Below, piece after piece: positions 1-64,000 of a stretch of 64,000 nucleotides of DNA. A model generated the notes under the pieces. The model did not search any database, was not told the DNA's origin, and saw nothing but the letters and a program-made list of their open reading frames with translations. This DNA is from Candidatus Levyibacteriota bacterium (GTDB lineage Bacteria > Patescibacteriota > Microgenomatia > Levybacterales > UBA12049): assembly GCA_963790825.1 (NCBI GenBank), contig CAWBPM010000004.1, positions 94,987-158,986 of the forward strand, written 5' to 3'. The position numbers and the translations under genes were made by a program. Position 1 is the first letter of the stretch. Each line of letters begins with the position of its first letter.

Positions 1-2429
1 GTACCGGAAATAATATTCCCAACCGGCGTGAAATACGCACTCGGACTTGATCCCGCTGTACCGCCAGGACCAACATAATTAAATGTCGCACCACTGCAGC
101 TACCACTTACCTGCGAAGCGACGGCAACTTGTGCTTTAATAGTAGTCGACGAGGGCTGACTTACTGTGGCTGTAAAATGATTAAAAGCTGCAGAAAAACT
201 GGAGGTAAAAATCCTCGATTCAAAAGTACCTGAGGGCACATAAATACCGGAGTCCGGACCTCCTTGAATAATTTTCAACTGTTTTTCATTCGTATTGGCA
301 ACCATATAGACAAAATTATCACCGTCTGCCTCAGATACTGACGTTAAATCATTAAATCCGGGGAGAAAATTTATACCACCGCAATAGGCTGGTGACGTTT
401 CAAGATTACCGCTCGGATCAGCAGGGTCAATATTGATTACTTGGTATTCCTGCGGTTCAATACCATCATTCGGGATACCGTCTTGTCCGACTAGAACAGC
501 GCGTTCTCCATTCAGTACTGTCAATGACCGACGTGGATAAAGTTCAATATTGGTAGAATTTCCATTATAATAGCCGCTCGTTGCCACGCTGCCGTTTCCC
601 GAACTGCTGGTTGAAAGAAATTTTGGTGCGCTCTTATTAGTTGTATCAATAATATAAAACTGGTCGCTGTCTGGTATGCCGTCACCATTTGCGTCAATTC
701 CTCCGTTTGAAGACATATACGCTCTCGTTCCGTCCGATTTGGCATAGACAGAGTTTGCTGCCTCTTCTGTATTTGATTTTGTATCGAAATCTAAAGAGCC
801 GATACGTTTCCATCCGCTATTTCCTCCCGAAATCCCACCGCAGTTATTACTGCTGATTTTTGGCGATGAACTAGTCGTGGGAACACTGGTCGCATTCACT
901 ATGTCGAGCTCCGGATCAGTTCCGGCGCCGACTGCGACATAAATATAATTATTGCTTCCAATTGTTACGCCCGAGAGTTGGTGGTCTGCATATAGTTCAA
1001 TGTTCCCGCCGTCGCTGCAGTTATTATGAGCAGGACTCGTCGTGTTTCCCCAGTTGGTTCCCGTCTGATTCGACGATCCTGCCGAATATTTCATATCTGT
1101 CCCATTTCCCGGCTGACAGTCATATCCATCCAGTTCAATGCGACATCCGAGCATATCCAAACCACTGCTCGCTGATTTACTGTCAATACTACTTAGATCA
1201 AAAGCATATAAATAACCTCCCGAAGCTACATATCCGGTATTACCTAATATCACTACTGACTCGGCACCATAACCAAAAGGCGATTGATCCTGATTTGGAG
1301 TTGAACGAGAATCGCCCTGATATTGTCTCGTATTAAAAAACGTCCAGTATTTATAGATATGATTGGTCGGATCCTGAAATGAATTATTTCCGCCGCTTTT
1401 AACTTGTATTACAATAACTTCTTTATTTGGCATATTCGTTCCCAAAAGCGCGTATAAGTTACCGCCTGTTGACGTATAATACTTCACGTCGGTTGTGGTA
1501 AAACTATTAGTAAATCCTAATCCCGAAGGGACAAGACCGGATGAACTGTACTTTGTGGAATCGAGCGTAAATGTTCCTTGAAGTGACGGAACGGGAATAT
1601 CTGTATTCGCCGTTACATTGAGATATGCCAGCTTTACTGAGCTCGTCGCATACGGAGAGGTCGCCACGAAGACATCGTTTGGAATACTGGTTGTTACGCC
1701 GTTTGCTTGTGCCGCTACCGCAATTGGAGGGCCATCTGGCAAATCAATAGTCGCGCTAGACAGTGCAGGAGAACACCATTTGGCTTTATTGTTGTTTGCC
1801 AAAGTTACTTCTCCTCCGCTAGTATTGGTCACCTGCGTATTTACTTTAATACCTAAATTAAAATCAGCAACCGTTGTATCGGTAAAAGAAATATTATCCA
1901 GATAGCGAGTCAGGTAGGTAGTGGCCTGCAGAAAAGAGGGGTAAGGCAAATTCCAGGAGACAGTAATGATCACCTGCTTGGTTGAGTTATCTAAAATTCC
2001 ACTATTCGAGGCAACAATAGCATCAGAGTTATTTCTATATACATCGCTAATAACGAGCTGTTGCGTCAATCCGCTCGCTGTCGCAGACCCTGCTGCCAAC
2101 ACCCAGGACGAACCGGATATAACCGGATGGTAGGTACCATCTAGCGCAAAACTGTTCCAGTCTTTTTCGCGGATATTTCTTACCGCCTCTTCTGTTTGCT
2201 GCAGGAGAGCAGTTGCTTGCAGTCGCTGCTCCTCTTGAGGTTTTCCCGCGCGGCTCGTGACAAGCCCGGTAAGAAGTGCCGGAAGGATAATTGCCGTAAC
2301 GCTGAGTGCTAGTAAGAGCTCGATTAAGGATTGCCCGGCCTGCCAATAACTCCGGCTGTCTCTCTTCGCTTGACAAGCGGGCGGGCGGGCATTGTCGGAC
2401 AGGCCGGCCTGCCAGGAATTTTTCTTCAT
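1..2429 (-). CDS. Large type IV prepilin-like protein with an N-terminal prepilin cleavage/methylation motif; partial, C-terminus lies beyond the window edge
   Basis: Minus-strand frame is open from the ATG at 2427-2429 to position 1. N-terminus translates to MKKNSWQAGLSDNARPPACQAKRDSRSYWQAGQSLIELLLALSVTAIILPALLTG. The G|QSLIE plus hydrophobic stretch is the class III prepilin signal with Glu at +5. Only short off-frame ORFs are listed by the track in this span. Confidence 0.55.
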   Translation of the reverse strand, partial: MKKNSWQAGLSDNARPPACQAKRDSRSYWQAGQSLIELLLALSVTAIILPALLTGLVTSRAGKPQEEQRLQATALLQQTEEAVRNIREKDWNSFALDGTYHPVISGSSWVLAAGSATASGLTQQLVISDVYRNNSDAIVASNSGILDNSTKQVIITVSWNLPYPSFLQATTYLTRYLDNISFTDTTVADFNLGIKVNTQVTNTSGGEVTLANNNKAKWCSPALSSATIDLPDGPPIAVAAQANGVTTSIPNDVFVATSPYATSSVKLAYLNVTANTDIPVPSLQGTFTLDSTKYSSSGLVPSGLGFTNSFTTTDVKYYTSTGGNLYALLGTNMPNKEVIVIQVKSGGNNSFQDPTNHIYKYWTFFNTRQYQGDSRSTPNQDQSPFGYGAESVVILGNTGYVASGGYLYAFDLSSIDSKSASSGLDMLGCRIELDGYDCQPGNGTDMKYSAGSSNQTGTNWGNTTSPAHNNCSDGGNIELYADHQLSGVTIGSNNYIYVAVGAGTDPELDIVNATSVPTTSSSPKISSNNCGGISGGNSGWKRIGSLDFDTKSNTEEAANSVYAKSDGTRAYMSSNGGIDANGDGIPDSDQFYIIDTTNKSAPKFLSTSSSGNGSVATSGYYNGNSTNIELYPRRSLTVLNGERAVLVGQDGIPNDGIEPQEYQVINIDPADPSGNLETSPAYCGGINFLPGFNDLTSVSEADGDNFVYMVANTNEKQLKIIQGGPDSGIYVPSGTFESRIFTSSFSAAFNHFTATVSQPSSTTIKAQVAVASQVSGSCSGATFNYVGPGGTAGSSPSAYFTPVGNIISG

Positions 2430-2469
2430 ACTTCTACTATATATCAGATATTTGTTTTGTTCTACTCTT

Positions 2470-3159
2470 TTAATGACCGTGTGCCAGCGTTATGCCATAT
2501 ACTTTCTTTACTCCTTGTTTTTTGAGTATTTTTGCTGCCTCAGACAACGTGGTGCCTGACGTTAGCACATCGTCAACCAAAAATATTGTTGAATATTTCC
2601 TGTCAATTGCTTTTTTTACCACAAATGCATTTTTGATATTCTGTTGTCTGTCAAGTTTAGTAAGTGCAAATTGAGACGTAGTTTTTTTTACACGCAGCAA
2701 ACAATCCTGAAGCGGAAGTTCTAATTTCTTTGCAATTCCCATTGCCAAAAGCTTAGCATGGTTATATCCCCTTGCGCGCTCTTTACTTATATGGAGCGGG
2801 ATTGGAATCAATACGCTATCTTTTGTCAAGACAGTATGAAATGCTTCTTTCTGGATAAGCCCCTCATACATCAGGTCGGTTAATGTCAGCTTCAGATCGG
2901 AAATATACGGCTTATATTTAAAAGCAGAAATTAATTTCTTTGCCGTGCGGTTATAGGAAAGGCTTGAAAATGCGCCGTTAATCGCGAAACGCGTCATGCA
3001 TCCGGGATGGGTCAAACCGTGAACAGACATCCTATTACAAACCAAACAAATACTTTCAACGTCAAATGATAAGTGAGAAAAACACGTAGGACACAGGTAT
3101 GAACCGGGAACACGACAATTTACACAGCGCTTGGGGAAAAGAAAGCTTAAGAGGTCCAT
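2470..3159 (-). CDS. comFC: Competence protein ComFC (phosphoribosyltransferase-like, zinc-finger N-terminus)
   Basis: C4 zinc motif CVNCRVPGSYLCPTCFSHL and the C-terminal PRTase signature IFLVDDVLTSGTTLSEAAKILKKQGVKKVYGITLA. The track ORF 2470..3423 was trimmed to the internal ATG (Met89, MDLLSF...) because the upstream extension overlaps a tRNA gene on the opposite strand. Confidence 0.75.
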   Translation of the reverse strand: MDLLSFLFPKRCVNCRVPGSYLCPTCFSHLSFDVESICLVCNRMSVHGLTHPGCMTRFAINGAFSSLSYNRTAKKLISAFKYKPYISDLKLTLTDLMYEGLIQKEAFHTVLTKDSVLIPIPLHISKERARGYNHAKLLAMGIAKKLELPLQDCLLRVKKTTSQFALTKLDRQQNIKNAFVVKKAIDRKYSTIFLVDDVLTSGTTLSEAAKILKKQGVKKVYGITLAHGH

Positions 3160-3253
3160 ATAGATTAAATGTAGCAGAAAACGAAAAAGCAATGGTATAA
3201 TCCATTTAGAGAGAATAGTATTCAAAGTTTTAAGTTTCCTGTTTTTAGTTCTT

Positions 3254-3343
3254 GGAGAAGTCGCATAGTTGGTCCATTGCGGGGGATCGCTAATCCCCTG
3301 AGCTTTTAACGAGCTCACGCAGGTTCGAATCCTGTCTCCTCCG
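3254..3343 (+). tRNA. tRNA-Ser(GCU), type II with long variable arm
   Basis: GGAGAAG acceptor, D-arm GCA/TGC, anticodon stem GGGGA/TCCCC with loop TCGCTAA (anticodon GCT), variable stem-loop TGAGC-TTTTAACGA-GCTCA, T-arm GCAGG-TTCGAAT-CCTGT. Hand-folded, coordinates +/- a few nt. An extended -10 element TGGTATAAT lies about 50 nt upstream. Confidence 0.7.
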
Positions 3344-3428
3344 CAGCGTAAGAAATTGCTTTGCAATTTCAACGCTGCTGGAACGTTTAAATTTCTCAGA
3401 AATTTATTACGTTCCGCCTTCAATAGAT

Positions 3429-3698
3429 ATGTTCTATTACTGCTATATTCTCCAAAGTCAAAAAGATAGGAGTTTGTATATTGGTTATACTGCAGACCTA
3501 AAGAAAAGATTTATCCAACATAACAATGGCGAAAATAAAGCGACTAAGCCTCATATACCATATAAACTAATCTTTTATGAAGCATTTCTTAATCGGGTTG
3601 ATGCAGAGAATAGAGAAAGATATCTTAAGGGTGGTTATGGAAGGAAAACAATAAATACTCTACTTAACCGATATTTGAAGCCCATCTCAAATCTATGA
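3429..3698 (+). CDS. GIY-YIG nuclease family small protein
   Basis: N-terminus YCYILQSQKDRSLYIGYTADLKKRFIQHNNG matches the GIY-YIG motif (YhbQ/UPF0213-like). 89 aa, lying between two tRNA genes. Confidence 0.7.
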   Translation: MFYYCYILQSQKDRSLYIGYTADLKKRFIQHNNGENKATKPHIPYKLIFYEAFLNRVDAENRERYLKGGYGRKTINTLLNRYLKPISNL

Positions 3699-3779
3699 AG
3701 TAAGAAGGTTGAAATTGAAGAACTAAATCTTGCTTGTCATTGCCTCAAGAACTAATCCGTAGTACAATCAAAAGACTCT

Positions 3780-3865
3780 GGAGAGGTGACCGAGTGGTCT
3801 ATGGTAACGGTTTACTAAACCGTCGAATCGCAAGATTCCGGGGGTTCGAATCCCCCCCTCTCCGC
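3780..3865 (+). tRNA. Type II (long variable arm) tRNA, Ser-like; anticodon reads ACU by hand folding
   Basis: GGAGAGG acceptor, Ser-type D-loop GAGTGGTCTAT, anticodon stem ACGGT/ACCGT with loop TTACTAA, variable hairpin GAATC-GCAA-GATTC, T-arm GGGGG-TTCGAAT-CCCCC, 3' CCTCTCC-G. The A34 is unusual, see findings. Confidence 0.6.
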
Positions 3866-3965
3866 TTTATCTTTTGAGCGTATTTAGCCTCGATGAATTC
3901 TCAACTTTAGAGTCTAAAGCCAGACAAGATTTGACAACCTATTCCTAAGATACGATACTAGGTAT

Positions 3966-4805
3966 ATGGATGAGCAGGTTAAATCATTTCAACTTACTCC
4001 AGCACCTGACAAGAATCATCATAAACGAATAATTTTGTATACAATAGGAGTACTACTTCTTCTAATTATTGGTGGAGGAATAGGATATCTTTGTGCACTG
4101 AACTCTTCGCTCTCTCCTCATTCTTCGTACGAACAAAATAATGGACGAATAATCCCTCCTCAAAATCTTATGGCCTCTCCCCCAAATCCTCCAATTACTA
4201 CTACTCCACATTCATCTATGGATACATCAGGCTGGAAAACTTTCAGTAATCCTAAATATGACTTTGAATTTAGTTATCCAGCAAATCTTGATCTGAAAGA
4301 ATATCCTAATAGGGTGAATTTATATAACAATAATTCTATTAACGGGTCTAATTACATAAACATTGGTATTGTGGAAAAGAAAATACCGACTACACAATCC
4401 TTAAAAGATTTAATTCAACAGGATACCTATATGGATCTGCCAAGCGGGCATAAAGGTTCAATTATTCAAGAACCGCTTACTCCATATCCGTTTGGGCAAT
4501 ATGAGGCCTATACCTTTTCAGGTGGCACCAAAGAAAATGATAAATATATCTATGTAAGAAACGGCACGACAGTAGTGATCTTCTCTGCAACCGGTTTTCA
4601 AACCGGCAGTAGTTACAGTAAAAATGAATTAACTATATTAAATCGCCTAATCTCAACCTTCAAATTTACAAATCAAAATCATACTTCATGTAATTCAAAC
4701 AGCGATTGTCAGAACAATGAAACCTGCCAGATCTGGGGACCACTTATAGCCAACCAGCCTCCAAACAAAGTTTGCACAAAACAAGGCGAAGCTGTTCCTT
4801 TATAA
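3966..4805 (+). CDS. Hypothetical membrane-anchored protein (N-terminal TM helix, Cys-rich C-terminal region)
   Basis: ORF track. TM segment ILYTIGVLLLLIIGGGIGYLCAL, then a Ser/Pro/Asn-rich extracytoplasmic region and a C-terminal CNSNSDCQNNETCQ...CTKQ motif. No recognisable family. Confidence 0.45.
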   Translation: MDEQVKSFQLTPAPDKNHHKRIILYTIGVLLLLIIGGGIGYLCALNSSLSPHSSYEQNNGRIIPPQNLMASPPNPPITTTPHSSMDTSGWKTFSNPKYDFEFSYPANLDLKEYPNRVNLYNNNSINGSNYINIGIVEKKIPTTQSLKDLIQQDTYMDLPSGHKGSIIQEPLTPYPFGQYEAYTFSGGTKENDKYIYVRNGTTVVIFSATGFQTGSSYSKNELTILNRLISTFKFTNQNHTSCNSNSDCQNNETCQIWGPLIANQPPNKVCTKQGEAVPL

Positions 4806-4947
4806 CCCCTTAGTTAACAGGATATTCCTTTGATAATGCTTCTATCATTTTATGTCAATTGCTGTATTTGTTGATATATTATTTCCGGATCTTCAACTAT
4901 TTCTCCCAATTCATAGTTCGAAAATCATTCCATTTTCTTCATAGTTA

Positions 4948-6315
4948 TTAAATAATTCCCTGTTTTCGTTTTATCTCCGTCCAATATTTTTCTTGTCTGC
5001 ATAATTTTCTCTCATCTGCTTTATCTTTCAGAATATATTTGATTGCTTCTTCCAGAAAAATAGTGTTTTGCGATCCTTTTACTAAAATAAGAGCGTTCTG
5101 GGGTAAATGCTCGGAGAGATATTCGCCTGCTCTTTTTGCCGAGTCAAACCAGCGGATTTCCTTAAAGTTCTTATTCTGGTGTTCTACGTCTTGAATCACA
5201 TAGTCGCGAGTCAGTGGTCCAACGCAATATAAATAATCGGCCTGTTTTGCAATTTCTTGGGCAATTTTTTCATGTTCCTGCCCTGCTTCTTTTCCCAGTT
5301 CGCGCATGTCGCCAAAGAGAAATACAAACGGCCGGTTTGTCTGTTTTTTTAATTCCTGCAAAAGAGCAAGAAATGCCCTAACCGCTGATGGAGATGCGTT
5401 ATAGGAAGAGTCAATAATAAGAGTTTCGTTAATGCCCTGGAAAATACTGCCGCGCCCTTTCGGAAGAAGAAAGTTTTTCTCTAAAGAAAGCGTTATTTGT
5501 TGAAGATTAAGCCCTGCAGTCAGTCCTACCAGGATACTTGCAGCAAAAACTTCTTGGTAGACAATTGGCAGAATTTGCTTTAAAAAATGCAAGTTAATTT
5601 CTTCTTTTTTCCCAAGCCAATTCACTATAAATGAATAATTTATTCCCTCAACTGAGATTTTATAAGATTTATAAGAAATAGTGTTCTCTACCCCTTCCCC
5701 GAAGGACAATAGTTCTGTTTTCGTCGTCTTTTTCTGAAAGGCATTTATTTGCTCAGCAATATATCTATCGTCCATGTTATAGATTCCAATTCGACACATT
5801 GATTCTCTGATAATTTTCGTGTCTTCCCATGCCATTTGGCTTAGAATTTGTTCCATGGGATTTTCTATCTCCTTACCCTTGAATATTTTTTCAAATTGCT
5901 CCGTATGTGTCGGTGAAATATTCAGGGAAATTGCAATATCCGGTTTCACAATCGTTAGTAAATACTCCATATTTTTCGGCGGGTTTGGATCATCGATTCC
6001 CATTTCTGCAATTAAATACTTCGTTCCTCTAAGATAATTCAGTCCGAACGGCAATCTCACAACTATTAATAACCAATCAAGCCAAGTAAAACCAACAGGT
6101 GTAATGCCCAAAATCCCAAGCGGCACGCCGGTTTCCGAATTACCCACGGCTTTTGTTAAAAAATGATCTCGTAAGATCGCTGTTATTGCGTTTCGAGCGG
6201 ACGATTTACCGACCGATCCGGCAACGCCGATAACAGTCGGTTTATGCAAAGCGAGTGCCAACCGTGCCCAAAATCGCAAATAGCAAAGGATACTAAAGAT
6301 AAGGTATTTCCTCAT
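4948..6315 (-). CDS. Mur ligase family protein, MurF-like (UDP-MurNAc-peptide ligase)
   Basis: P-loop VIGVAGSVGKSS, then DSSYNASP and FGDMRELG motifs typical of Mur ligases and MurF. Confidence 0.65.
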   Translation of the reverse strand: MRKYLIFSILCYLRFWARLALALHKPTVIGVAGSVGKSSARNAITAILRDHFLTKAVGNSETGVPLGILGITPVGFTWLDWLLIVVRLPFGLNYLRGTKYLIAEMGIDDPNPPKNMEYLLTIVKPDIAISLNISPTHTEQFEKIFKGKEIENPMEQILSQMAWEDTKIIRESMCRIGIYNMDDRYIAEQINAFQKKTTKTELLSFGEGVENTISYKSYKISVEGINYSFIVNWLGKKEEINLHFLKQILPIVYQEVFAASILVGLTAGLNLQQITLSLEKNFLLPKGRGSIFQGINETLIIDSSYNASPSAVRAFLALLQELKKQTNRPFVFLFGDMRELGKEAGQEHEKIAQEIAKQADYLYCVGPLTRDYVIQDVEHQNKNFKEIRWFDSAKRAGEYLSEHLPQNALILVKGSQNTIFLEEAIKYILKDKADERKLCRQEKYWTEIKRKQGII

Positions 6316-6361
6316 GCTCTTGTATTATAGCAAGATTTGAGTAGTTACAAATCATTTGATG

Positions 6362-6450
6362 GGCGGAGGGAGGGGGATTCGAACCCCCGGTGATCTTGCG
6401 ACCACACACGCTTTCCAAGCGTGCGCACTAGACCACTATGCGATCCCTCC
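6362..6450 (-). tRNA. tRNA-Ser(GGA), type II
   Basis: Reverse complement reads GGAGGGATCGCATAGTGGTCTAGTGCG-CACGC-TTGGAAA-GCGTG...GGGGGTTCGAATCCCCC-TCCCTCC-G. Anticodon loop TTGGAAA gives GGA. Coordinates approximate. Confidence 0.7.
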
Positions 6451-6462
6451 ATCTACAACAAA

Positions 6463-6888
6463 CTAATAACTGGAGATTAGTTTTTCCGCTTCCTTCCAGA
6501 CTTTTTTATCTGACGAATACGTTAAACGATCCCCTGTCTCACCAATCGGTAGCCACTGCACATTTTCCATCTCGAAATCATGTTTAGTTATATCACCTTT
6601 TAAATATTCCATGATGTAATAATAAACTGTTTTTTTAATTTTCTCTCCTTTAAACTGATACCAAAAAGTCGTGGGGGTTAATGGTTGTATGATATTGCCT
6701 TTTGCTCCGGTTTCTTCTTCTACCTCTCTAAGAGCTGTCGATTCTTTAGTTTCACCTTTATGCGTATCTCCGATCAGTCCCTTGGGAAATACCCACCCGT
6801 GATGCTGTGAATGCTGCGCCAAAAGAACATACAGTTTCCCGTTTTGCTTTTTATACACTACCCCGCCTGCAGAAAATTCGAATTTCAT
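6463..6888 (-). CDS. NUDIX hydrolase
   Basis: Nudix box GETKESTALREVEEETG (GX5EX7REUXEEXGU) in a 141-aa protein. Confidence 0.8.
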   Translation of the reverse strand: MKFEFSAGGVVYKKQNGKLYVLLAQHSQHHGWVFPKGLIGDTHKGETKESTALREVEEETGAKGNIIQPLTPTTFWYQFKGEKIKKTVYYYIMEYLKGDITKHDFEMENVQWLPIGETGDRLTYSSDKKVWKEAEKLISSY

Positions 6889-7013
6889 AGTTAAATTTCT
6901 AAAAAGATTTTATAAGCTAAATATCAAGTTAACCTGAGCTATTCTTTCTATACTTCGAGTGTAATTATATCGTATTTGCTTGACAAATGCAGGGCAGAAA
7001 GGAAATAATAAAT

Positions 7014-7616
7014 ATGATAGAAAGATTTATTATGGGAGAAACCGGAGAAATACAAATCAATCCCGCTCCTCCATCAGGAGAAGTCTTACCGCCGGCACTT
7101 ACCCCTACGCCGCTAGAAGGAGCACCTTCGGTTTCTCCTCTTGAACCCGCAGCCTCTGACTTAACAATGGCAGAAAATAAGGCCGAAATCGCAGACATCC
7201 AGCACCAATTACAAGAAATGCCTCCAGCAGCTATCGGAGGTTCTGAGCATTCCGAACTAATAGGAGCACCGATAACTGAGACTAATCTACCTACCCCTGC
7301 TCCTGAACAGACTCTCGCTGTGCAGCCCGGACAGAGCCCGGAGAGAGCAGTAGCAACGCCTGGCAAAACACAAACGCATGCTGCGGAAAACAAAAATAAA
7401 TTTCAGAAGTTTTTGGATAAACTTCCCCATCCGATAAAATGGACGAAAAACGAGTTGATTGAATGGCGGGAGCACCCGATACAAAAGCTAAAAGGACTTG
7501 GACTGGGAACATGGAGGGTGGGCTCGCTTTTAGCTATGCTATTTGGCGTCTTTTCTATTTGGCTTACGAAAGTCACCACTAAGCCATTTGCCCAGCTGGG
7601 TCAACGAAAACGCTAA
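7014..7616 (+). CDS. Hypothetical Pro/Ala-rich protein with C-terminal TM helix
   Basis: ORF track 6987..7616, trimmed to the in-frame ATG (MIERFIMGE...). Low-complexity PAPPSGEVLPPALTPTPLEGAPS region and C-terminal hydrophobic LGTWRVGSLLAMLFGVFSIWL. A TTGACA/TAATAA promoter-like pair lies about 30 nt upstream. Confidence 0.4.
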   Translation: MIERFIMGETGEIQINPAPPSGEVLPPALTPTPLEGAPSVSPLEPAASDLTMAENKAEIADIQHQLQEMPPAAIGGSEHSELIGAPITETNLPTPAPEQTLAVQPGQSPERAVATPGKTQTHAAENKNKFQKFLDKLPHPIKWTKNELIEWREHPIQKLKGLGLGTWRVGSLLAMLFGVFSIWLTKVTTKPFAQLGQRKR

Positions 7617-7721
7617 GTGGCGGGCAGGATTCTCAACATAACCGGTTGGATCTTTAGCGAGAGCTATCAACACCTATTCACTCCAGTCAATTGATTTGTT
7701 TAATAAAGACATGGCGAAGTG

Positions 7722-7795
7722 TACGCCTGAGAGGATTTGAACCTCCGACCCTCAGATCCGGAATCTGATGCTCTATCCAGCTGAGCTACAGGCGC
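7722..7795 (-). tRNA. tRNA-Arg(CCG)
   Basis: Reverse complement GCGCCTGTAGCTCAGCTGGATAGAGCA-TCAGA-TTCCGGA-TCTGA-GGGTC-GGAGG-TTCAAAT-CCTCT-CAGGCGT-A. Anticodon loop TTCCGGA. Confidence 0.7.
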
Positions 7796-7878
7796 ATGAG
7801 GAAGGCGAAACGTAATAAATTTCTTCGAAATTTAAACGTTTCAGCAACGTTGAAATTGTTTTGCAATTTCTTACGTTG

Positions 7879-7967
7879 CGGAGGGAGGGAGATTCGAACT
7901 CCCGATCCCGCAAATGCGGGATAGCGGTTTTCGAAACCGCCGCACTCGACCACTATGCGATCCCTCC
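7879..7967 (-). tRNA. tRNA-Ser(CGA), type II
   Basis: Reverse complement GGAGGGATCGCATAGTGGTCGAGTGCG-GCGGT-TTCGAAA-ACCGC-(variable arm)-GGGAGTTCGAATCTCCC-TCCCTCC-G. Confidence 0.7.
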
Positions 7968-8036
7968 AGATTTTACAAAAAAAATCAAATCTTTATTTAA
8001 TTTTGAATTTTACACTTTAAATTTTAAATTATTCCG

Positions 8037-8110
8037 TACCCTCGGGAGGATTCGAACCTCTGACCTCAACGTCCGCAACGTTGCGCTCTATCCAGCTGAG
8101 CTACGAGGGC
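8037..8110 (-). tRNA. tRNA-Arg(GCG)
   Basis: Reverse complement GCCCTCGTAGCTCAGCTGGATAGAGCG-CAACG-TTGCGGA-CGTTG-AGGTC-AGAGG-TTCGAAT-CCTCC-CGAGGGT-A. Anticodon GCG by hand fold. One T-stem mismatch. Confidence 0.6.
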
Positions 8111-8150
8111 TTATCGGTATTGTAGCCGATATAATTGTTTGAAGCAATTC

Positions 8151-8861
8151 TTACGAAGTTTTTTCCAGGGGAAATGTCCGTTCCAGCCAATCTCCAGCTT
8201 TTTCCATAAAAACTTTTTTTACGAATTCCCTATATGGAAGATAGGGTAAGAGTACTGATTTTACCTCTTCTTTTGACATACTGCCTAGTGTAATAACCAA
8301 CTCTCCGGGAAAAAGTGATTGCGTTGTAATAATAAGCACCTCTGCCCCGCTACGCTTTTGGAAGTAAAAATCATAGAGTTCTTGCCAGAGAAAAAAGTAC
8401 TCATCGACTCCAACCCCTTCTGTGCTAATTCGATATCTGGAATCATGCGGCGGAATAGAAACCAAAGCAAACACCGCAAAAACCAGAGCTAAAACGACTG
8501 CCATGAGCGCAATTTGACTAAAAAGAAAGAGGATGATTTCAATTGCAAGCATAATCAGCAGGCAATTAGCGTAGAATTCATGACTGTGTTTACGAAACGG
8601 TCTTCCCGGGCCGGTCCAGGTAAGGAGTGTTTGTACGTCTGTAAAGGCGGCATTTTCTGATTCTGCGACTTTTGTAGTAGCTGGCTTTGTTACGGCTTGT
8701 GTTTTCTCCTGCGTTTGAGTAGCTGATTTTTCCTGCAATGAACTTTTCGCCGTTTTTACTTCTTTTTTTTCCATAGACAATTCCATAGTAATATGCATTT
8801 CCCCAAACGTCAAGTAAGCACTTCTTCCATTGTGGACAAAGACATGATTTGTTATACTCAA
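8151..8861 (-). CDS. Hypothetical membrane protein
   Basis: ORF track. Lys/Thr/Gln-rich N-terminal region, then two hydrophobic helices (LLIMLAIEIILFLFSQIALMAVVLALVFAVFALV) and a C-terminal soluble domain. The true start may be an internal Met (MELSMEKKEVK). Confidence 0.45.
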   Translation of the reverse strand: MSITNHVFVHNGRSAYLTFGEMHITMELSMEKKEVKTAKSSLQEKSATQTQEKTQAVTKPATTKVAESENAAFTDVQTLLTWTGPGRPFRKHSHEFYANCLLIMLAIEIILFLFSQIALMAVVLALVFAVFALVSIPPHDSRYRISTEGVGVDEYFFLWQELYDFYFQKRSGAEVLIITTQSLFPGELVITLGSMSKEEVKSVLLPYLPYREFVKKVFMEKAGDWLERTFPLEKTS

Positions 8862-8870
8862 AAAGCCTTT

Positions 8871-8960
8871 GGAGAGGTCGTCCCAGTCGCGGGACTAACC
8901 TCCTCAATACATTCGGAGAGGTCGCATATCGCAGTGAAGCGAAGACCCCAATTAGCGGGG
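8871..8960. repeat. Two truncated copies of a tRNA-Ser 5' end (GGAGAGGTCG...)
   Basis: GGAGAGGTCGTCCCAGTCGCGGGA... at about 8871 and GGAGAGGTCGCATATCGCAG... at about 8915 share 10-14 nt with the 5' end of the intact tRNA-Ser(UGA) at 9028. They lack D, anticodon and T arms. Confidence 0.4.
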
Positions 8961-9027
8961 GGTGGTCGTCCTGCAAAGCAGGATAAAAAACGAGATAACA
9001 CTCCGAATCAAAGTTTTAGGAATAGAT

Positions 9028-9114
9028 GGAGAGGTCGCATAGTGGTCGAGTGCGGAGGTCTTGAAAACCTTTGTGGCAGTAATGCTACCGCGAGTTCGAA
9101 TCTCGCCCTCTCCG
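9028..9114 (+). tRNA. tRNA-Ser(UGA), type II
   Basis: GGAGAGGTCGCATAGTGGTCGAGTGCG-GAGGT-CTTGAAA-ACCTT-TGTGGCAGTAATGCTACCGC-GAGTTCGAATCTC-GCCCTCTCC-G. Anticodon loop CTTGAAA. Confidence 0.7.
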
Positions 9115-9159
9115 CACTTCAGCAAGCTCAGTACTTCGATCATTAAGATTGCCATAATA

Positions 9160-9212
9160 GTGGCGAGATGAGAGGTGGTGAGCCCGTCGTACCAAATCTC
9201 GCCCTCTCCGCC
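9160..9212 (+). repeat. Degenerate duplicate of the tRNA-Ser(UGA) 3' end (AATCTCGCCCTCTCCGC) inside a short hairpin
   Basis: 17-19 nt identical to tRNA positions about 9098-9116, repeated about 95 nt downstream and embedded in a GGCGAGAT...ATCTCGCC inverted repeat. Confidence 0.35.
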
Positions 9213-9259
9213 AAGTAATCCCGCTTCATTTTTAGGACAGAGTGGATGACTTTAGAACT

Positions 9260-9856
9260 TTAGGGGTAAGTTACTAGATAGTGCACAGGGCATGGATACG
9301 GATATATTTTTATCAAATGTTTTTTGTTTAAATCAAGAATTTTACTGCCATTCTTTATTTTCTTATTTGCAAACACACAATCAAAATCAACAATTAGTAT
9401 TTTTTTATCTTTATTCTTTAAAATATATTTCTCTAGTAACTTAACCGCACGAGATTGATTAAATTGCACGCTATTCCAGGCATCCATAGATTGATAAAAT
9501 TTACTAATATTTGGAAAATAAGATTGACTCCAAAGAAGGACTAACTTATTAGTTGAAAAAGGGATTATTTCATCACTTGAATAATTTTTATTACTTGATA
9601 CATAAATCATGGCATTTTGGTCAAACGAGCCAATTCTATATATACCAATCATATATATAAATATTAGCTGACTACCAAGAAAACATAATAATATTGATAA
9701 ATAAACGTAAACATTAATAATTAAAAATACTTTATAAGAATAAACTTTTATATTGTGTAAAATAATAGTTACTACTTTTATAAGAAAGATACATGAAGTT
9801 AACGAAAAGAAACAGAGTAAGTGAGTAAAGTGTTTTGTAAAAATAATAACTAACAT
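9260..9856 (-). CDS. Hypothetical protein; possibly the C-terminal soluble domain of the upstream membrane protein separated by a frameshift
   Basis: ORF track. Overlaps the 3' end of 9732..11162 by 125 nt in another frame. Hydrophobic N-terminal part, then a soluble tail. Extremely AT-rich. Confidence 0.3.
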   Translation of the reverse strand: MLVIIFTKHFTHLLCFFSLTSCIFLIKVVTIILHNIKVYSYKVFLIINVYVYLSILLCFLGSQLIFIYMIGIYRIGSFDQNAMIYVSSNKNYSSDEIIPFSTNKLVLLWSQSYFPNISKFYQSMDAWNSVQFNQSRAVKLLEKYILKNKDKKILIVDFDCVFANKKIKNGSKILDLNKKHLIKIYPYPCPVHYLVTYP

Positions 9857-11162
9857 GCCCCGCAGTTACCATTTGTAGGATAAATATTAGAAAAGAATAT
9901 CCTCCGGAGAATATAATAGAAAGCAGTAAATAGATATTTCCTTTGTTTTTTTTATTAAAAAATACATAACCTATTGCTATTAACAATAAAACAGTAAGTA
10001 TTTGTATGCTAATGCTGAACACTCCTCCCGGTGAATTAAAAGCATTTATAATCCCATCAATATTACTAGCTGCTATGTCTCTCAGATTATAAACAATTGG
10101 GATAAGAGAGCCAATAATCCCTGCAATAAATATCATTAGCATTTTTTTATTAATGTTCTTATAGAGATAATAAACACAAAGGGCTGATGAAACAGGTGTT
10201 AATACCCACCAACTTGCAGAAATTGCGAAATTTAAAAGCATAATAAATACGAACCTGGAAGTACTATGGTCCTTTTTGGAATTCTCAAGAATATAAAGTA
10301 ATAATATAAGGAAAATAAATGATGTAATTTGTGCAAAAAATCCAAAATAAAATAAGCTCAGTATTATAAATCCAAAAATAAACAAAAATAGGAAAGGGAT
10401 TGTAATTATTTTTATGGAAAATTCTCTAGACCTATCAATATATTTATCTACAAGTAGTCCAAATATATATAAAAATACTCCAATGAGAAAAAATGAGAAA
10501 ATATAATAATAATTTGAAAGAAATAAAATATTATCTTGATTTATATCTTGCTTAAAAAATAAAAAAGTTATGGCGGTATTAACATAGAACCCTGGAGGAT
10601 AAGCTAAAATCGATGTAGGTCCTAATATATTGTAAAGAAAATGGGTACCATAAAGCAGTTCTTTTCGCTCGACTGCCAATTTTACCATTGCGAAATGAAC
10701 TCCCCCATCCCAATCTGTCATAACTGGTAATCTATTACCGTTACCGTAATGACTAATACCTGAGAAAAAAACAGCAAATATTAAAACTGGTGTTGTTAAA
10801 TATAATAGATCTTCTTTCGTGCATATCTTGTCTACAGAAAACTTCTTCTTAATAAAAAGTAAATATAAACCCACAATAAATATATATAAAGTACCGATAT
10901 AAATAGGATAAAGTGGGATGTGGAAAAAGAAAAAAATAAATGCCAGTACTATATTTACAGCCAAGAATGTAACGAAAGCGATTACAAGCCTTTTAACTAA
11001 ACTCCAATCATTTGGAAAAGCAAAAGCAATTAAAAACAGGGCCAATAACAACAAAATAATTGTAAATTTCAATCCACAAATGTAGAGCAAAAAAATAATC
11101 AGTAATTTCTTGTTCTTGGATTTTATAATAGATTTGCTGTTGTTTAGCTTTTTATTTGTCAT
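9732..11162 (-). CDS. Polytopic membrane protein, putative lipid-linked-sugar (GT-C/GtrC-like) glycosyltransferase
   Basis: 476 aa with more than 10 predicted TM helices and no soluble catalytic domain. Sits divergently from a GtrB/ArnC-like GT2 plus a small membrane protein, the classic three-gene glycan-modification layout. ATG confirmed at 11160-11162. Confidence 0.5.
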   Translation of the reverse strand: MTNKKLNNSKSIIKSKNKKLLIIFLLYICGLKFTIILLLLALFLIAFAFPNDWSLVKRLVIAFVTFLAVNIVLAFIFFFFHIPLYPIYIGTLYIFIVGLYLLFIKKKFSVDKICTKEDLLYLTTPVLIFAVFFSGISHYGNGNRLPVMTDWDGGVHFAMVKLAVERKELLYGTHFLYNILGPTSILAYPPGFYVNTAITFLFFKQDINQDNILFLSNYYYIFSFFLIGVFLYIFGLLVDKYIDRSREFSIKIITIPFLFLFIFGFIILSLFYFGFFAQITSFIFLILLLYILENSKKDHSTSRFVFIMLLNFAISASWWVLTPVSSALCVYYLYKNINKKMLMIFIAGIIGSLIPIVYNLRDIAASNIDGIINAFNSPGGVFSISIQILTVLLLIAIGYVFFNKKNKGNIYLLLSIIFSGGYSFLIFILQMVTAGHVSYYFYKTLYSLTLFLFVNFMYLSYKSSNYYFTQYKSLFL

Positions 11163-11358
11163 ATAAGGACATCTATTTAGGTTAATTTCGCATTTTTCGC
11201 ATTTATAGTATATAAAGACAGGAATTTTCTTGATTACACCAATACTTTACATAAATCGAACGGGCTATTCTCAAATTCATATCTAACTTCTAATTTCTTG
11301 GGTGGCATTCTTTTTAATATACTATATTTATATGGTAGAATACAATTCAGCTGAGTTT

Positions 11359-12033
11359 ATGATAAAGAAAAAAATATTTATTATTATTCCGGTATTTAAT
11401 GAGGAATCTGTATTGAGAGATATAATTAATAAGGTAAGAAAAGAAGGCTATACTAACATTTTAGTTATTGATGATGGGTCTACAGACAATTCTTATGGGG
11501 TTGCAAAAAAACAGAAAGTAATTGTATTAAGACATTTAATTAATAGAGGAAAAGGTGCAGCGATTAAGACTGGTTTTGAAGCGGCTAAAATACTTAATGC
11601 ATCTGCTGTGGTTACATTTGATGGAGACGGACAGCATAGCCCAAATGATATTACTAATTTAATCAAAAAAGTGAATGCTGGCTACGATGTAGTGCTAGGC
11701 ACAAGAAGTATGAATATAAAAACCATGCCTTTTATTAAGCTCCTTGCCAACTTTACAGCAAATTTTATTACCATGATGATATATGGTTTGTGGGTACACG
11801 ATAGTCAATGTGGGCTTAGAGCTTATTCAAAAAAAGCGCTCTCGTTAATTAATACAAAAAATGACAGATATGAGTATGACAGCGAGATAATTAGGGAGAT
11901 ATCAAGACATAAGTTGCGATATACCGAAGTACCTATCCAGGTTCACTACACAAGATATTCAACAACTAAAGTATATAAACAATCTTTGCCTAACGGAATT
12001 AGAGCCGTGACAAAAATGATTCTTTCTCTATAG
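11359..12033 (+). CDS. GT2 polyprenyl-phosphate glycosyltransferase (GtrB/ArnC/DPM1-like)
   Basis: IIPVFNEESVL...VIDDGSTDNS...LINRGKGAAIKTGF...FDGDGQH, the DXD/GT-A signature of Und-P sugar transferases. Track start 11302 is GTG, trimmed to ATG (MIKKKIFIIIPVFNE). Confidence 0.75.
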   Translation: MIKKKIFIIIPVFNEESVLRDIINKVRKEGYTNILVIDDGSTDNSYGVAKKQKVIVLRHLINRGKGAAIKTGFEAAKILNASAVVTFDGDGQHSPNDITNLIKKVNAGYDVVLGTRSMNIKTMPFIKLLANFTANFITMMIYGLWVHDSQCGLRAYSKKALSLINTKNDRYEYDSEIIREISRHKLRYTEVPIQVHYTRYSTTKVYKQSLPNGIRAVTKMILSL

Positions 12034-12036
12034 AAT

Positions 12037-12396
12037 ATGATTTCAGATTTTCCTATTTATCGAATAATTGTTATTTTAATTTCTTTATATTTTTTGGTTT
12101 CTGGATTTTATAAGTTCTTTAAGAGAGAGCACTATCAGTCTTTATTTAAATTACTAGTAACTTTAATTGTTTGGGGAGGAATACTGATCTTTATTTCAAC
12201 ACCGAATATTACACATTTCATATCAAAAAAACTGGGTCTGGGGGAAAACTTAAATACATTAATTTTTACAGGTTTTATTTTAGTTTTTATTTTATTGTTT
12301 AAATTAATAAATATTATTGAGAAGGTCGAAAGAGATATTACGGATATTGTCAGAAAAGAAGCAATTAAAAAAATAGGGGCTAAAAGTAATGAGTAA
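12037..12396 (+). CDS. Small membrane protein partner of the GT2 (GtrA/DUF2304-like position)
   Basis: 119 aa with 2-3 TM helices, immediately downstream (4 nt gap) of the GT2. Confidence 0.45.
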   Translation: MISDFPIYRIIVILISLYFLVSGFYKFFKREHYQSLFKLLVTLIVWGGILIFISTPNITHFISKKLGLGENLNTLIFTGFILVFILLFKLINIIEKVERDITDIVRKEAIKKIGAKSNE

Positions 12397-13486
12397 AAAA
12401 GCGCTTAATATTTGTTTTATATTAGAGCATTATTATCCTCATGTCGGGGGGGCAGAAATCATCTTTAAAGAGTATATAACAAGGTTGTCGAAACTTGGTC
12501 AGAACGTAAATGTGATAACAAGCAACTCAGGTGGCATAGAAGGCATATCTGTTATTGATGGGATAAAAGTCCATGGCCATAAATGGAAATCATTTTTCGG
12601 GCATCCAGTTCCAAATATAAATGATATCGAGAAGGCTATTCAAGAAGCAGATATAGTTCATACTGCAACATACACAGCAGGGCCAATTGCACAACGTATT
12701 GCAAAGAAGTACAGCAAGCCCTGTGTTATTACTGTATATGAAGTATTAGGGAGAAAGTGGTTATGGGTGGAAAGTAATCTAATTTTGGCATTATGTTATC
12801 TATTTTTTGAAAAATATGTTATCAGTAGACCGTATACTGCTTATCACGCTATATCTCATGCTACTGAAAAGGATTTAATTAATTGTGGGGTTAAGAGAAA
12901 AAAAATAGTTACAATCTATCCCGGCGTGGATATAAAGGATCGTAAAAGAGTACTGTCTACTTCGAAAAACAAATATTTTTTGTATTTTGGGAGACCCGGG
13001 AAAACAAAGGGTATATTTATTTTATTTAATGCTTTTAAGAAAATACATAAAGAATTAAATAATTACAAACTCTTGTATATACTAAGCAATGATCCTTTAA
13101 GTGAGAAGCAAAAGTTGAAAAGGTTAGTTAAAAAAGATAACTTGACAAATCAAATTAAGATAATTGACTCTGTTTCTAAAAAAAAATTAATTAGAATCAT
13201 CCAAAAATCGTTTTGTGTTGTGGTGCCATCAATTACAGAAGGATTTGGCTTAAGTGCATTAGAGTCATGCATACTAGGTGCTCCAATAATTGCAAGTGAC
13301 GCAGGTTCACTACCAGAAGTGGTATATGGAAGAAAAGTATTATTTTTTAAAAACCGCGATATTGATGATTTAACAAATAAAATTAAAAAGGCTATTTATG
13401 GAGAATACGAAATAGTTAGTAAAAAAAACTTTTCATGGAATAAGTCTGTAAATTACTTAGCAGATTTATATATAAAATCATCATGA
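12389..13486 (+). CDS. Glycosyltransferase family 4 (GT-B, Glycos_transf_1)
   Basis: C-terminal EGFGLSALESCILGAPIIASDAGSLPEVV motif (E-X7-E region of GT4). Confidence 0.7.
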   Translation: MSKKALNICFILEHYYPHVGGAEIIFKEYITRLSKLGQNVNVITSNSGGIEGISVIDGIKVHGHKWKSFFGHPVPNINDIEKAIQEADIVHTATYTAGPIAQRIAKKYSKPCVITVYEVLGRKWLWVESNLILALCYLFFEKYVISRPYTAYHAISHATEKDLINCGVKRKKIVTIYPGVDIKDRKRVLSTSKNKYFLYFGRPGKTKGIFILFNAFKKIHKELNNYKLLYILSNDPLSEKQKLKRLVKKDNLTNQIKIIDSVSKKKLIRIIQKSFCVVVPSITEGFGLSALESCILGAPIIASDAGSLPEVVYGRKVLFFKNRDIDDLTNKIKKAIYGEYEIVSKKNFSWNKSVNYLADLYIKSS

Positions 13487-14652
13487 AAAAGTCAATTTAT
13501 TGGCACTTTCCACATTTCCTATATTGGATGGGTGGTACAAGATTTTTATTAGATATAGCTCAACGATTTAATGATAGTAATTTAGAACTTATTTTTATAT
13601 GCAATAATGGTAATGACAGTATTATAAATACTTTTAGGAAAAATAACAAAGTAATTACAACTTCATTTTTAACAACAAATTCGATATTTTATTGGCTTTT
13701 ATTTCCAATTTTTATTATTTGGGATATAATTATATCCTCTTTCTATTTGAGTAAAGCTGATTATATAATTGCAACTGCTTTTCCATCCAATTTAATTTGC
13801 GCCGTTTACTCTTTTATTCTTAATAAAAAATATTATTTCTATTGCTATGAACCGTTTATCTTTTTTCATAATAGAGATTTTATTAATAGGCTACCTCTGG
13901 CTAAAAAATTATTTGTTAAATTTTTAGCATTACTCTATGGAAACTTAGATATGTTGGCTTCAAAAAAAGCATATAAAATATTTACTATTGATGCTTTTAA
14001 GGCACAGGAAATACAATTAGTATATAACGTAAAACCAATAATTACATCCCTAGGAGTAGACACTAACCATTTTCGTTTTATAAATAATAAAAAAATAAAC
14101 AATTTATTTAAGGGAAGACCAATTATATTACATTCTACGGATTATACAGAATTAAAAAGAACAGATTTAGCCATCATGGCATTTAATGAATTAGTTAAAA
14201 AGATACCAAATATTATATTATTAATCACCTCTACTCAGCCAAATTCTCCTAATAAGAAAAAATATCAAAATTTAGTTAAGACTTTACATTTACAAGAAAA
14301 TGTAAAGTTTCTAGGAACAATACCCTATAAAGAATTACCTTTATATTATTCATCAGCAATTTGTTATATATCCAGTTGTCATGATAAAATAACTGCGGGC
14401 AATTGGCCAGTAAAAGAATCGTTAGCTTGCGAAACACCAGCCATTAGATCCCCTATTGCCACAAGGGATGTCATAGATGGTATATCGGGTTTTTTGGTTG
14501 ACCCCAAAAACATCAAGTTGGTAGCAAATAAAATCGAATTTCTCGTAAAAAATCCAAATCTTGCACACAATATGGGAAAACAAGGCAGAAAGTTCATACG
14601 TAAAGAATACAATTGGGATAACATTATAAACAAAATATTAATTAATTTATAG
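13483..14652 (+). CDS. Glycosyltransferase family 4-like
   Basis: C-terminal KESLACETPAIRSPIATRDVIDGISGFLV resembles the GT4 nucleotide-sugar binding region. Overlaps the previous gene by 4 nt. Confidence 0.6.
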   Translation: MKKSIYWHFPHFLYWMGGTRFLLDIAQRFNDSNLELIFICNNGNDSIINTFRKNNKVITTSFLTTNSIFYWLLFPIFIIWDIIISSFYLSKADYIIATAFPSNLICAVYSFILNKKYYFYCYEPFIFFHNRDFINRLPLAKKLFVKFLALLYGNLDMLASKKAYKIFTIDAFKAQEIQLVYNVKPIITSLGVDTNHFRFINNKKINNLFKGRPIILHSTDYTELKRTDLAIMAFNELVKKIPNIILLITSTQPNSPNKKKYQNLVKTLHLQENVKFLGTIPYKELPLYYSSAICYISSCHDKITAGNWPVKESLACETPAIRSPIATRDVIDGISGFLVDPKNIKLVANKIEFLVKNPNLAHNMGKQGRKFIRKEYNWDNIINKILINL

Positions 14653-14675
14653 AAAATATTGTATATTTTATTACG

Positions 14676-15302
14676 ATGCTTAAAAATGTAATTATTATTG
14701 GATCAGGCGGCCATGCGAAAGTAGTTATAGATATTTTAAATATAAATGCAAATTATAAAATCATTGGCTGCATTTCAAAAGATCCTCCAGAAAAACATAT
14801 ATTAAATATTCCCATATTGGGAAATGATGATATTATTCCCGAATTATTCCAAAAAGGTATAACAAACGTATTTATAGCAATTGGAGAAAATAAACTAAGA
14901 TTGAAGCTGGCGGAGTATCTGACCAAGATGGGTTTTAATATTATAAATGTAATTAGTAATGACTCTAATATATCAACAACTGTTAGCCTCGGAAAAGGTA
15001 TTGTGGTTATGCCGGGTGCTAGTATAAACGTTGATACAGTAATCTCAGACTATTCTATTATTAATACAAATTCTTCAGTAGACCATGATTGTTTTATCGG
15101 TAAAGCAATACATATTGCTCCTGGGTCAAATTTAGCTGGTAATGTAAGCGTAGGGGAAGGATCGTTTCTTGGGATAGGATGTGTTGTCACCCCAGGGATA
15201 TCAATTAATGAGTGGACAACCGTAGGTGCAGGAAGCGTTGTAATTAAGAATCTCGAGTCTCATTCGGTTTATGTAGGAAATCCTGCAAAGAAAATAAAAT
15301 GA
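14676..15302 (+). CDS. Sugar N-acetyltransferase, NeuD/PglD/WbpD hexapeptide-repeat family
   Basis: N-terminal Rossmann-like IIIGSGGHAKVVIDIL, then a left-handed beta-helix hexapeptide region (IGKAIHIAPGSNLAGNVSVGEGSFLGIGCVV). Confidence 0.7.
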   Translation: MLKNVIIIGSGGHAKVVIDILNINANYKIIGCISKDPPEKHILNIPILGNDDIIPELFQKGITNVFIAIGENKLRLKLAEYLTKMGFNIINVISNDSNISTTVSLGKGIVVMPGASINVDTVISDYSIINTNSSVDHDCFIGKAIHIAPGSNLAGNVSVGEGSFLGIGCVVTPGISINEWTTVGAGSVVIKNLESHSVYVGNPAKKIK

Positions 15303-16447
15303 CTAATTATATGAAAACTAAAAAATACATAAGTATCGCATGTCCAACACTTAACGGTAATGAAAAAAAATATGTAAATGATTGTCTTGATACCGTGTGG
15401 ATATCTTCTATAGGTAAATATATAAATAAATTTGAAGAAGAATTTGCAAAGTATTGCGGAGTTAAACATGCAATTGTGTGCAGTAACGGAACCGTAGCAT
15501 TGCACTTACCCTTACTTGCTTATGATATAAAGCCCGGAGATGAGATAGTGCTTCCCACATTAACATATATAGCAACAGCAAATGTCGTTAAATATTGTGG
15601 AGCCACACCTGTTTTAGTTGATAGCGAAAAGGATGCATGGAACATAGACCCCACAAAGATAGAAGAAAAAATTACAAATCGTACAAAGGGAATTATTGTT
15701 GTGCATCTTTATGGACATCCCGTAGATATGGATCCTATTCTAAAACTCGCAAAAAAATATAATTTATTTATCATTGAAGATGCATCAGAAGCTCACGGAG
15801 CAGAATATAAAAATAGAAAGGTAGGATCGATTGGCAACGTTGGAACATTTAGTTTTTATGGAAACAAAATAATCACCGCTGGCGAAGGCGGAATGGTAGT
15901 AACAAATAGTAATACGCTTGCAGGTAAAGTAAGACTATTAAAAGGGCAGGGTATGGATCCAAAACACCGATATTGGTTTCCTATAATTGGATACAATTAC
16001 CGAATGACTAATATTCAGGCTGCAATTGGATTAGCACAATTAGAAAAAATTGACTGGCATATGAAAAAGAGAGAAATAATTGCTGAAAAATACCAAAGAC
16101 GCTTAAATAAACTTAAAGATTTTATAGAAACTCAAAAAGAAAAAGCTTGGGCACATCACGCTTATTGGATGTTTAATATCGTCTTGAAAAGCAATTTAAA
16201 TATCTCTAGGGATTCGTTTATGAAAAAATTAGAAGAGAAAGGTATTGAAACACGACCCATATTCTACCCCATGCACATAATGCCTCCTTATCTCGATAAG
16301 CTTTGTAAATATCCTGTTGCCGATTATGTATCATCAAGAGGAATAAGTTTACCGTCTCATGCTAACTTAAATAATAAAGACATAGAATACGTTACCAATC
16401 AAATAGAACAAATAATCCAAAGTTGCTTAGGGAATCAAGTAAAATAA
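15299..16447 (+). CDS. DegT/DnrJ/EryC1/StrS-family PLP-dependent sugar aminotransferase
   Basis: GTFSFYGNKIITAGEGGMVVTN (PLP lysine region) and overall DegT architecture. Start overlaps the previous stop (ATGA). Confidence 0.8.
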   Translation: MTNYMKTKKYISIACPTLNGNEKKYVNDCLDTVWISSIGKYINKFEEEFAKYCGVKHAIVCSNGTVALHLPLLAYDIKPGDEIVLPTLTYIATANVVKYCGATPVLVDSEKDAWNIDPTKIEEKITNRTKGIIVVHLYGHPVDMDPILKLAKKYNLFIIEDASEAHGAEYKNRKVGSIGNVGTFSFYGNKIITAGEGGMVVTNSNTLAGKVRLLKGQGMDPKHRYWFPIIGYNYRMTNIQAAIGLAQLEKIDWHMKKREIIAEKYQRRLNKLKDFIETQKEKAWAHHAYWMFNIVLKSNLNISRDSFMKKLEEKGIETRPIFYPMHIMPPYLDKLCKYPVADYVSSRGISLPSHANLNNKDIEYVTNQIEQIIQSCLGNQVK

Positions 16448-16575
16448 TTAGAGATTCTATGCAATTCTAAAATTCATGGATAGTAAATTTACTAAAGCTT
16501 TTTTCATCACTCTCCTGGCAATTGCCCCTCCCCTCTCTTGACAACTCCCCGGAAATGTCCCACACTAGAGATATT

Positions 16576-18363
16576 ATGCGATCTGCCCTTGCGTATTTTA
16601 TGGGAAAAAAGTTCTTGTCTTTTTTGGCTGTCATTTTTTTTGCAGCTGTTTTTTTCTTCTCCCCAACATCCAGTTTTGCTCAAGCTACTGCTTCCTCTCA
16701 ACAGACCACACAGACACAAGCCGCAAACAATTATCTTTTCCCGAAAGTTGATCCGGGCGTTGAGCAGAATCAATCTACCTTTGTTCAAGCAATTTTCCTA
16801 GAATCGATGGCCGGAGTTATCTGTCAACTGGATGGAGTCGATCCCACCAATCCGACCCATGGCTGTTTAACGATTAATCCGCAGACACACGCCTTTACCT
16901 ATTCACCTCTCCCGCAAAATGGAAAAGTTGGCGGTCTCATAGGCTTCTCGACAGTTGCAATGGGCGGTCTATATACTCCTCCCGCCAGCAGCGGTGAGTA
17001 TTTTCGCGACTTGGCGTATAATTTCGGAATTGCCAAACCGGCTGAAGCATCCGGATTTGATCAACTGGTACCGCTTCTAAACATGTGGAAATTATCCAGA
17101 AACATTGCCTATCTCTTTCTGGTAATTGTATTCATTATTTTAGGCGTTATGATCATGCTTAGAGTAAAGGTAAATCCGCGGACCGTGATGACAGTGCAAA
17201 ACCAAATACCCAGAATTATTATCGGCATTCTCCTGATTACCTTCTCCTATGCAATCGCCGGACTACTGGTCGATGCGATGTGGGTTACCACTTATTTTGC
17301 GATTAATGAACTTTCAAATATTCCCCATGGCTCTGTCGGCGGAGGAGCAGCTACGGCAAGTATTCTAAACCATCCTCTTTCTTGGTTTAATGACGTCCTC
17401 AGCAATGCTCCAGTCCCTCCGGGCGCCTCCCGCGCGCCATACGACTGTGGCACTATTAACCTTCCGGGAGGAAGCATCCCCGTTAAAGGAATAGCGTGTC
17501 TTACGGGAAAAATAGGGGACAGTTTCACCACTCTTCTCTCAAATCTTATTTCACAAGTTACCGGATTTGATAATAATAATAAATGTAGTTTTACAGATCC
17601 CACGTCTTGGGTTACGGGGTGTTTATATAATTTTGTCTTCTGGCTTATACATTTCATCATAAATCTTATCATTCTTATTACTATAGTGATTCTCCTGTAT
17701 CGTGTTTGGTTTATGCTGCTTAAAGCTTACATACTTATTCTCATATACGTCGCAACAGGTCCCTTGTGGATTATTGCCGGCATGCTTCCGGGAAGTACTT
17801 TTGGTTTTATTCCTTGGATCAAGCGTCTTTTGGCGCACCTGCTGGTATTTCCCGGTGTTGTTGCGCTTATTATTTTCGGTTTGGATATTGCCTCATCTTT
17901 CTCGCAACAAACAGGGGGGACGAACGGGCTATTTATTCCTCCGCTGATTGGCAATGTCGCCAGTAACACTAGCCCTGTTGGTAATATCGGCTGGATGATC
18001 GCACTTGGCGTGCTGCTTTTAGCCCCTGAAGTCTTACAAATGCTGAAGGACGCATTCGGCTTAAAAAGAAATCCATACACCCCGGCAATCGCGCTCGGAC
18101 TGGCAGCGGGTGCTAATCCGCTCAACGCCGGAGCCAACGCAGGTTGGAGTAGACTGATGAGACCTGAGGATCAGATGCATAATGCAGGGGCAGCCAGACG
18201 GATGCTATTAACCGCTGCTAAACCAAGTACTACTGACAATAGATTCCAAAAGGTCGCAAGAGGCGTGTTAAAAACAGTGATAGTTCCAAATAAGTGGGAA
18301 ACAGGATCAAAGACAATACAACCACAACAACCTGTCCAAGGCCAAGGAGGAGGAACGCCATAA
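16576..18363 (+). CDS. VirB6/TrbL-like polytopic membrane protein with Sec signal peptide (putative T4SS inner-membrane channel component)
   Basis: Signal peptide MGKKFLSFLAVIFFAAVFFFSPTSSFA|QA, at least 6 TM helices in the central region, Gly/Ala/Pro-rich C-terminal tail. Track ORF starts at TTG 16522. Plausible ATGs at 16555, 16576 and 16600. Confidence 0.45.
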   Translation: MRSALAYFMGKKFLSFLAVIFFAAVFFFSPTSSFAQATASSQQTTQTQAANNYLFPKVDPGVEQNQSTFVQAIFLESMAGVICQLDGVDPTNPTHGCLTINPQTHAFTYSPLPQNGKVGGLIGFSTVAMGGLYTPPASSGEYFRDLAYNFGIAKPAEASGFDQLVPLLNMWKLSRNIAYLFLVIVFIILGVMIMLRVKVNPRTVMTVQNQIPRIIIGILLITFSYAIAGLLVDAMWVTTYFAINELSNIPHGSVGGGAATASILNHPLSWFNDVLSNAPVPPGASRAPYDCGTINLPGGSIPVKGIACLTGKIGDSFTTLLSNLISQVTGFDNNNKCSFTDPTSWVTGCLYNFVFWLIHFIINLIILITIVILLYRVWFMLLKAYILILIYVATGPLWIIAGMLPGSTFGFIPWIKRLLAHLLVFPGVVALIIFGLDIASSFSQQTGGTNGLFIPPLIGNVASNTSPVGNIGWMIALGVLLLAPEVLQMLKDAFGLKRNPYTPAIALGLAAGANPLNAGANAGWSRLMRPEDQMHNAGAARRMLLTAAKPSTTDNRFQKVARGVLKTVIVPNKWETGSKTIQPQQPVQGQGGGTP

Positions 18364-18400
18364 CCATAGTTTTCGCTACGTATCTTATACCTCTTTTTTA

Positions 18401-21400
18401 TTAAGTAGCAAGTTGTTCAGTCGTACTAGATAATCCTTTATAGAAGCTGGCGAATAAGGCCCCAAAGAAATCAAGCCATGATTCTCCTCGGGAAAATCTG
18501 GCCAGAAAATTCGCGCCAATCGGTTTTTCGACGTGTTTTTTCCACTGTTTCGCAGTAAGAAATCTGCCTTCGCGCACCTGAAGAGTCGCCTCATCATTAT
18601 TAATATTCTCTGTCACATATTTTTCGGGGCTTGTCATAAAAAACTCTCTGATCAGCTGGATCATGCCGTCAGAATATTTAGATACCGTGCTTTTTTTGTT
18701 AATATGCTCCAGGATATCCTGGCGTACAGTATACATAAGTATATTTTTGGCTAAATCAAATGAGCCGTCTGCACTCACCTTAGCCCGTTCGCTTCCCCAG
18801 ATTCTCCGCTCTTCCGGCGTTTGGCTATCCTGTACATTTTTTTCATCATATATTCCCATTTTCAGCAGTTCCGGTCCGAACATATGCTGAGCTACTGTAA
18901 TATCTTCAAATACCAAATCGCCTTTATGCTCTGGATCTTTCCTCCATGACCGTATCTTATGAGCATAGGGAATTTTCGTCATTTCTATATACCGGCAATT
19001 TTTATATATTTCACCCAAAACCTTTTCCCGAAAACCGGGTTCTACCACTAATCTTCCTAGGTAATCATAATGCAGGTTTTTTTCAAACTCAAAGCCCTGC
19101 CCATGCCGGATAAACTCTCCGAAATCGACCGCATTTAAAAAGTGGATGCCGGCATACCTATTTTCCGCGTCTCCTGGACACTCAAATTTCTGGTATTTCA
19201 TTTGCGTCAGATCAACTTCGCTTCCTTCTCCGCCCTGGAGCACCTCGGCAAGTGTTTTGGTAAAATCATCTCCCCCCAAGGGACGCATGCGAAGTGCATC
19301 AAACATGCTCAGCATAACATGCTTTAAGCCTCTCAGCGTTTGCGGATTGCCAATTTCGTTTTTATTTGTTTGGTTTTCACGAAAGGCTTGGAAATTCATA
19401 AATCTGGTCGGAGCAACAAAAGCCCTGGAGCCGGTTTCCTGCTTCGCGTCAACGATGAAATACTGAGCAAGGTTTTTTGCCCAACCTTTGGCATAGACAA
19501 CCTCGTCGCTGTCAAGTCTCAAGTTTTTACAGACTGCATCTGAAATCGCATCTTCGACATAAGTGGTTATGTCTTTGGGTATGTCAGCTTCGTTAAAGAT
19601 ATTTAGGTTTTCCAGTTTCAATCTCCCTTGCCCGTCAGTACTGCTTTTTGTTCCTAAAATAGCTAAAGCGAATTTTTCGTTATTAATTTTTTTGTTATTA
19701 CTGCCTTTTCCAAAACCGAAGTAGTCCCGGGGATCCTCAGTGACTCTTGACCCTCTTGTTCCTGGATTTAAATCTGCCAACTTACTGAGAAATTCCTCCT
19801 TAACACTATCCCTAACTGTTTTAGCATCTTCTTGTCTGATTTTATCTTTTTCCTCGTCTGTTAAGCGTGTCCTTTCTGCTCGTTCCCTTACGGCAATCCG
19901 CATCTCGGATAATTCCTTCATGCTGGCAAAGGTAATCTTAAATTCTCCTTCCCCAACCGCATCCTTTTTGGCTATTTCACCAATATACTCATCTACGATA
20001 AGCAGTCTCGACTCTAGGAGGGCATCGTCTTTAAATTTTTCTTCCGTCTTCTTTTTCTCTGCCTTAAGTATACCGAGAACATATTCTTTGTATTGCTGTT
20101 TATAGTAGACATTTGTGTCCATAATGCTGGCAGCCAACGATTGCCAGAAGACATCAATTCCCCGATCAATTACTACAGGCTCCAGATGCTTCTGTCCATG
20201 AGAGTCAGTAAGCTCGCGGTAGAGGACTCTCTTCTCTTTATACTCTGTACCCCGTTTTATGACCGTTCGCTGCTCCCGAACCAGCTTAACCAGTCCCTTT
20301 TCTGTAACTATCTTGCCCTTTTCCATAAGAACCGGTTCTAAATATTCCCCATCTGAAGATTGTACTTTCCGGTAAAGGGTCTCTTCTTTTTCCATTTTCT
20401 CTCCTTCTTTTACCTTTTCAGCGTCATCGCTAGCATAACCCAGCTCAATTAGTCCGTCCTGGGTAACCGTACCGTCGCCCAGAAGTTTTATAAATAGGTT
20501 CCTGTTCGTTACTGTCGGTCTGTTATCTTGACCGTAAATAATTTCTCCATTTTCCCCGTCTCCTCTTCTTTTATAGTTTTCTGCCCGCCGGAACGTATTA
20601 TGTGAGAGTTCTGACATCGCGTTAAACAAAAGTACCTGGGTTTGGATTGCCCGGCCGACTTCTCCTTGTACCTCATCTTCCGTATAATCCCGAAGTTCTC
20701 TTTTATCTCTTCTGGCTAGTTTCAGCATTCGAATACTCCTGGCGCTCTGATTAACATTTCCCGAATCGGTAAAAATGCTTTTTCTCGAGTGGGCCTGAAG
20801 TACTTCCATGTATTTTTTAATATCATTCCTGCCTGCCGTAAAAATATTCACTTGTTTATTGTGGGCAAGCGAGCGGAGCCAGGCCTCGTAGAGAAAGTTC
20901 ATTTTCATTTTCATAAACTCCGGGTCAACCTGAGTATCCCAGCTAGTTTTATAGACAACATTTCCCTCTTCATCTTTTAAAACCTTTTCCTTTTCATCTT
21001 TAACTTCTGCAATATGGACTCTTTTGCGTCTGGAATATTGGTTGATTTTGATCATTTCTAAAAGTGAGATTTGGGCAAAATAGGTAGGAACGCTGGTTAA
21101 AGACAGAAGGTCTACCTCGCTCATTCCGGCGGAAGCAATTTCCTCAACCGACCGCTTCCGAACCCAAGAGAGAAAATTATGGTACTGAATTTCGCCGCTG
21201 CTATCAACAATTTCATGCGATCCGCCGATGTGATATTCAGGTCCTGCATAGCTCATAAGTCGGAAGAGAAGTTGATCTAAATTTCTCGGCTGGACCTGAA
21301 AATCATACTCTTCGCTGTTTGGCGTATCATCTTTAAAGTATTTTTGTAAATCTAATGCTTCTATTTGTGTTGTTCTTTGTTTAAGCTGCTTAAGCGTCAG

Positions 21401-22753
21401 GCTGCTGGGATCTTCCTGCATAATCTCCTGGAATTGTTTTTGCATGTCGGGCGTGACGGTCTCAAGATGCCCCATATTTCGCCTGACATCCGTAATCCGC
21501 AGACGAAGACCATTATACTGGCGTCGCGCGTCGTCCAATAAACGACTCTGTTTTTCTATGGGGAATAAGTTATTATCTTCAATCTTTTTGATTTCTTCTA
21601 TTCTATATCTTACCTGCGCACCTAGAGACATACCGAAGATAACAGCATCTTCTTCTGTCATGTTGGCAATCCCCCGTCTCGCCGCCTCTGACGCGACATC
21701 CCCTCCTCGCATCGTTCCTGCCAGAAGCCTTGGCAACACATCGCGAAAAAAAGTATTCAATGCTTCTGTATCGACATTGCTGTCAATTAATGCATTAAAA
21801 TTATTTAAATGCGCCTCTACTCTTGGATCGGACAAATCCATTAACCTTCCGTCAAGTGCGCCGGTAATCCAAGCTCTTTTCATCGCCCTTGCACATTCGG
21901 ATTTTCTATCGGCAGGCGCCCTGAGAAATGCTTCCTGCAACCCTCGATTCAGGTCGCTAAGCCGCTCTTCTTCTGTCTGTCCCGCTGCTCCTCCTTGCTG
22001 CGATTTATTCAGTGTATCAGCAATTAGATCTTCATATCCTCGCGGCTGAGGAGGAATATTTGGATTAGAAGGATTCATTTGGAAAAATCCGGGCTCTAAT
22101 CCCCGATCTGTTTGCATAATGATTTCTGCTTGTCTTTGTATCTCCGGCGGAAGCACTCCCTGAAGTCTCTCTAAATCTTTAGGGGGTAATTGAGGTGTAA
22201 TCATCCTTGCTTGTTCACGCTTTTTATCTACTTCTCCAAAAAATTTGTCAACAGGAATCTCTTGACCTCTTACAGCCTTCATAATAAGTGTTCTAGCATC
22301 AATTGAAACACGCTCTAGCTCGGGATTTACTCTTTCAGCTTCTCTTTCTAACGGTGATTGCATTTGCAAATAGAGATCTGCAAGCGTACCCATATCTAGT
22401 GTTACTAGAGACGGATCTTCACTGGTTCTTTCCTTAAATGCTCTTAGTAAATATCTTGCTTCGGGGTCTCTAATATCACTCTCCTGTATGAGAATCGGGT
22501 GATCCGACCTAGGTTTTTCTTGAAGTTGTGTTTCTCGCCTACCCAGTTGTCCGTCTGCATTTCCTTCCTGCGCCATATTAATATCTCCTCTTAGTCTAGC
22601 ATAGCCTGCCTGAGGACGCGGTGTCAATTTAATAGGCATTTCCCCTTCAATACTCCTGAAGACTTCGGTTACATTTGGCGTAATAAGCCTCTCTCCTTCG
22701 ATGCGAGGCGTAAATGATTGCGTGCGAATTGGCATCCCTTCTTTCATAGCCAC
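18401..22753 (-). CDS. Giant (1450 aa) highly charged hypothetical protein, no signal peptide or TM helices
   Basis: Uninterrupted 4.35 kb ORF, Glu/Lys/Arg/Asp-rich, with an internal repeat LYRKVQSSDGEYLEPVLMEKG / LYRELTDSHGQKHLEPVVIDRG. No Walker motifs or known domains recognised. Confidence 0.6.
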   Translation of the reverse strand: MAMKEGMPIRTQSFTPRIEGERLITPNVTEVFRSIEGEMPIKLTPRPQAGYARLRGDINMAQEGNADGQLGRRETQLQEKPRSDHPILIQESDIRDPEARYLLRAFKERTSEDPSLVTLDMGTLADLYLQMQSPLEREAERVNPELERVSIDARTLIMKAVRGQEIPVDKFFGEVDKKREQARMITPQLPPKDLERLQGVLPPEIQRQAEIIMQTDRGLEPGFFQMNPSNPNIPPQPRGYEDLIADTLNKSQQGGAAGQTEEERLSDLNRGLQEAFLRAPADRKSECARAMKRAWITGALDGRLMDLSDPRVEAHLNNFNALIDSNVDTEALNTFFRDVLPRLLAGTMRGGDVASEAARRGIANMTEEDAVIFGMSLGAQVRYRIEEIKKIEDNNLFPIEKQSRLLDDARRQYNGLRLRITDVRRNMGHLETVTPDMQKQFQEIMQEDPSSLTLKQLKQRTTQIEALDLQKYFKDDTPNSEEYDFQVQPRNLDQLLFRLMSYAGPEYHIGGSHEIVDSSGEIQYHNFLSWVRKRSVEEIASAGMSEVDLLSLTSVPTYFAQISLLEMIKINQYSRRKRVHIAEVKDEKEKVLKDEEGNVVYKTSWDTQVDPEFMKMKMNFLYEAWLRSLAHNKQVNIFTAGRNDIKKYMEVLQAHSRKSIFTDSGNVNQSARSIRMLKLARRDKRELRDYTEDEVQGEVGRAIQTQVLLFNAMSELSHNTFRRAENYKRRGDGENGEIIYGQDNRPTVTNRNLFIKLLGDGTVTQDGLIELGYASDDAEKVKEGEKMEKEETLYRKVQSSDGEYLEPVLMEKGKIVTEKGLVKLVREQRTVIKRGTEYKEKRVLYRELTDSHGQKHLEPVVIDRGIDVFWQSLAASIMDTNVYYKQQYKEYVLGILKAEKKKTEEKFKDDALLESRLLIVDEYIGEIAKKDAVGEGEFKITFASMKELSEMRIAVRERAERTRLTDEEKDKIRQEDAKTVRDSVKEEFLSKLADLNPGTRGSRVTEDPRDYFGFGKGSNNKKINNEKFALAILGTKSSTDGQGRLKLENLNIFNEADIPKDITTYVEDAISDAVCKNLRLDSDEVVYAKGWAKNLAQYFIVDAKQETGSRAFVAPTRFMNFQAFRENQTNKNEIGNPQTLRGLKHVMLSMFDALRMRPLGGDDFTKTLAEVLQGGEGSEVDLTQMKYQKFECPGDAENRYAGIHFLNAVDFGEFIRHGQGFEFEKNLHYDYLGRLVVEPGFREKVLGEIYKNCRYIEMTKIPYAHKIRSWRKDPEHKGDLVFEDITVAQHMFGPELLKMGIYDEKNVQDSQTPEERRIWGSERAKVSADGSFDLAKNILMYTVRQDILEHINKKSTVSKYSDGMIQLIREFFMTSPEKYVTENINNDEATLQVREGRFLTAKQWKKHVEKPIGANFLARFSRGESWLDFFGALFASFYKGLSSTTEQLAT

Positions 22754-22818
22754 AGTCTAGCCGTCAAGCCTTACATAAACTTGATAAAAGTCTTTTACTG
22801 AGGTAACAAAAGTAGGAG

Positions 22819-24231
22819 TTAGCTTACGAACTTAAAACCGCGGCCCTTTATGGTTATGAGATGGGCGGGAAGATTCGGATCGTCCTCAATTTTCTTTCTG
22901 ACTCTAAAGATAAGCTGATCTACTGCCTGATCCGTTACTCCGGCAGTAGAGCGAAACGCCGACCAGACAATCTGGATTATTTGCTCCCTGTCCACAATTT
23001 CATCCGGATGACTGAGGAGAAATTGCAGCAACCTAAATTCCGAACCGGTCAGCCGGTCTGAGAGAACTATCTTCCCTTTACGAATCGTATTGGTTGTGCT
23101 GTCATATGTTATTTGTTCATTTTGTGACGGCGTATTTCGCAGCTCCAAATCGAGAAGCACGCTAAAAAGCGGAATCTGTATTTTCCTTTCCTTGATAAAT
23201 CCGATATTGGAAAAGTAGGCTGCAGTAAGCTTGTCCTCTTCGTTACCCGGGAAATCACCGAGAATAAAACGCTGCTCTTCGGGAGAAAATGAGCGCCAGA
23301 TCTCCAAGAGTGCCCCCCGAACCGGCCGATGGGTACAAAGCCAGGATGCAAATTTCGTTCCTTTTGTCACCTCATTATTTTCAGTTTCCAAAACCGTTTC
23401 CATACACAGTCTGGTCAGCTTGCCGTGTCCCGCAGTCAGCTGCAAAATGCTAGTATAAAGAGACTCCGGCAATTTTTCCTCTGATACCTTTTCTAGATAC
23501 TCCGTCCTAAATTTCAGAAGCGACTTATCCTGAACATTCATATAGACAATATTTCCGGCTAAAAATTCATGAAACTCCGCAAAAAGTACCGGCTCTACTA
23601 TATCTTCAAGCGGTTTATTTAAAGAAAAAATGACTGAAAAACGGTATTTGGCCCGGTTACGAAGCACCCGAAGATTGGCAAAAAAATCCGAAGTTAGCAT
23701 CGGGACATATTCCTCGAACCGGTCAAAAAGGAAAACTATGGTCAACTCTTTTTCTATTGCCAGAAAATCAATCGCCCGTTTTAAACCCTGAAAGAGTACC
23801 AGCTCGTCCTCAAGAAGCAGACTTTCTTTGAAAATTTCAGTTACCGCCTGGTATTCTGTCAGCATACCTCGTTCTCTGAGAGAATCCGTCAAGGAAAGAA
23901 AAAGGAATTTTGTCACGTCGTAGAGATTTCGCCGTCTGACTTCTGAAAAACTAACAAGCATAAAGTGCATCCATTTCTCATTCTCTCCGAGATGTTTCTG
24001 CCTGCCTGCTTTGTTAAAAACCAGAAACTTCAGGAGATTTCCTCTACCAACTCCGGGTAGACCGACGAGCTCTACGGAACTTCCCCGTTGGATAAATTTC
24101 AATAAACCCGAGACTTCCTGAAAATAAGAATCTTCGGGGTAAAGCGATTCAAATCTGGTGGGTTCAATGGGTTGTGCTATTCTTTTTTGCATCATATATC
24201 TTATTGTACTGCGCCTCAAAGCTTTCTTCAA
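22819..24231 (-). CDS. Transcriptional regulator: N-terminal P-loop-like NTPase domain fused to a C-terminal OmpR/PhoB-type winged-helix DNA-binding domain
   Basis: C-terminus LTGSEFRLLQFLLSHPDEIVDREQIIQIVWSAFRSTAGVTDQAVDQLIFRVRKKIEDDPNLPAHLITIKGRGFKF matches trans_reg_C. N-terminal VGLPGVGRGNLLKFLVF is a glycine-rich loop lacking the canonical Lys. Divergent from the first pilin gene. Confidence 0.6.
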   Translation of the reverse strand: MKKALRRSTIRYMMQKRIAQPIEPTRFESLYPEDSYFQEVSGLLKFIQRGSSVELVGLPGVGRGNLLKFLVFNKAGRQKHLGENEKWMHFMLVSFSEVRRRNLYDVTKFLFLSLTDSLRERGMLTEYQAVTEIFKESLLLEDELVLFQGLKRAIDFLAIEKELTIVFLFDRFEEYVPMLTSDFFANLRVLRNRAKYRFSVIFSLNKPLEDIVEPVLFAEFHEFLAGNIVYMNVQDKSLLKFRTEYLEKVSEEKLPESLYTSILQLTAGHGKLTRLCMETVLETENNEVTKGTKFASWLCTHRPVRGALLEIWRSFSPEEQRFILGDFPGNEEDKLTAAYFSNIGFIKERKIQIPLFSVLLDLELRNTPSQNEQITYDSTTNTIRKGKIVLSDRLTGSEFRLLQFLLSHPDEIVDREQIIQIVWSAFRSTAGVTDQAVDQLIFRVRKKIEDDPNLPAHLITIKGRGFKFVS

Positions 24232-24259
24232 GCGGTAAGGCTTGCGCCGCGTATTATAA

Positions 24260-25102
24260 ATGGTTTATTCTGAATATATGAGAAAAATAGATTTACTTTT
24301 TATTATTCCACTTTTTCTACTGGCATTTTTACTGCTTTCCTCAGTTTCTTCAGCCGCCGACCCAACCGCCCCTCCAGCCCCAACAGCCGTACCTCCCACT
24401 CCCACCCCTACAAGATCTTTCACTATTTCAGTACAGCCTCCTGATGAAGTTCATATTACCCAAAGCGTTATTGTCACAGTAATTCAAGCTCCTCCTGACC
24501 ATCTGAGTGGAGGAGGTACATATAATATTCTTTTTATGCAATTAGATAATATACTGCAAAATTGCAATGGATTCTCCTGTGCCGGTTTTGGACCATTACA
24601 TTGTCCTACTGTTAGTTGTACATTTCCTCCCTATCAAGTTCTACTCGGTCCTGCCAGTATACTCATCATTCGTGTCACCTCTGCCGATACCGCCCCATAC
24701 GAAATAGATAAAGAGCTGACGATAAATGGCTCTGTCCCCACACCAACTAACGTTCCCACTTCTCCTACAGAAATTCCCCCCCCGCCTGCCTGCACTACTC
24801 CGGGTACCGGAGGAGAATGTGCTGGTGTCGACACCGCTATTGGACCGGCAAGCACCACGCCGAATGAATTGATCACTACTATTATGAGAATACTCCTTAG
24901 TATTTCAGGCGGTATCGCATTGCTTCTTTTAATCTATGCGGGTTATAAAATCCTCACTTCCCGCGGAAATCCTGAAACAGTAAAAGGCGCTCGGGAGCTG
25001 ATCACCTCGGCAATTGCAGGACTTCTCCTTATTATTCTCTCCCTGGTCATCCTGGAAGTACTGGGAGTTGACATATTGCACATCCCAGGATTTAGCCATT
25101 AG
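24260..25102 (+). CDS. Secreted protein with Pro/Thr-rich linker, globular domain and C-terminal VirB2/TrbC-like pilin domain
   Basis: Signal peptide, PTAPPAPTAVPPTPTPT linker, a Cys pair (PPPACTTPGTGGECAGVD), then SISGGIALLLLIYAGYKILTSRGNPETVKGARELITSAIAGLLLIILSLVILEV (two hydrophobic helices around a charged loop). Contains a C8 tract. Confidence 0.6.
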   Translation: MVYSEYMRKIDLLFIIPLFLLAFLLLSSVSSAADPTAPPAPTAVPPTPTPTRSFTISVQPPDEVHITQSVIVTVIQAPPDHLSGGGTYNILFMQLDNILQNCNGFSCAGFGPLHCPTVSCTFPPYQVLLGPASILIIRVTSADTAPYEIDKELTINGSVPTPTNVPTSPTEIPPPPACTTPGTGGECAGVDTAIGPASTTPNELITTIMRILLSISGGIALLLLIYAGYKILTSRGNPETVKGARELITSAIAGLLLIILSLVILEVLGVDILHIPGFSH

Positions 25103-25135
25103 AAAAGTAAACTCTACTTGCATTTCACCCGAATA

Positions 25136-26353
25136 ATGGTTTACTCTAAAAGTGTGAGAAAAAATGTTTATGTTGTTTTATATATAGTTATATTCGTTTT
25201 TGTTGGTTTTATTTTAGATACTGTTTTCTTTAGCGAAAAAGACTACGCTAATTCAGATTCTGATCAGGCGATTCTTACTTGTGCACAAGTTATACATGCG
25301 CCGGATTTTAAGACCTGTACAGGAACTATTGAAGATACTACTACCGGTACTGCAATACCCACTGCTATACTACATTTACACGTTAAGAGTACTAGTGATG
25401 GGGACCAGACATATCCCCTGACAAGTGCCAATGCGCTTCTTCAGCAGGAATTTACTCAACCACAAGACGGCTCCTATAAATATTGCGCCTACGCGAACGG
25501 TAGCCCGGGAGCCCCAAGCATAATATCTGTTTTTGCGAGTGCTATCGGATATGATGATAGTAACTCGATCGATATTCCCGGTACTACTGTGTGTCCACCA
25601 GGCGGAACAATTAAATTAACAAAGAAAGCTGCCGGTTCTCCTCTTGGCTACTATTGTACTATTCCTAATGGAGCACAACTAACAGACCACAATGCCAACT
25701 CCAGTTGTCAACAAGCACCACTAGATCCTGAAATTGCCCCTCATGTAACGATAGTGGGCTCTAATGTATACGCAACTGTAGATGCTTGCACTAATAATTG
25801 CAAAAAAGTCTTCTATGACAAAGAAATACCGGGAGGAGCATGTGGTATCGTGGGCCCTGATTTCTGGAACACGTATGTTCCCGCCATTGAAATCCTTGCT
25901 TGGTCGATGGATACATGTACCGCAACACAGCAATCCGGAGGAAATCCCCCAGCTACCGCTCCGCCTACCAACACCCCCGTTCCTCCTACTCCCACATCTA
26001 CTCCTCTTCCTCCCGAGCCGGCATGCACCCATAACACGGGTGGGGAATGTCCAAGTGTGGATACAGCACTCGGAGTAATTAATGTTGGCGCAGGAGGCGA
26101 AGTGGGCAACGAAGGAATAGTAACCAGCATTATGGGAGTGCTTCTCAGTATCTCGGGAGGACTTGCGCTGCTTCTGATTATTTACGCGGGATACAAACTA
26201 CTTACCTCCGGCGGAAATCCTGACACAGTAAAAGGCGCACGGGATCTCCTGACTGCGGCAATTGTAGGACTTTTGTTTATTATTCTCGCTCTGGTTGTCT
26301 TGCAGGTTATCGGCGTTGATATCCTGCATATACCAGGCTGGACTGGTGTCTAG
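25136..26353 (+). CDS. Paralogous larger secreted protein with C-terminal VirB2/TrbC-like pilin domain
   Basis: Starts MVYSKSVRK, like its neighbour (MVYSEYMRK). PPATAPPTNTPVPPTPTSTPLPP linker, EPACTHNTGGECPSVD Cys pair, C-terminal SISGGLALLLIIYAGYKLLTSGGNPDTVKGARDLLTAAIVGLLFIILALVVLQV. Track start 25118 is TTG, trimmed to ATG. Confidence 0.6.
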   Translation: MVYSKSVRKNVYVVLYIVIFVFVGFILDTVFFSEKDYANSDSDQAILTCAQVIHAPDFKTCTGTIEDTTTGTAIPTAILHLHVKSTSDGDQTYPLTSANALLQQEFTQPQDGSYKYCAYANGSPGAPSIISVFASAIGYDDSNSIDIPGTTVCPPGGTIKLTKKAAGSPLGYYCTIPNGAQLTDHNANSSCQQAPLDPEIAPHVTIVGSNVYATVDACTNNCKKVFYDKEIPGGACGIVGPDFWNTYVPAIEILAWSMDTCTATQQSGGNPPATAPPTNTPVPPTPTSTPLPPEPACTHNTGGECPSVDTALGVINVGAGGEVGNEGIVTSIMGVLLSISGGLALLLIIYAGYKLLTSGGNPDTVKGARDLLTAAIVGLLFIILALVVLQVIGVDILHIPGWTGV

Positions 26354-26374
26354 TTGAGTATATATAATAATTCT

Positions 26375-26692
26375 ATGCAAAAACTCTTAGCTTTATCTCT
26401 TCAAGGAACACCGATTGCAGCCCCCGGTAACGTTCCCACCGGCGGATTATCGCCAAATGGTTGGAATATTATCTATACGGGAATCTCTATTTTTCTCCTT
26501 ATTATAGTGGCTCTGGCTCTCATATTTCTCATTTGGGCGGGCATCAGGCTTACCATGTCGGAAGGAGATAAGGCAAAGGTTGATGCATCGAGAAAGCAGG
26601 CAATCTACTCCATAGTCGGACTCGTTATCGCCCTTTTGGCATTTGCCATTATAAATATCGTCGGCAATCTGTTTGGAGTACAGTTGTTCTGA
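26375..26692 (+). CDS. Small VirB2/TrbC-like pilin
   Basis: IYTGISIFLLIIVALALIFLIWAGIRLTMSEGDKAKVDASRKQAIYSIVGLVIALLAFAIINIV: two TM helices flanking a charged loop. Track start 26354 is TTG. ATG at 26375 is preceded by a TATATAAT -10-like box. Confidence 0.55.
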   Translation: MQKLLALSLQGTPIAAPGNVPTGGLSPNGWNIIYTGISIFLLIIVALALIFLIWAGIRLTMSEGDKAKVDASRKQAIYSIVGLVIALLAFAIINIVGNLFGVQLF

Positions 26693-26780
26693 GCTTTTTA
26701 GCACACATTTTACTTGCAATTATTTAACAACCTGCAATATACTAATCTTCTAGGCGCAATATGCCTCATCTATCCTTTAT

Positions 26781-28281
26781 ATGTCAAAAAAAGTAAAAAT
26801 AATATTTCTTGCACTCTGTTTGTTCTTTTTTATACTTTTTGCCTTCATAGGAGTCCTTAATCTAAGCATCGATTTCGGCTGGTACTTACGCATCGGAGAC
26901 ATTATATTAAACCATGGTTTTCCTAAAACTGATCCGATGATCTACTCCATGCCCAGCTATCCCTTTATTGACCACGAGTGGCTGGTTGAGGTTATAATTG
27001 CTTTACTTTACCCCTATGTTAAATTACTGGGAATCTCTGCTCTTTTTTTCCTTAATCGCCGTAGTATCGGTAGCATTGCCGGTTTACGCGTTCCGCTTAT
27101 ATCGCTATTGGCTCTTTATCCCCTTACTTCTGGCTTTAAGTACTCTTTTCTTCTACGAAGGGATCGCTATTGAAATGACCAGCTGGTTCTTCGTGTCCCT
27201 TCTCATAACTATCCTATTAAAAAATACTCTGTGGAAAAAGGTTAAATATTTAGTACCTTTTCTTTTTCTTCTCTGGGCAAATATACACGGCAGCTTTCCT
27301 TTGGGCATCGTTCTTTTATTGCTTTTTATAGGAGTACGCACAGTTACCGAAAGGAAGATTCTTCTATCTGATATTTTCGTCTTATTGAGCAGCATTTTCA
27401 TAACTCTTGTTAATCCGTACGGCATTAATCTTTGGCATGAAGTATGGATGCAGATGTCAGATACCGCGGCGCATCAGACAATTTCGGAGTGGCAGCCGCT
27501 GCTTTTCTCCGATGGATTTCATTTGCCTATACTTTGGGTGCTGTTAGTACTGGCAAGCTTTCTGTTCGTATTTTATAGAAGGCGGTACTCTGTTCTGGAG
27601 TTTGTGTTTTTTTTATTCTTTCTTCTCCTTGCTTTCAGCGCAAGAAGACAACTTCCGTTTTTGCTAATTTATTCGATGCTACCCATATATAGGGGCATTG
27701 GCTTTCTCTCCGCTGATGCCGTAAAGATAAAATATGGCGCGCTGCGGCTTCGAAACGGCATACTGCTCCTTATCGCCATAGTTCTAGTTCTTTCGTGTAT
27801 AGAGTTATTCTTCGGATTTCGTAATGCAATTCTTAATCCTTTGGTTATCTATCCTAATAAGGCAATTGTCTATTTGGAAAACCACCCCACTTCCGGACAA
27901 ATATTTTCAATTAACGAATGGGGCGGATATCTGGAATGGAAATTACCACAAAAACAGATATTCTCAGATGGCTTGACAGAAACTTGGAGGTGGCATGCTC
28001 CAAATTCGAAAGAAAGCGATAATGTGTTTATGGAGTATAAAAACATTATTCAGGGAAAAATTACGCTAAGTAGTACTGTTGAAAAATATAACATTGATAC
28101 GCTTCTTCTTTATAAACAGCAAACAATTAGCAAGCCGAATCCTCCGTTTATAAAATTTATAGATGCATTTTTACCGAATAAGAAAAAGACAAATAAAAAA
28201 TCAATATATACCCAAATAGAACAAATGGGATGGAAAATCGTCTATAAAGACAGTGTCGCGGTCATTTACCGCAAGCAATAA
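26781..28281 (+). pseudogene. GT-C-fold-like polytopic membrane protein split by a +1 frameshift at a T7 homopolymer (ORFs 26781..27173 and 26998..28281)
   Basis: Both frames read through TCTTTTTTTC (27043-27049). Upstream frame gives ...DHEWLVEVIIALLYPYVKLLGISAL, downstream frame continues FFSLIAVVSVALPVYAF... with at least 10 further TM helices. Removing one T fuses them into one protein of about 500 aa. Confidence 0.45.
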
Positions 28282-28405
28282 AGATACTCAGATGGCAGAC
28301 CTATATTAATTTTGCTCATTGTTTAGCCTTAGAAGCACCTCTTGACAAGAAGAAAATTCTATTGCAATAATAGATATAGATTAAATAAATCGAAACAATA
28401 AATAT

Positions 28406-28825
28406 ATGAGTACACAATTAAAAAAATTTGCAATCATTTCCTCAACAGTAGTACTTTACACATTAGCTGCTTCCCAGACTTTTGCTGCTGGTGCTGCTAG
28501 CTTTGGATCGGGGTGTAATGGTAGTTTTAGTGCTCTTTGCGGTAACAGCGCATCATTTGCTACTATCTTTAGTTGGGTTGTTAATCTCTTGTTCTTTGCT
28601 GCAATCGCAATTGCGCTTATCTTCTTAATTTGGAATGGTATTCGCTGGATTCTTTCCGGTGGAGATAAAGGAAAAGTTGATGAGGCAAGAAAAGGTGTTA
28701 TTGCAGCTCTGATTGGGCTTGTGGTTGCACTTGTTGCCTATTTCATCATCAATCTTGTATTAAATCTCTTGGGACTGGGTGGACTAAATTCTCTTAGTGT
28801 TCCCTCTATTACTCTTCTCTCTTAG
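28406..28825 (+). CDS. VirB2/TrbC-like pilin with signal peptide
   Basis: Signal peptide FAIISSTVVLYTLAASQTFA, Cys pair (SGCNGSFSALCGNS), then LLFFAAIAIALIFLIWNGIRWILSGGDKGKVDEARKGVIAALIGLVVALVAYFIINLV. Confidence 0.6.
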   Translation: MSTQLKKFAIISSTVVLYTLAASQTFAAGAASFGSGCNGSFSALCGNSASFATIFSWVVNLLFFAAIAIALIFLIWNGIRWILSGGDKGKVDEARKGVIAALIGLVVALVAYFIINLVLNLLGLGGLNSLSVPSITLLS

Positions 28826-28966
28826 TCTTTTTAGTTCTTAATTCTAACTTCTCTTCTTTATTGTAAGTTCTTCTACTCGTGATTGCGCTTGCCGCCCTGC
28901 CATAATTCGCTTTATTTATAGTAAGTTATATTCCTAAAAGCATATTTTTATGACATAATTTAGCAA

Positions 28967-30154
28967 TTGAGCAATATGTTTCTTTTTAAACACAGAATTT
29001 TACTCTTGCTTTTACTTCCATTAACCACAGTCCTTTTATATTGTTTTATCACAAACTTTTATTCCCTTTTCCCCTTGCAAACTTTCAGTTATTTCAATAA
29101 CTATAATCACTACATTGCTGATCCCCGCGCATCCGGTCAAAAATTTAATTTATTATTGTCGTTAGCGCCAGCTGATGCTCAGTGGTATTTAAAAATTGCT
29201 GATTCAGGCTATCCCATCCGTCCCCGTGTTATTTACTCCGGCAGTCACCAGACAATAGACGGCGCTACCTATGCCTTCTTCCCGCTCTATCCAATTACCA
29301 TCGCACTCGTTAATTTCTTTTTGAAAAACATTGTGTTATCTGCTTTTATTCTTACGCAATTACTATTCCTTCTTAATATTGTCAGCCTTTACTATGTCAT
29401 AAAGAAGTTGTATAACGAACAACTGGCCATAAAGACCTTGTTTCTCCTCTTTTTATTTCCTTTCAGCATTTTCTTTCGCAGTTATTTCAGCGAAAGTCTC
29501 TTTCTTTTGGAACTCATTTGGTTTAGTTATTTTCTTATTAAAAAAAGGCTATTTATAAGCTCTCTCCTGCTTGGCTTACTGCTTGTAACCCGCGGGAATG
29601 GATTATTCTTGCTGCCTGTCTTCTTTTGTGTTGTGTTTAGAGATGTGCAAAATCGTCGGTTATTTATTAAAAAGAGTATTCTGTATGGTTTTATTTTAAT
29701 ACTACCATTTTTAGCTTGGATCGCTTATTGCTACCTGCAAACAGGAAACGGTTTCTATTTTATTATTGCCAGAAAAGCCTGGTTCCAATATCCTTTTCCG
29801 CTTCCTCTTTTTTATAACATAGCATTGGTACTGCTTGTACGATACTTGCCCTTTCATTTCTTTCATCTCTCGCAACTTGATGTTTTTTTTGTAGTTCTCG
29901 ATATGATACTCTTGGTTTTTTCGAAAAAGTTTCTCCGTCCCGTACTTTGGTGGGTAGCATTTACTCTTTGGATAAGTCCTCTGTCAACTCAGGACGCCAT
30001 GTCCTCCACTAGGTTTCAAATTATCTACTTTCCCCTTTTCATCTATGCAGCGTATATACTAAAAGGAAGATGGTACTTGGCAACGCTTGTCTTCTTTTCT
30101 ATATGTCTGCTCATCGTATCTCTTCTTTTTGTTAACTGGTATTGGATAGGATAG
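28967..30154 (+). CDS. Polytopic membrane protein, GT-C-type glycosyltransferase-like (PIG-V/GT76-like WY..IA..GY motif)
   Basis: 395 aa, about 10 TM helices. First extracytoplasmic loop LAPADAQWYLKIADSGYP resembles the WDA..Y..IA..GY loop of PIG-V-type mannosyltransferases. Confidence 0.45.
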   Translation: MSNMFLFKHRILLLLLLPLTTVLLYCFITNFYSLFPLQTFSYFNNYNHYIADPRASGQKFNLLLSLAPADAQWYLKIADSGYPIRPRVIYSGSHQTIDGATYAFFPLYPITIALVNFFLKNIVLSAFILTQLLFLLNIVSLYYVIKKLYNEQLAIKTLFLLFLFPFSIFFRSYFSESLFLLELIWFSYFLIKKRLFISSLLLGLLLVTRGNGLFLLPVFFCVVFRDVQNRRLFIKKSILYGFILILPFLAWIAYCYLQTGNGFYFIIARKAWFQYPFPLPLFYNIALVLLVRYLPFHFFHLSQLDVFFVVLDMILLVFSKKFLRPVLWWVAFTLWISPLSTQDAMSSTRFQIIYFPLFIYAAYILKGRWYLATLVFFSICLLIVSLLFVNWYWIG

Positions 30155-30753
30155 ATATTGTACCTTTACCCAATAATCATTGCTATACTTTAGAAATAAT
30201 GATTGTCTTCAAATTCTTAATCATTGCTTTTCTCCTCCTCGTCGCAGCGATTCCCCTAGCGCTTATCGCTGCTTTCTTCTTCGGACCACCCTTCATTCCG
30301 ACCCCTAAAAAAACAGTAAAAGAAATGGTTGCGCTTGCCGGTATTTATAAAGGGGATACAGTACTGGACATGGGCTCTGGAGACGGCAGAATGCTCCTAG
30401 AAGCAGCGAAATGCGGAGCACGCGCAGTTGGCTGGGAAATTAATCTCTACCTTGTTTTATGGACAAAAATATTAGCATATCGTTATGGCGTTAATAGACT
30501 AGTAGAAGTCCATTGGGGAAGCTACTATCAGGCGGATTTTTCAAAAGCAAATGTCGTCTTTCTCTATGGTATTACTCACGAAATGGAAAAAATTGAACAG
30601 AAACTGCAAAAAGAGTTAAAACCTGGATCGAAAGTTATTTCTTATACGTTTGTTTTCCCGCATCTCAAGCCGACTAAAACCCTTTCCGAAAATTACTGTC
30701 TATACTATCGCCTGATTTCTTTCCTGCTATTATACTTATTGTATTTTATTTAA
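30142..30753 (+). CDS. Class I SAM-dependent methyltransferase with N-terminal TM anchor
   Basis: Motif I VLDMGSGDGRML, then an acidic post-I loop (AVGWEIN). N-terminal hydrophobic helix FLIIAFLLLVAAIPLALIAAFFF. Confidence 0.65.
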   Translation: MDRIDIVPLPNNHCYTLEIMIVFKFLIIAFLLLVAAIPLALIAAFFFGPPFIPTPKKTVKEMVALAGIYKGDTVLDMGSGDGRMLLEAAKCGARAVGWEINLYLVLWTKILAYRYGVNRLVEVHWGSYYQADFSKANVVFLYGITHEMEKIEQKLQKELKPGSKVISYTFVFPHLKPTKTLSENYCLYYRLISFLLLYLLYFI

Positions 30754-30774
30754 AGAGGAGTATACAATTAGCCT

Positions 30775-31095
30775 ATGGACTGGAGTTCTATTCCGGGATG
30801 TATTGGGGCACTAGGCGAAGCGCATTTACAATGCTTGCCGGCAGTGTTCCAAAATCTTATAAACGGCGCGCTTATTTTGGCAGGAATCGCTGCGGTTATT
30901 TTTATCATTCTTGCCGCGTACCGACTGATAACCTCCCGGGGAAACCAGCAAGGAGTAAGCAAAGCCCGGAAAACGCTTATCTTTGCAATTGCCGGTTTGG
31001 TAATTATTTTATTATCCTTTTTCCTGGTTAATTTTCTGGCAAATATTACCGGAACAAATTGCATCACCCAAATGGGCTTTACCAATTGCCAATAA
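30775..31095 (+). CDS. VirB2/TrbC-like pilin
   Basis: Cys pair GCIGALGEAHLQC, then LILAGIAAVIFIILAAYRLITSRGNQQGVSKARKTLIFAIAGLVIILLSFFLVNFL. GGAGG located 13 nt upstream of the ATG. Confidence 0.6.
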   Translation: MDWSSIPGCIGALGEAHLQCLPAVFQNLINGALILAGIAAVIFIILAAYRLITSRGNQQGVSKARKTLIFAIAGLVIILLSFFLVNFLANITGTNCITQMGFTNCQ

Positions 31096-31261
31096 CTGTC
31101 TATCCACTTTTCACAGAAAAGCTTGATTTTATACTATATTTGACATACTTTGTAGGACTTGCAATCAAATTTTTCACGTTATACACTGACTGGTATAGAA
31201 GATACTACTAACTGCCCGGAGGGAGCTTTTCTGAGGTGGGAATTAACTTCTAGATAAAAAT

Positions 31262-32611
31262 ATGGATAATCACCCGATTCCGCAAGACGTTACCGGATTT
31301 CAATTTAAACTTGTGGGCAGTATGACCGTAAAGCAATTTGCCCAACTTGCGGGGCCGTGCATTATAGCAGTTATTCTTTATTATTCCCCTTTTTTTATTC
31401 TGATAAAAATTATCGGTATTCCGTTTTTTGTTCTTTTCGGGCTTTGTCTCGCATTTGTTCCGATAGAAGGCCGTCCGATTGACGTGATGGCATCGCATTT
31501 CTTAAGAGCCCTTTTCGCTCCTAATCAATTTGTCTTCCATAAAATAGGGAGGCAGTTGGCATTTACTACTGTAGATTTAAGGCGTACTGCCAAAGAAAAG
31601 GTCTCTGTACATATTGATCCTCTAAAAAAAAAGCAACTTCAGGCATTTTTACAAAACGTTCAGAGTAGACCACAAAGCCCGTCTGACTCAAAAGAAGATG
31701 AGTTTCTTAAGTCTCTTGATTCGATCCAATTTCAAGGACCGGTTCTTTTGCCCGCTTCTTCGCCAATGCAGCAGCGAGGAGAGGCGGCTTCGCCAATAAG
31801 CACCAACCCCTTGCCTCCACAACCGCAAATGCCGCCAACAAAAAACATTGCGCAAACACAAAATCAGGCTTCCTTAAATCAACAAACAGCAGCACCTATG
31901 GACAATGTTAAGCCGGATATCCCCCTACCACAGATGGTTAAGCCATCAACTGCTGCTCAATCTATAAACTCGTCTTTGCCGTATGTTCCGCAGCCGAATA
32001 GTCTGCCTCAGAAGAATATTGACTCTACGCCAAACCCAAAGGAAAGTTTAGGACAGGAAGAACAACCCGAGTATAAGGAGACTGAGCAATTATCGCAAAA
32101 ATTAGATGATATCGCTCATGAGAAACAGAAACTAGAAGATGAGCTTCGGGCTTTAAAGAGTCAATTAGCCGGTCGGCAAACAGTTTCTGTTCCTATTGCC
32201 AAACCTGTAGATAGACAGGTAGAACAACCGGCTCAGGAGGAAGACAGCCCACATGTTTTGAAAGTACCAAAGTCCCTGACTACCAGCATTGGGGCTCCTG
32301 CTATGCCTGATTCTCCCAATCTCATTGCGGGCGTTGTGAAAGACCCAAGAGGAAATGTTCTGCAAAATATTCTGGTAGAGGTAAAAGATAAAGAGGGCAG
32401 TCCTGTTCGGGCGTTTAAAACCAATGCGCTGGGTCAATTCTCCTCAGCAACGCCACTAATAAATGGCGATTATACTATAGAATTTGAAGATCCAAAGGAT
32501 CAACATAAATTTGATACGATTGAACTCAGGGCGAGTGGCGAGATTATGTTGCCCATCGAAGTGATCTCGAGAGATGCGCGGGAGGAGTTGAGGCGCGCGT
32601 TATTTACCTAA
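31262..32611 (+). CDS. PrgI/VirB3-like membrane protein with long Pro/Gln-rich region and C-terminal domain
   Basis: N-terminus IPQDVTGFQFKLVGSMTVKQFAQLAG followed by two TM helices resembles PrgI-family (VirB3-like) proteins. Sits directly upstream of the VirB4-like ATPase, as in Gram-positive-type T4SS. Confidence 0.5.
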   Translation: MDNHPIPQDVTGFQFKLVGSMTVKQFAQLAGPCIIAVILYYSPFFILIKIIGIPFFVLFGLCLAFVPIEGRPIDVMASHFLRALFAPNQFVFHKIGRQLAFTTVDLRRTAKEKVSVHIDPLKKKQLQAFLQNVQSRPQSPSDSKEDEFLKSLDSIQFQGPVLLPASSPMQQRGEAASPISTNPLPPQPQMPPTKNIAQTQNQASLNQQTAAPMDNVKPDIPLPQMVKPSTAAQSINSSLPYVPQPNSLPQKNIDSTPNPKESLGQEEQPEYKETEQLSQKLDDIAHEKQKLEDELRALKSQLAGRQTVSVPIAKPVDRQVEQPAQEEDSPHVLKVPKSLTTSIGAPAMPDSPNLIAGVVKDPRGNVLQNILVEVKDKEGSPVRAFKTNALGQFSSATPLINGDYTIEFEDPKDQHKFDTIELRASGEIMLPIEVISRDAREELRRALFT

Positions 32612-32612
32612 T

Positions 32613-33254
32613 ATGAATACACCTGTCCAAAAAATTCACGCTTCAACGCAAAAGTTTACTGAAATTCAGGATATTTTTGATACCGTGGTGATACTAAACG
32701 GCGGTAATGCCTGCTTAGTTATCGAAGTTACTGCCAGTAACTTTGCTCTCTTATCCAGACAAGAGCAGGATATGAAAATCTTTTCCTATGCTTCGCTGTT
32801 AAATTCTTTAACCTTTCCGATTCAAATACTTATCAGAAACGAAAAGGTCGATATTACGTCCTACTTAAAGTCTCTTGAGGAAGCTGAGAAAAACACTCAA
32901 AACTCCCTGCTTCGCAAAAATATTGGCTTCTACCGGAATTTTATCAAAGAAATGATTTTGGTCAATACGGTTCTCAATAAACGGTTCTATATTGTTCTTA
33001 ACTTTTCCTCTCTGGAGGCAGGACCTACCGGCGTAAGCTTGACCGATAAAGTAAATTTCGCCCGGGTTGCCAAAAAAATGCTTGAGTCCAAGGCAGATTC
33101 CCTGCTTCCTGAGCTGCAAAAAATTTCTTCTTCCTCAAGGGTACTAGAGAAAGATGAGCTGGTAAAACTTTTTTATGAAATTTTCAATCACGAAGCAGTT
33201 GATGCTACTCAGGTAGCAGCAGATATAAAAGTGCCGATTATTACTAGTCATTAG
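32613..33254 (+). CDS. Hypothetical T4SS-associated protein (resembles the non-ATPase N-terminal region of VirB4/TrbE proteins)
   Basis: 213 aa with no TM helices. DTVVILNGGNACLVIEVTASNFALLSRQEQDMKIFSYASLLNSLTFPIQILIR is reminiscent of the VirB4 N-terminal domain. Translationally coupled (2-nt gap) to the PrgI-like gene. Confidence 0.4.
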   Translation: MNTPVQKIHASTQKFTEIQDIFDTVVILNGGNACLVIEVTASNFALLSRQEQDMKIFSYASLLNSLTFPIQILIRNEKVDITSYLKSLEEAEKNTQNSLLRKNIGFYRNFIKEMILVNTVLNKRFYIVLNFSSLEAGPTGVSLTDKVNFARVAKKMLESKADSLLPELQKISSSSRVLEKDELVKLFYEIFNHEAVDATQVAADIKVPIITSH

Positions 33255-33275
33255 TATTCATTAACATTCGTTAAT

Positions 33276-35345
33276 ATGAAATTATTTGGAAAGAAAACAA
33301 CAGCGGAAACGACAAAAGCAAATTCCACAACTGACGGAAAGGGCGTTAAGCAGTTGGAAAAGGGAACCGTGTCTTTGGTAGATATTATTGCTCCGTCTTC
33401 AATTGAAGTAGATTTTAGATTTATCCGGGTTGGAGAAACATTTTATACAACTCTTTTTATCGTTGGTTATCCGAGATTCGTCTCCCCCAGCTGGCTTGAG
33501 CCGCTTATCGACTTTGACCATACGCTGGATATCTCAATGTTTGTTTATCCAACGTCAGGAGCCGACGTACTTACGGATTTACGGCGTAAGATCGGCGAAA
33601 TGGAGGCAACGCTCATGTCGGACGCAGAAGCAGGAAAACAGGAAGATCCGACAGTTGCAGCAGCCCTAGAAGATGCGAAGTCGCTCCAGGAAGAACTGGC
33701 TAAGGGTATTGAGCGTTTTTTTCAATTTAGCTTTTATATTAAAATCTCTTCAGACAATATCATTGATCTACACGATACAACCAAAAGGCTGAAAACGACA
33801 CTCTCCTCTCTCCTTTTAACCGCCAAAAATGCAACCTTGCAAATGGAGGAAGGTTTTAAATCAACCATGCCGCTGGGCTCTGACAAGCTTTATATGCCGC
33901 GAAATATGGATACCACGTCTCTCGCTTCCACGTTTCCTTTTACTTCGGCAATTTTAACCCAGAACAAGGGCGTCATGTATGGTCTTAACCAGCAAAACGG
34001 TTCGCTCATTATCTTTGACCGGTTCTCTCTGGAAAACGCCAATGAGGTTGTGTTGGGAAAATCGGGCGCAGGGAAATCGTACCTTATTAAACTTGAAATT
34101 ATGCGCCAATTTATGTTGGGAGCCGAGGTATTTGTGATCGACCCTGAGGGAGAATATGGAACGCTGGCACAGGGACTAGGCGGTGAGACAGTGGAATTTA
34201 GCCCAAACGCACCGGTTAAGATAAATCCGTTCGATCTTTCAGAGCTGTACGAGGAGGGTGAGAATGAACTGGGGCTAAAAATTCTTTCGCTTCATGGGCT
34301 ACTTAAAATTATCATGGGTGAACTTGACGCCGAACACGATGCAATCTTAGACCGGGGTATTATCGAGACATATCGACAAATGGGAATCACAACCGATCCG
34401 GAAACGCAGAAACGTACACCACCGCTTCTTGAGGATTTATATAAAACACTTTTGGGCTATGAGTCGGCACCAGCCCGCGATTTGGCGTACAGGCTTGAAA
34501 AATTTATCAAGGGTTCTGCTGCCGGCATTTTTAATCAGAGATCAAATTTTGATATTACTAATCCTTTGACTGTTTTCAGTATTAAAAATTTAGAAGAAGA
34601 GCTCCGCCCGGTTGCCATGCATATCATCCTCGATTTTATCTGGACCAAAGTGAAGCGGTCGCTTAAAAAAAGAATTTTAGTTCTGGACGAGGCATGGTAT
34701 ATGATGAAATATGAGGATTCTGCATCTTTTGTCTATTCAATTGCCAAACGGGCCAGGAAATATTATCTTGGATTAACAACCGCTACGCAGGATGTTGAGG
34801 ATTTTTTAGGGACCGACTACGGAAAGGCAGTGCTAACAAATTCATCTATTCAAATGTTATTAAAGCAAAGTGGTGCCGGAGTTGATCTGGTTTCAGATAC
34901 ATTCTTTTTATCGGAGGGTGAAAAAGAATTATTACTATCGGCAGATATAGGAGAAGGGTTATTTTTCGCTGGGCAAAATCATGTTGCAATAAAGGTAGTT
35001 GCAGCGCCATTTGAACATGAGTTTATTACCTCAAATCCGGCAGAACTTCTAAAAAGGCAGCAAGCAGGACTTGCGCAAGTTACCCAACCACAACCACTAC
35101 AACAACAGATGCCCCAACAACCACCAGCCAATCCTCTATCATCATCTAATCAAACCCCACCTATCCGTCCGACATATATGGGTCAGGCACCGACAAACAA
35201 TACGATGGGAGGCTATCCGATGCAGACCGGCCAATCTACTCCGAATCAACAAATACCGCAGAATAATACTCCCCCCCAGACTCAATCTCAATTACCAGGA
35301 CAGCCCCTACCACCTCAACCTCCTCCATCTTTACCTAACCACTGA
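33276..35345 (+). CDS. virB4: VirB4/TrbE/PrgJ-family type IV secretion ATPase
   Basis: Gram-positive-type VirB4 N-terminus (IAPSSIEVDFRFIRVGETFYTTLFIVGYPRFVSPSWLEPLI), Walker A VLGKSGAGKSYL, Walker B ILVLDEAWYMM, and a Pro/Gln-rich low-complexity C-terminal tail. Confidence 0.8.
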   Translation: MKLFGKKTTAETTKANSTTDGKGVKQLEKGTVSLVDIIAPSSIEVDFRFIRVGETFYTTLFIVGYPRFVSPSWLEPLIDFDHTLDISMFVYPTSGADVLTDLRRKIGEMEATLMSDAEAGKQEDPTVAAALEDAKSLQEELAKGIERFFQFSFYIKISSDNIIDLHDTTKRLKTTLSSLLLTAKNATLQMEEGFKSTMPLGSDKLYMPRNMDTTSLASTFPFTSAILTQNKGVMYGLNQQNGSLIIFDRFSLENANEVVLGKSGAGKSYLIKLEIMRQFMLGAEVFVIDPEGEYGTLAQGLGGETVEFSPNAPVKINPFDLSELYEEGENELGLKILSLHGLLKIIMGELDAEHDAILDRGIIETYRQMGITTDPETQKRTPPLLEDLYKTLLGYESAPARDLAYRLEKFIKGSAAGIFNQRSNFDITNPLTVFSIKNLEEELRPVAMHIILDFIWTKVKRSLKKRILVLDEAWYMMKYEDSASFVYSIAKRARKYYLGLTTATQDVEDFLGTDYGKAVLTNSSIQMLLKQSGAGVDLVSDTFFLSEGEKELLLSADIGEGLFFAGQNHVAIKVVAAPFEHEFITSNPAELLKRQQAGLAQVTQPQPLQQQMPQQPPANPLSSSNQTPPIRPTYMGQAPTNNTMGGYPMQTGQSTPNQQIPQNNTPPQTQSQLPGQPLPPQPPPSLPNH

Positions 35346-35367
35346 ATTTCTGCTACCATAATCATAT

Positions 35368-36858
35368 ATGGACAATAAAGACAGTTCCAAACCCCAAACA
35401 CCATCCGCAAATAAAACATCACAATCCTCATCCGTATCTAAAATGGCACGTGGAGTTTCGGGAGTAAGAAATGTCCAGCAAGTGTTAAGAGCCAAAGATA
35501 TGGAGCAAGCAGCGGAAGAGTTGGTAAAACTTTTAATTAAACGGTTCGTTGTTTTTAATCCGTATGTTTGGATAGCTGCAGGAGCTGTTATATTAATCAT
35601 CCTCTTTATCGTCGCTATGGTAATTATTATTGAGGGAGGATATTGTTACCTAAAAAACAAGGCTGAAAACGTGTTCGTCCTCGGTGGCTTAGTAAGTATC
35701 GTTGATAGCTGGGCAGATATGCCTGATTGTAAAACCGGAATTACTATTCCGGGAACAGGGACTGGAACCGGCACGGGAACAGGGACTGGAACCGGCACGG
35801 GAACAGGGACTGGAACCGGCACGGGAACAGGGACTGATCCTGTATCTCAAATGACAATTAAAAAGACAGATAATAAAAATGGGGCAACCTCTAACGGCAC
35901 CCAAATCACCTATACTATTACTGTTACCTATCCGCCTGCCATTCAAACTTTTTCAGTCGTCGATACGCTTCCTCCAACAACGCAGGCAACTTTAAATGAT
36001 GACGGTAGTGGCGCTCATGTCGATAATAGCTATACCTGGACAGTTGTTAACCCTAATAATACCGGTACCACAAATCTTACTGCTACATTTACACTCAAAT
36101 TAACTCCTAAGGTTTCAGATATCTATTTGGTAAATAACGCTTCTATCAACGGCGCCGTAGCCGCAGCTACCACCACCTCTCCCCCCGGGGGAGGAACCCT
36201 AACGGGGAATATCGCTCAACTTTTTCCTAATACACTACCCCCTGACCCTTCAGGTGTAGACCAGATAAAAGCTGGGGTACTGAGTGCAGTCAATCCGAAT
36301 ATACAAGTATATAAAGACGCCGAAGCGGCCACTGGTGTTCCTTGGCAAGTGTTGGCTGGACTTCATTATAGAGAAGGTGGGGCCGCTTCCAATGCTTCTC
36401 TTGTTAGCGGCAGGATAATAGGAAATGATGAACCTGACATTGACGCTAACAATCCATGTCTCCAAAGCACGCCGATAGGCGTTGCAGACGGTCTTGCTGA
36501 GCCGCTTCCCGGTGGGGGTTGTGGATTCAGCTCTCTTCTTGATTCAGCTATATATGCAGGTAATTGGCTAAAACGTGGTATTGGTGGGAATATCACTTCT
36601 TTTCAAGATCTGGTTCATGCTTTTGCGGCATATAATGGAATCCCTGGTAACGCCAACTGCGGAAGAGGTGTTCCCTACACCAACTGTCCTGCTCCTTTTG
36701 TTGGTGATGATAACCCATATGCTATGAACCTTTTTGACGCTAATCATACGCCTATGTTTATCATCTATTGTGGAGATGGAAGCCTTTGTTCGCCCGCACC
36801 TCAAGATACTCGTCCTGGAGCAGCTACCGTAACTAAATGGGTTGCAACATCTCTGTAG
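35368..36858 (+). CDS. Membrane-anchored surface protein: TM helix, (Gly-Thr)13 repeat, Ig-like/DUF11-like domain, C-terminal lysozyme-like (SLT-like) domain
   Basis: TM WIAAGAVILIILFIVAMVIII, PGTGTGTGTGTGTGTGTGTGTGTGTGTDP, TYTITVTYPP...TFTLKL beta-rich segment. C-terminal GVPWQVLAGLHYREGG and FAAYNGIPGNA resemble the catalytic Glu region and AYNxG motif of soluble lytic transglycosylases. Confidence 0.45.
   Translation: MDNKDSSKPQTPSANKTSQSSSVSKMARGVSGVRNVQQVLRAKDMEQAAEELVKLLIKRFVVFNPYVWIAAGAVILIILFIVAMVIIIEGGYCYLKNKAENVFVLGGLVSIVDSWADMPDCKTGITIPGTGTGTGTGTGTGTGTGTGTGTGTGTGTDPVSQMTIKKTDNKNGATSNGTQITYTITVTYPPAIQTFSVVDTLPPTTQATLNDDGSGAHVDNSYTWTVVNPNNTGTTNLTATFTLKLTPKVSDIYLVNNASINGAVAAATTTSPPGGGTLTGNIAQLFPNTLPPDPSGVDQIKAGVLSAVNPNIQVYKDAEAATGVPWQVLAGLHYREGGAASNASLVSGRIIGNDEPDIDANNPCLQSTPIGVADGLAEPLPGGGCGFSSLLDSAIYAGNWLKRGIGGNITSFQDLVHAFAAYNGIPGNANCGRGVPYTNCPAPFVGDDNPYAMNLFDANHTPMFIIYCGDGSLCSPAPQDTRPGAATVTKWVATSL
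35751..35838 (+). repeat. Tandem repeat, 24-bp unit GGGAACAGGGACTGGAACCGGCAC x about 3.6, encoding (Gly-Thr)13
   Basis: Directly visible as GGGAACAGGGACTGGAACCGGCAC repeated in tandem three times plus a partial copy. Confidence 0.7.
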
Positions 36859-36883
36859 TTTATCTATAGTAAAAGTAGGTATT

Positions 36884-37468
36884 ATGAATAATCAAAAGAA
36901 TCTCTTGTTTTTCTTTTATGGTCTTGCTTTTCTCGTTCTTGCTTGTATTATCTTATATATTTTTTTTATTGGCTCTCACCATTCTATAAAAAACCCATCT
37001 ATACAACCCGTTGAGACAGTTACTTCATTTCCTTCGCAAGGCACAAATAACATTAACCCCCCATCTTTTAAATCAATTCCAACAACCCCCCCCAGTCAAG
37101 GGGGAGGTATTAGTGAAAATTCTCCAATCTTACTTGCTTCAAAAGCAGAAATACAAAAGATCTATCTCTACCTACCTTATAAAATTGATTATCAATTATC
37201 CACGGGTATTAGTGTATCTGTAATTATTCCAGGAAGAGACCTGCAGCTCAATCCTTGGAGTCTAACTGTTCAAATTGAAAATATTAATTATAATACCTCT
37301 TCTACCCAACCTGACTACGAACAAATGAAAGCTTCATTTATCCAGGCTGCGGGCAATGTATTTGGATGGATTGAGCAAAAGGGAGCTGATCCAAAAAAAA
37401 TTCTCTTTGTTTGGTCTAATAAGAAATACGCACAAGAGCAAGCAGAAAGCTGGTTGATCTCACAATAA
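36884..37468 (+). CDS. Hypothetical secreted/membrane-anchored protein
   Basis: Track ORF 36842 starts at TTG, trimmed to ATG (MNNQKNLLFFFYGLAFLVLACIILYIFF). Contains a C8 tract encoding TPPS. Confidence 0.45.
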   Translation: MNNQKNLLFFFYGLAFLVLACIILYIFFIGSHHSIKNPSIQPVETVTSFPSQGTNNINPPSFKSIPTTPPSQGGGISENSPILLASKAEIQKIYLYLPYKIDYQLSTGISVSVIIPGRDLQLNPWSLTVQIENINYNTSSTQPDYEQMKASFIQAAGNVFGWIEQKGADPKKILFVWSNKKYAQEQAESWLISQ

Positions 37469-37476
37469 ATTAGATT

Positions 37477-38169
37477 ATGCGAAAACACTGCTTAAAAACA
37501 TTTTATTCTTTTAATAGTTGCCTCCTGGTTCTTGTTTTTTTTCTTACCCTTGCGTTTCCGCAGAATCTTGCTTTTGCGCAAAATCAAGCTACTACTTGTA
37601 CAAAAATTGGGTCTCCGGTAGGGAGTCCGCCAGCCGGATGTGGTGGTGGATCGAGCGATATGGCTAGCGCTGCAAACGCCTTAATTAATCTAATAGTCAG
37701 CAAATGTGGTGGGAGTTATTCCTCGGGCAACGAGACATGTATTTCTGTCAACGACTTGACGATGTTCAAGTATCCTATTGATGCCTATACCGATATTACT
37801 GCTTCTGTAAATTCTTACACATTTCTTCAATGTGTTGGTTTTGTAAATACAGTTACAGCAGGTATGTTTCAACAAGGACTAAAAGAAATAGATGCTCGGG
37901 GTAGCGCCGCAGCTTATGCCAGCACTAACGCCCCTCCTGGATATGTGTATGTTGATAAAAATAGTGGTACAATAAAGCCAGGAGATATTCCTGTTTGGAC
38001 AGATAATGGCGTTGATTCTAATGGACACATCGCAATTGCAATTAGTGTTCTTGACTCTGATCATTTTGTTATAGCAGAAGCCAATGGATTCAATGGTCAT
38101 GTAGCAAATACTAGAAATATTCAAACAAGCACAGAATATGGCTTAGCTGGTTGGCTAGAAAAACTATGA
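37477..38169 (+). CDS. Secreted CHAP-domain peptidoglycan hydrolase (cysteine, histidine-dependent amidohydrolase/peptidase)
   Basis: Signal peptide plus catalytic Cys context FLQCVGFVNTVTAGMF and His context NGHIAIAISVLDSDHFVIAEAN typical of CHAP domains. Adjacent to the SLT-like protein, mirroring the SLT+CHAP hydrolases of Gram-positive conjugation systems. Confidence 0.6.
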   Translation: MRKHCLKTFYSFNSCLLVLVFFLTLAFPQNLAFAQNQATTCTKIGSPVGSPPAGCGGGSSDMASAANALINLIVSKCGGSYSSGNETCISVNDLTMFKYPIDAYTDITASVNSYTFLQCVGFVNTVTAGMFQQGLKEIDARGSAAAYASTNAPPGYVYVDKNSGTIKPGDIPVWTDNGVDSNGHIAIAISVLDSDHFVIAEANGFNGHVANTRNIQTSTEYGLAGWLEKL

Positions 38170-38894
38170 TGTATTCAAAAACTAAATTATTATTGTTTTA
38201 CTCGCTCATTGCACTGATATTTATTCTAGTAGTAGGTATGTTTTTGATCCTTAGAAATAAAAAAAATGGTCAAACGCAACCGGGTAACCAAAATGGTTTT
38301 GTAACAATCACCCCTTTCCCAACAAACGGAATTCAACATTTGTCGATTATAAAAACCACCCCACTAGACAAGGCCATAAATATTCCACTGAGCTCAGATA
38401 TCTTTATCACATTTAACAGCTCACAACAAATTAATCAGGTTACAGTTAACGCTGTCCCAGCAATTCAATACACTCAATCAATCTTAGGAAATACGCTAGT
38501 ACTCACACTTTCTCAAGTCCTTCAATCAAACACTAAATATCAAATATCCACTAGTCTTCCTGGTGGCTCGCCATATACTTTTTCTTTTACAACTATCGGT
38601 AATACAATTACTCCGTCTCCCGATACGAGAGATACAAATTTATTTAATAAGATTAAGGCAAACGAAAGAGAAAAATCTCCCGATGTGTATGTTTCCAACA
38701 ATTCTCCCTATCACAACCAAGACTTCTCAATAAGTTATAATTTTGTTTCTGGAACACCCACGGGTCATTTTCACTTCACTGTAATTTTATTAAATCCGGA
38801 TAAAAACGTCGTACAGGCAAGTTTCATCAACTGGCTAAAATCACTTGATATGACAGATGAACAAATACAACGCCTTGATATCACGTATCAATAA
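38166..38894 (+). CDS. Hypothetical membrane-anchored secreted protein
   Basis: Track ORF starts at TTG 38151. ATG (MMYSKTKLLLFYSLIALIFILVVGMFLIL) overlaps the CHAP gene stop (ATGA). Beta-rich Thr/Ser/Asn-rich body. Confidence 0.45.
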   Translation: MMYSKTKLLLFYSLIALIFILVVGMFLILRNKKNGQTQPGNQNGFVTITPFPTNGIQHLSIIKTTPLDKAINIPLSSDIFITFNSSQQINQVTVNAVPAIQYTQSILGNTLVLTLSQVLQSNTKYQISTSLPGGSPYTFSFTTIGNTITPSPDTRDTNLFNKIKANEREKSPDVYVSNNSPYHNQDFSISYNFVSGTPTGHFHFTVILLNPDKNVVQASFINWLKSLDMTDEQIQRLDITYQ

Positions 38895-39202
38895 ATTCTC
38901 AGCCAGTACAAAAAAGCGGCTCGCAATCACGGGTCCAAATTGATAAACAAACGCTTCAAAATGATTTTCCTTTAACAAAATGGACACCCCTTACTACAAA
39001 TGATTATAAAATATATTATCCTGACAAAAAAAAGCACTTCGGGTAAATATACTAAACCCAAACATAGATACAACAACCATAGAACAAGAAGTAACGGATT
39101 GGATCCAGAGTAAAGGCGTAGACCCCACAACATATACAATCACCTACTATAGTGTTAGCGGCCAACAAATAGCCATACAAACTGCTTCAAAATAATCTAC
39201 CA

Positions 39203-40318
39203 TTACTGCTGGATCCTAACCGGCATGACGAGGTGGAGAAAAGAGGGGTCGTCTTTTATTTTAAATACCCCGGGGTTTAAGGGTCCTGTCATTTCAAACA
39301 CTAGGTTGTCTGCTTCGATATTTGAAAAACAATCAAGAAGATAGTGGGCGTTAAAGGCTATTTCATTCTCTTCGCCTTTTATTTGCGCTTCCACCTCAAC
39401 CATATTCTCCCCAACTGATGCTGCTTGGGAAGAAACAATAATTTTTCCATTACTTAGTGAAAACCTGATAATATTTGCGCTGTCTCTGGCAAAAATAGAA
39501 CAGATCTTTACTGCTTTTAGCATTTCCTCCCTATCAAATTCTGCTTTAACTGAAAATTCGGTCGGAATGATTTTTGCAAACGGCGGAAACTCCGCTTCAA
39601 TAAGACGCCCAATAAGAATTGTATCTTCCTGCTCAAAAAGAATTTGATTACTTTGCTCTCCGACATACATTGACACTTTTTCTCCGTTTTTTAGGGCTAT
39701 AAGTTCGCGAAACACCCGGGACGGAACAATCATCGACCCATCTTCTTCCGACGCATCCTGGGGCGGAAGAGAAAGAGCGTAGTGCTTAAGAGAGAGACGA
39801 TACCCGTCGGTCGCAACCAAAAGAAATCCCTCCTTTTCCCGCCTGATCAAAACACCGGATAGCGCAGGACGGGCGGTATCATTACTGGAAGCAAAAATAA
39901 CTGAGGCAAAGTCCCCTTTAAGATCCGCTGTCTGAATCGTAGCAACCAGATTACCGCGATTTTCATAAAGTTTTGGGAAATCTTCCGCCGGAATTGTTTG
40001 AAATATGCTTTTACTTTTTTTACTGTGGACTTCCAAGATCTGGTCTTTTGTTTCTATGGTTATTTTCTCTGACACAAGAGATCCAATTAGCTCAGTAAAG
40101 GTTTTTGCAGGAACCGTCGTTGCCCCCTCTTCGTTTACGTCCACTGGAATTTGAATCTGTACTCCAATTTCCAGATCAGTACTACTAATACAAAGCGTTC
40201 CGTCTTTTACTTTTAAGAGGATATTAAGAAGTATAGGTAGTTGGCTTTTCGTAGAGATAGCATGAGTTACTAAGGAAAGTTTTTTTTGTAAAGTTTCTGC
40301 CAAGAGCGTTATCTTCAT
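39203..40318 (-). CDS. dnaN: DNA polymerase III beta sliding clamp
   Basis: MKITLLAETLQKKLSLVTHAISTKSQLPILLNILLKVKDGTLCISSTDLEIGVQIQIP and a three-domain length of 371 aa. Confidence 0.85.
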   Translation of the reverse strand: MKITLLAETLQKKLSLVTHAISTKSQLPILLNILLKVKDGTLCISSTDLEIGVQIQIPVDVNEEGATTVPAKTFTELIGSLVSEKITIETKDQILEVHSKKSKSIFQTIPAEDFPKLYENRGNLVATIQTADLKGDFASVIFASSNDTARPALSGVLIRREKEGFLLVATDGYRLSLKHYALSLPPQDASEEDGSMIVPSRVFRELIALKNGEKVSMYVGEQSNQILFEQEDTILIGRLIEAEFPPFAKIIPTEFSVKAEFDREEMLKAVKICSIFARDSANIIRFSLSNGKIIVSSQAASVGENMVEVEAQIKGEENEIAFNAHYLLDCFSNIEADNLVFEMTGPLNPGVFKIKDDPSFLHLVMPVRIQQ

Positions 40319-40567
40319 ATATTACTACTTGTAGTTGTAGTAGTGTATATGGAAAAGTGGAAAATTGCAAGAGAAGCTTACCCCATAATACAACAAAAAA
40401 CAGAGAACACTTTTTTATTAAAAGCTAAATATTGAAAGACAGCAGACTTAATTTGTGCAATAATAAATAATTAGCTGATAAACAACAGGTATAAAAAATG
40501 TGGAAAAAAAGTTGATATTTTTGGGCATAACTTGTTAATAAGGTAATTGATGGGTTATCCCCCTTTT
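40319..40567. promoter_or_regulatory. AT-rich dnaN-dnaA intergenic region with imperfect DnaA boxes, candidate oriC/DUE
   Basis: AGTGGAAAA (about 40356), TGTGGAAAA (about 40499), TTATCCCCC (about 40552), plus long A/T runs (AATAATAAATAATTAGCTGATAAACAAC). Confidence 0.35.
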
Positions 40568-41917
40568 CTACCCATGAAGTTTTAAAGTTATCCCCGCGAT
40601 ATCCTCTGCCACCATGGTTTTATCAGATGTTAATTTCTCCATCTTCCCCACCCCATACATGATGGTTGTATGATCTCTGCCACCTAAAATATTCCCAATC
40701 TCCATTAAAGTAAGTCCCAACTCATGTTTTAAAAGAAACATGGTCACTTGTCTGGCGCGAACCAAGCCGGCATCTCGCTTTGGTCCTTTGAGTTGAGTTG
40801 ATTTAACGTCGTAAAACACACAAACCGCCTTGATAATATCGTCAGCATAGAGATGTTCCCGCTTTTCCTGGATTTGCTGCCCCAGTGCTTTTTTTGCCAA
40901 CTCAATACTTATTGGACTGTTTTCTATCATTGCCTGAGAGATAACACGGGTCAAAAGCCCCTCTAATGTTCTTGTGTCTGAAGCGGAGTCAGCCAGGATT
41001 TTTGCAACCTCAATCGGCAATTCATGACCGAACTTCTCCGCCTTTTTTTGTAAAATTGCGGTTTTTAACTCAAAATCTGGCGGACTTATATCAACCGTTA
41101 GTCCACCGGCAAACCGGGAAGAGAGTCGTTTTTCAATTTTTTTAATTTCTTGCGGAGGCCGATCAGAAGACAAGCAGATCTGTGAATTATTGTCAATTAA
41201 AATATTAAAAGTATGAAATAGCTCTTCCTGCACCCGTTCTTTTCCTTCAATAAACTGAATGTCGTCAATTAAAAGTAGGCTGGATGTGCGAAAACGTTTC
41301 TTCATTCGGGCAGTATCGTTATTGCGAATTGCATCAATGACCTCATTGGTAAATTCTTCACTCGTGATGTAGATAATTTTTCTTTCCGGGGTTTTTTGAT
41401 ACACATGATTGGCAATTGCGTGCATTAAATGTGTCTTTCCTACCCCAACCGGACCATAGATAAAAAATGGATTATATGACGTGCCGATATGATTGGCAAC
41501 AGTTGTTGCGGAGGCAAATGCCAATTCGTTCGTCGAAGGGGACACCGCAAAGTTTTCAAATGTATATTCAGGTCGTACTCTGGGAAGATGCCCCACCGTT
41601 GTGGGTTGACTGGGGACGGAATTTTCAAAAAGCGGACCGGTTGGGGTATTTATTTTCTCAGACAAGATATGTTTGGGGATAAAAACTAAGGTTAAGTTGC
41701 GTTTTGTCTGTGCGTCAAGCGCTGCTTTAATTTCTGCAGAGAAGCGTTTTTTAAGTAAATCAATTACTATCAGCGATGGTGCGGCAATAGTGGCAGAGTC
41801 CTTATCAAGCGATAAAAGCGCAGTGGATTTAAAAAAAGTAAAAAAATTGGCCTTAGAAACGGATTTTTCCAAATCCGCAAGCACCTGTTTCCAAAGTGTT
41901 GTTGTGTCAATATCCAT
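40568..41917 (-). CDS. dnaA: Chromosomal replication initiator DnaA
   Basis: Walker A GPVGVGKTHL, LLIDDIQF, C-terminal DNA-binding helix DHTTIMYGVGKM. Track ORF trimmed to Met21 (MDIDTTTLWKQVLADLEK, canonical DnaA N-terminus). Confidence 0.9.
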   Translation of the reverse strand: MDIDTTTLWKQVLADLEKSVSKANFFTFFKSTALLSLDKDSATIAAPSLIVIDLLKKRFSAEIKAALDAQTKRNLTLVFIPKHILSEKINTPTGPLFENSVPSQPTTVGHLPRVRPEYTFENFAVSPSTNELAFASATTVANHIGTSYNPFFIYGPVGVGKTHLMHAIANHVYQKTPERKIIYITSEEFTNEVIDAIRNNDTARMKKRFRTSSLLLIDDIQFIEGKERVQEELFHTFNILIDNNSQICLSSDRPPQEIKKIEKRLSSRFAGGLTVDISPPDFELKTAILQKKAEKFGHELPIEVAKILADSASDTRTLEGLLTRVISQAMIENSPISIELAKKALGQQIQEKREHLYADDIIKAVCVFYDVKSTQLKGPKRDAGLVRARQVTMFLLKHELGLTLMEIGNILGGRDHTTIMYGVGKMEKLTSDKTMVAEDIAGITLKLHG

Positions 41918-42098
41918 ACGGTGAATACATAGAACAGAAATAATTATCGGGAAGAAGATGAATGGTAAAAAAAACAAATGCGCTTATCATAGTAACTACC
42001 GGTACCATGCAGTGTAATAATGTGGATAACTCTTTGTCAAGTAGGAAAAGCTCTTTATCTTTGACCGATAATCCCTTTTCTGCTATACTCAGATCAGA
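41918..42098. promoter_or_regulatory. dnaA-rpmH intergenic region: perfect DnaA box TGTGGATAA (about 42021-42029), weaker boxes, and the rpmH promoter (TTGACC-18nt-TATACT about 42061-42090)
   Basis: The consensus DnaA box is seen directly. TTGACC/TATACT are spaced 18 nt apart and end about 8 nt before the rpmH ATG, so the transcript is nearly leaderless. Confidence 0.5.
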
Positions 42099-42233
42099 AT
42101 GGAAAAATCAATCAAATTAAAAAAGAAAAAACGCATACGAAAGCACGGTTTTATGAGTCGGATGAGCTCGTATGGCGGAGAGAAAGTGCTCAAAAGACGG
42201 AGAAACAGAAAAAGAGCAAGTTTGTCCTTATAA
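42099..42233 (+). CDS. rpmH: 50S ribosomal protein L34
   Basis: Hand-translated MEKSIKLKKKKRIRKHGFMSRMSSYGGEKVLKRRRNRKRASLSL, matching the L34 pattern K-R..HGF..RM.T..G..VL..RR.KGR. Under 60 aa so absent from the track. Confidence 0.7.
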   Translation: MEKSIKLKKKKRIRKHGFMSRMSSYGGEKVLKRRRNRKRASLSL

Positions 42234-42251
42234 AACCACACATCCTATCTC

Positions 42252-42581
42252 ATGTTTAAAAAAATATACCGTTTACCCTCTCACGCGAGAATTATTGCAA
42301 AGTACTCAGCCCGCACACCTTTTTTTACACTTATTGCAGCTCCGAACAACACGCTGGTTAGCAGATTTGGTTTTATTATAAGTAAAAGAGTAGAAAAGCG
42401 GGCTACCGGCAGAAACAGGACTAAACGAATTTTCCGGTCATATGTTGAGACCCTGTGGGAACGCATTTTACCGGGATACGACTTTTTATTTATTATTCAT
42501 GATACAATAGGTTCAACTAAAAACGTCTTTTCCTGCGAACAGTTGGAAAAGGAACTGCAAAAAGGGAGATTTTTAAAATGA
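42252..42581 (+). CDS. rnpA: Ribonuclease P protein component
   Basis: Immediately after rpmH. Basic 109-aa protein with FGFIISKRVEKRATGRNRTKR (RNR motif region). Confidence 0.8.
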   Translation: MFKKIYRLPSHARIIAKYSARTPFFTLIAAPNNTLVSRFGFIISKRVEKRATGRNRTKRIFRSYVETLWERILPGYDFLFIIHDTIGSTKNVFSCEQLEKELQKGRFLK

Positions 42582-42787
42582 AACAATTGATATTGGGTAT
42601 GATTAGCATTTACGCAATTTTTATCTCGCCGATTCTTAAACAGCTGATTGCCAGTCCGCGGATGTGCCGCTATACCCCTTCCTGCTCAGCTTATACAGCC
42701 GGCGTTATTAATAAATATGGGGTGGCAAGAGGCTTATTGTACGGATTGAAACGATTTCTTTCCTGTCAGCCATTTAGCGGGGCATAA
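42578..42787 (+). CDS. yidD: Membrane protein insertion efficiency factor YidD
   Basis: ISIYAIFISPILKQ...CRYTPSCSAY...YG...G..L...R..RC.P (YidD/hemolysin-like signature) in the conserved position between rnpA and yidC. Confidence 0.8.
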   Translation: MKQLILGMISIYAIFISPILKQLIASPRMCRYTPSCSAYTAGVINKYGVARGLLYGLKRFLSCQPFSGA

Positions 42788-42793
42788 AAACAT

Positions 42794-43621
42794 ATGGGAA
42801 ATTTCTTTGCAACTTTTTTTACTAATCCTATCTTAAATATTTTGGTTTTCATTTACCAGGGATTATCTTTTTTACATATTCCCTATGCACTTGGCTTCTC
42901 AATTATTATATTAACTGTTGTGATCCGATTTATTCTCTATCCGTTAACAGCAGCACAACTTAAGTCTTCAAAAAAAATGCAGGCAGTTGCTCCTCATATC
43001 AATAAACTGAAAGAGAAACATAAAGGCGATATGAAGCGGATCCAGGAGGAAACTATGCTGCTATATAAAGAGCATGGGGTAAATCCTGTGGCAGGATGTC
43101 TGCCTGCGTTAATTCAACTTCCGGTGATTTGGGCACTTTACGCGGTGCTTAGGCAAATTGTTGGAACAGGCAACCATCAAACGCTTGCACAACTAAATAA
43201 AGTAATTTACTTCGGAAACCTAAAATTACATGCACTTTGGAGTCCAGATTTTTTTGGTGTGTCCTTAGGGCAATCCCCAGCTCACCTTATTGCCACAGCC
43301 GGTCCGGTGGTGCTTTTAGTGCCGCTTCTTACCGGACTGTTTCAGTTTCTGCAAACCAAAATGATGTTCCCCGTTCAGCCCCCGGTGCCTAAAACAAATA
43401 ACGACAAAAAAGATGAAACTGACTTTGCCGCAAGTTTTCAGTCCCAATCCCTTTACCTTTTTCCGATTATGATCGGCTATCTGTCCTACAAGTTTCAATT
43501 TGGTTTATCTTTGTACTGGAATACCTTTACGATTTTTGGTATCATACAGCAATACAAAGTTGCGGGTTTAGGCGGAATTGAACCCTGGATACAAAAAACA
43601 AAAAAGATTTTAAAAAAATAA
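42794..43621 (+). CDS. yidC: Membrane protein insertase YidC/Oxa1 (short form)
   Basis: YidC core PLTAAQLKSSKKMQAVAPHINKLKEKHKGDMKRIQEETMLLYKEHGVNP and 5 TM helices. Confidence 0.85.
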   Translation: MGNFFATFFTNPILNILVFIYQGLSFLHIPYALGFSIIILTVVIRFILYPLTAAQLKSSKKMQAVAPHINKLKEKHKGDMKRIQEETMLLYKEHGVNPVAGCLPALIQLPVIWALYAVLRQIVGTGNHQTLAQLNKVIYFGNLKLHALWSPDFFGVSLGQSPAHLIATAGPVVLLVPLLTGLFQFLQTKMMFPVQPPVPKTNNDKKDETDFAASFQSQSLYLFPIMIGYLSYKFQFGLSLYWNTFTIFGIIQQYKVAGLGGIEPWIQKTKKILKK

Positions 43622-43622
43622 T

Positions 43623-44078
43623 ATGCCGGAAGACAAACAAGTAGTTATACACAGTACGGTTTCAGAATTATTCCACAAGCTGGATATCAGCGGAACGTTT
43701 GAGCTGGTAGAGCGTGACGATATCGTTGAGGTAGTTTTAACTACGCAAGAAAGCGGTATGGTTATCGGATACCATGGTGAGACCTTAGACGCAATGCAAT
43801 TCCTGCTCTCTTTAATGGTCGCAAAGAAACTGGGAAGTTTTGTCAGGATATCACTGGAAGTCGGCGACTATAAAAAGAATAGAAGCGAATATCTTGAAAG
43901 ATTGGCTATCCAAGTAAAAGAACGGGTGTTAGCCGAAGGGCGCGAGCATACACTACCCGATCTCAAACCTTGGGAACGGCGTATTGTTCACTTGATTCTT
44001 CAAGATGATGATGAAGTTACCTCCGAATCAATTGGCGAAGGGAAAGAGCGGGTTTTGGTGGTCAAGCCAAAAGCTTAA
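43623..44078 (+). CDS. jag: Jag/KhpB-like RNA-binding protein (KH + R3H domains)
   Basis: GYHGETLDAMQFLL (KH) and C-terminal R3H region LPDLKPWERRIVHLILQ, in the conserved position after yidC. Confidence 0.75.
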   Translation: MPEDKQVVIHSTVSELFHKLDISGTFELVERDDIVEVVLTTQESGMVIGYHGETLDAMQFLLSLMVAKKLGSFVRISLEVGDYKKNRSEYLERLAIQVKERVLAEGREHTLPDLKPWERRIVHLILQDDDEVTSESIGEGKERVLVVKPKA

Positions 44079-45351
44079 AACCAGTCTTTTTTACTTTACG
44101 CTCCTTTTTTTACCCACTCAGCTTGGTAAACATTTCTGGCCATCCTTTGCTTTTCTGGAAGGTATTAAAATTGATTACCTTTCCCCCACGCTTTACCTAA
44201 CCGATATCAGCACCCTTTTTTTGTTTTTTTTATCTTTGACATCTATAAGAAAAAGATTTATTTTTTCTGCTATTTCCCAACCCAAAATAATTATTTTTTT
44301 AGGATTTATACTTCTTCTCCTCTTTGTGTCACTTATCTCGCTTAGTCCCCAGGAAGTAATCTATGGTCTTATTAAACTACTGGAGATGATATTTTTTGCA
44401 ATTGTCTGTGCCAAATACATACAAAACAAAAAATCTTTTACCAAAGTAGTTTATCTTTTCTCGATCGGTGTTTTAATAGAATCCGGTCTTGCCATAGGGC
44501 AAAGTATCCACCAAAGTTCGCTCGGTGGTTGGTGGTATTTTCTGGGAGAGCGGACGTTTACGGCTCAGACGCTCGGTATTGCCAACGCAGCCATTCACGG
44601 CATTTTGCTACTTCGTCCTTATGGTACGTTTTCTCATCCAAATGTTTTGGCGGGGTACCTGGTTATTAGTTTGTGCTTAATTGCTTCCTGGGTCGTTTTG
44701 AATTTTCGCCGTCTTAATTTAGCAAAAAGAATATATTTTCTTTTGCTTTTTTTATCAGGCATTTGCGCGCTGATCCTATCTCTGAGCAGAGTAGCAATCA
44801 CCGCGTTTGTAATTGTCGGAGTTTTGTTCCTTCTCTTTAACCGGGCAATAGTTCACAAAAACCGTTTTCATCTTCTCTTTTTTATCCTGCTATTTATTCT
44901 TGTTGTTCTGTTTATTTCTCCGCTCGGCTATCGATTTTTGCAGCTCTCACTCACAGACGAGACATATACGCTTCGTCGAACTCTCGCCCTTGAGTCACTG
45001 CAAATTTTTTGGCTCCATCCGTTGTTAGGCGTGGGCTTACAAAACTTTTTACCGGCACTTATAAAACTTCATCCCGACACTCCCCTTTCTTTTTTACAGC
45101 CGGTTCATAACATTTATCTTCTTACCCTTTCTCAAACCGGCATTATCGGTGCCATCTATTTTCTCTCATTTCTATTTAAAACATATTCTCTGCTTCTCAA
45201 AAAAATAAAACACAATGCCCCCCGCTCGATGATTTCACTCACGCTTTTATCGCTCGTTCTTTTTATCGGTTTATTCGATCATTATTTTCTGACCCTACAG
45301 CAGGGACAATTGCTATTTGCCTTTATCCTGGGACTCAGTTGGAAAAAGTAG
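44005..45351 (+). CDS. O-antigen ligase/polymerase family membrane protein (Wzy_C domain)
   Basis: About 12 TM helices and a periplasmic loop GIANAAIHGILLLRPYGTFSHPNVLAGYLVISL matching the Wzy_C/WaaL signature. Track start overlaps jag by 74 nt, so the true start is probably downstream and uncertain. Confidence 0.55.
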   Translation: MMMKLPPNQLAKGKSGFWWSSQKLKTSLFYFTLLFLPTQLGKHFWPSFAFLEGIKIDYLSPTLYLTDISTLFLFFLSLTSIRKRFIFSAISQPKIIIFLGFILLLLFVSLISLSPQEVIYGLIKLLEMIFFAIVCAKYIQNKKSFTKVVYLFSIGVLIESGLAIGQSIHQSSLGGWWYFLGERTFTAQTLGIANAAIHGILLLRPYGTFSHPNVLAGYLVISLCLIASWVVLNFRRLNLAKRIYFLLLFLSGICALILSLSRVAITAFVIVGVLFLLFNRAIVHKNRFHLLFFILLFILVVLFISPLGYRFLQLSLTDETYTLRRTLALESLQIFWLHPLLGVGLQNFLPALIKLHPDTPLSFLQPVHNIYLLTLSQTGIIGAIYFLSFLFKTYSLLLKKIKHNAPRSMISLTLLSLVLFIGLFDHYFLTLQQGQLLFAFILGLSWKK

Positions 45352-45531
45352 CGTTTAGCTTGTATTGATAAGCTTATTTCTTTGTGACTGTCTGCCCGAA
45401 AAAATACCAGAAAAAATTAGCTTGATTTGACAAGCTAAAAGAAAAATTCCCGATACGGTTTTTTAAACAGTCTCGATCTGGACATTGTCTCCCCAGTCTC
45501 CTAGAATGAAATTACAGGGAGTAATTATCAC

Positions 45532-48210
45532 ATGAATACAACTCGTCTTTTTATCGCAGAGAAAAAACAGTCATTGCCTGTCCTTATCGTTGACAAGGGA
45601 GGAAGACTTGGACATATGCAGGAAAAACTTGGACATATGCTGGCTGCAAAAATTAGCACAAGCATGATTACGGTTCTGGTATCTGAGAGCGAGCCCGTGT
45701 CCGAACAGGTAGTTTTTATTCCCTACAAAAATCGGATGCCGGCGATTCCCGACAGTTTATTCTCCCATATATTTTTATTCTACTCCGGCGACAAAGATCT
45801 GCTTGGTCTCTTGCCGTCATTTTGTAAAAAGGCCAGGGAAAGTAGGGGCAAGTGCTTTCTTCTCATTTCTATCCGTGAGGTTGATGAACAGGTTCTCTCA
45901 GCGCTTAAACACCACGAGCACCAACTTTCCGTTTTGTTTTATGGTGATTTATTCTCCGACTCTGAATTTTTCCCCGGACCCATCACTGCTATGCTGGAGC
46001 AAGCAAAAATTGAACAGCAGGTTTCGCTGAGCGGCGAAGGACTCTCGCTTTGGTACCCGGTTGAAATATCGGATTTTCTTGATATTGTTATAAGTATTGG
46101 TTTCGGCAATCAGACTACAGATCACGAGCTCTGCCTATTCCCCAGACATGCTTATACAGAACTCTCCCTCTTCCGTTTATTGCTGCAAAAAAATCCGCTG
46201 CTAAAAGTCCGTTTCCAAAAAGAGAAAAATACAACGCATTCGGCTTTTATTCCTCCGACGGGACAATATCTGTTGCCCGCGTCTTACCAGGTAGAGAAAA
46301 AATTAGTGAAGACTTTTTCTTTACTTTCCGAAACCGCAAAAGCAAAAAAGAATATATTGAGGGGAAGAGATAAAAGGTGGAAAAACCCCGGGACATTTAT
46401 TTTTGTTTGTTTTCTGGCGTTTCTTTGTCTCCCCTTTTTATTAAGTGTCATATTCGGATTCTTTGGCATCTTCCTTTTGCAAGCTGCAGAGCGGCAAAGT
46501 GTTAATATTAACGCCTCCGAAGAGCTTATTCAGGCTTCCCAGATATTTTTTGCTATTTCCGACCAGGCAAAAAAAATTGATTTGCTTGGGAACTTTGTGC
46601 CGATTTCTCAGTCCGGCAGGTTGTCGGAATTGTCCAGTGCTGGTCGGGAAATCGCGAGCATACTCGATGATGAAGTCCAAATAAAAATACTTTTGGCAGG
46701 GATAGCCACCGGTACGAACAGTAATCCGATTACCGATTCCGAAGGAGTACTTGGATTAATCCGTCACGGCCTACTTACAGGGCGCAGTTTGCTGCTTGAA
46801 GGGGTTTTGCCAAATGCACTTAGTGAGAAAGTAGAAGGAATTGATAGGTCTCTAAGTCCGGCAATGGGAATTGCCGACTCTCTGCCTAATCTTCTGGGTT
46901 TTCAAGGAGAGAAAAAATACTTGGTACTATTCCAAAACAACATGGAACTTCGTCCGGGCGGAGGGTTTATCGGTTCCTACGCAATTTTAGAGGTAAAAAA
47001 TGGCAAAGTGATAAGCCTCAAAGTTTATGATGTGTATAGTGCTGATGGACAATTGAAGGGACACATAGAGCCGCCATTTGCGCTTCGTAGGTATGTGGGA
47101 GTTAAACACTGGTTTCTTAGGGATAGTAATTTTTCTGTTGATTTTCCCGAAGATGCGAAAGACGCGGCGAGTTTCCTGTCTTTGGAAACCGGTGAAAAAG
47201 TTGACGGTGTCATCGCGATAGACACATCATTTCTGCGTTCTCTACTTGTGTTAACCGGGCCAATAACTTTACCCGACTATCACGCGACCATTACTCCCGA
47301 TAATTTTTTCCTACTCACCGAGGAGCACTCGGAGCAAAATTTCTTCCCGGGTTCAACCCAAAAAACAGATTTTCTGCACGCATTCTATACCGCACTGCTT
47401 TTGCGTTTTTCAAGCGCGCTCTCCATGCAGGAAACAATAAAAACAATAGTTAGTCAAGCCGAACAAAAACACCTAATGTTTGTTTCAGCCGACACAGGAA
47501 TAGAGCAATTGTTTACAGTGAATGATTTTTCAGGTTCCCTCTGGGACAATAGGATAAATGACGGCAAAAACATTAATGATTTTCTTGCCGTAATTGATGC
47601 AAATGTCGGACTGAATAAAGCAAATTATTATGTGCATCGTTCTATTACGCAAAATATTACTATTGATAAGAAGCTAAATACGTCCGGACAAGCAAGTGTG
47701 ACCTGGAAAAACACCAGCACAAATACAAGTGAGTTCGGGGGAGATTATAAAAACTATGTGCGCTTTGTTTTACCCGTGGGAACACAAATTACCAAGATTG
47801 AAGTTGACGGACAGGAGAGAAAAACAACCCCTGCGATTACCGATTCTGCGGTTTATGAAAGTAAAACATTTACCCCGCCTCAAGAACTTGAGATTGAGCA
47901 GACCTCAGATGGAGGGAAAAGCGTTTTTGCTTTTTTAGTTGTTGTGCCGGTTGGACAGACCAGGAAGGTGAGTGTTTTTTATAATTTACCTCCTTTTGTA
48001 TCCCAAGATTCGCAGGACTTCTTGTATAACCTGACTGTTTATAAACAGCCCGGAGAAGAGACTGAGCAGTACAGTTTATCGTTTACGTATCCTGATTTTT
48101 TGCAAATTGTGAATAAAAGCCCAGGTTTTATGCCAAGCGGGAATGGAGAGAGTTTTCTTTCCGAACTGGATACAGATCAGAATGTTCAGATTATGCTGTC
48201 AAGAAAATAG
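45532..48210 (+). CDS. Large membrane-anchored hypothetical protein (DUF4012-like GGGFIGSYA motif)
   Basis: 892 aa with a single TM helix near residue 290 (FIFVCFLAFLCLPFLLSVIFGFFGIFLL) and ELRPGGGFIGSYAILEV in the extracytoplasmic part. Family assignment is tentative. Confidence 0.5.
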   Translation: MNTTRLFIAEKKQSLPVLIVDKGGRLGHMQEKLGHMLAAKISTSMITVLVSESEPVSEQVVFIPYKNRMPAIPDSLFSHIFLFYSGDKDLLGLLPSFCKKARESRGKCFLLISIREVDEQVLSALKHHEHQLSVLFYGDLFSDSEFFPGPITAMLEQAKIEQQVSLSGEGLSLWYPVEISDFLDIVISIGFGNQTTDHELCLFPRHAYTELSLFRLLLQKNPLLKVRFQKEKNTTHSAFIPPTGQYLLPASYQVEKKLVKTFSLLSETAKAKKNILRGRDKRWKNPGTFIFVCFLAFLCLPFLLSVIFGFFGIFLLQAAERQSVNINASEELIQASQIFFAISDQAKKIDLLGNFVPISQSGRLSELSSAGREIASILDDEVQIKILLAGIATGTNSNPITDSEGVLGLIRHGLLTGRSLLLEGVLPNALSEKVEGIDRSLSPAMGIADSLPNLLGFQGEKKYLVLFQNNMELRPGGGFIGSYAILEVKNGKVISLKVYDVYSADGQLKGHIEPPFALRRYVGVKHWFLRDSNFSVDFPEDAKDAASFLSLETGEKVDGVIAIDTSFLRSLLVLTGPITLPDYHATITPDNFFLLTEEHSEQNFFPGSTQKTDFLHAFYTALLLRFSSALSMQETIKTIVSQAEQKHLMFVSADTGIEQLFTVNDFSGSLWDNRINDGKNINDFLAVIDANVGLNKANYYVHRSITQNITIDKKLNTSGQASVTWKNTSTNTSEFGGDYKNYVRFVLPVGTQITKIEVDGQERKTTPAITDSAVYESKTFTPPQELEIEQTSDGGKSVFAFLVVVPVGQTRKVSVFYNLPPFVSQDSQDFLYNLTVYKQPGEETEQYSLSFTYPDFLQIVNKSPGFMPSGNGESFLSELDTDQNVQIMLSRK

Positions 48211-48266
48211 AAGGTGTAAATTGATAAACAGTCGGAAAGTTAACAGGGCGGCGGGGCCAGAAAAAT

Positions 48267-49181
48267 ATGGGCATTTTTACAATAATACTGATTGTTGTCG
48301 GGCTAAGTTTATTTGAGGTAGCTTCAAGTGTTGATAATGCAATTATTAATGCCGAAGTCCTTTCAACGCTTGGTAAAAAAGCAAAAAGGTGGTTTCTCAC
48401 CTGGGGGCTTTTAGTGTCGGTGTTTGTTGTGCGCGGGCTATTGCCTTGGGGTATTGTCTGGATTACTATGCCGCGTTTGGGGCCAATAGGTGCTTTCACA
48501 GCCTCTTTTAGCAGCGACCCTAAGGTATATAGAGCTGTTGCGGATGCCTCCCCGATTCTTTTAATTGCTGGTGGAACATTCTTACTGTTTTTGTTTATTC
48601 GTTGGTTATTTTTAGAGGAAAAATCATATGGACTTTGGGGCGAACGCTTCTTTTATGAGCGGGGAGTTTGGTTTTTTGCTATTGTGTCGGCTATTTTATC
48701 ACTTCTAGTTTTTCTTTCTCTCCACATCAATCCTCCTATGGCTTTTGGGGCAGTGATAGGATCAACCTGTTTCTTTCTTGTGCATGGGTTTCAAGAGAAT
48801 GCTGAAAAAGAGGAGCGGGAGCTTATCCATAAGGGAGATATCTCAGACACGAGCAAGCTGTTTTACTTAACAATTATCGACGCTACGTTTTCCCTGGACG
48901 GAGTGCTTGGCGCATTCGCTTTTACCCTTTCAATACCGCTAATCTTAATCGGAAGCGGACTAGGAGCAGTGGTTGTCAGACAACTAACGGTAAGTAATAT
49001 GACTAAAGTTAAAAAATATATTTTCTTAAAAAACGGAGCAATGTATTCAATCTTCTTTTTATCGCTCATTATGATCCTAAATAGTTTTGCTTTTCACATC
49101 CCCAGTTTTATTTCGCCGGTTATGACGCTTCTGATCGTCGGCAGTTTCTTCTATAAATCAACCCAGTCAAAACCAGACTAA
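48267..49181 (+). CDS. TerC/DUF475-family integral membrane protein
   Basis: N-terminal LSLFEVASSVDNAIINAEVL (TerC-type SxDNA motif) and about 8 TM helices. Confidence 0.5.
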   Translation: MGIFTIILIVVGLSLFEVASSVDNAIINAEVLSTLGKKAKRWFLTWGLLVSVFVVRGLLPWGIVWITMPRLGPIGAFTASFSSDPKVYRAVADASPILLIAGGTFLLFLFIRWLFLEEKSYGLWGERFFYERGVWFFAIVSAILSLLVFLSLHINPPMAFGAVIGSTCFFLVHGFQENAEKEERELIHKGDISDTSKLFYLTIIDATFSLDGVLGAFAFTLSIPLILIGSGLGAVVVRQLTVSNMTKVKKYIFLKNGAMYSIFFLSLIMILNSFAFHIPSFISPVMTLLIVGSFFYKSTQSKPD

Positions 49182-49232
49182 ATTACTTTTGGAAATTATG
49201 AAATTGAAATGAGAAAGGACGGAGCTTGCATC

Positions 49233-50414
49233 TCATGATGTTTTTGCTCTCTCTAATGCCTCGATCCCGGGGAGTGTGCCGTTTTCAATAAACTCGAGCA
49301 TCGCGCCTCCACCGGTTGAAATATGGGAAATCTTTTCCAAATATTCCTTCTTGGAAATGGCAGCGAGTGTTTCTCCGCCTCCTATGACCGAAAAAGCCTG
49401 AGTATTTTGGCTGATTGCATAATAAATAAAATCAGTCCCCCTTCTGAAAGCCGGATTTTCAAAGTAGCCGACAGGACCATTCCAGACAATAGTCTTCGCC
49501 TCTAAAATTACTGATTCAAAATGCGCCTGAGTATCCGGACCAATATCTAAAATTATTGCCTCCGGTGGGATGCTTCGGATACTAACGACATTACCCGTAT
49601 CAGCGGTTTCTGAGTCAGCTACAATAACATCGGTTGGCAGCAGGATATCTGTATTGTTGTCGCGTGCTATTTGCAAGAGACGCTTCGCTTCATCCAGCTC
49701 GGTTTCCTCACAGAGGCTTTTCCCAACCCGAATCTCCTGAGCAAGCAAAAACGTATTTGCCAATCCGCCGCCCAAAATAACGCAATCTGCTAGCGTTGTT
49801 AATTTACTAATTAGTTTTATTTTTGTTGAAATCTTACTTCCGCCAAGAATTGCGACAAACGGCTTTTCCGGATTATTGGTCAAACGAGAAAGAGAGCTAA
49901 CCTCTTTTTTTAGAAGTAATCCGCCGTAAGAGGGGAGAAATGACGTTACTCCGACAATTGATGCTGCGATTCGATGGGAAACACTGAACGCATCGTTAAC
50001 ATAGATGTCGGCAAGGAGGGCTAACTCATGGGAAAAGTCAGGATCATTTTCTTCTTCTCCCGGATAGAAGCGGATGTTTTCCAGAAGTAAAATTTGAGAC
50101 GCTTGTTGAGTAAGAAAAATATCTTTTTGGGTTAAAAAGTCATCTACGAGAACCACGCTATTTCGGGGAAGAAGGGACGCAAGATCTGCCGCTACTTTAC
50201 GAAGCGAAAACTCAGGATCGCGTTTCTCCGGTCTGCCCAGATGCGACACTATAATCAGCTGGTTGTTATTTTTTGATAAATAGGTAATTGTCGGAATAGT
50301 TTGCCGAATTCGTTCGTCGTTGGCAATGGAATGGTCGGGATTTAAAGAGACATTAAAATCAACCCGCAATAATACTCGTTTATTTTGTATGTCTAACTCA
50401 TCAATATATTTCAT
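49233..50414 (-). CDS. pgk: Phosphoglycerate kinase
   Basis: KRVLLRVDFNVS, HLGRPEK and the C-terminal GGGA...FIENGTLPG motifs. Confidence 0.85.
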   Translation of the reverse strand: MKYIDELDIQNKRVLLRVDFNVSLNPDHSIANDERIRQTIPTITYLSKNNNQLIIVSHLGRPEKRDPEFSLRKVAADLASLLPRNSVVLVDDFLTQKDIFLTQQASQILLLENIRFYPGEEENDPDFSHELALLADIYVNDAFSVSHRIAASIVGVTSFLPSYGGLLLKKEVSSLSRLTNNPEKPFVAILGGSKISTKIKLISKLTTLADCVILGGGLANTFLLAQEIRVGKSLCEETELDEAKRLLQIARDNNTDILLPTDVIVADSETADTGNVVSIRSIPPEAIILDIGPDTQAHFESVILEAKTIVWNGPVGYFENPAFRRGTDFIYYAISQNTQAFSVIGGGETLAAISKKEYLEKISHISTGGGAMLEFIENGTLPGIEALERAKTS

Positions 50415-51735
50415 GATGCAATGTATATTTCTCTACAATTTCTCGGGTTTGGAAAACACGTAGGGCTTCAAAGATAAATAAAAGTTCCGTCTCGAGAGCT
50501 TTTAAAATCGGCTGTTTTTCTGCGCCTGAGAGATGGCAAAGATTTTCCCTGAAAGGACCAAGGGATTTTTTGCGCAGTTTATAAAAAAATTGCCTATTAT
50601 TCCATTCAGGCTTCCTCTCGCTCTGGCAATTTGCCGTGACCCAACTGTCCATTTCGGACAGAAGCGCTTTTGGTAGATTGTCAAAGATGATATTTTGAAA
50701 TCCGGTTGAAAGGTGAATCTCAAGTGTTCCGGCGTCAGGAAACTTAGGGAAAAGGTTTTTGGGTAGCGTCGAGGCGCCGTGTTGTACAACTCCTGCCATA
50801 TGATATTTGTCTCGTGCCAATTTTCCGATACTCTCAAGTAGTGGAAAATCAAGCGTTACTTCTTTAAGCGATCCGTCAGGCAGGGGAATGCCGCCATGGC
50901 TGCTGCCGGTTTGCACGCTGACTTTATTTATTCCTCTATTTTGTACTTGCCGTAGGTATTCTTCCATAAACGTAGTAAAGTCGGAAGAAGTGCTGTTTTT
51001 GTCGCCAATATGCCCAATCTCTCCTCCAATAGACACACTGATTCCCTGCGGTTGGTTCTCCTGGATAAAATTAGTCAGAGACGCAGTAACATAACTATTA
51101 TCTCTTTGCTGCTCGGGAATACTTGGCTTTCTTATATCAACGAGGGTTGAGCCGTCAATATCGACATTATAAAACTGAGCCGCAAGTGAATCGGCAGTAA
51201 GACTTCTAAGTTTCCCCATCTCCCCGTCCGGATTCGCATGATACTCCAAAGCATTTACCTGGTAATGATCACATTGGAGAAATACCGGCCCCACCCAGTC
51301 TTCTTTTATCGCGGCAGCCAGTATGCAAGTTGCGAAATCATCAGGGGTCTGAGAAGTATATTGCTGTTCGGAGCGAGCGATTTCAAAAATAAAAGCACCG
51401 ATATTATTTTTCTTTGCAAGCTGAAAAATCAAGCGGCCAAAATCGTAGGTCAGAGTTCGAATATTGATAGCAGGTACGGTAAAACCATGAACTTTCCCTT
51501 CGCCAATTGCCCGATAAAATTCATATGTAGAGGAGGGAAGAATACCAAGTGTTTCCGAGAGTTTACGAATAATCCATCTGGATTTTTTTTGTAAATCGCC
51601 ACTGGAAAAAATTGCAACATCAGCCAGTTTATCAATTGCCTCTTCTCGAAGTTTTAAGGAATCAACAATTTGAATGCTATTTTCCTCAAGGGTAAAAATA
51701 GATGAAAATTGAGATAGAAGATCGCTCGTATACAT
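50401..51735 (-). CDS. Class II fructose/ketose-bisphosphate aldolase family protein (long form)
   Basis: GFTVPAINIRTLTYDFGRLIFQLAKKNNIGAFIFEIARSEQQY and LQCDHYQV (metal-binding His region) resemble class II aldolases. 444 aa is longer than typical FbaA. Confidence 0.6.
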   Translation of the reverse strand: MYTSDLLSQFSSIFTLEENSIQIVDSLKLREEAIDKLADVAIFSSGDLQKKSRWIIRKLSETLGILPSSTYEFYRAIGEGKVHGFTVPAINIRTLTYDFGRLIFQLAKKNNIGAFIFEIARSEQQYTSQTPDDFATCILAAAIKEDWVGPVFLQCDHYQVNALEYHANPDGEMGKLRSLTADSLAAQFYNVDIDGSTLVDIRKPSIPEQQRDNSYVTASLTNFIQENQPQGISVSIGGEIGHIGDKNSTSSDFTTFMEEYLRQVQNRGINKVSVQTGSSHGGIPLPDGSLKEVTLDFPLLESIGKLARDKYHMAGVVQHGASTLPKNLFPKFPDAGTLEIHLSTGFQNIIFDNLPKALLSEMDSWVTANCQSERKPEWNNRQFFYKLRKKSLGPFRENLCHLSGAEKQPILKALETELLFIFEALRVFQTREIVEKYTLHHEIY

Positions 51736-51820
51736 AAACTGCGCTGTTTACTCAAGTAGTATAGCATACAAAGCAATGGTGATGGGTATTTGAATTAAAC
51801 TCCGGATTTTCATACTCATG

Positions 51821-51851
51821 TTTCCCGAACATGTCCCGATTTATTCCCGAA
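51821..51851. promoter_or_regulatory. 30-bp motif TTCCCGAA-N4-TCCCGATTTATTCCCGAA in the fba/valS divergent intergenic region; second copy at about 54276-54305
   Basis: The two copies match at 26/30 positions. Confidence 0.35.
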
Positions 51852-51955
51852 TTGCTGAAACCATGAGGCTATGTTACAATCCCTATATCAAGCTTTTTTG
51901 CTCCCGAGAGGTCTACGTTCTCGCGTCGCAAGAGCCTATGCAGGACAGGTAGCTT

Positions 51956-54082
51956 ATGGAAACAAAAAACAATCATCAGGAAATGGAGAAAAAATGGTAT
52001 GATTTTTGGGAGAAAAATGATTATTTCAAAGCAGATCCAAATTCTTCAAAAAAGCCTTACTCACTTTTGATGCCGCCGCCTAATCTAACGGGATCGCCGC
52101 ATCTGGGACATACAATGCAACACGCAATCCTTGACGCAATCGCCCGGTATAAAAGAATGCAGGGATTTGACGTATTGCTACTTCCGGGCGTTGACCATGC
52201 GGGTATCCAATTTGAAGGGACACTGACAAAACTTTTAGAAAAAGAAGGGTTGAGTAAAAGAAAGTTGGGTAGGGAAGCGTGGATGGAAAGAGCCTGGAAA
52301 TTTAAAAAAGAAAATTATATTGCATATCACGACACATGGAAAACTATTGGTATCTCGGCAGATTGGTCAAGGGAAGTATTTACACTTGATCCCCAAATAC
52401 AACGAGCCGTTCTGACAGAATTTAAATTATTTTGGGAGCAGGATTTGCTATATAAAGGAGCATATATTGTTCAGTGGTGTCCAAAGTGCGGTACGGCGAT
52501 TGAAGACGTGGAAATGGAGTACCAGGAAAAGAAAGAAAAACTTTATTATCTCAAATATGGTCCCTTAGTACTGGCTACAACACGTCCAGAAACAAAATTT
52601 GGCGATACTGCGATGGCAGTGAACCCAAACGATAAACGTTATCAACACTTAGTTGGTAAAGAGTTTGAAATAGAGACTCTCACCGGTAAAAAAATGATGA
52701 AGGTTATCGCAGACGATGCAATTGACCCTAATTTTGGAACTGGGGCAGAAAAAGTGACACCGGGACATGACGTGCTCGATTATGAAATTGGCAAGAGACA
52801 CAATTTACCAATTATCCAGGTGATTGATAAACAAGGACGTTTGACAGAGGCGGCTGGGAAATATGCAGGAATGAAAACTGCAGACGCACGACTTGCCATG
52901 CTGCCTGAGCTTCGCGAAAAAGGAATTTTGCTGAAAGAAGAAGATTATGTACACGCAGTACCGGTCTGCGAAAGGTGTAAGACGGTTGTTGAGCCAATTA
53001 TTTCAGAAGAGTGGTTTGTCAAAATGAAGCCATTAGCGGAAAAGGCCTTAGGAATCCTTAATAATATTAATTTTGTACCAAAGAATTATGAGAAAATCAT
53101 TTCCGACTGGCTTGAGAAAATACATGACTGGTCTATTTCGCGCAGTCAGTGGTGGGGGCACCGGATTCCGGTTTGGTATTGTCAAAAAAGTAATCCCGGT
53201 CATTTGGTTGGGAAAAACAAAGATTTACTTATTTCGCTTGAAAAACCAACAACTAAATGTAAAACCTGTGGAGTTGCAGAGTGGGAACAGGATGAACAAG
53301 TCCTTGACACATGGTTTTCAAGCGGTATGTGGCCGCTCTCCGTGCTTGGTTGGCCGGAGAAAACAATCGAATTGAAACGTTATTTTCCTTGGGATTTTGA
53401 AATCTCTGCACCCGAAATCAAATACTTGTGGATCAGTAGGATGATCATGTTAAGTTTACATTTTCAGGGTGAAATCCCCTTTAAAAATATGTTCTTCCAT
53501 GGGATGATTAGAGATCTACAAGGGAGAAAGTTTTCCAAATCTTTGGGAAACGGAATAGATCCTAATGCGCTCCAGATGGAGTGGGGAACAGACGCCCTGC
53601 GAATGGCCCTGTATAGCTATTCTGCGCCAGGAAGAGATGGCAAAGCGTCCCATCAAACAATGGATGCACGGTGTAAAAACTTCCGTAATTTCGCAACCAA
53701 ACTAAAAAACATTACCCGTTTTATTGTTGATTTAAAACCTGCAGACAATGCCGAAAAAACGGATCTTTCGCATCCCGATGATATTGCAATACGAAAAAGG
53801 ATGCGGGAAATTGTAAAAGAAGTAACAAGACAAATAGACACCTTTAATTTTCACTTAGCAACAGAGCTATTGTATAATTTCATCTGGCATGAATTTGCAG
53901 ATATGTATATTGAAAAAATAAAGACTCGACGCATTGAAGCGCAGCCCGTACTGGAAGAGTTACTTACAATTTGTCTACAATTACTTCATCCTTTTATGCC
54001 GTTTACCTCCGAAGAACTTTACCAAAAACTTCCCAAGCATAAGGACTCTATTATGGAAGAAGCTTGGCCTGCTTTATTTTGA
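51956..54082 (+). CDS. valS: Valine--tRNA ligase (compact form)
   Basis: HIGH region PPPNLTGSPHLGH (ValRS-type PPPN-TG), KMSKS region KFSKSLGN, editing-domain remnants. Confidence 0.75.
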   Translation: METKNNHQEMEKKWYDFWEKNDYFKADPNSSKKPYSLLMPPPNLTGSPHLGHTMQHAILDAIARYKRMQGFDVLLLPGVDHAGIQFEGTLTKLLEKEGLSKRKLGREAWMERAWKFKKENYIAYHDTWKTIGISADWSREVFTLDPQIQRAVLTEFKLFWEQDLLYKGAYIVQWCPKCGTAIEDVEMEYQEKKEKLYYLKYGPLVLATTRPETKFGDTAMAVNPNDKRYQHLVGKEFEIETLTGKKMMKVIADDAIDPNFGTGAEKVTPGHDVLDYEIGKRHNLPIIQVIDKQGRLTEAAGKYAGMKTADARLAMLPELREKGILLKEEDYVHAVPVCERCKTVVEPIISEEWFVKMKPLAEKALGILNNINFVPKNYEKIISDWLEKIHDWSISRSQWWGHRIPVWYCQKSNPGHLVGKNKDLLISLEKPTTKCKTCGVAEWEQDEQVLDTWFSSGMWPLSVLGWPEKTIELKRYFPWDFEISAPEIKYLWISRMIMLSLHFQGEIPFKNMFFHGMIRDLQGRKFSKSLGNGIDPNALQMEWGTDALRMALYSYSAPGRDGKASHQTMDARCKNFRNFATKLKNITRFIVDLKPADNAEKTDLSHPDDIAIRKRMREIVKEVTRQIDTFNFHLATELLYNFIWHEFADMYIEKIKTRRIEAQPVLEELLTICLQLLHPFMPFTSEELYQKLPKHKDSIMEEAWPALF

Positions 54083-54167
54083 GATTAATTAAATACTTAC
54101 GAAAAACTTGCGGAAAATGTCCGGGAAAGTGTTATAATAAAAGAGATATATAAAATATCTGTCCAAC

Positions 54168-54683
54168 ATGAAACAGTCAGCATTTACTAAGGCACAAAAA
54201 AGATGTTTTTATAAATACATCAATCGTCCTGAGGCTACAGCAAGGGTAAAAAAACTCTTGCACCCATCATTACAATTCCCGAATATATCCCGATTTATTC
54301 CCGAAAGAGCTGCGCTTTCCGCATTATCAGCCATAAAGATTTTTACAATAAATTTTCTTTGCGGGTTTTTGATCATGGCAATTTCTCTCCAGATCTATCA
54401 AGTAGCTCAGCAGATGCAGCAGGTTAAACAAATACAACAATACAGAGAACACATACAAAGTGAAATTGGCTATTGGCAGAAAATTACCAATTCCTATCAG
54501 GGTTACCGGGATGGCTATAAAGAACTTTCTTATCTGGAACAACAAATCGGAGATATAAAGCAAGCAGCTCTTTACCAACAAAAAGTATTGCTATTAGATC
54601 CCGGTTATCGGGAAACAAGTCCTATTCCGGCAGGAGAATCATCTCAGGAAAAACTTACTCGGACTTTGCAGGCTGTTCCGTAG
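54168..54683 (+). CDS. Hypothetical protein (one TM helix, Gln-rich), doubtful
   Basis: ORF track only. Overlaps the rplY 3' end by 29 nt and contains one copy of a 30-bp motif also found upstream of valS, so it may be non-coding. Confidence 0.3.
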   Translation: MKQSAFTKAQKRCFYKYINRPEATARVKKLLHPSLQFPNISRFIPERAALSALSAIKIFTINFLCGFLIMAISLQIYQVAQQMQQVKQIQQYREHIQSEIGYWQKITNSYQGYRDGYKELSYLEQQIGDIKQAALYQQKVLLLDPGYRETSPIPAGESSQEKLTRTLQAVP

Positions 54684-55326
54684 CGGGAGCCTCTGTGGGC
54701 GCGGTCTCTTCGGCTGCTTCTCCTTCTGTTGCTTCGGCTGCTGCTACTTCAGGTTCTGGCTCGGGTTCCGGCGCGGTAAGCTCTGATATCTTAACGACCG
54801 TCTGAGACGGATCGGTGAGAATGGTGACACCGGACGGAACGGATAATTGTTCGACGGTAATGTGCTCGTCAAGCGAAGCGAGGTTTTCAACGTTAACATC
54901 AATCTGGTCTGGAAGTTCTTCGGGAAGCGCTTCAACCTCAACTTCTGAAAGCGTTTGCAGTACCAGACCAACCTTGTCTGTCACTGCCTTTGCTTCGCCT
55001 GTGACAATCAAGGGAATCATTGCCTTAATTTTTTCTTTAAGATTTACCTGATAAAAATCAGCATGAAGCGGTGTGTGCGACCGTACGTCCATTTGTAAAT
55101 TTTTAATCAACACCGGGCGAAGCGTCCCTTCTGCCTCAACATCAATAATGCCAGTTTCTCCGACCTCTTTAAAAATCTTGCGAAATTCATCCAGTTTTAC
55201 TTGAACTGGGGTGGAAGCAATATTATTTCCGTAGATATTTGCAGGCATAAAACCATCTCTGCGCAATCTTTTTACTTTTTTACCGAGTATTTCTCGTGTT
55301 AAGACAATAAGTTTAGGATGTTTCAT
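54655..55326 (-). CDS. rplY: 50S ribosomal protein L25/general stress protein Ctc with acidic Ala/Glu/Pro-rich C-terminal tail
   Basis: MKHPKLIVLTREILGKKVKRLRRDGFMPANIYG (L25 signature). Track ORF trimmed to this Met. Confidence 0.75.
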   Translation of the reverse strand: MKHPKLIVLTREILGKKVKRLRRDGFMPANIYGNNIASTPVQVKLDEFRKIFKEVGETGIIDVEAEGTLRPVLIKNLQMDVRSHTPLHADFYQVNLKEKIKAMIPLIVTGEAKAVTDKVGLVLQTLSEVEVEALPEELPDQIDVNVENLASLDEHITVEQLSVPSGVTILTDPSQTVVKISELTAPEPEPEPEVAAAEATEGEAAEETAPTEAPATEQPAKSE

Positions 55327-55411
55327 AAGTGCCTTGTATTGTAGTATAGATCCGGCTAAATTACAAGCTAAAGAAGTTAATAGGGGAGTATAATGGAGTA
55401 TAATAAGGTAT

Positions 55412-55900
55412 ATGCGAATTATAGGGATTGATCCGGGAATCGCAAGGACAGGAATAGGCATTATTGATGAAGAGAAGGGAAAAATCTCAGCCCTGCACTT
55501 TACTTGTTTGGAGACGCTTCAGGCTACGTCTCTACCAAACCGACTGCAAGAGATTTTTACTCAAACAACTGAAATACTAAAAACATATCGGCCGGATGTA
55601 TTGGCGATTGAAGAGCTATTTTTCAATACCAATGCCAAAACAGCTTTTATTGTCGGACAGGCTCGAGGTGTTATTTTATTAACTGCGGCAGAAAAAAATA
55701 TTCCGGTTGCTACATATACCCCGCTTCAGGTAAAAATCGCGGTTACCGGCTATGGAAGGGCTGAAAAAAAACAAGTGGGACAAATGGTACAAACAATCTT
55801 ACATCTGTCCTCTTTACCGAAGTTGGATGACACGACAGATGCATTGGCTGTTGCGCTTACTCACGCATTTTCTTATAGGATGTCATCTTCTCTTCGTTAA
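55412..55900 (+). CDS. ruvC: Holliday junction resolvase RuvC
   Basis: MRIIGIDPGIARTGIGIID (catalytic Asp context) and 162 aa length. Confidence 0.85.
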   Translation: MRIIGIDPGIARTGIGIIDEEKGKISALHFTCLETLQATSLPNRLQEIFTQTTEILKTYRPDVLAIEELFFNTNAKTAFIVGQARGVILLTAAEKNIPVATYTPLQVKIAVTGYGRAEKKQVGQMVQTILHLSSLPKLDDTTDALAVALTHAFSYRMSSSLR

Positions 55901-55979
55901 TCCCCGTTAATTGAGATTAAACTGATTTATATTATTTTTTAGAAAACATCCTATGCTATAATCTGAATACTTCTCGTCT

Positions 55980-56552
55980 ATGATTGGCATGCTTAAAGGC
56001 AGAATTGAACTGCGACAGGATCCCTATATTATTTTGGATGTAAACGGTGTTGGGTATAAGGTGTTGGTTTCGCAAAACGTACTTGCAAATTTGCCGGAAA
56101 AAGAAAAAGAACTAAAGCTCTATATTTATACCCATGTTCGCGAGGACTTGCTGGAGCTGTATGGCTTTACAGACTATTTGGATCTTAAGTTATTTGAGCA
56201 ATTAATTGGAGTATCGGGAATAGGCTGTAAGTCGGCAATCGGTGTTTTCTCTGTAGGAAGTAGGCTAGAAATTATCCAGGCAGTTCTTCAGGCTAATGTG
56301 GCGTTTTTCACCAGTGTGTCACGTCTTGGTAAGAAAAATGCCCAAAAAATTATTATTGAGCTGAAAAGCAAATTGGGCGACACCACAGAAGTGGATTTAT
56401 CAGATAACACAGATGAAACTGAAGCAGTAGCTGCTCTGCGAAGCTTTGGTTTTACAACTAAGGAGGCTGCAGGTGCGCTCAGGGCTGTTCATGCAGACAA
56501 CCAAACAACAGCGGAAAAAGTCCGTCTGGCTTTAAAATATTTAGGAAAATAA
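55980..56552 (+). CDS. ruvA: Holliday junction branch migration protein RuvA
   Basis: [28 protein letters not shown] (OB fold) and HhH motifs [13 protein letters not shown]. Confidence 0.85.
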
Positions 56553-56556
56553 CGAG

Positions 56557-57606
56557 ATGGATACGAAAATAAACAAAGAACAACAAACAGAGAGCGAACA
56601 GATAACACCTGAGGAGGAGGTGCTTCTAACCTCAGTCCGCGCGAAAAGTTGGGAAGAATATTACGGTCAGAAGGAGCTTAAGGAATCAATCATGATTGCG
56701 ATTGAGGCTGCAAAGAAACGGAAAGAAGCGTTGGAGCATATTCTTCTTTATGGTCCTCCGGGTCTTGGGAAAACGACACTTTCTCATATTATTGCCAAAG
56801 AAATGGGAGCAAAGATCCGGGTTACCTCGGGACCTGCAATTGAAAGAGCAGGAGATCTGGCATCAATCCTTACAAACCTAGAAAAAGGAGACATCTTATT
56901 TATCGATGAGATTCACCGTTTAAATAAGGTTGTTGAGGAAACACTCTATCCGGCAATGGAAGATTATGCACTGGATATTATTATCGGTAAGGGTCCATCG
57001 GCAAGGACCCTGCGGCTTGATCTTCCGCAGTTTACGATCATTGGAGCAACTACAAGGGTCGGACTTCTTTCAAGTCCATTGAGGGACCGTTTTGGTGTCG
57101 TTCATCGGTTAAATTTTTACAAACATGAAGAGCTCGAGCGAATTATTCTAAATGCTGCAAAAAAACTCCAGGTAAAAATTGACCCAAGTAGTGCAAAAGA
57201 GCTCTCAAAGAGAGCGCGCGGTACGCCGAGAATCGCTCTTAAGCTCCTGAAGCGTGCCAGGGATTACGCTCAGGTAAAAGGTAAAGGGGAGATTACCAGT
57301 GAATTAACAAGGGAAGCCCTGGAAATACTTCGCGTGGACACCTTGGGACTTGAAAACATTGATATCTGGTTTCTTGAAGCAATTATTAAAAAGTATAATG
57401 GAGGACCGGTCGGAATCGAAACAATTGCTTCAACGATCGCGGAAGACATTGGTACGCTTGAGGATATGATCGAGCCCTACCTGCTGCAAATTGGTTTTAT
57501 TAAGCGGACCCCAAAAGGTCGCATGGTAACAAAAGCAGGCTACGAGCATCTGGGAATTCCTTATCCCCAAAACCCGGATGATCCAAAACAGCAGCGTTTA
57601 TTATAG
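56557..57606 (+). CDS. ruvB: Holliday junction branch migration ATPase RuvB
   Basis: Walker [11 protein letters not shown], Walker [11 protein letters not shown], sensor [16 protein letters not shown]. Confidence 0.9.
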
Positions 57607-57644
57607 AAAAAATAGTAGTTGTTGACTGTTGAAATATTGGCAAC

Positions 57645-58316
57645 TCAAGCTAGCTGCTGAAGTATGATGACTTGCGAGTTAACAACATTTGTTTTAAACG
57701 TAGTTTCCGCATCAGAACACTTATCTCCCAGTTGTCTTTTATAATGTATCGGAATGGTGATTTTCGCCCCAATCGCATTCGCGGCAGCACTCGCTTCCGC
57801 TACGTCCATTGTATATGTCCCGCCAATTGGCAGCAAGGCAACATCCAATTGCTTCTCTTTTAAAGTTTGCATCTCGGGAATATAATCCGTGTCACCTGCA
57901 TGATAAATCTTTTTCCCGTTTAGATAAAAAACGTAACCCACCCAGTGACTGTCTTTCGGATGGAACATTAATCGGTCCGGGTGGATATTATATGCGGGAA
58001 TTGTTAAGAACCTGAAATCCTGGAGAGTATACTCTTTATTTGGTTCAACAGGAAATTGCCTCTTTGGATCCCAGGTAATTTTATCCAGGCAGTTTTGCGG
58101 TGCAATAATGATGCTGGTATTTTTGACTACTTTTACGATGTCAACTGGTGACAAATGGTCAGGATGCGCATGGGTAATAAATACCAGATCACCTTTTGGC
58201 AAATTTGCTTGGGTTAGCAAAAAGGGATCAACATAATAAATCTTGTTACCGGTTTTTTTGTCGGTAAAATAAAAGCCGGCATTTCCCAACCAAATAATAT
58301 CATTAAGATCATTCAT
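57645..58316 (-). CDS. MBL-fold metallo-hydrolase
   Basis: HAHPDH motif (FITHAHPDHLSPV) and a later HAGD motif. Confidence 0.65.
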   Translation of the reverse strand: MNDLNDIIWLGNAGFYFTDKKTGNKIYYVDPFLLTQANLPKGDLVFITHAHPDHLSPVDIVKVVKNTSIIIAPQNCLDKITWDPKRQFPVEPNKEYTLQDFRFLTIPAYNIHPDRLMFHPKDSHWVGYVFYLNGKKIYHAGDTDYIPEMQTLKEKQLDVALLPIGGTYTMDVAEASAAANAIGAKITIPIHYKRQLGDKCSDAETTFKTNVVNSQVIILQQLA

Positions 58317-58404
58317 AAATTGAGTATAGAATAAACCCGAAAAAAAGTCTGTAAGAGAAAAGTAAATTTTTACTTTCTTAGCAATCGAAGAGGATTTATT
58401 TATT

Positions 58405-59937
58405 TTAATAAAGAGAGCTTTCTATTTTCGGGCGGTACTGCAGTGCTTCGGCAAGATGTTTTGGCAGAATGTTCTTTACACCTTCTAAATCAGCAATAGT
58501 TCTTGCGAGTTTAATCGTCCGATAATAAGACCTTCCCGATAGATTCATTTTCATAGCTGCCAGGCGTAGAAGCGCCAACGAATCCTCGGCTAAGGGGCAG
58601 AAAGCTTTTATATCTTTATTATTCATTTCGGCGTTACTCATAATTTTCGTTTTTTGAAACCTGGCTGTTTGTATATCTCTGGCGGATTGTACCCGCTTGC
58701 GAATTTCAGATGAAGATTCAATATTTTGAGTATCCTGCTCGGTCAGTTTTTCTACCCTTACCGCAGGTACGTCCAGATGAATATCGATACGGTCCAGAAT
58801 CGGTCCGGAAACCTTTTTATGATAACGCAATATTTGCGAAGGCAAGCATGTACATTCTCTTTTACTATCTCCTAAGTATCCACACATGCAAGGATTTTGT
58901 GCTGCGACAAGCATACACTTAGCAGGAAAGGTTACTTTTCCGTTTGCCCGAGAAATTGTGACAATGTTGTCTTCGATTGGCTGTCTGAGAGCTTCTAATA
59001 TTATGCGGGGAAATTCGGGAAATTCATCCAGAAACAATACTCCCCGGTGAGCCAGAGTAATCTCACCAGGCTTGGGGCTGCTGCTTCCGCCGATAAGTCC
59101 TGCCAGGGAGGTCGTGTGGTGAGGCGAACGAAACGGACGTTTTCTCATAATGCTTTCGCTTTGCAAAAGACCCGCTATGCTATAAATCTTGGTTACTTCC
59201 ACTGCTTCTTCAAATGTAAGATAGGGCAGAATGGAAGGCAAAGTTCTTGCCAGTAGCGTTTTGCCGGCACCCGGCGGACCCTTCATTAAAATATTGTGTC
59301 CTCCAGCTGCCGCTATCTCGAGTGCTCGTTTGGCAAGCTGCTGGCCCTTAACATCCTTCATATCAAAGTCAAAAATCTCCTCTTTATCACAATCGAAACG
59401 TAAAGGAAGTGCCGGTTGAATGGGCAATATATTGGTAAGGTGGTTGAAAAGACTAAGAAGTGAGGATACAGGATAAATCGTAAGCCCTTGGACAATAGCT
59501 GCTTCTTTCGTATTCGCTTCAGGGATAAACACCTCTTTGATATGCAGCTTTTGTGCAAGGAGGACTTGGGGCAAAACGCCGGTTGTACTTCTAACTCTTC
59601 CATCGAGCGATAACTCACCAGTAAAAAAGGCATTTGTAATATCCGCCTTAATCTGTTCAGATGCCAGAAGTATGCCAACGGCAATCGGCAGATCATACGA
59701 AGGGCCTTCTTTGGGTAAATCCGCGGGAGCTAAATTTACCGTAATCCGTTTTGCCGGAAAATCAGCTCCTGAATTTCGAATTGCCGAGCGGACGCGTTCC
59801 TTTGCTTCCTCAACTGCTTTATCGGGTAGCCCGACAATTGTAAATGAGGGAAGGCCTTGGGAGGCAATATCAATTTCAACTTCAACCGGGACTGCGTCAA
59901 TTCCGATAACAGCAGCAGATAATACTTTTGCGAGCAT
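58405..59937 (-). CDS. comM: YifB/ComM-family Mg-chelatase-like AAA+ ATPase
   Basis: N-terminal MLAKVLSAAVIGIDAVPVEVEIDI, Walker A GPPGAGKT, VLFLDEFPEF. Confidence 0.8.
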   Translation of the reverse strand: MLAKVLSAAVIGIDAVPVEVEIDIASQGLPSFTIVGLPDKAVEEAKERVRSAIRNSGADFPAKRITVNLAPADLPKEGPSYDLPIAVGILLASEQIKADITNAFFTGELSLDGRVRSTTGVLPQVLLAQKLHIKEVFIPEANTKEAAIVQGLTIYPVSSLLSLFNHLTNILPIQPALPLRFDCDKEEIFDFDMKDVKGQQLAKRALEIAAAGGHNILMKGPPGAGKTLLARTLPSILPYLTFEEAVEVTKIYSIAGLLQSESIMRKRPFRSPHHTTSLAGLIGGSSSPKPGEITLAHRGVLFLDEFPEFPRIILEALRQPIEDNIVTISRANGKVTFPAKCMLVAAQNPCMCGYLGDSKRECTCLPSQILRYHKKVSGPILDRIDIHLDVPAVRVEKLTEQDTQNIESSSEIRKRVQSARDIQTARFQKTKIMSNAEMNNKDIKAFCPLAEDSLALLRLAAMKMNLSGRSYYRTIKLARTIADLEGVKNILPKHLAEALQYRPKIESSLY

Positions 59938-59975
59938 ACCATTATCATAGCAAATAGATGAGCTTGATTACAGGC

Positions 59976-60512
59976 TTAATTATGCCCTAAGTATTCTTTT
60001 AGTAATTCTACAGCAATGCCGCGCATGCTGATTTTATTTTTCTCTACCTTACTCATTTGTCCAAAAGTTTTCTTGGACCCAACTGGTTGAAAAACAGAAT
60101 TAAAGCCAAACGTACTTTCTCCTTTGGGCGAGACGATATTTCCCCTAACCGTTCCTTCAAAAAAATGCATATCATCTTTATTTTTTGCGAAGCCAATAAT
60201 TGTACTACATACAGCCTTGGAGTTTCCCAGTTTGGTCACTAAATTATATAAGCCATCAAATCCCAATTTTTCCTCAAACCATTTTCCCAAAGGACCCGGA
60301 AGTCCATTAAGACAATCAAGATATAAGCTGGTATCCTCGACTATAAAGGGGCCGGGATGATATTTAAGTGCTTCCTGAAGTTTATGTCTGATGATTTTAT
60401 GCGGATCCAATTCTTGAATTTCCGTCAGGCTGATAGTTGATTGTCTAAGGCCCGGAAGCAGTTTTTTAACCTCGGCGAATTTATATTTATTACTTGTGAT
60501 AAAAGTAAGCAT
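59976..60512 (-). CDS. rdgB: Non-canonical purine NTP pyrophosphatase (RdgB/HAM1/Maf-Ham1 family)
   Basis: FITSNKYKFAEV and FIVEDTSLYLDCLNGLPG motifs. Confidence 0.75.
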   Translation of the reverse strand: MLTFITSNKYKFAEVKKLLPGLRQSTISLTEIQELDPHKIIRHKLQEALKYHPGPFIVEDTSLYLDCLNGLPGPLGKWFEEKLGFDGLYNLVTKLGNSKAVCSTIIGFAKNKDDMHFFEGTVRGNIVSPKGESTFGFNSVFQPVGSKKTFGQMSKVEKNKISMRGIAVELLKEYLGHN

Positions 60513-60519
60513 AGAATAG

Positions 60520-61278
60520 TTAACTATTCAAGTTGAGAATAAATTTTTCAATGATATCCGCAACACCATCCTCGTCGACGCTTGGGGCGACATAATCAGC
60601 AATCGCCTTAAGCTCCTGCACGGCATTTCCCATTGCTATTTTTAGTCCACAGGCCATAAGTAAGGGAAAATCATTATCGCCGTCTCCCACACCGATAATC
60701 TCATATGTTTCAATACCTAAAATTTTAGCCACTTCAAAAATTGCCTGCTGCTTGGTTGCTAAACTATTAGAAATTGTGATCCACACTTTACCGTTTTCAT
60801 ACCCGGGAATTTTATAAGCAATAATGGTTGGAATATGGGAAAAAGCAAAAATCAGCTGGTCTGCAACTTCGGGAGACAGTTCTTTGCAAAAGACCTGGGT
60901 TAACTTATTTGGTATATAATCGGTGGCATAAAGCTGGTAAAGACCTGTTGTCTCTTGGATGAAAAATGGCTGTTTCTGTGTTTGCAATATAGTTCTGATT
61001 TCTGCAAAATCCGAATCGGAAATTAAATGTTCCGAGAGAATCCGGTGATGCGTCAAGTCGATAATTTGAGCTCCGCTATTTAAAATTGATGGGCCTGAAA
61101 GGGAAAGCCGTTTAATAATTGCAGAGGACGTATAGTATGATCTGGAAGTAGCGATACCCACATGAAGTAATTTGCTGGCTTTTTTGATTGCTTCTACGAC
61201 TTTTTCAGAAGGCAGACCGTCGGGCGTATTGGGAATCGTTGTTCCGTCCAGATCCAGCATGAGGGCTTTATACTTCAC
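60520..61278 (-). CDS. HAD-superfamily hydrolase, Cof-like
   Basis: Motif I LMLDLDGT and C-terminal GDGDND. Confidence 0.7.
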   Translation of the reverse strand: MKYKALMLDLDGTTIPNTPDGLPSEKVVEAIKKASKLLHVGIATSRSYYTSSAIIKRLSLSGPSILNSGAQIIDLTHHRILSEHLISDSDFAEIRTILQTQKQPFFIQETTGLYQLYATDYIPNKLTQVFCKELSPEVADQLIFAFSHIPTIIAYKIPGYENGKVWITISNSLATKQQAIFEVAKILGIETYEIIGVGDGDNDFPLLMACGLKIAMGNAVQELKAIADYVAPSVDEDGVADIIEKFILNLNS

Positions 61279-61414
61279 GCAGTTTATTCTAACTGGGGAT
61301 TATAGGAAAAGCAAGGCTTCTTCTATACTTGCCGCTCTGCCCCGCTAAGTAGGGACGGGGCTAGCATTATACTTATTGTATTTTATTTACAGAGGGGTAT
61401 ACAATACTTTCACT

Positions 61415-63193
61415 ATGGACCAGGTCTCACAAATCCGCGAAAAAATTGATATTGTTTCTTTTATCGGTGAGTTCATTTCTCTCAAGCGCGGCGGGAAAAA
61501 TTTTAAAGCTAATTGTCCCTTTCATGGAGAAAAAACACCATCATTTATGGTTTCACCCGAGAGGCAAATCTGGCACTGCTTCGGTTGCGGAAAAGGAGGA
61601 GACGTTTACTCTTTTCTTATGGAGTATGAGCATTGTGATTTTCCTGAGGCACTACGTCTCCTTGCGAAGCGCACCGGTATTACCCTAACACAGTTTGGTC
61701 GAGACTTAGGTCAAAGTTCAAAAAAAGAACAGATGTATCAACTTAATGCTATAGCATTAGAGTTCTACCACTTTGTTTTAACCAAGCACCCCGCAGGGAA
61801 AAAGGCATTAATGTATCTTGAAAACCGAGGAGTGAACCCAAAAGTAATCGAAACATTTCAGCTGGGATTCGCGCCCGTGCAAAAAAATAGCTTGACGAGG
61901 TTTTTACTTGGTAAAAAAAATTACACAAAAGAAGATCTCTTTGAAGCAGGGCTTGCTACTTATCGTGACGGGGGAATGTTTGACTTTTTTCGGGGCAGGC
62001 TTATCTTTCCCTTGATGGATCACAGGGATAATGTCGTCGGATTCTCGGGCAGGATTTTAGATGATGCGTCTCCTTTCGCCGGGCCAAAATATATTAATAC
62101 TAAAGAAACTCTGATCTACCACAAAGGGGAACTTTTCTATGGTCTGCATATTACCAAAGAGGCAATAAGACGGGAAAAGCAGGCAATTCTCCTTGAGGGA
62201 GAATTTGACGTTCTTTCTTGTTTCCAGGAAGGGGTAAGTAATGTAGTGGCGGTGAAAGGGACAGCCTTGACAGATTTTCAGGTGCAGCTTCTATCCCGCT
62301 ATGTACCTAAAGTTACTGTTTGTTTTGACGGTGATCGGGCAGGGCAAGAAGCGATTAAAAGAAGCCTGCCATTAATAGAGAAACGGGGACTCGCAACAAC
62401 GGTTATTGTTATTCCAAACGGTAAAGATCCTGATGAGGCACTAAAAAAAGACCCAATCAGTTTCAAAAAAGCAGTTGCAGAAGACAGTAATGTTTACGAG
62501 TATCTTTTTTTCGAGGCGCTTGCCAACTCTGACAGAAAAACAGCCGAAGGAAAGCAAAAAATCGCAGATGCACTTCTCCCGACAATCGCTGATATTGAGA
62601 ACGCGATAGTCAGAGAGCATTACTTAAAGAAAATAAGTACGGAGCTTGATACCACATACGAAAGTATTTTAAAAGAAATACAGCGAATACAAAAAAAAGA
62701 ACTGAAAGGAGTACCGGTCAAAGCCAATCAAGAAGTAAAAAAATCACGCGAAGAAAATCTGGAGGAATATTTACTCTCACTTATATTGCAAAGCGAAGAG
62801 CCGAAAGCTGCTACCCAAAAAGCAGCTCTAGTACTCACAGATGTTATGCCCAAAGAACGTGCGCAGCAAAAAATATTTTATCACCTACTTTCCTTTAGCG
62901 AAAAGACCGGTGCAATTACCACCCGGCAGCTTGGAGTAGATCTTAAAGCAGAGCTGTTGGAAAGCTTCAATCGCGCTTTTCTATTTCCGCTGCTTCCTTT
63001 TCCCAACAAAGAAGCAGAACTAATAGAAATCAGTAAAGTAGCCACTAAACTTTGTGAACTATACCTGCATGCGAAGATAAAGGCGCTTGGGATACAAATA
63101 AAAGAGAAAGAAACAAGCGGAATAAATAGTGAAGTAGGAAAACTAAAAGAGAATATTTCTGAATTAACAGCAAAATTACAAGCCTTAGAATAG
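61415..63193 (+). CDS. dnaG: DNA primase
   Basis: Zinc-ribbon CPFHGEKTPSFMVSPERQIWHCFGCGKGGD and TOPRIM EGEFDVLS...DGDRAG. Track ORF trimmed to MDQVSQIREKIDIV. Confidence 0.85.
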   Translation: MDQVSQIREKIDIVSFIGEFISLKRGGKNFKANCPFHGEKTPSFMVSPERQIWHCFGCGKGGDVYSFLMEYEHCDFPEALRLLAKRTGITLTQFGRDLGQSSKKEQMYQLNAIALEFYHFVLTKHPAGKKALMYLENRGVNPKVIETFQLGFAPVQKNSLTRFLLGKKNYTKEDLFEAGLATYRDGGMFDFFRGRLIFPLMDHRDNVVGFSGRILDDASPFAGPKYINTKETLIYHKGELFYGLHITKEAIRREKQAILLEGEFDVLSCFQEGVSNVVAVKGTALTDFQVQLLSRYVPKVTVCFDGDRAGQEAIKRSLPLIEKRGLATTVIVIPNGKDPDEALKKDPISFKKAVAEDSNVYEYLFFEALANSDRKTAEGKQKIADALLPTIADIENAIVREHYLKKISTELDTTYESILKEIQRIQKKELKGVPVKANQEVKKSREENLEEYLLSLILQSEEPKAATQKAALVLTDVMPKERAQQKIFYHLLSFSEKTGAITTRQLGVDLKAELLESFNRAFLFPLLPFPNKEAELIEISKVATKLCELYLHAKIKALGIQIKEKETSGINSEVGKLKENISELTAKLQALE

Positions 63194-63247
63194 TAGCGCT
63201 TGCGTTTTGTTCTGGACTTCGCTACAATGGGTAAATTCCCCGGGAGG

Positions 63248-64000
63248 CGGTAGGGTTTTTCTGTAGTATGACAAAGCAAAAGTTACCACCAATTTTAACT
63301 GACATTGTTACATCTGCGAAAAAACGTGGTTATATCACCCAAGACGAGATTTTAGGCATTTATTCACGCCCTGAAGAACATATTTTAGAACTGGACGGGC
63401 TGTATGACAAGCTTATGCAGTCGAATATTGACGTGTTTGAAAGCGTTGCCCGGGAAAGTGATGATCAGAAGCCGATTGAAGACCTGGAAAAAGAGCTCGA
63501 AGCATTGACAGTTCTGGCAGAGGGGACAGTTTCTGATCCGGTTCGCATGTATCTTAAAGAAATCGGTAGAATCCCACTTCTTAATTTCAATCAAGAAATC
63601 GAGCTGGCCAAGCGAGTTGAGAAAGGAGACAAGAAAGCAAAAGAAATCTTAGTAAATTCAAATTTGCGTCTCGTCGTTTCAATTGCGAAAAAATATATTG
63701 GCCGGGGATTATCTCTTCTGGATTTAATCCAGGAAGGCAATCAGGGATTAATTCGCGCAGTAGAAAAATACGACTGGCGCCGTGGATATAAATTTTCTAC
63801 ATATGCGACATGGTGGATTCGCCAATCAGTTACCCGTGCGATTGCCGATCAGGCCAGAACAATTAGAATTCCAGTGCATATGGTTGAAAATATCAATAGG
63901 TTTTTACGGACATCACGAAAATTAATGCAAGAACTCGGACGTGAGCCGACACCCGAGGAAGTAGCCAAGGCACTTGGGATCGAGCCTGATAAGGCTCTTG
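63248..64000 (+). CDS. rpoD: RNA polymerase sigma-70 factor RpoD, partial (runs off window)
   Basis: Region 1.2/2 motifs [74 protein letters not shown] read in frame from an ATG near 63248. Start is approximate. Confidence 0.75.

Follow-up and report, generated by a model that had tools for sequence, protein, structure and literature searches.

Five T4SS_pilin (PF18895) genes lie within 6.8 kb on the plus strand of a 64,000-nucleotide stretch of Candidatus Levyibacteriota DNA (hereafter the window), directly upstream of prgI/virB3-like, trsD-like and virB4 genes (Table 1). The best explanation of the region, and in our judgement a probable one, is that it constitutes the pilin array of a chromosomal monoderm-type type IV secretion system (T4SS) of Levybacteria (Patescibacteria/CPR); this grading applies to the whole model (family, topology, classes, filament or conduit, and a class A host-binding cassette) and not to its single parts. 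Our analysis documents the family and topology of the proteins, their gene context and positional orthology, and turnover of the N-terminal domains. An array beside virB4 is of an already published kind, and the locus is a further member of the Patescibacteria VirB2 arrays. What is new is that the outer domains of two pilins are replaced wholesale between close genomes, as expected for host-recognition parts.

Patescibacteria account for a large share of bacterial diversity, and an attached life on other microbes is assumed for most of them. In the sole genetically tractable species, Southlakia epibionticum, both the secretion system and the pilin array are reported to be essential (Wang et al. 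2023, PMC10633639). The accounts available to us from PMC12102498 and PMC10633639 depict variable paralogs with a suggested adaptation to host strains; the fixed position of each class, the N-terminal domains of long pilins and the turnover of those domains come from the present analysis and do not figure in those descriptions. The picture of variable paralogs thereby becomes a testable model, in which four conserved subunit classes and an optional fifth element, whose outer domain is replaced between near-identical genomes, would form a heteromeric filament or conduit whose host-binding part can be exchanged.

Five proteins of one T4SS pilin family

All five proteins pass the curated PF18895 gathering threshold of 26.6 bits (pil1 33.7, pil2 27.0, pil3 32.5, pil4 36.9 and pil5 34.3 bits) and thus share a module far beyond chance; no sixth copy turned up when every window ORF of 45 aa or more was scanned with an HMM. 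Database homologs carry the same precomputed PF18895 domain, and the loop motif and hairpin dimensions agree with the T4SS_pilin family. The first-pass annotation had proposed five ORFs forming one pilin-like family with a common C-terminal module of helix, charged loop and helix. All five ORFs are present on the plus strand, and C-terminal alignment, the PF18895 scores and the adjoining prgI-like, trsD-like and virB4 genes bear this proposal out.

Table 1 Features of the pilin array and its surroundings in the window.
Feature	Coordinates	Strand	Details and evidence
Winged-helix regulator, C-terminal OmpR/PhoB-type DNA-binding domain	22819..24231	-	470 aa; Pfam Trans_reg_C E 1.9e-17
pil1, class A long pilin	24260..25102	+	280 aa; PF18895, hydropathy, Cys positions, class clustering
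pil2, class A long pilin	25136..26353	+	405 aa from ATG; same as database protein P0001
pil3, class B short pilin	26375..26692	+	105 aa; PF18895
memA, polytopic membrane protein, unannotated GT-C family	26781..28281	+	homolog P0072, structure model
pil4, class C pilin	28406..28825	+	139 aa; PF18895
memB, polytopic membrane protein	28967..30154	+	PMT_2 E 0.012
Membrane-anchored methyltransferase (predicted)	30142..30753	+	weak Pfam methyltransferase domains
pil5, class D pilin	30775..31095	+	106 aa; PF18895
PrgI/VirB3-like membrane protein	31262..32611	+	Pfam PrgI 27.1 bits vs cut-off 27
TrsD-like protein, equivalent to VirB4 N-terminal domain	32613..33254	+	NCBIfam TrsD E 2e-5, full model
VirB4-like ATPase, monoderm (CD1110) type	33276..35345	+	NF045971 380.6 bits vs cut-off 325
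Secreted CHAP-domain peptidoglycan hydrolase (predicted)	37477..38169	+	Pfam CHAP 35.8 bits; N-terminal hydrophobic segment
dnaN	39203-40318		Pfam-scanned window ORF
dnaA	40568-41977		Pfam-scanned window ORF

Each protein contains a two-helix membrane hairpin with both termini outward and a short basic loop (SGGDKxKVxxAR) in the cytoplasm. Hydropathy peaks of 2.2–3.2 flank the loop in all five, whose charged loops read RGNPETVKGAR, GGNPDTVKGAR, EGDKAKVDASR, GGDKGKVDEAR and RGNQQGVSKAR, and pil1 and pil2 add a signal segment. In pil1, the signal segment (residues 12–30) is followed by a Pro/Thr linker, a domain of ~100 aa with four Cys, a second Pro/Thr linker, C178-x8-C187 and the two-helix module (204–278). 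The signal segment of pil2 precedes a Cys-rich orphan domain of ~230 aa (10 Cys), a Pro/Thr linker, C297-x7-C305, a beta-hairpin and module helices at 326–357 and 362–396. The residues before the module number 198 in pil1 and 326 in pil2 (from ATG 25136); the pil2 module spans 333–405 of the 411-aa ORF from TTG 25118, and its Pfam match begins at residue 333 of the 405-aa protein. An AlphaFold model of pil2 gives pLDDT 84–94 for the helix-loop-helix module and below 50 for the N-terminal domain, with no confident fold for the latter.

Neither Cys nor a clear signal peptide is present in pil3, whose start at ATG 26375 agrees with the class B consensus M.YLALTLPG. A signal peptide, C37-x7-C45 and the module make up pil4, the signal peptide being read from the sequence and the class C consensus, with an N-terminus below the hydropathy threshold applied. 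Lacking a signal peptide, pil5 has C9-x10-C20 and a C-terminal pair, C96/C105. Several details of the first-pass annotation stand accordingly: near-identical MVYSxxxRK leaders in the two long pilins (MVYSEYMRK and MVYSKSVRK; 29 nt at 83%), large N-terminal extensions with Pro/Thr-rich linkers, and a Cys pair before the first helix in four of the five (spacings x8, x7, x7 and x10 in pil1, pil2, pil4 and pil5). Its placement of the two N-terminal regions outside the cell agrees with the signal segments, the even Cys counts (6 in pil1, 12 in pil2) and the position of these long regions before TM1.

The same annotation had called the family VirB2/TrbC-like. The pilin-like part of that name holds, but the sequences do not establish likeness to VirB2/TrbC: pil1, pil4 and pil5 score 14.8–15.1 bits (E about 0.03) against the TrbC model PF04956 (cut-off 27.9), and pil2 and pil3 have no match to it. 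Comparison of the family profile (A3) with nine annotated VirB2/TrbC proteins using hhalign gave a weak alignment (probability 9%, E 0.0035), in register over TM1, loop and TM2. The profile retrieved no solved pilin from PDB sequences with hmmsearch, and Foldseek on the pil2 model returned nothing at E below 1, only non-significant helical hairpins, with the archaeal conjugation pilin 8dfu at rank 19 (E 3.9). Homology to classical VirB2/TrbC is thus not established by sequence. Agrobacterium VirB2 and RP4 TrbC (PF04956) resemble the window pilins in being small two-helix hairpins with a short basic loop, and in some members a leader, encoded beside virB3 and virB4 homologs. They differ in having no significant sequence or fold match to the window pilins, which have a disulfide loop before TM1, belong to four conserved classes rather than one major pilin, and come from a monoderm without VirB5, VirB7, VirB9 and VirB10. 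N-terminal ectodomains of 170–300 aa are, to our knowledge, no feature of classical VirB2.

The best NCBIfam match of all five pilins is the Mbov_0395 family (NF045849; pilin-like conjugal transfer proteins of Mycoplasma ICEs), at E 1.2e-7 to 4.3e-3, with four of the five at E 1e-7 to 2e-4. Scores of 16.7–31.3 bits are all below the curated cut-off of 40, so the window pilins are not members. The Mycoplasma protein sits in mobile elements, whereas the window array is multi-class and chromosomal; the family shares the MPF-FATA lineage of the window VirB4. Best match and shared lineage together suggest that the monoderm system brought the pilin-like gene with it, rather than acquiring it from diderm systems.

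Conserved classes and replaceable outer domains

We clustered 212 pilin modules from 80 related loci and the window, and obtained four classes, each with its own consensus and Cys pattern. The long class A comes first, followed by B, C and D, an order that is fixed ahead of prgI, trsD and virB4. A single class D gene is present in 59 of 59 loci (59 members) and is the last pilin in 58, as pil5 is the last before prgI in the window. Class C has 69 members in 53 loci, with a Cys pair in 57 of the 69, class B 38 members in 38 loci, and class A 35 members in 31 loci, at first positions. Apart from pil1 versus pil2, the best matches of each window paralog are its positional orthologs in other genomes. 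The paralogs are four ancient classes and are not interchangeable, so the earlier description of exchangeable subunits fails for pil3, pil4 and pil5, each the positional ortholog of a class conserved across Levybacteria. Roughly half of the related loci, among them the closest VirB4 relatives of the window, lack class A, which therefore cannot be essential for the machine itself.

Outer domains of class A evolve very differently from the module. Across 351 genome pairs, VirB4 has a median identity of 71%, the class A module 54% and the N-terminal domain 22.9%, the last equal to a shuffled control (22.4%). In pairs with VirB4 91–97% identical, the module is 72–94% and the N-terminal domain 22–41% identical, and N-terminal domain length differs in five of six such pairs. 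The N-terminal domains of pil1 and pil2 are sequence orphans; searches of 5.8 billion and 1.84 billion proteins found no relatives of that of pil2. An N-terminal Pfam domain, the adhesin-type SdrD_B, is recognisable in 1 of 62 long pilins. In class A the outer domain acts like an exchangeable cassette mounted on an unchanging module, and its location, Cys content and turnover point to a putative adhesin function.

Gene neighbourhood and related systems

The last pilin ends 2.2 kb upstream of virB4, and dnaN and dnaA lie about 8–9.5 kb downstream of the array. The order array–prgI–trsD–virB4 is kept in dozens of Levybacteria chromosomes, beside housekeeping genes. The VirB4-like ATPase has a TraG P-loop (E 5.9e-25) and is 63–79% identical to relatives in 80 genome loci, mostly of Levybacteria/Levyibacteriota or unclassified Patescibacteria. 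The NCBIfam match of the TrsD-like protein is below cut-off; the protein also aligns to positions 101–279 of the Mycoplasma ICE VirB4 model (E 3.9e-7) and has homologs in 78 loci (about 53% identity). The PrgI-like protein, with homologs in 77 loci, has a long extension rich in Q and P and, at the C terminus, an Ig-like domain (CarboxypepD_reg E 1.2e-6). Its position alone makes the CHAP hydrolase a candidate for membership of the system and a VirB1-like role. Upstream of pil1 on the opposite strand, the regulator also matches NCBIfam response-regulator DNA-binding domains, and a homolog (about 48% identity) directly adjoins the array in 34 related loci.

Non-pilin genes also split the array. 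A frameshift in a T7 run (27042–27048) divides memA, and tblastn with its intact homolog P0072 shifts frame at 27040–27053. The AlphaFold model of P0072 (pLDDT 92) has AglB, STT3 and PglB as top Foldseek matches (E 4.7e-6 to 1.1e-4, TM-score 0.5–0.67), and besides this GT-C fold the family has an acidic motif located in external loop 1 (consensus DPDxGWH after TM1, D29 nearly invariant). Assignment as an STT3-type oligosaccharyltransferase was rejected: WWDxG is missing, the family consensus at the equivalent site, behind the final TM helix, reads WGGYL and lacks Asp, and there is no Pfam STT3 match. We therefore describe memA as having a predicted oligosaccharyltransferase fold, yet do not file it as an oligosaccharyltransferase. 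Homologs occur inside the pilin arrays of five other loci (L015, L042, L044, L065 and L067). No counterpart of memB exists in the 80 related loci, and the gene is specific to the array of this genome; it shows a weak glycosyltransferase likeness (AZOBR_p60025 glycopolymer family E 2.6e-4, below cut-off) and no relationship to memA by hhalign. The predicted methyltransferase directly 5' of pil5 has a TM segment (residues 13–54), and its best NCBIfam match is an archaeal protein-lysine N-methyltransferase (E 2.9e-18, below cut-off).

Patescibacteria VirB2 arrays comprise 2–11 pilin genes near virB4 and dnaA, with their highest reported abundance in Microgenomatia, the class to which Levybacteria belong (Quinonero-Coronel et al. 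2025, PMC12102498). As described there, they and the window alike have several divergent PF18895 genes, in tandem or split by non-pilin genes, adjoining monoderm-type virB4, prgI and trsD, near dnaA and without a relaxase. The window thus shows the marks of a VirB2 array: at least two pilins near virB4, an MPF-FATA-related VirB4 with PrgI and TrsD, proximity to dnaA, and no relaxase among the ORFs scanned. Neither relaxase nor coupling-protein Pfam families were found among 50 window ORFs, a scan covering every listed ORF of at least 230 aa except 38151–38894, 60520–61278 (230-aa margin) and overlapping frames, together with a minority of the ORFs below about 230 aa. Paralog identity in the window is 23–44% (trimmed alignment) apart from pil1/pil2, compared with 25% on average and 54% at most as reported in PMC12102498; the pil1/pil2 module exceeds that maximum, at 65% in the trimmed alignment and 73% over the HMM-defined module.

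Alternative readings and a model for class A

Similar 3' ends had been proposed as a substrate for recombination, and the paralogs might on that basis be exchangeable variants of one pilin, shuffled within a genome for antigenic or phase variation. PMC12102498 likens the arrays to the VirB2 paralogs found in Bartonella and Anaplasma. DNA similarity among the window pilins is limited to pil1 and pil2, in which the 5' leader and a 3' stretch of 229 nt at 74% surround unrelated centres; the longest exact run is 14 nt there and 8–13 nt in other pilin pairs. Exact runs of 14 nt are too short for efficient homologous recombination in RecA-dependent exchange. Tandem long pilins of relatives have unrelated 5' parts and share 349 nt at 100% (L054), 385 nt at 91% (L044) and 213 nt at 84% (L009), so the proposed substrate is missing in the window and present at the family level. 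Shuffling of one pilin is nonetheless improbable, given that pil3, pil4 and pil5 are nearer to orthologs in other genomes than to each other and that classes hold fixed positions (class D once per locus), which indicates distinct conserved roles. Far less credible still is a chance meeting of holins, lipoproteins or unrelated membrane proteins with an ATPase gene. Two-helix membrane proteins do weakly match many unrelated membrane families, and there is a gene for a CHAP hydrolase 6 kb downstream; however, every pilin passes the curated PF18895 threshold, no PHROG match appears at E up to 0.01, no lipobox Cys stands at the ends of the signal segments, and the conserved gene order already contradicts chance. 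The lipoprotein or holin identity that the first-pass annotation named as its own refutation is excluded by these checks.

A weightier alternative, which we regard as rather unlikely, is that the proteins stay in the membrane, with the hairpin as an anchor or stationary channel subunit, the long forms as tethered surface proteins, and no pilus. Monoderm MPF-FATA systems, the group that includes the window VirB4, are described without pili (PMC12102498, PMC12857230), there is no significant match to any solved pilin, and a ligand-binding domain would be equally useful on the cell surface. According to PMC12857230, no pilus of such proteins has been observed in any Patescibacterium, and the wording there is only 'potential to elaborate conjugative pili'. 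Against retention in the membrane, an ordered set of four classes before prgI, trsD and virB4 looks more like a group of major and minor pilins than like simple anchors, the hairpin dimensions and loop motif fit the T4SS_pilin family, and the arrays are treated as predicted pilins in the literature (PMC12102498, PMC12857230) and are essential in Southlakia (PMC10633639).

We infer that the five proteins form a pilus or pilus-like structure of several subunits. Hairpins of classes A and C would be inserted into the membrane by Sec and those of classes B and D by YidC, after which the VirB4/TrsD/PrgI machine would pull them out and build a heteromeric filament or conduit. Dedicated structural roles would fall to classes B, C and D; in class A, the same module would anchor a disulfide-rich outer domain on a Pro/Thr-rich linker, and this domain could bind the host cell on which the epibiont depends. 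More tentatively, class A proteins may be modular VirB2-type pilins, in which a constant polymerisation module, together with its conserved leader, would carry a swappable outer domain. Recombination inside the module would replace this domain, a route suggested by the 349-nt identical 3' ends in L054, and the domain would determine to which host cell the filament attaches. The GT-C oligosaccharyltransferase-like enzyme that recurs inside arrays may glycosylate class A proteins. If this were true, class A genes would be host-range determinants of Levybacteria, in a role akin to that of phage receptor-binding proteins; if the model is correct, host specificity could be predicted from metagenomes with their N-terminal domains as direct markers, and binding studies would start with these domains.

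Modular type IV pilins, such as Streptococcus sanguinis PilB and PilC, use a conserved polymerisation module to display an extra functional domain on the filament, and the minor-pilin sets of type IV pili and type II secretion comprise several distinct pilin classes encoded together. The array may be likened to them in working principle only; neither fold nor machinery is related. A class III signal peptide and one N-terminal helix characterise type IV pilins, whereas the five window N-termini, read directly, lack the G/(F,M)xxxE prepilin peptidase motif and the hydrophobic hairpin is C-terminal. Separately, the best promoter-like site of the region, by consensus match only, lies at 28342–28371, upstream of pil4.

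Pilin-like proteins of the array

Five plus-strand pilin-like open reading frames (ORFs), pil1 to pil5, lie at the positions that the first-pass annotation had given them (see the feature table). Their C-terminal 75–95 residues align as a helix, a charged loop and a second helix (hereafter the module, with helices TM1 and TM2). The loop sequences quoted in that annotation proved exact, as did the MVYSxxxRK leaders of pil1 and pil2, the Pro/Thr linkers and the Cys pairs in four of the five proteins (C-x8-C, C-x7-C, C-x7-C and C-x10-C in pil1, pil2, pil4 and pil5, respectively, with none in pil3). Module identity is 65% between pil1 and pil2 in a trimmed alignment (73% over the HMM-defined module) and 23–44% in the other pairs (trimmed alignment), and a module HMM found no sixth copy when run on the ORFs of 45 aa or more in the window.

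Features of the pilin array and its surroundings (window positions)
Feature	Coordinates	Strand	Length (aa)	Description
1450-aa ORF	18401-22753	-	1450	
Regulator	22819-24231	-	470	C-terminal OmpR/PhoB-type winged helix; N-terminal ~390 aa unclassified
pil1	24260-25102	+	280	Class A
pil2	25136-26353	+	405	Class A
pil3	26375-26692	+	105	Class B
memA	26781-28281			Polytopic membrane protein; gene split by frameshift in T7 run 27042-27048
pil4	28406-28825	+	139	Class C
memB				In window array; weak PMT_2 resemblance
Methyltransferase	30142-30753			Membrane-anchored; directly 5' of pil5
pil5	30775-31095	+	106	Class D
PrgI/VirB3-like	31262-32611		449	Directly 3' of array
TrsD-like	32613-33254		213	Also matches N-terminal part of Mycoplasma ICE VirB4 model
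virB4	33276-35345			CD1110 monoderm family, above cut-off
Surface protein ORF	35368-36858			Just 3' of virB4; single-pass; weak DUF11/isopeptide-domain similarity
24-nt tandem repeat	35750-35836			3.6 copies, 100% matches; in surface protein ORF
Variable surface proteins				Downstream of virB4
CHAP hydrolase				Downstream of virB4
dnaN, dnaA		opposite		Past CHAP hydrolase gene

Assignment of all five proteins to the T4SS_pilin family (PF18895) is supported, with scores above the curated threshold (27.0–36.9 bits versus 26.6). Among NCBIfam models, each fits best to the pilin-like conjugal transfer protein of Mycoplasma ICEs, with E-values that are significant in four of the five cases and scores under the curated cut-off. 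By hydropathy, two strong hydrophobic segments flank a net-basic loop in every protein, and an N-terminal signal segment is present in pil1 and pil2 and absent from pil3 and pil5; the signal peptide of pil4 was assigned from sequence reading and the consensus of its class, its N terminus lying under the hydropathy threshold used. An AlphaFold model of pil2 places helices at residues 326–357 and 362–396 (pLDDT 84–94), with a small beta-hairpin between the Cys pair and the module helices. Given the signal segments and the two-TM hairpin layout, the regions before TM1 must be extracytoplasmic, and the even Cys counts of pil1 (6) and pil2 (12) are consistent with this. We infer that the five proteins form a pilus. 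Three other readings were rejected: holin, for lack of a match to a phage family; lipoprotein, for lack of a lipobox; and type IV pilin, for lack of a prepilin motif.

Matches of the window pilins to TrbC (PF04956) were sub-threshold, and hhalign of the family profile against nine annotated plasmid VirB2/TrbC proteins gave a probability of 9% (E = 0.0035), at which the alignment was in register across TM1, loop and TM2. The family profile matched no solved pilin among PDB sequences, and a Foldseek search of the PDB with the pil2 model returned only non-significant helical hairpins, a shape too simple for fold discrimination. Membership in PF18895 stands beside a homology to classical VirB2 that is unproven. 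The closer similarity to the Mycoplasma ICE family hints that the pilin gene arrived with the monoderm system, and touches a question left open in PMC12102498.

Pilin arrays as such are already known from Patescibacteria, and the window holds an instance of the published kind. Passages retrieved from Quinonero-Coronel et al. 2025 (PMC12102498) describe 441 VirB2 arrays of 2–11 pilin genes each, detected by PF18895 and related profiles, especially abundant in Microgenomatia and with a mean within-array identity of 25%; those from Wang et al. 2023 (PMC10633639) report the array of Southlakia epibionticum as essential, and those from a 2025 review (PMC12857230) treat a pilus in Patescibacteria as a mere possibility. 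The retrieved passages of these three sources mention neither pilins bearing N-terminal domains nor fixed classes, and literature searches returned nothing more specific. We found no account in the searchable literature of three features: the division into four classes, the orphan outer domains that behave like cassettes in the long class and an oligosaccharyltransferase-like enzyme recurring inside arrays.

Pilin classes and the outer domains of long pilins

The module HMM was run on ORFs that we called in 80 genome loci, to proteins of which the window VirB4 is 63–79% identical. It detected 212 modules, typically three to seven per locus and upstream of virB4, which all-against-all score clustering resolved into four classes (see the class table). 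Best scores of the window paralogs are with positional orthologs in other loci rather than with their own neighbours, pil1 versus pil2 being the sole exception, and a shared loop (SGGDKxKVxxAR) is set in a consensus distinct to each class. This pattern of class, position and orthology argues for distinct, conserved structural roles and, for pil3, pil4 and pil5, against the exchangeable subunits that the first-pass annotation had proposed. By analogy, the set of classes resembles sets of major and minor pilins.

Classes of pilin modules in the 80 loci
Class	Window members	Members	Loci	Median length (aa)	Position in array	Features
A	pil1, pil2	35	31	381	First positions	Cys-rich N-domains
B	pil3	38	38	111	Mostly third from last	No Cys
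C	pil4	69	53	142	Mostly penultimate	Signal peptide; Cys pair in 57 of 69
D	pil5	59	59	115	Last in 58	Two Cys pairs

Class A is optional, being absent from about half of the loci, including the nearest VirB4 relatives of the window. The pilin module is present in 61 of 62 long homologs and a recognisable N-terminal Pfam domain (SdrD_B) in one. The N-domain of pil2 (residues 39–270) had no relatives in a word-indexed search of 5.8 billion proteins or when 1.84 billion cluster representatives were scanned in full with HMMER. Because the domain lacks relatives, residues 37–274 of the pil2 model (62 homologs) fall at pLDDT <50, and the model yields no fold assignment for them. Class A N-domains that do have relatives occur in other genomes, for example L063 and L069. 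Across 351 pairs of Levybacteria loci, median identity was 71% for VirB4, 54% for the class A module and 22.9% for the class A N-domain, the last against 22.4% in a shuffled control (95th percentile 28.7%). Pairs with 91–97% identical VirB4 proteins have modules 72–94% and N-domains 22–41% identical, and N-domain length differs in five of six such pairs. Gradual divergence is insufficient to explain such N-domain differences at this degree of VirB4 identity, and the N-domain must therefore have been replaced between related genomes rather than slowly diverged. An adhesin function, perhaps as a lectin, is what we infer for these predicted outer domains.

The similar 3' ends of the pilin genes had been proposed as a substrate for recombination, an idea that holds for the family but not for the window locus. 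Here, DNA similarity is confined to pil1 and pil2 (74% over 229 nt at the 3' end, 82–83% over 28–29 nt at the 5' end) and the longest exact run between any pilin genes is 14 nt, which makes the present sequence a poor recombination substrate; the pil1/pil2 pair is old and diverged. Tandem long pilins of three related loci supply the positive cases, with 3' ends 100% identical over 349 nt in L054 (genes at 4190–5584 and 5553–6545), 91% identical over 385 nt, of which 289 nt match without a break, in L044 (genes at 825–2222 and 2173–3741) and 84% identical over 213 nt in L009. The DNA upstream, in L054 and L044 that of the N-domain, is unrelated in all three. The identity in L054 and L044 suggests either a recent gene conversion or a duplication after which the domain was replaced, and the shared 3' ends, the 349-nt repeat of L054 included, may be an assembly artefact.

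The leader of the long pilins recurs as (V/L)YDKxVRK before the hydrophobic signal segment in ~13 of 32, the rest having an ordinary MKK/MRK start. The window versions are MVYSEYMRK (24260–24290) and MVYSKSVRK (25136–25166), and class A genes with the motif also occur in related loci L046, L054, L055, L063, L064, L066, L068, L069 and L071.

Locus context and non-pilin genes of the array

Aligned to the CD1110 model, the window VirB4 starts only at position ~178, and the TrsD-like protein matches the N-terminal part of a VirB4 model, so that the N-terminal domain of VirB4 appears to be its own gene, kept in 78 loci. The remaining window genes have housekeeping roles (yidC, pgk, fba, ruvB, dnaG, an aminoacyl-tRNA synthetase and a Mur ligase). 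The window ORFs scanned included no relaxase or coupling protein, and informatively titled VirB4 loci belong mostly to Candidatus Levybacteria/Levyibacteriota or unclassified Patescibacteria. From gene context and VirB4 relatives, the locus is a conserved chromosomal system of Levybacteria rather than a mobile element. In 34 related loci a gene for a homolog of the 470-aa regulator (~48% identity) directly adjoins the pilin array, facing either way; this protein may be a regulator dedicated to the array. Promoter and terminator scans performed no better than chance (29 sites versus 23.2 ± 5.3 expected in shuffled sequence).

Three non-pilin genes interrupt the window array, encoding the membrane proteins memA and memB and a methyltransferase. 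The memA family (~500 aa) has no Pfam domain; the structure model of an intact homolog (pLDDT 92) matched AglB, STT3 and PglB (E = 5e-6 to 1e-4), then DPY19, ArnT and AftA. With WGGYL in place of the WWDxG motif, the family has a modelled fold of the oligosaccharyltransferase GT-C type and is not a canonical oligosaccharyltransferase. Five other Levybacteria loci have memA homologs within their pilin arrays, in varying positions and orientations, and class A pilins occur in all four of these arrays that are complete. Their presence in arrays, taken with the Pro/Thr linkers, suggests that a memA-type enzyme may glycosylate pilins. In the window genome memA may be inactive, and its frameshift could mean that the gene has become a pseudogene, that it is phase-variable or that the assembly is in error.

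A possible glycosyltransferase nature of memB is drawn from sub-threshold matches, and hhalign ruled it out as a relative of memA. In comparison with the related loci, memB and the methyltransferase were found only in the array of the window genome. The best NCBIfam match of the latter, under the cut-off, is an archaeal protein-lysine N-methyltransferase (E = 2.9e-18); the pilin loops have conserved Lys residues, and a link between the two is speculation.

Elsewhere, the PrgI/VirB3-like protein is unusually long; its middle is rich in Gln and Pro, and it ends in an Ig-like domain (CarboxypepD_reg type). The 1450-aa ORF had no match in Pfam, nor by BLAST in most related loci, at the E-value limits used, with three weak partial matches (22–29% identity) in all. 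The perfect 24-nt tandem repeat encodes a Gly-Thr run of ~14 dipeptides and is a candidate for slippage-driven length variation. A low-GC island at ~10000–16000 (GC 0.29–0.32 versus ~0.42 elsewhere in the window) looks like a surface-glycan cluster from its content of three glycosyltransferases (one of family 2, two of family 4) and an aminotransferase of the DegT type, and may have been horizontally acquired.

Follow-up and report, generated by a model that had tools for sequence, protein, structure and literature searches.

TfpW is a GT-C enzyme that takes its sugar from a polyprenyl-phosphate donor and attaches it to exposed Ser/Thr residues on the periplasmic side. This arabinosyltransferase is encoded beside pilA and serves the group IV pilins of Pseudomonas aeruginosa (bioRxiv 10.1101/2020.04.19.049825). 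In GtrA/GtrB/GtrC-type systems, a GT2 loads undecaprenyl phosphate (Und-P), a small membrane protein takes part, and a GT-C enzyme transfers the sugar outside (PMC11127046, PMC8035078). Patescibacteria, in turn, carry type IV secretion systems (T4SS) with arrays of VirB2-like pilins (Quinonero-Coronel 2025, PMC12102498; Wang 2023, PMC10633639), and in the sole genetically tractable member of this group the T4SS and its divergent VirB2-like pilin array are essential for the epibiotic lifestyle (PMC10633639). These two studies and a 2025 T4SS review (PMC12857230) leave the intervening genes unidentified and do not mention glycosylation, and our literature search found no report of glycans on such pilins. 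Should these array-interrupting genes encode pilin glycosyltransferases, surface glycans would be candidate determinants of how hosts are recognized, of escape from phages or immunity, and of pilus stability, a role that would span a third of bacterial diversity.

A pilin array interrupted by membrane-protein genes

We analyzed a window of 64,000 nucleotides in which positions 26781 to 30753 lie within an array of VirB2-like pilin genes. The array belongs to a T4SS locus of the Patescibacteria type (monoderm, MPF-FATA-like), with dnaN and dnaA adjoining. The host cell is of the ultrasmall CPR/Patescibacteria type. An earlier note on this DNA had proposed that two membrane proteins, a methyltransferase, pilins with Pro/Thr-rich linkers, and an AT-rich island of sugar genes together form a coherent but unproven pilin-glycosylation system. 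All of these elements are found where the note had placed them:

11302..12396, + strand: ArnC/DPM1-type GT2 plus DUF2304 small membrane protein, candidate donor-making step (PF00535, E=4.5e-26; PF10066, E=8e-16)
12389..16447, + strand: rest of the AT-rich island, with two GT4, a PglD-like acetyltransferase, and a DegT aminotransferase
24260..25102, + strand: pilin fusion, 280 aa (PF18895, E=3.9e-8, 33.7 bits versus 26.6)
25118..26353, + strand: pilin fusion, 411 aa (PF18895, E=6.9e-6, 26.5 bits versus 26.6; local pilin HMM, E=2e-20)
26354..26692, + strand: small VirB2-like pilin, 112 aa (PF18895, E=1.1e-7)
26781..28281, + strand: MP1, GT-C-fold glycosyltransferase, gene broken into ORFs 26781-27173 and 26998-28281
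27043..27049, + strand: T7 homopolymer at the MP1 frame break; T6 would restore the frame
28406..28825, + strand: "p139 type" pilin, loop motif W-I-L-S-G-G-D-K (PF18895, E=3.9e-9)
28967..30154, + strand: MP2, GT-C-fold glycosyltransferase without a soluble domain, PIG-V/Gpi18-like and PMT_2-like
30142..30753, + strand: membrane-tethered class-I SAM methyltransferase, aKMT/PrmA-like (PDB 5bxy, E=2.4e-22; aKMT 5fa8/5jwj, E about 1e-21)
30775..31095, + strand: "p106 type" pilin, Cys-containing N terminus, C-terminal ...GFTNCQ (PF18895, E=2.5e-8)
31262..32611, + strand: PrgI/VirB3-like T4SS membrane protein plus CarboxypepD_reg domain (PF12666, E=6e-6; PF13620, E=1.2e-6; syntenic in locus L008)
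33276..35345, + strand: VirB4-type T4SS ATPase (PF19044 TraG P-loop, E=5.9e-25; L008 homolog, E=2.4e-242)

Five genes match PF18895 (T4SS_pilin) with E values between 4e-9 and 7e-6. Four of them pass the gathering score of 26.6 (33.7, 32.3, 36.9, and 34.3 bits), and the 411-aa protein reaches 26.5. All five proteins, small or fused, align over a hairpin of two TM helices whose loop is conserved, and a locally built pilin HMM matched these five genes only in the whole 64 kb. In the 280-aa fusion, a signal peptide is followed by a Pro/Thr-rich linker, a globular region, a second Pro/Thr linker, and a C-terminal VirB2-like T4SS_pilin hairpin, while the 411-aa fusion combines a Cys-rich extracellular domain, a Pro/Thr linker, and the C-terminal hairpin. 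The linkers, previously described as of a kind that O-glycosyltransferases target, follow the signal peptide and are therefore extracytoplasmic, but they are confined to these two large fusions. In the pilins that accompany MP1, comparison of orthologues revealed no conserved Ser/Thr/Asn acceptor or sequon; conserved in their loops are Lys/Arg residues.

GT-C folds of MP1 and MP2

MP1, the first of the two membrane proteins, is present, but not as a single ORF: a +1 frameshift within the T7 homopolymer breaks the gene into two overlapping ORFs. Deleting one T yields a 499-aa protein that is collinear with homologs of 470 to 510 aa. Its architecture resembles that of oligosaccharyltransferases (OSTs), with a polytopic TM domain of about 10 hydrophobic segments, as judged by hydropathy, and an OST-type globular domain at the C terminus, on the extracytoplasmic side. 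MP1 superposes on known GT-C enzymes, and its nearest structures, C-terminal domain included, are protein-modifying OSTs and DPY19. At the sequence level, none of 34 MP1 family members matched STT3 (PF02516) at E<=1, the MP1 profile found nothing among all PDB sequences at E<=10, neither a PMT signature nor membership in STT3, PMT, or any PDB family was detected, and no Pfam or NCBIfam model covers the family. MP1 likewise differs from STT3, AglB, and PglB in lacking sequence similarity to them, in its length (about 500 versus 700 to 870 aa), and in its family motif W-G-G-Y-L-x-W, located ~30 residues past the last TM helix, in place of WWDYG.

The acidic/basic residues of the extracytoplasmic loops classed as invariant are D31, D51, N167, H169, E236, and R289. 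Among them, the acids of the first loop (EL1) occur in 100% (D31) and 94% (D51) of the 34 family members, and both are kept in the window protein. The "DHEWL" motif on which the earlier note had relied is only partly conserved, with W67 alone reaching at least 80%; the invariant EL1 acid is instead D31, within D-x-D-F-G-W.

MP2 combines a GT-C structure with a conserved EL1 aspartate, D70, and its best structural matches are PIG-V/Gpi18, ALG3/9/12, and PimE (GT87). The window protein misses the PMT_2/GT39 threshold (PF13231; 16.3 versus 26.1 bits, E=0.012) and matches neither PF04188 (PIG-V/Mannosyl_trans2) nor PF09594, whereas 18 of 34 MP2 homologs match PMT_2 at E<=0.01 (best 8e-8) and three match PF04188. 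In JGI annotation, MP2 homologs are named "Gpi18-like mannosyltransferase." Structure comparison thus places both proteins among the GT-C-fold enzymes and not among the transporters or O-antigen polymerases (Wzy), the classification that had been named as speaking against the proposal.

Gene neighborhoods and candidate donor supply

MP1 is the sole strongly conserved neighbor of MP2, being found in 20 of 36 loci and less than 200 bp away in 12. In one MP1 clade, clade A, 8 of 28 loci have pilins immediately beside MP1/MP2 homologs, as does the window, and pilin density falls 26-fold with distance, from 4.5 per 10 kb (<0.5 kb) to 0.17 per 10 kb (6 to 10 kb). The syntenic locus L008 carries four pilins, MP1, a pilin, MP2, and a further pilin, followed by PrgI and VirB4. 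Two pilin paralogues recur: orthologues of the p139-type pilin adjoin MP1 in L008, L013, L005, L003, L056, and L034, and orthologues of the p106-type pilin, the second paralogue accompanying MP1/MP2, are present in the same six loci. Their order and orientation vary, and they recur despite an MP1 identity of just 24 to 39%. However, 14 of 20 MP1-MP2 pairs have no nearby pilin, none of 66 fetched MP1 loci from outside the clade has a PF18895-type pilin nearby, and even some close homologs of MP1 lack one across complete 10-kb flanks (L001, L002, L051, L052, and L055). The co-occurrence that the earlier note had asked to see is borne out within one clade, where the coupling is strong, but not in the 66 other MP1 loci: the adjacency of MP1/MP2 to two specific pilin paralogues is recurrent but clade-restricted.

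The AT-rich island (GC 0.25 to 0.32, given as 0.25 to 0.36 for its part at 12389..16447), previously regarded as a matching lipid-linked sugar pathway, does encode the expected enzymes, 10 to 15 kb away. Its GT2, 15 kb off, matches ArnC (PDB 9bhc, E=2.4e-15) and DPMS (5mlz, E=4.5e-10), making it a candidate polyprenyl-phosphate sugar synthase by homology. In at least 10 loci, ArnC/DPM1-like GT2 genes also lie less than 200 bp from an MP1 homolog, which suggests that MP1 uses monophosphate-monosaccharide donors rather than PP-oligosaccharides. Together with natural fusions of GT87 to MP1, this adjacency lends indirect support to a polyprenyl-phosphate-linked sugar as the putative donor. The other island genes have no such counterparts next to MP1/MP2: PglD and DegT had no homologs in any fetched locus, and the few GT4 matches came from four loci, 2.3 to 7.8 kb from the MP1/MP2 block. 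A link between this remainder of the island and MP1/MP2 is unproven.

The combination of a GT2, a small membrane protein, and a GT-C enzyme follows the same logic as GtrA/GtrB/GtrC, although the Gtr acceptors are O-antigen or teichoic acids, those suspected here are pilins, and DUF2304 is not GtrA. With TfpW, the locus shares a GT-C gene directly adjoining a pilin gene; however, TfpW acts on type IV (T4P) pilins and not on VirB2-type T4SS pilins, and the window encodes two GT-C-fold proteins. Actinobacterial O-mannosylation (the GT2 Ppm1 plus the GT39 enzyme Pmt) is similar in pairing a polyprenyl-phosphate sugar synthase with a GT-C enzyme, which there glycosylates Pro/Thr/Ala-rich segments of Sec-exported proteins, and some members of the MP2 family match PMT_2. 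In contrast to Ppm1/Pmt, the window MP2 stays below that threshold, MP1 has no PMT signature, MIR domains are missing, and the GT2 is distant.

Possible pilin modification, possible envelope glycans, and a methyltransferase

The recurring enzyme-pilin neighborhood in some relatives suggests, without proving it, that these pili are sugar-coated. For donor, acceptor, order of action, and activity of MP1 and MP2, we infer the following scheme. On the cytoplasmic face, the ArnC/DPM1-type GT2 (candidate GT2 plus DUF2304, 11.3 to 12.4 kb) would load a sugar onto undecaprenyl phosphate, and the lipid-linked sugar would then be flipped across the membrane. MP1 would attach the sugar to exposed pilin segments rich in Ser/Thr or Pro/Thr while the pilins reside in the membrane after Sec export, and MP2 would add or extend a further sugar. 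That the two GT-C enzymes form an extracytoplasmic glycosylation module, inserted in the pilin array and modifying its pilins, seems to us a close call that falls just short of an even chance. Its more specific form, in which a compact OST-like MP1 and a PIG-V/ALG-like extender MP2 constitute a pair dedicated to glycosylating the VirB2-type pilins of the Patescibacterial T4SS, is doubtful. If correct, it would represent the first glycosylated conjugative-type (T4SS) pilus and would mirror, in bacteria, the pairing of an ALG extender with an STT3 transferase in the ER lumen. The fast divergence of MP1 between syntenic loci (24% identity, versus 47% for MP2) would then fit a diversification of glycan or acceptor alongside pilin variation.

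Alternatively, MP1 and MP2 might serve a general envelope-glycan module, using polyprenyl-phosphate sugars to build or decorate a lipoglycan, a wall polymer, an S-layer, or a range of secreted proteins, with their position in the array reflecting the clustering of surface-structure genes near oriC rather than a dedicated pilin modification. We regard this as a serious possibility, albeit one well short of an even chance. Most MP1-MP2 pairs reside in pilin-free housekeeping contexts (DnaG, RpoD, NUDIX, ComF-like), and the MP1 family is very large, comprising about 42,000 representatives at 50% identity that are mostly unconnected to pilins and common in non-CPR metagenomes. Natural GT87-MP1 fusions, which show that MP1 partners with this class of small GT-C enzymes (PimE-like glycolipid mannosyltransferases), recur like the GT2 adjacency, and both would fit glycolipid or lipoglycan synthesis equally well. 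The enzymes closest to MP2 (ALG, GPI, and PimE types) are extenders of lipid-linked glycans, and the lack of a conserved acceptor motif in the pilins points in the same direction. However, passive synteny fits poorly with two specific pilin paralogues adjoining in at least 9 loci in shuffled order and orientation and at low MP1 identity, and MP1's structural neighbors are enzymes that modify proteins. Whichever reading holds, MP1 represents a very large, OST-nearest GT-C family without a Pfam or NCBIfam model that is repeatedly coupled to a GT2 and a second GT-C, and defining its acceptor would close a sizeable annotation gap in bacterial envelope biosynthesis, independently of the pilin question.

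The proposed pilin-glycosylation system is partly supported: it is backed by the GT-C folds, the clade A pilin adjacency, and the syntenic L008, but weakened by the pilin-free pairs, by linkers confined to two pilins, by the distant island, by a methyltransferase that is not conserved, and by the frameshift in MP1. Given this frameshift, the module of this genome may be switched off, subject to phase variation, or mis-assembled. On one such reading, MP1 would either have turned into a pseudogene recently or be phase-variable and silenced by a one-base poly-T change, leaving at most MP2 active. Besides the frameshift itself, the same T7 is found in an independent Logan assembly (L127); at another homopolymer, where this assembly and the window disagree, L127 has the homolog-consistent version. 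The MP2 homolog of L041 is also split. All conserved MP1 residues are intact, suggesting that any such event was recent. Yet within 4.9 kb the window shows an indel discrepancy at one homopolymer or more, so an assembly artefact at T7 is possible; moreover, these Phe-rich genes often contain T7 to T8 runs, which show no conservation as a special tract, and T7 is short for classical phase variation. A defunct or switchable module is, in our judgment, unlikely.

The membrane-anchored SAM methyltransferase that had been counted as part of the system is indeed located among the pilins here, but it is absent from the syntenic L008 and from every other related pilin locus, and its homologs occur in unrelated, pilin-free contexts. 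Alignment to homologs and L127 shows that, in the window, a 1-nt indel around position 30686 puts its 3' end out of frame, so that translation probably stops near 30715. Its catalytic domain shares homology with small aKMT/PrmA-like methyltransferases and is predicted to face the cytoplasm, since hydropathy shows one TM helix at the N terminus with Lys residues after it; aKMT has no such anchor. One might speculate that the enzyme is a protein-lysine methyltransferase acting from the membrane on the Lys-rich cytoplasmic pilin loop (S-G-G-D-K...A-R-K) before pilus assembly, and not on sugars. The homology to aKMT, a crenarchaeal protein-lysine methyltransferase, the best NCBIfam match (NF041081, archaeal protein-lysine N-methyltransferase, E=2.9e-18), the predicted topology, and the conserved Lys/Arg in the pilin loops would agree with this, but we consider it very improbable: the NF041081 score of 66.3 bits is far below the cut-off of 200, and the gene does not travel with pilins. 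In addition, unrelated methyltransferases accompany MP1/GT2 elsewhere (UbiE-like in L005, a GT2-methyltransferase fusion in L019), hinting at sugar methylation. The methyltransferase is more likely a lineage-specific accessory than a core part, with a lipid-linked sugar or a membrane-proximal protein as its predicted substrate on the cytoplasmic face.

A T4SS pilin array beside the replication origin

Genes on the plus strand between 24.2 and 38.9 kb form a single stretch running in the same direction, and five of them carry the PF18895 T4SS_pilin hairpin; an HMM built from these five pilins found no further match anywhere in the 64-kb window. Two large fusion pilins have a signal peptide followed by a Pro/Thr-rich linker. 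The array and its surroundings comprise the following features.

16522-18363 (+): polytopic membrane protein of 613 aa with a signal peptide, no Pfam match
18401-22753 (-): ORF of 1450 aa, between the VirB6-like gene and the candidate regulator
22819-24231 (-): 470-aa protein with a P-loop-like N-terminal region and, at the C-terminus, an OmpR/PhoB-type winged helix (Trans_reg_C, E=1.9e-17)
24260-25102 (+): fusion pilin, 280 aa
25118-26353 (+): fusion pilin, 411 aa
26354-26692 (+): pilin
26781-28281 (+): membrane protein MP1, frameshifted
28406-28825 (+): pilin, p139 type
28967-30154 (+): membrane protein MP2, unbroken
30142-30753 (+): methyltransferase
30775-31095 (+): pilin, p106 type
39203-41977 (-): dnaN and dnaA, directly downstream of the T4SS cluster

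On the 3' side of the pilins follow a PrgI/VirB3-like gene, a VirB4-type ATPase and a CHAP peptidase. Since dnaN and dnaA lie directly beyond this cluster, the locus sits at the replication origin, a position reported to be typical of Patescibacteria T4SS, for whose loci a like arrangement of pilin, PrgI and VirB4 genes has also been described. The 613-aa protein is probably a VirB6/PrgH-like channel subunit of this T4SS; its homologs adjoin pilin arrays in other loci, directly after the last pilin in L008 and also in L005/L006, L002 and L012. The winged-helix gene is divergent from the first pilin gene, and its product is a candidate regulator of the array. The 1450-aa ORF had no Pfam match and no homolog among the fetched loci; pilin/MP1 clusters in L003 and L005 are also flanked by large unannotated proteins (1170-1230 aa). 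A scan for promoters and terminators gave no signal above chance, the number of promoter-like sites included. One near-consensus site (28342-28371, +; TTGACA, an 18-nt spacer with TG, and AATAAT; 11/12 matches) occurs a short way upstream of the gene for the p139-type pilin.

CPR T4SS loci and their pilin arrays are already known and are essential in S. epibionticum (PMC12102498, PMC10633639, PMC12857230). These papers mention neither glycosylation nor GT-C genes in the arrays, and a literature keyword search returned no report of either in CPR T4SS pilin arrays.

Two GT-C membrane proteins

The earlier note had read MP1 and MP2 as GT-C-type glycosyltransferase-like proteins, and this identification holds. 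Sequence profiles placed neither in a solved structure: the MP1 profile had no PDB match at E<=10 and none in Pfam or NCBIfam, and for MP2 only a chance PDB match was obtained. With an AF2 model of the MP1 homolog P0007 (pLDDT 89.7), the best 10 Foldseek matches were all OST catalytic subunits. Relatives of MP2 are named "Gpi18-like mannosyltransferase" or GT39 by their sources, and 18/34 members of its family match PMT_2. Both proteins are thus GT-C enzymes rather than transporters or polymerases. MP1 belongs to a family of 41,815 50%-identity representatives (E<=1e-3), whose conserved residues are D-x-D31-F-G-W, D51, W67, W165-x-N167-x-H169, P-Y-G, E236-W237, R289 and W-G-G-Y; the DHEWL motif pointed out previously is conserved in part only.

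A +1 frameshift at a T7 tract (27043-27049) splits the MP1 gene into two ORFs, 26781-27173 and 26998-28281. Deleting one T yields a protein of 499 aa that is covered over 95-100% by homologs of 470-510 aa, and every family-invariant residue is kept. The tract is also present in L127, an independent Logan assembly that covers this locus, which differs from the window by one base (C) at ~30686. There the window reads through into an artefactual hydrophobic tail of the methyltransferase, whereas the L127 version ends in "...KITVYTIA", matching homologs ("IFIYTI"); the window therefore has at least one homopolymer indel error or variant, and the MP1 frameshift could be either genuine or an artefact. 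A conserved phase-variation tract was rejected, as homopolymers of seven or more are frequent in homologs at variable positions, and a -1 programmed frameshift was ruled out because MP1 needs a +1 shift. An MP2 homolog in a GTDB MAG (L041, 9971-11172) is likewise in two overlapping ORFs, and frameshifts in such Phe-rich, homopolymer-rich membrane genes may be recurrent, whether of assembly or biological origin.

Two observations bear on the sugar donor. The GT2 encoded at 11302-12033, with DUF2304 next after it, is similar to ArnC (E=2.4e-15) and DPM synthase (E=4.5e-10); in at least 10 independent loci, most of them non-CPR, an MP1 homolog has a comparable GT2 gene no more than 200 bp away. 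In addition, three 50%-identity representatives of ~900 aa (P0194, P0224, P0233) are natural fusions with GT87 (PimE-like) at the N-terminus and MP1 at the C-terminus; BLASTP rejected their reading as MP2-MP1 fusions. As Rosetta-stone proteins they tie MP1 to a second GT-C, and together with the GT2 adjacency they point to MP1 as an enzyme that would use polyprenyl-monophosphate sugar donors and work with a second small GT-C.

Association with pilins and the role of MP1 and MP2

Of 35 GTDB loci around close MP2 homologs, 19 carry MP1 at up to 5 kb and 12 at up to 200 bp; 6 have pilins within 10 kb. Neighbour clustering likewise returned MP1 as the sole strongly conserved partner of MP2 (20/36 loci), followed by GT2, DnaG and NUDIX (6 each) and pilins (5). 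Both the MP1-MP2 pairing and the GT-C identity of the two proteins are well supported.

Pilins accompany some of these pairs. L008 repeats the gene order of the window without the methyltransferase (four pilins, MP1, pilin, MP2, pilin, then PrgI and VirB4), at only 24% identity for MP1 and 47% for MP2; L013, L034, L037 and L041 hold MP2, MP1 and pilins in other orders, with two pilins at 1 kb from MP2-MP1 in L037, a locus labelled Saccharibacteria, and six loci centred on MP1 (L003, L005, L056, L067, L072, L082) have a pilin as immediate neighbour (<150 bp). The MP1s of these six all fell into one 29-leaf clade of an NJ tree built from 106 MP1 sequences, where they are interspersed with MP2-only loci and loci with neither partner; outside it, pilins occurred in 1/77. 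Pilin density in the clade loci drops from 4.5 per 10 kb at distances up to 0.5 kb from the MP1/MP2 genes to 0.17 per 10 kb at 6-10 kb. As for the co-occurrence with pilins that the earlier note had suggested testing, a pilin is the direct neighbour in 8/28 loci of this clade and in 0/66 elsewhere. The accompanying pilins are two recognisable paralogues, varying in order and orientation: the p139 type, with a W-[IV]-x-S-G-G-D-K loop, and the p106 type, whose N-terminus contains Cys. Over the pilin-linked loci, identity to the window MP1 is only 24-39%.

That the same two pilin paralogues recur beside MP1/MP2 in shuffled arrangements supports a functional tie to pilins in one clade. The simplest mechanism would be that extracytoplasmic pilin segments are glycosylated, with analogues in TfpW for type IV pilins and in Ppm1/Pmt of actinobacteria. 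In type IV pili, a GT-C gene (TfpW) stands beside its own pilin substrate; we know of no such case for VirB2-type pilins. We regard glycosylation of the pilins by MP1/MP2 as a possibility falling somewhat short of an even chance. Alternatively, the two enzymes might serve a general envelope glycan, a role that we consider rather less probable but substantial. Several facts speak against a system dedicated to pilins. Pilins are absent from the surroundings of most MP1-MP2 pairs, the vast MP1 family is largely independent of them, and fusion to GT87 is in keeping with the making of glycolipids or lipoglycans. The window MP1 is, moreover, frameshifted, and no conserved acceptor motif was found in the pilins accompanying MP1, whether an N-x-S/T sequon, a conserved Ser/Thr or Pro/Thr richness. 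The Pro/Thr-rich linkers once suggested as targets are confined to the large fusion pilins.

The AT-rich island and the methyltransferase

The AT-rich island (~9.25-16.45 kb) had been proposed as a matching sugar pathway; of its genes, only the GT2 recurs next to MP1/MP2 in other genomes. None of the fetched loci held a homolog of PglD or DegT, and GT4 matches, few in number, lay 2.3-7.8 kb from the MP1/MP2 genes, so that a link of these three to MP1/MP2 elsewhere was rejected.

The idea that the methyltransferase belongs to the module as a conserved part was rejected. The protein combines a single N-terminal TM helix with a catalytic domain that shares homology with small methyltransferases of the aKMT type (PDB E about 1e-22; NF041081 score 66 bits, under the cut-off of 200). 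Its homologs (171-176 aa) all share the TM anchor and the motif FFGPPFIPTP; none occurs in other pilin, MP1 or MP2 loci. Their five contexts (L128, L129-131, L132, L133, L134) are heterogeneous and all lack pilins; GT-C neighbours appear only in L128 (an adjoining DUF2079 protein and a PIG-V-like gene 5 kb off), and a 492-aa neighbour in L129 is not MP1 but a secreted Ig-like protein. The gene is a lineage-specific insertion. Unrelated methyltransferases lie beside MP1 or GT2 elsewhere: in L005/L006 the gene for a soluble UbiE-like one (L005 11488-12237) overlaps that of the MP1 homolog at its 3' end, with an Acyl_transf_3 gene near, and a GT2-methyltransferase fusion (L019 7635-8930) lies 1 kb from MP2-MP1. 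By analogy with these, sugar methylation would be no less likely than methylation of lysines in the pilin loops.

At the edge of the island, a 476-aa polytopic ORF without a Pfam match (9732-11162, -) shares 125 bp with a 198-aa ORF of the same strand (9260-9856); the pair looks like another frameshift-split gene, possibly for a further glycan-related membrane enzyme. Finally, a 448-aa protein (44005-45351, +), encoded between YidC (42794-43621) and a DUF4012 protein (45532-48210), carries a Wzy_C/O-antigen-ligase domain (PF04932, E=3.5e-16), and L023 encodes a homolog (E=3e-86) at 7 kb from its MP2 gene. The PF04932 family includes WaaL and the PglL/PilO O-oligosaccharyltransferases. In an LPS-less monoderm, this protein is a second candidate for a ligase of proteins or glycans; the Und-PP-linked glycan from the GT4/DegT/PglD island could in truth be used by it.
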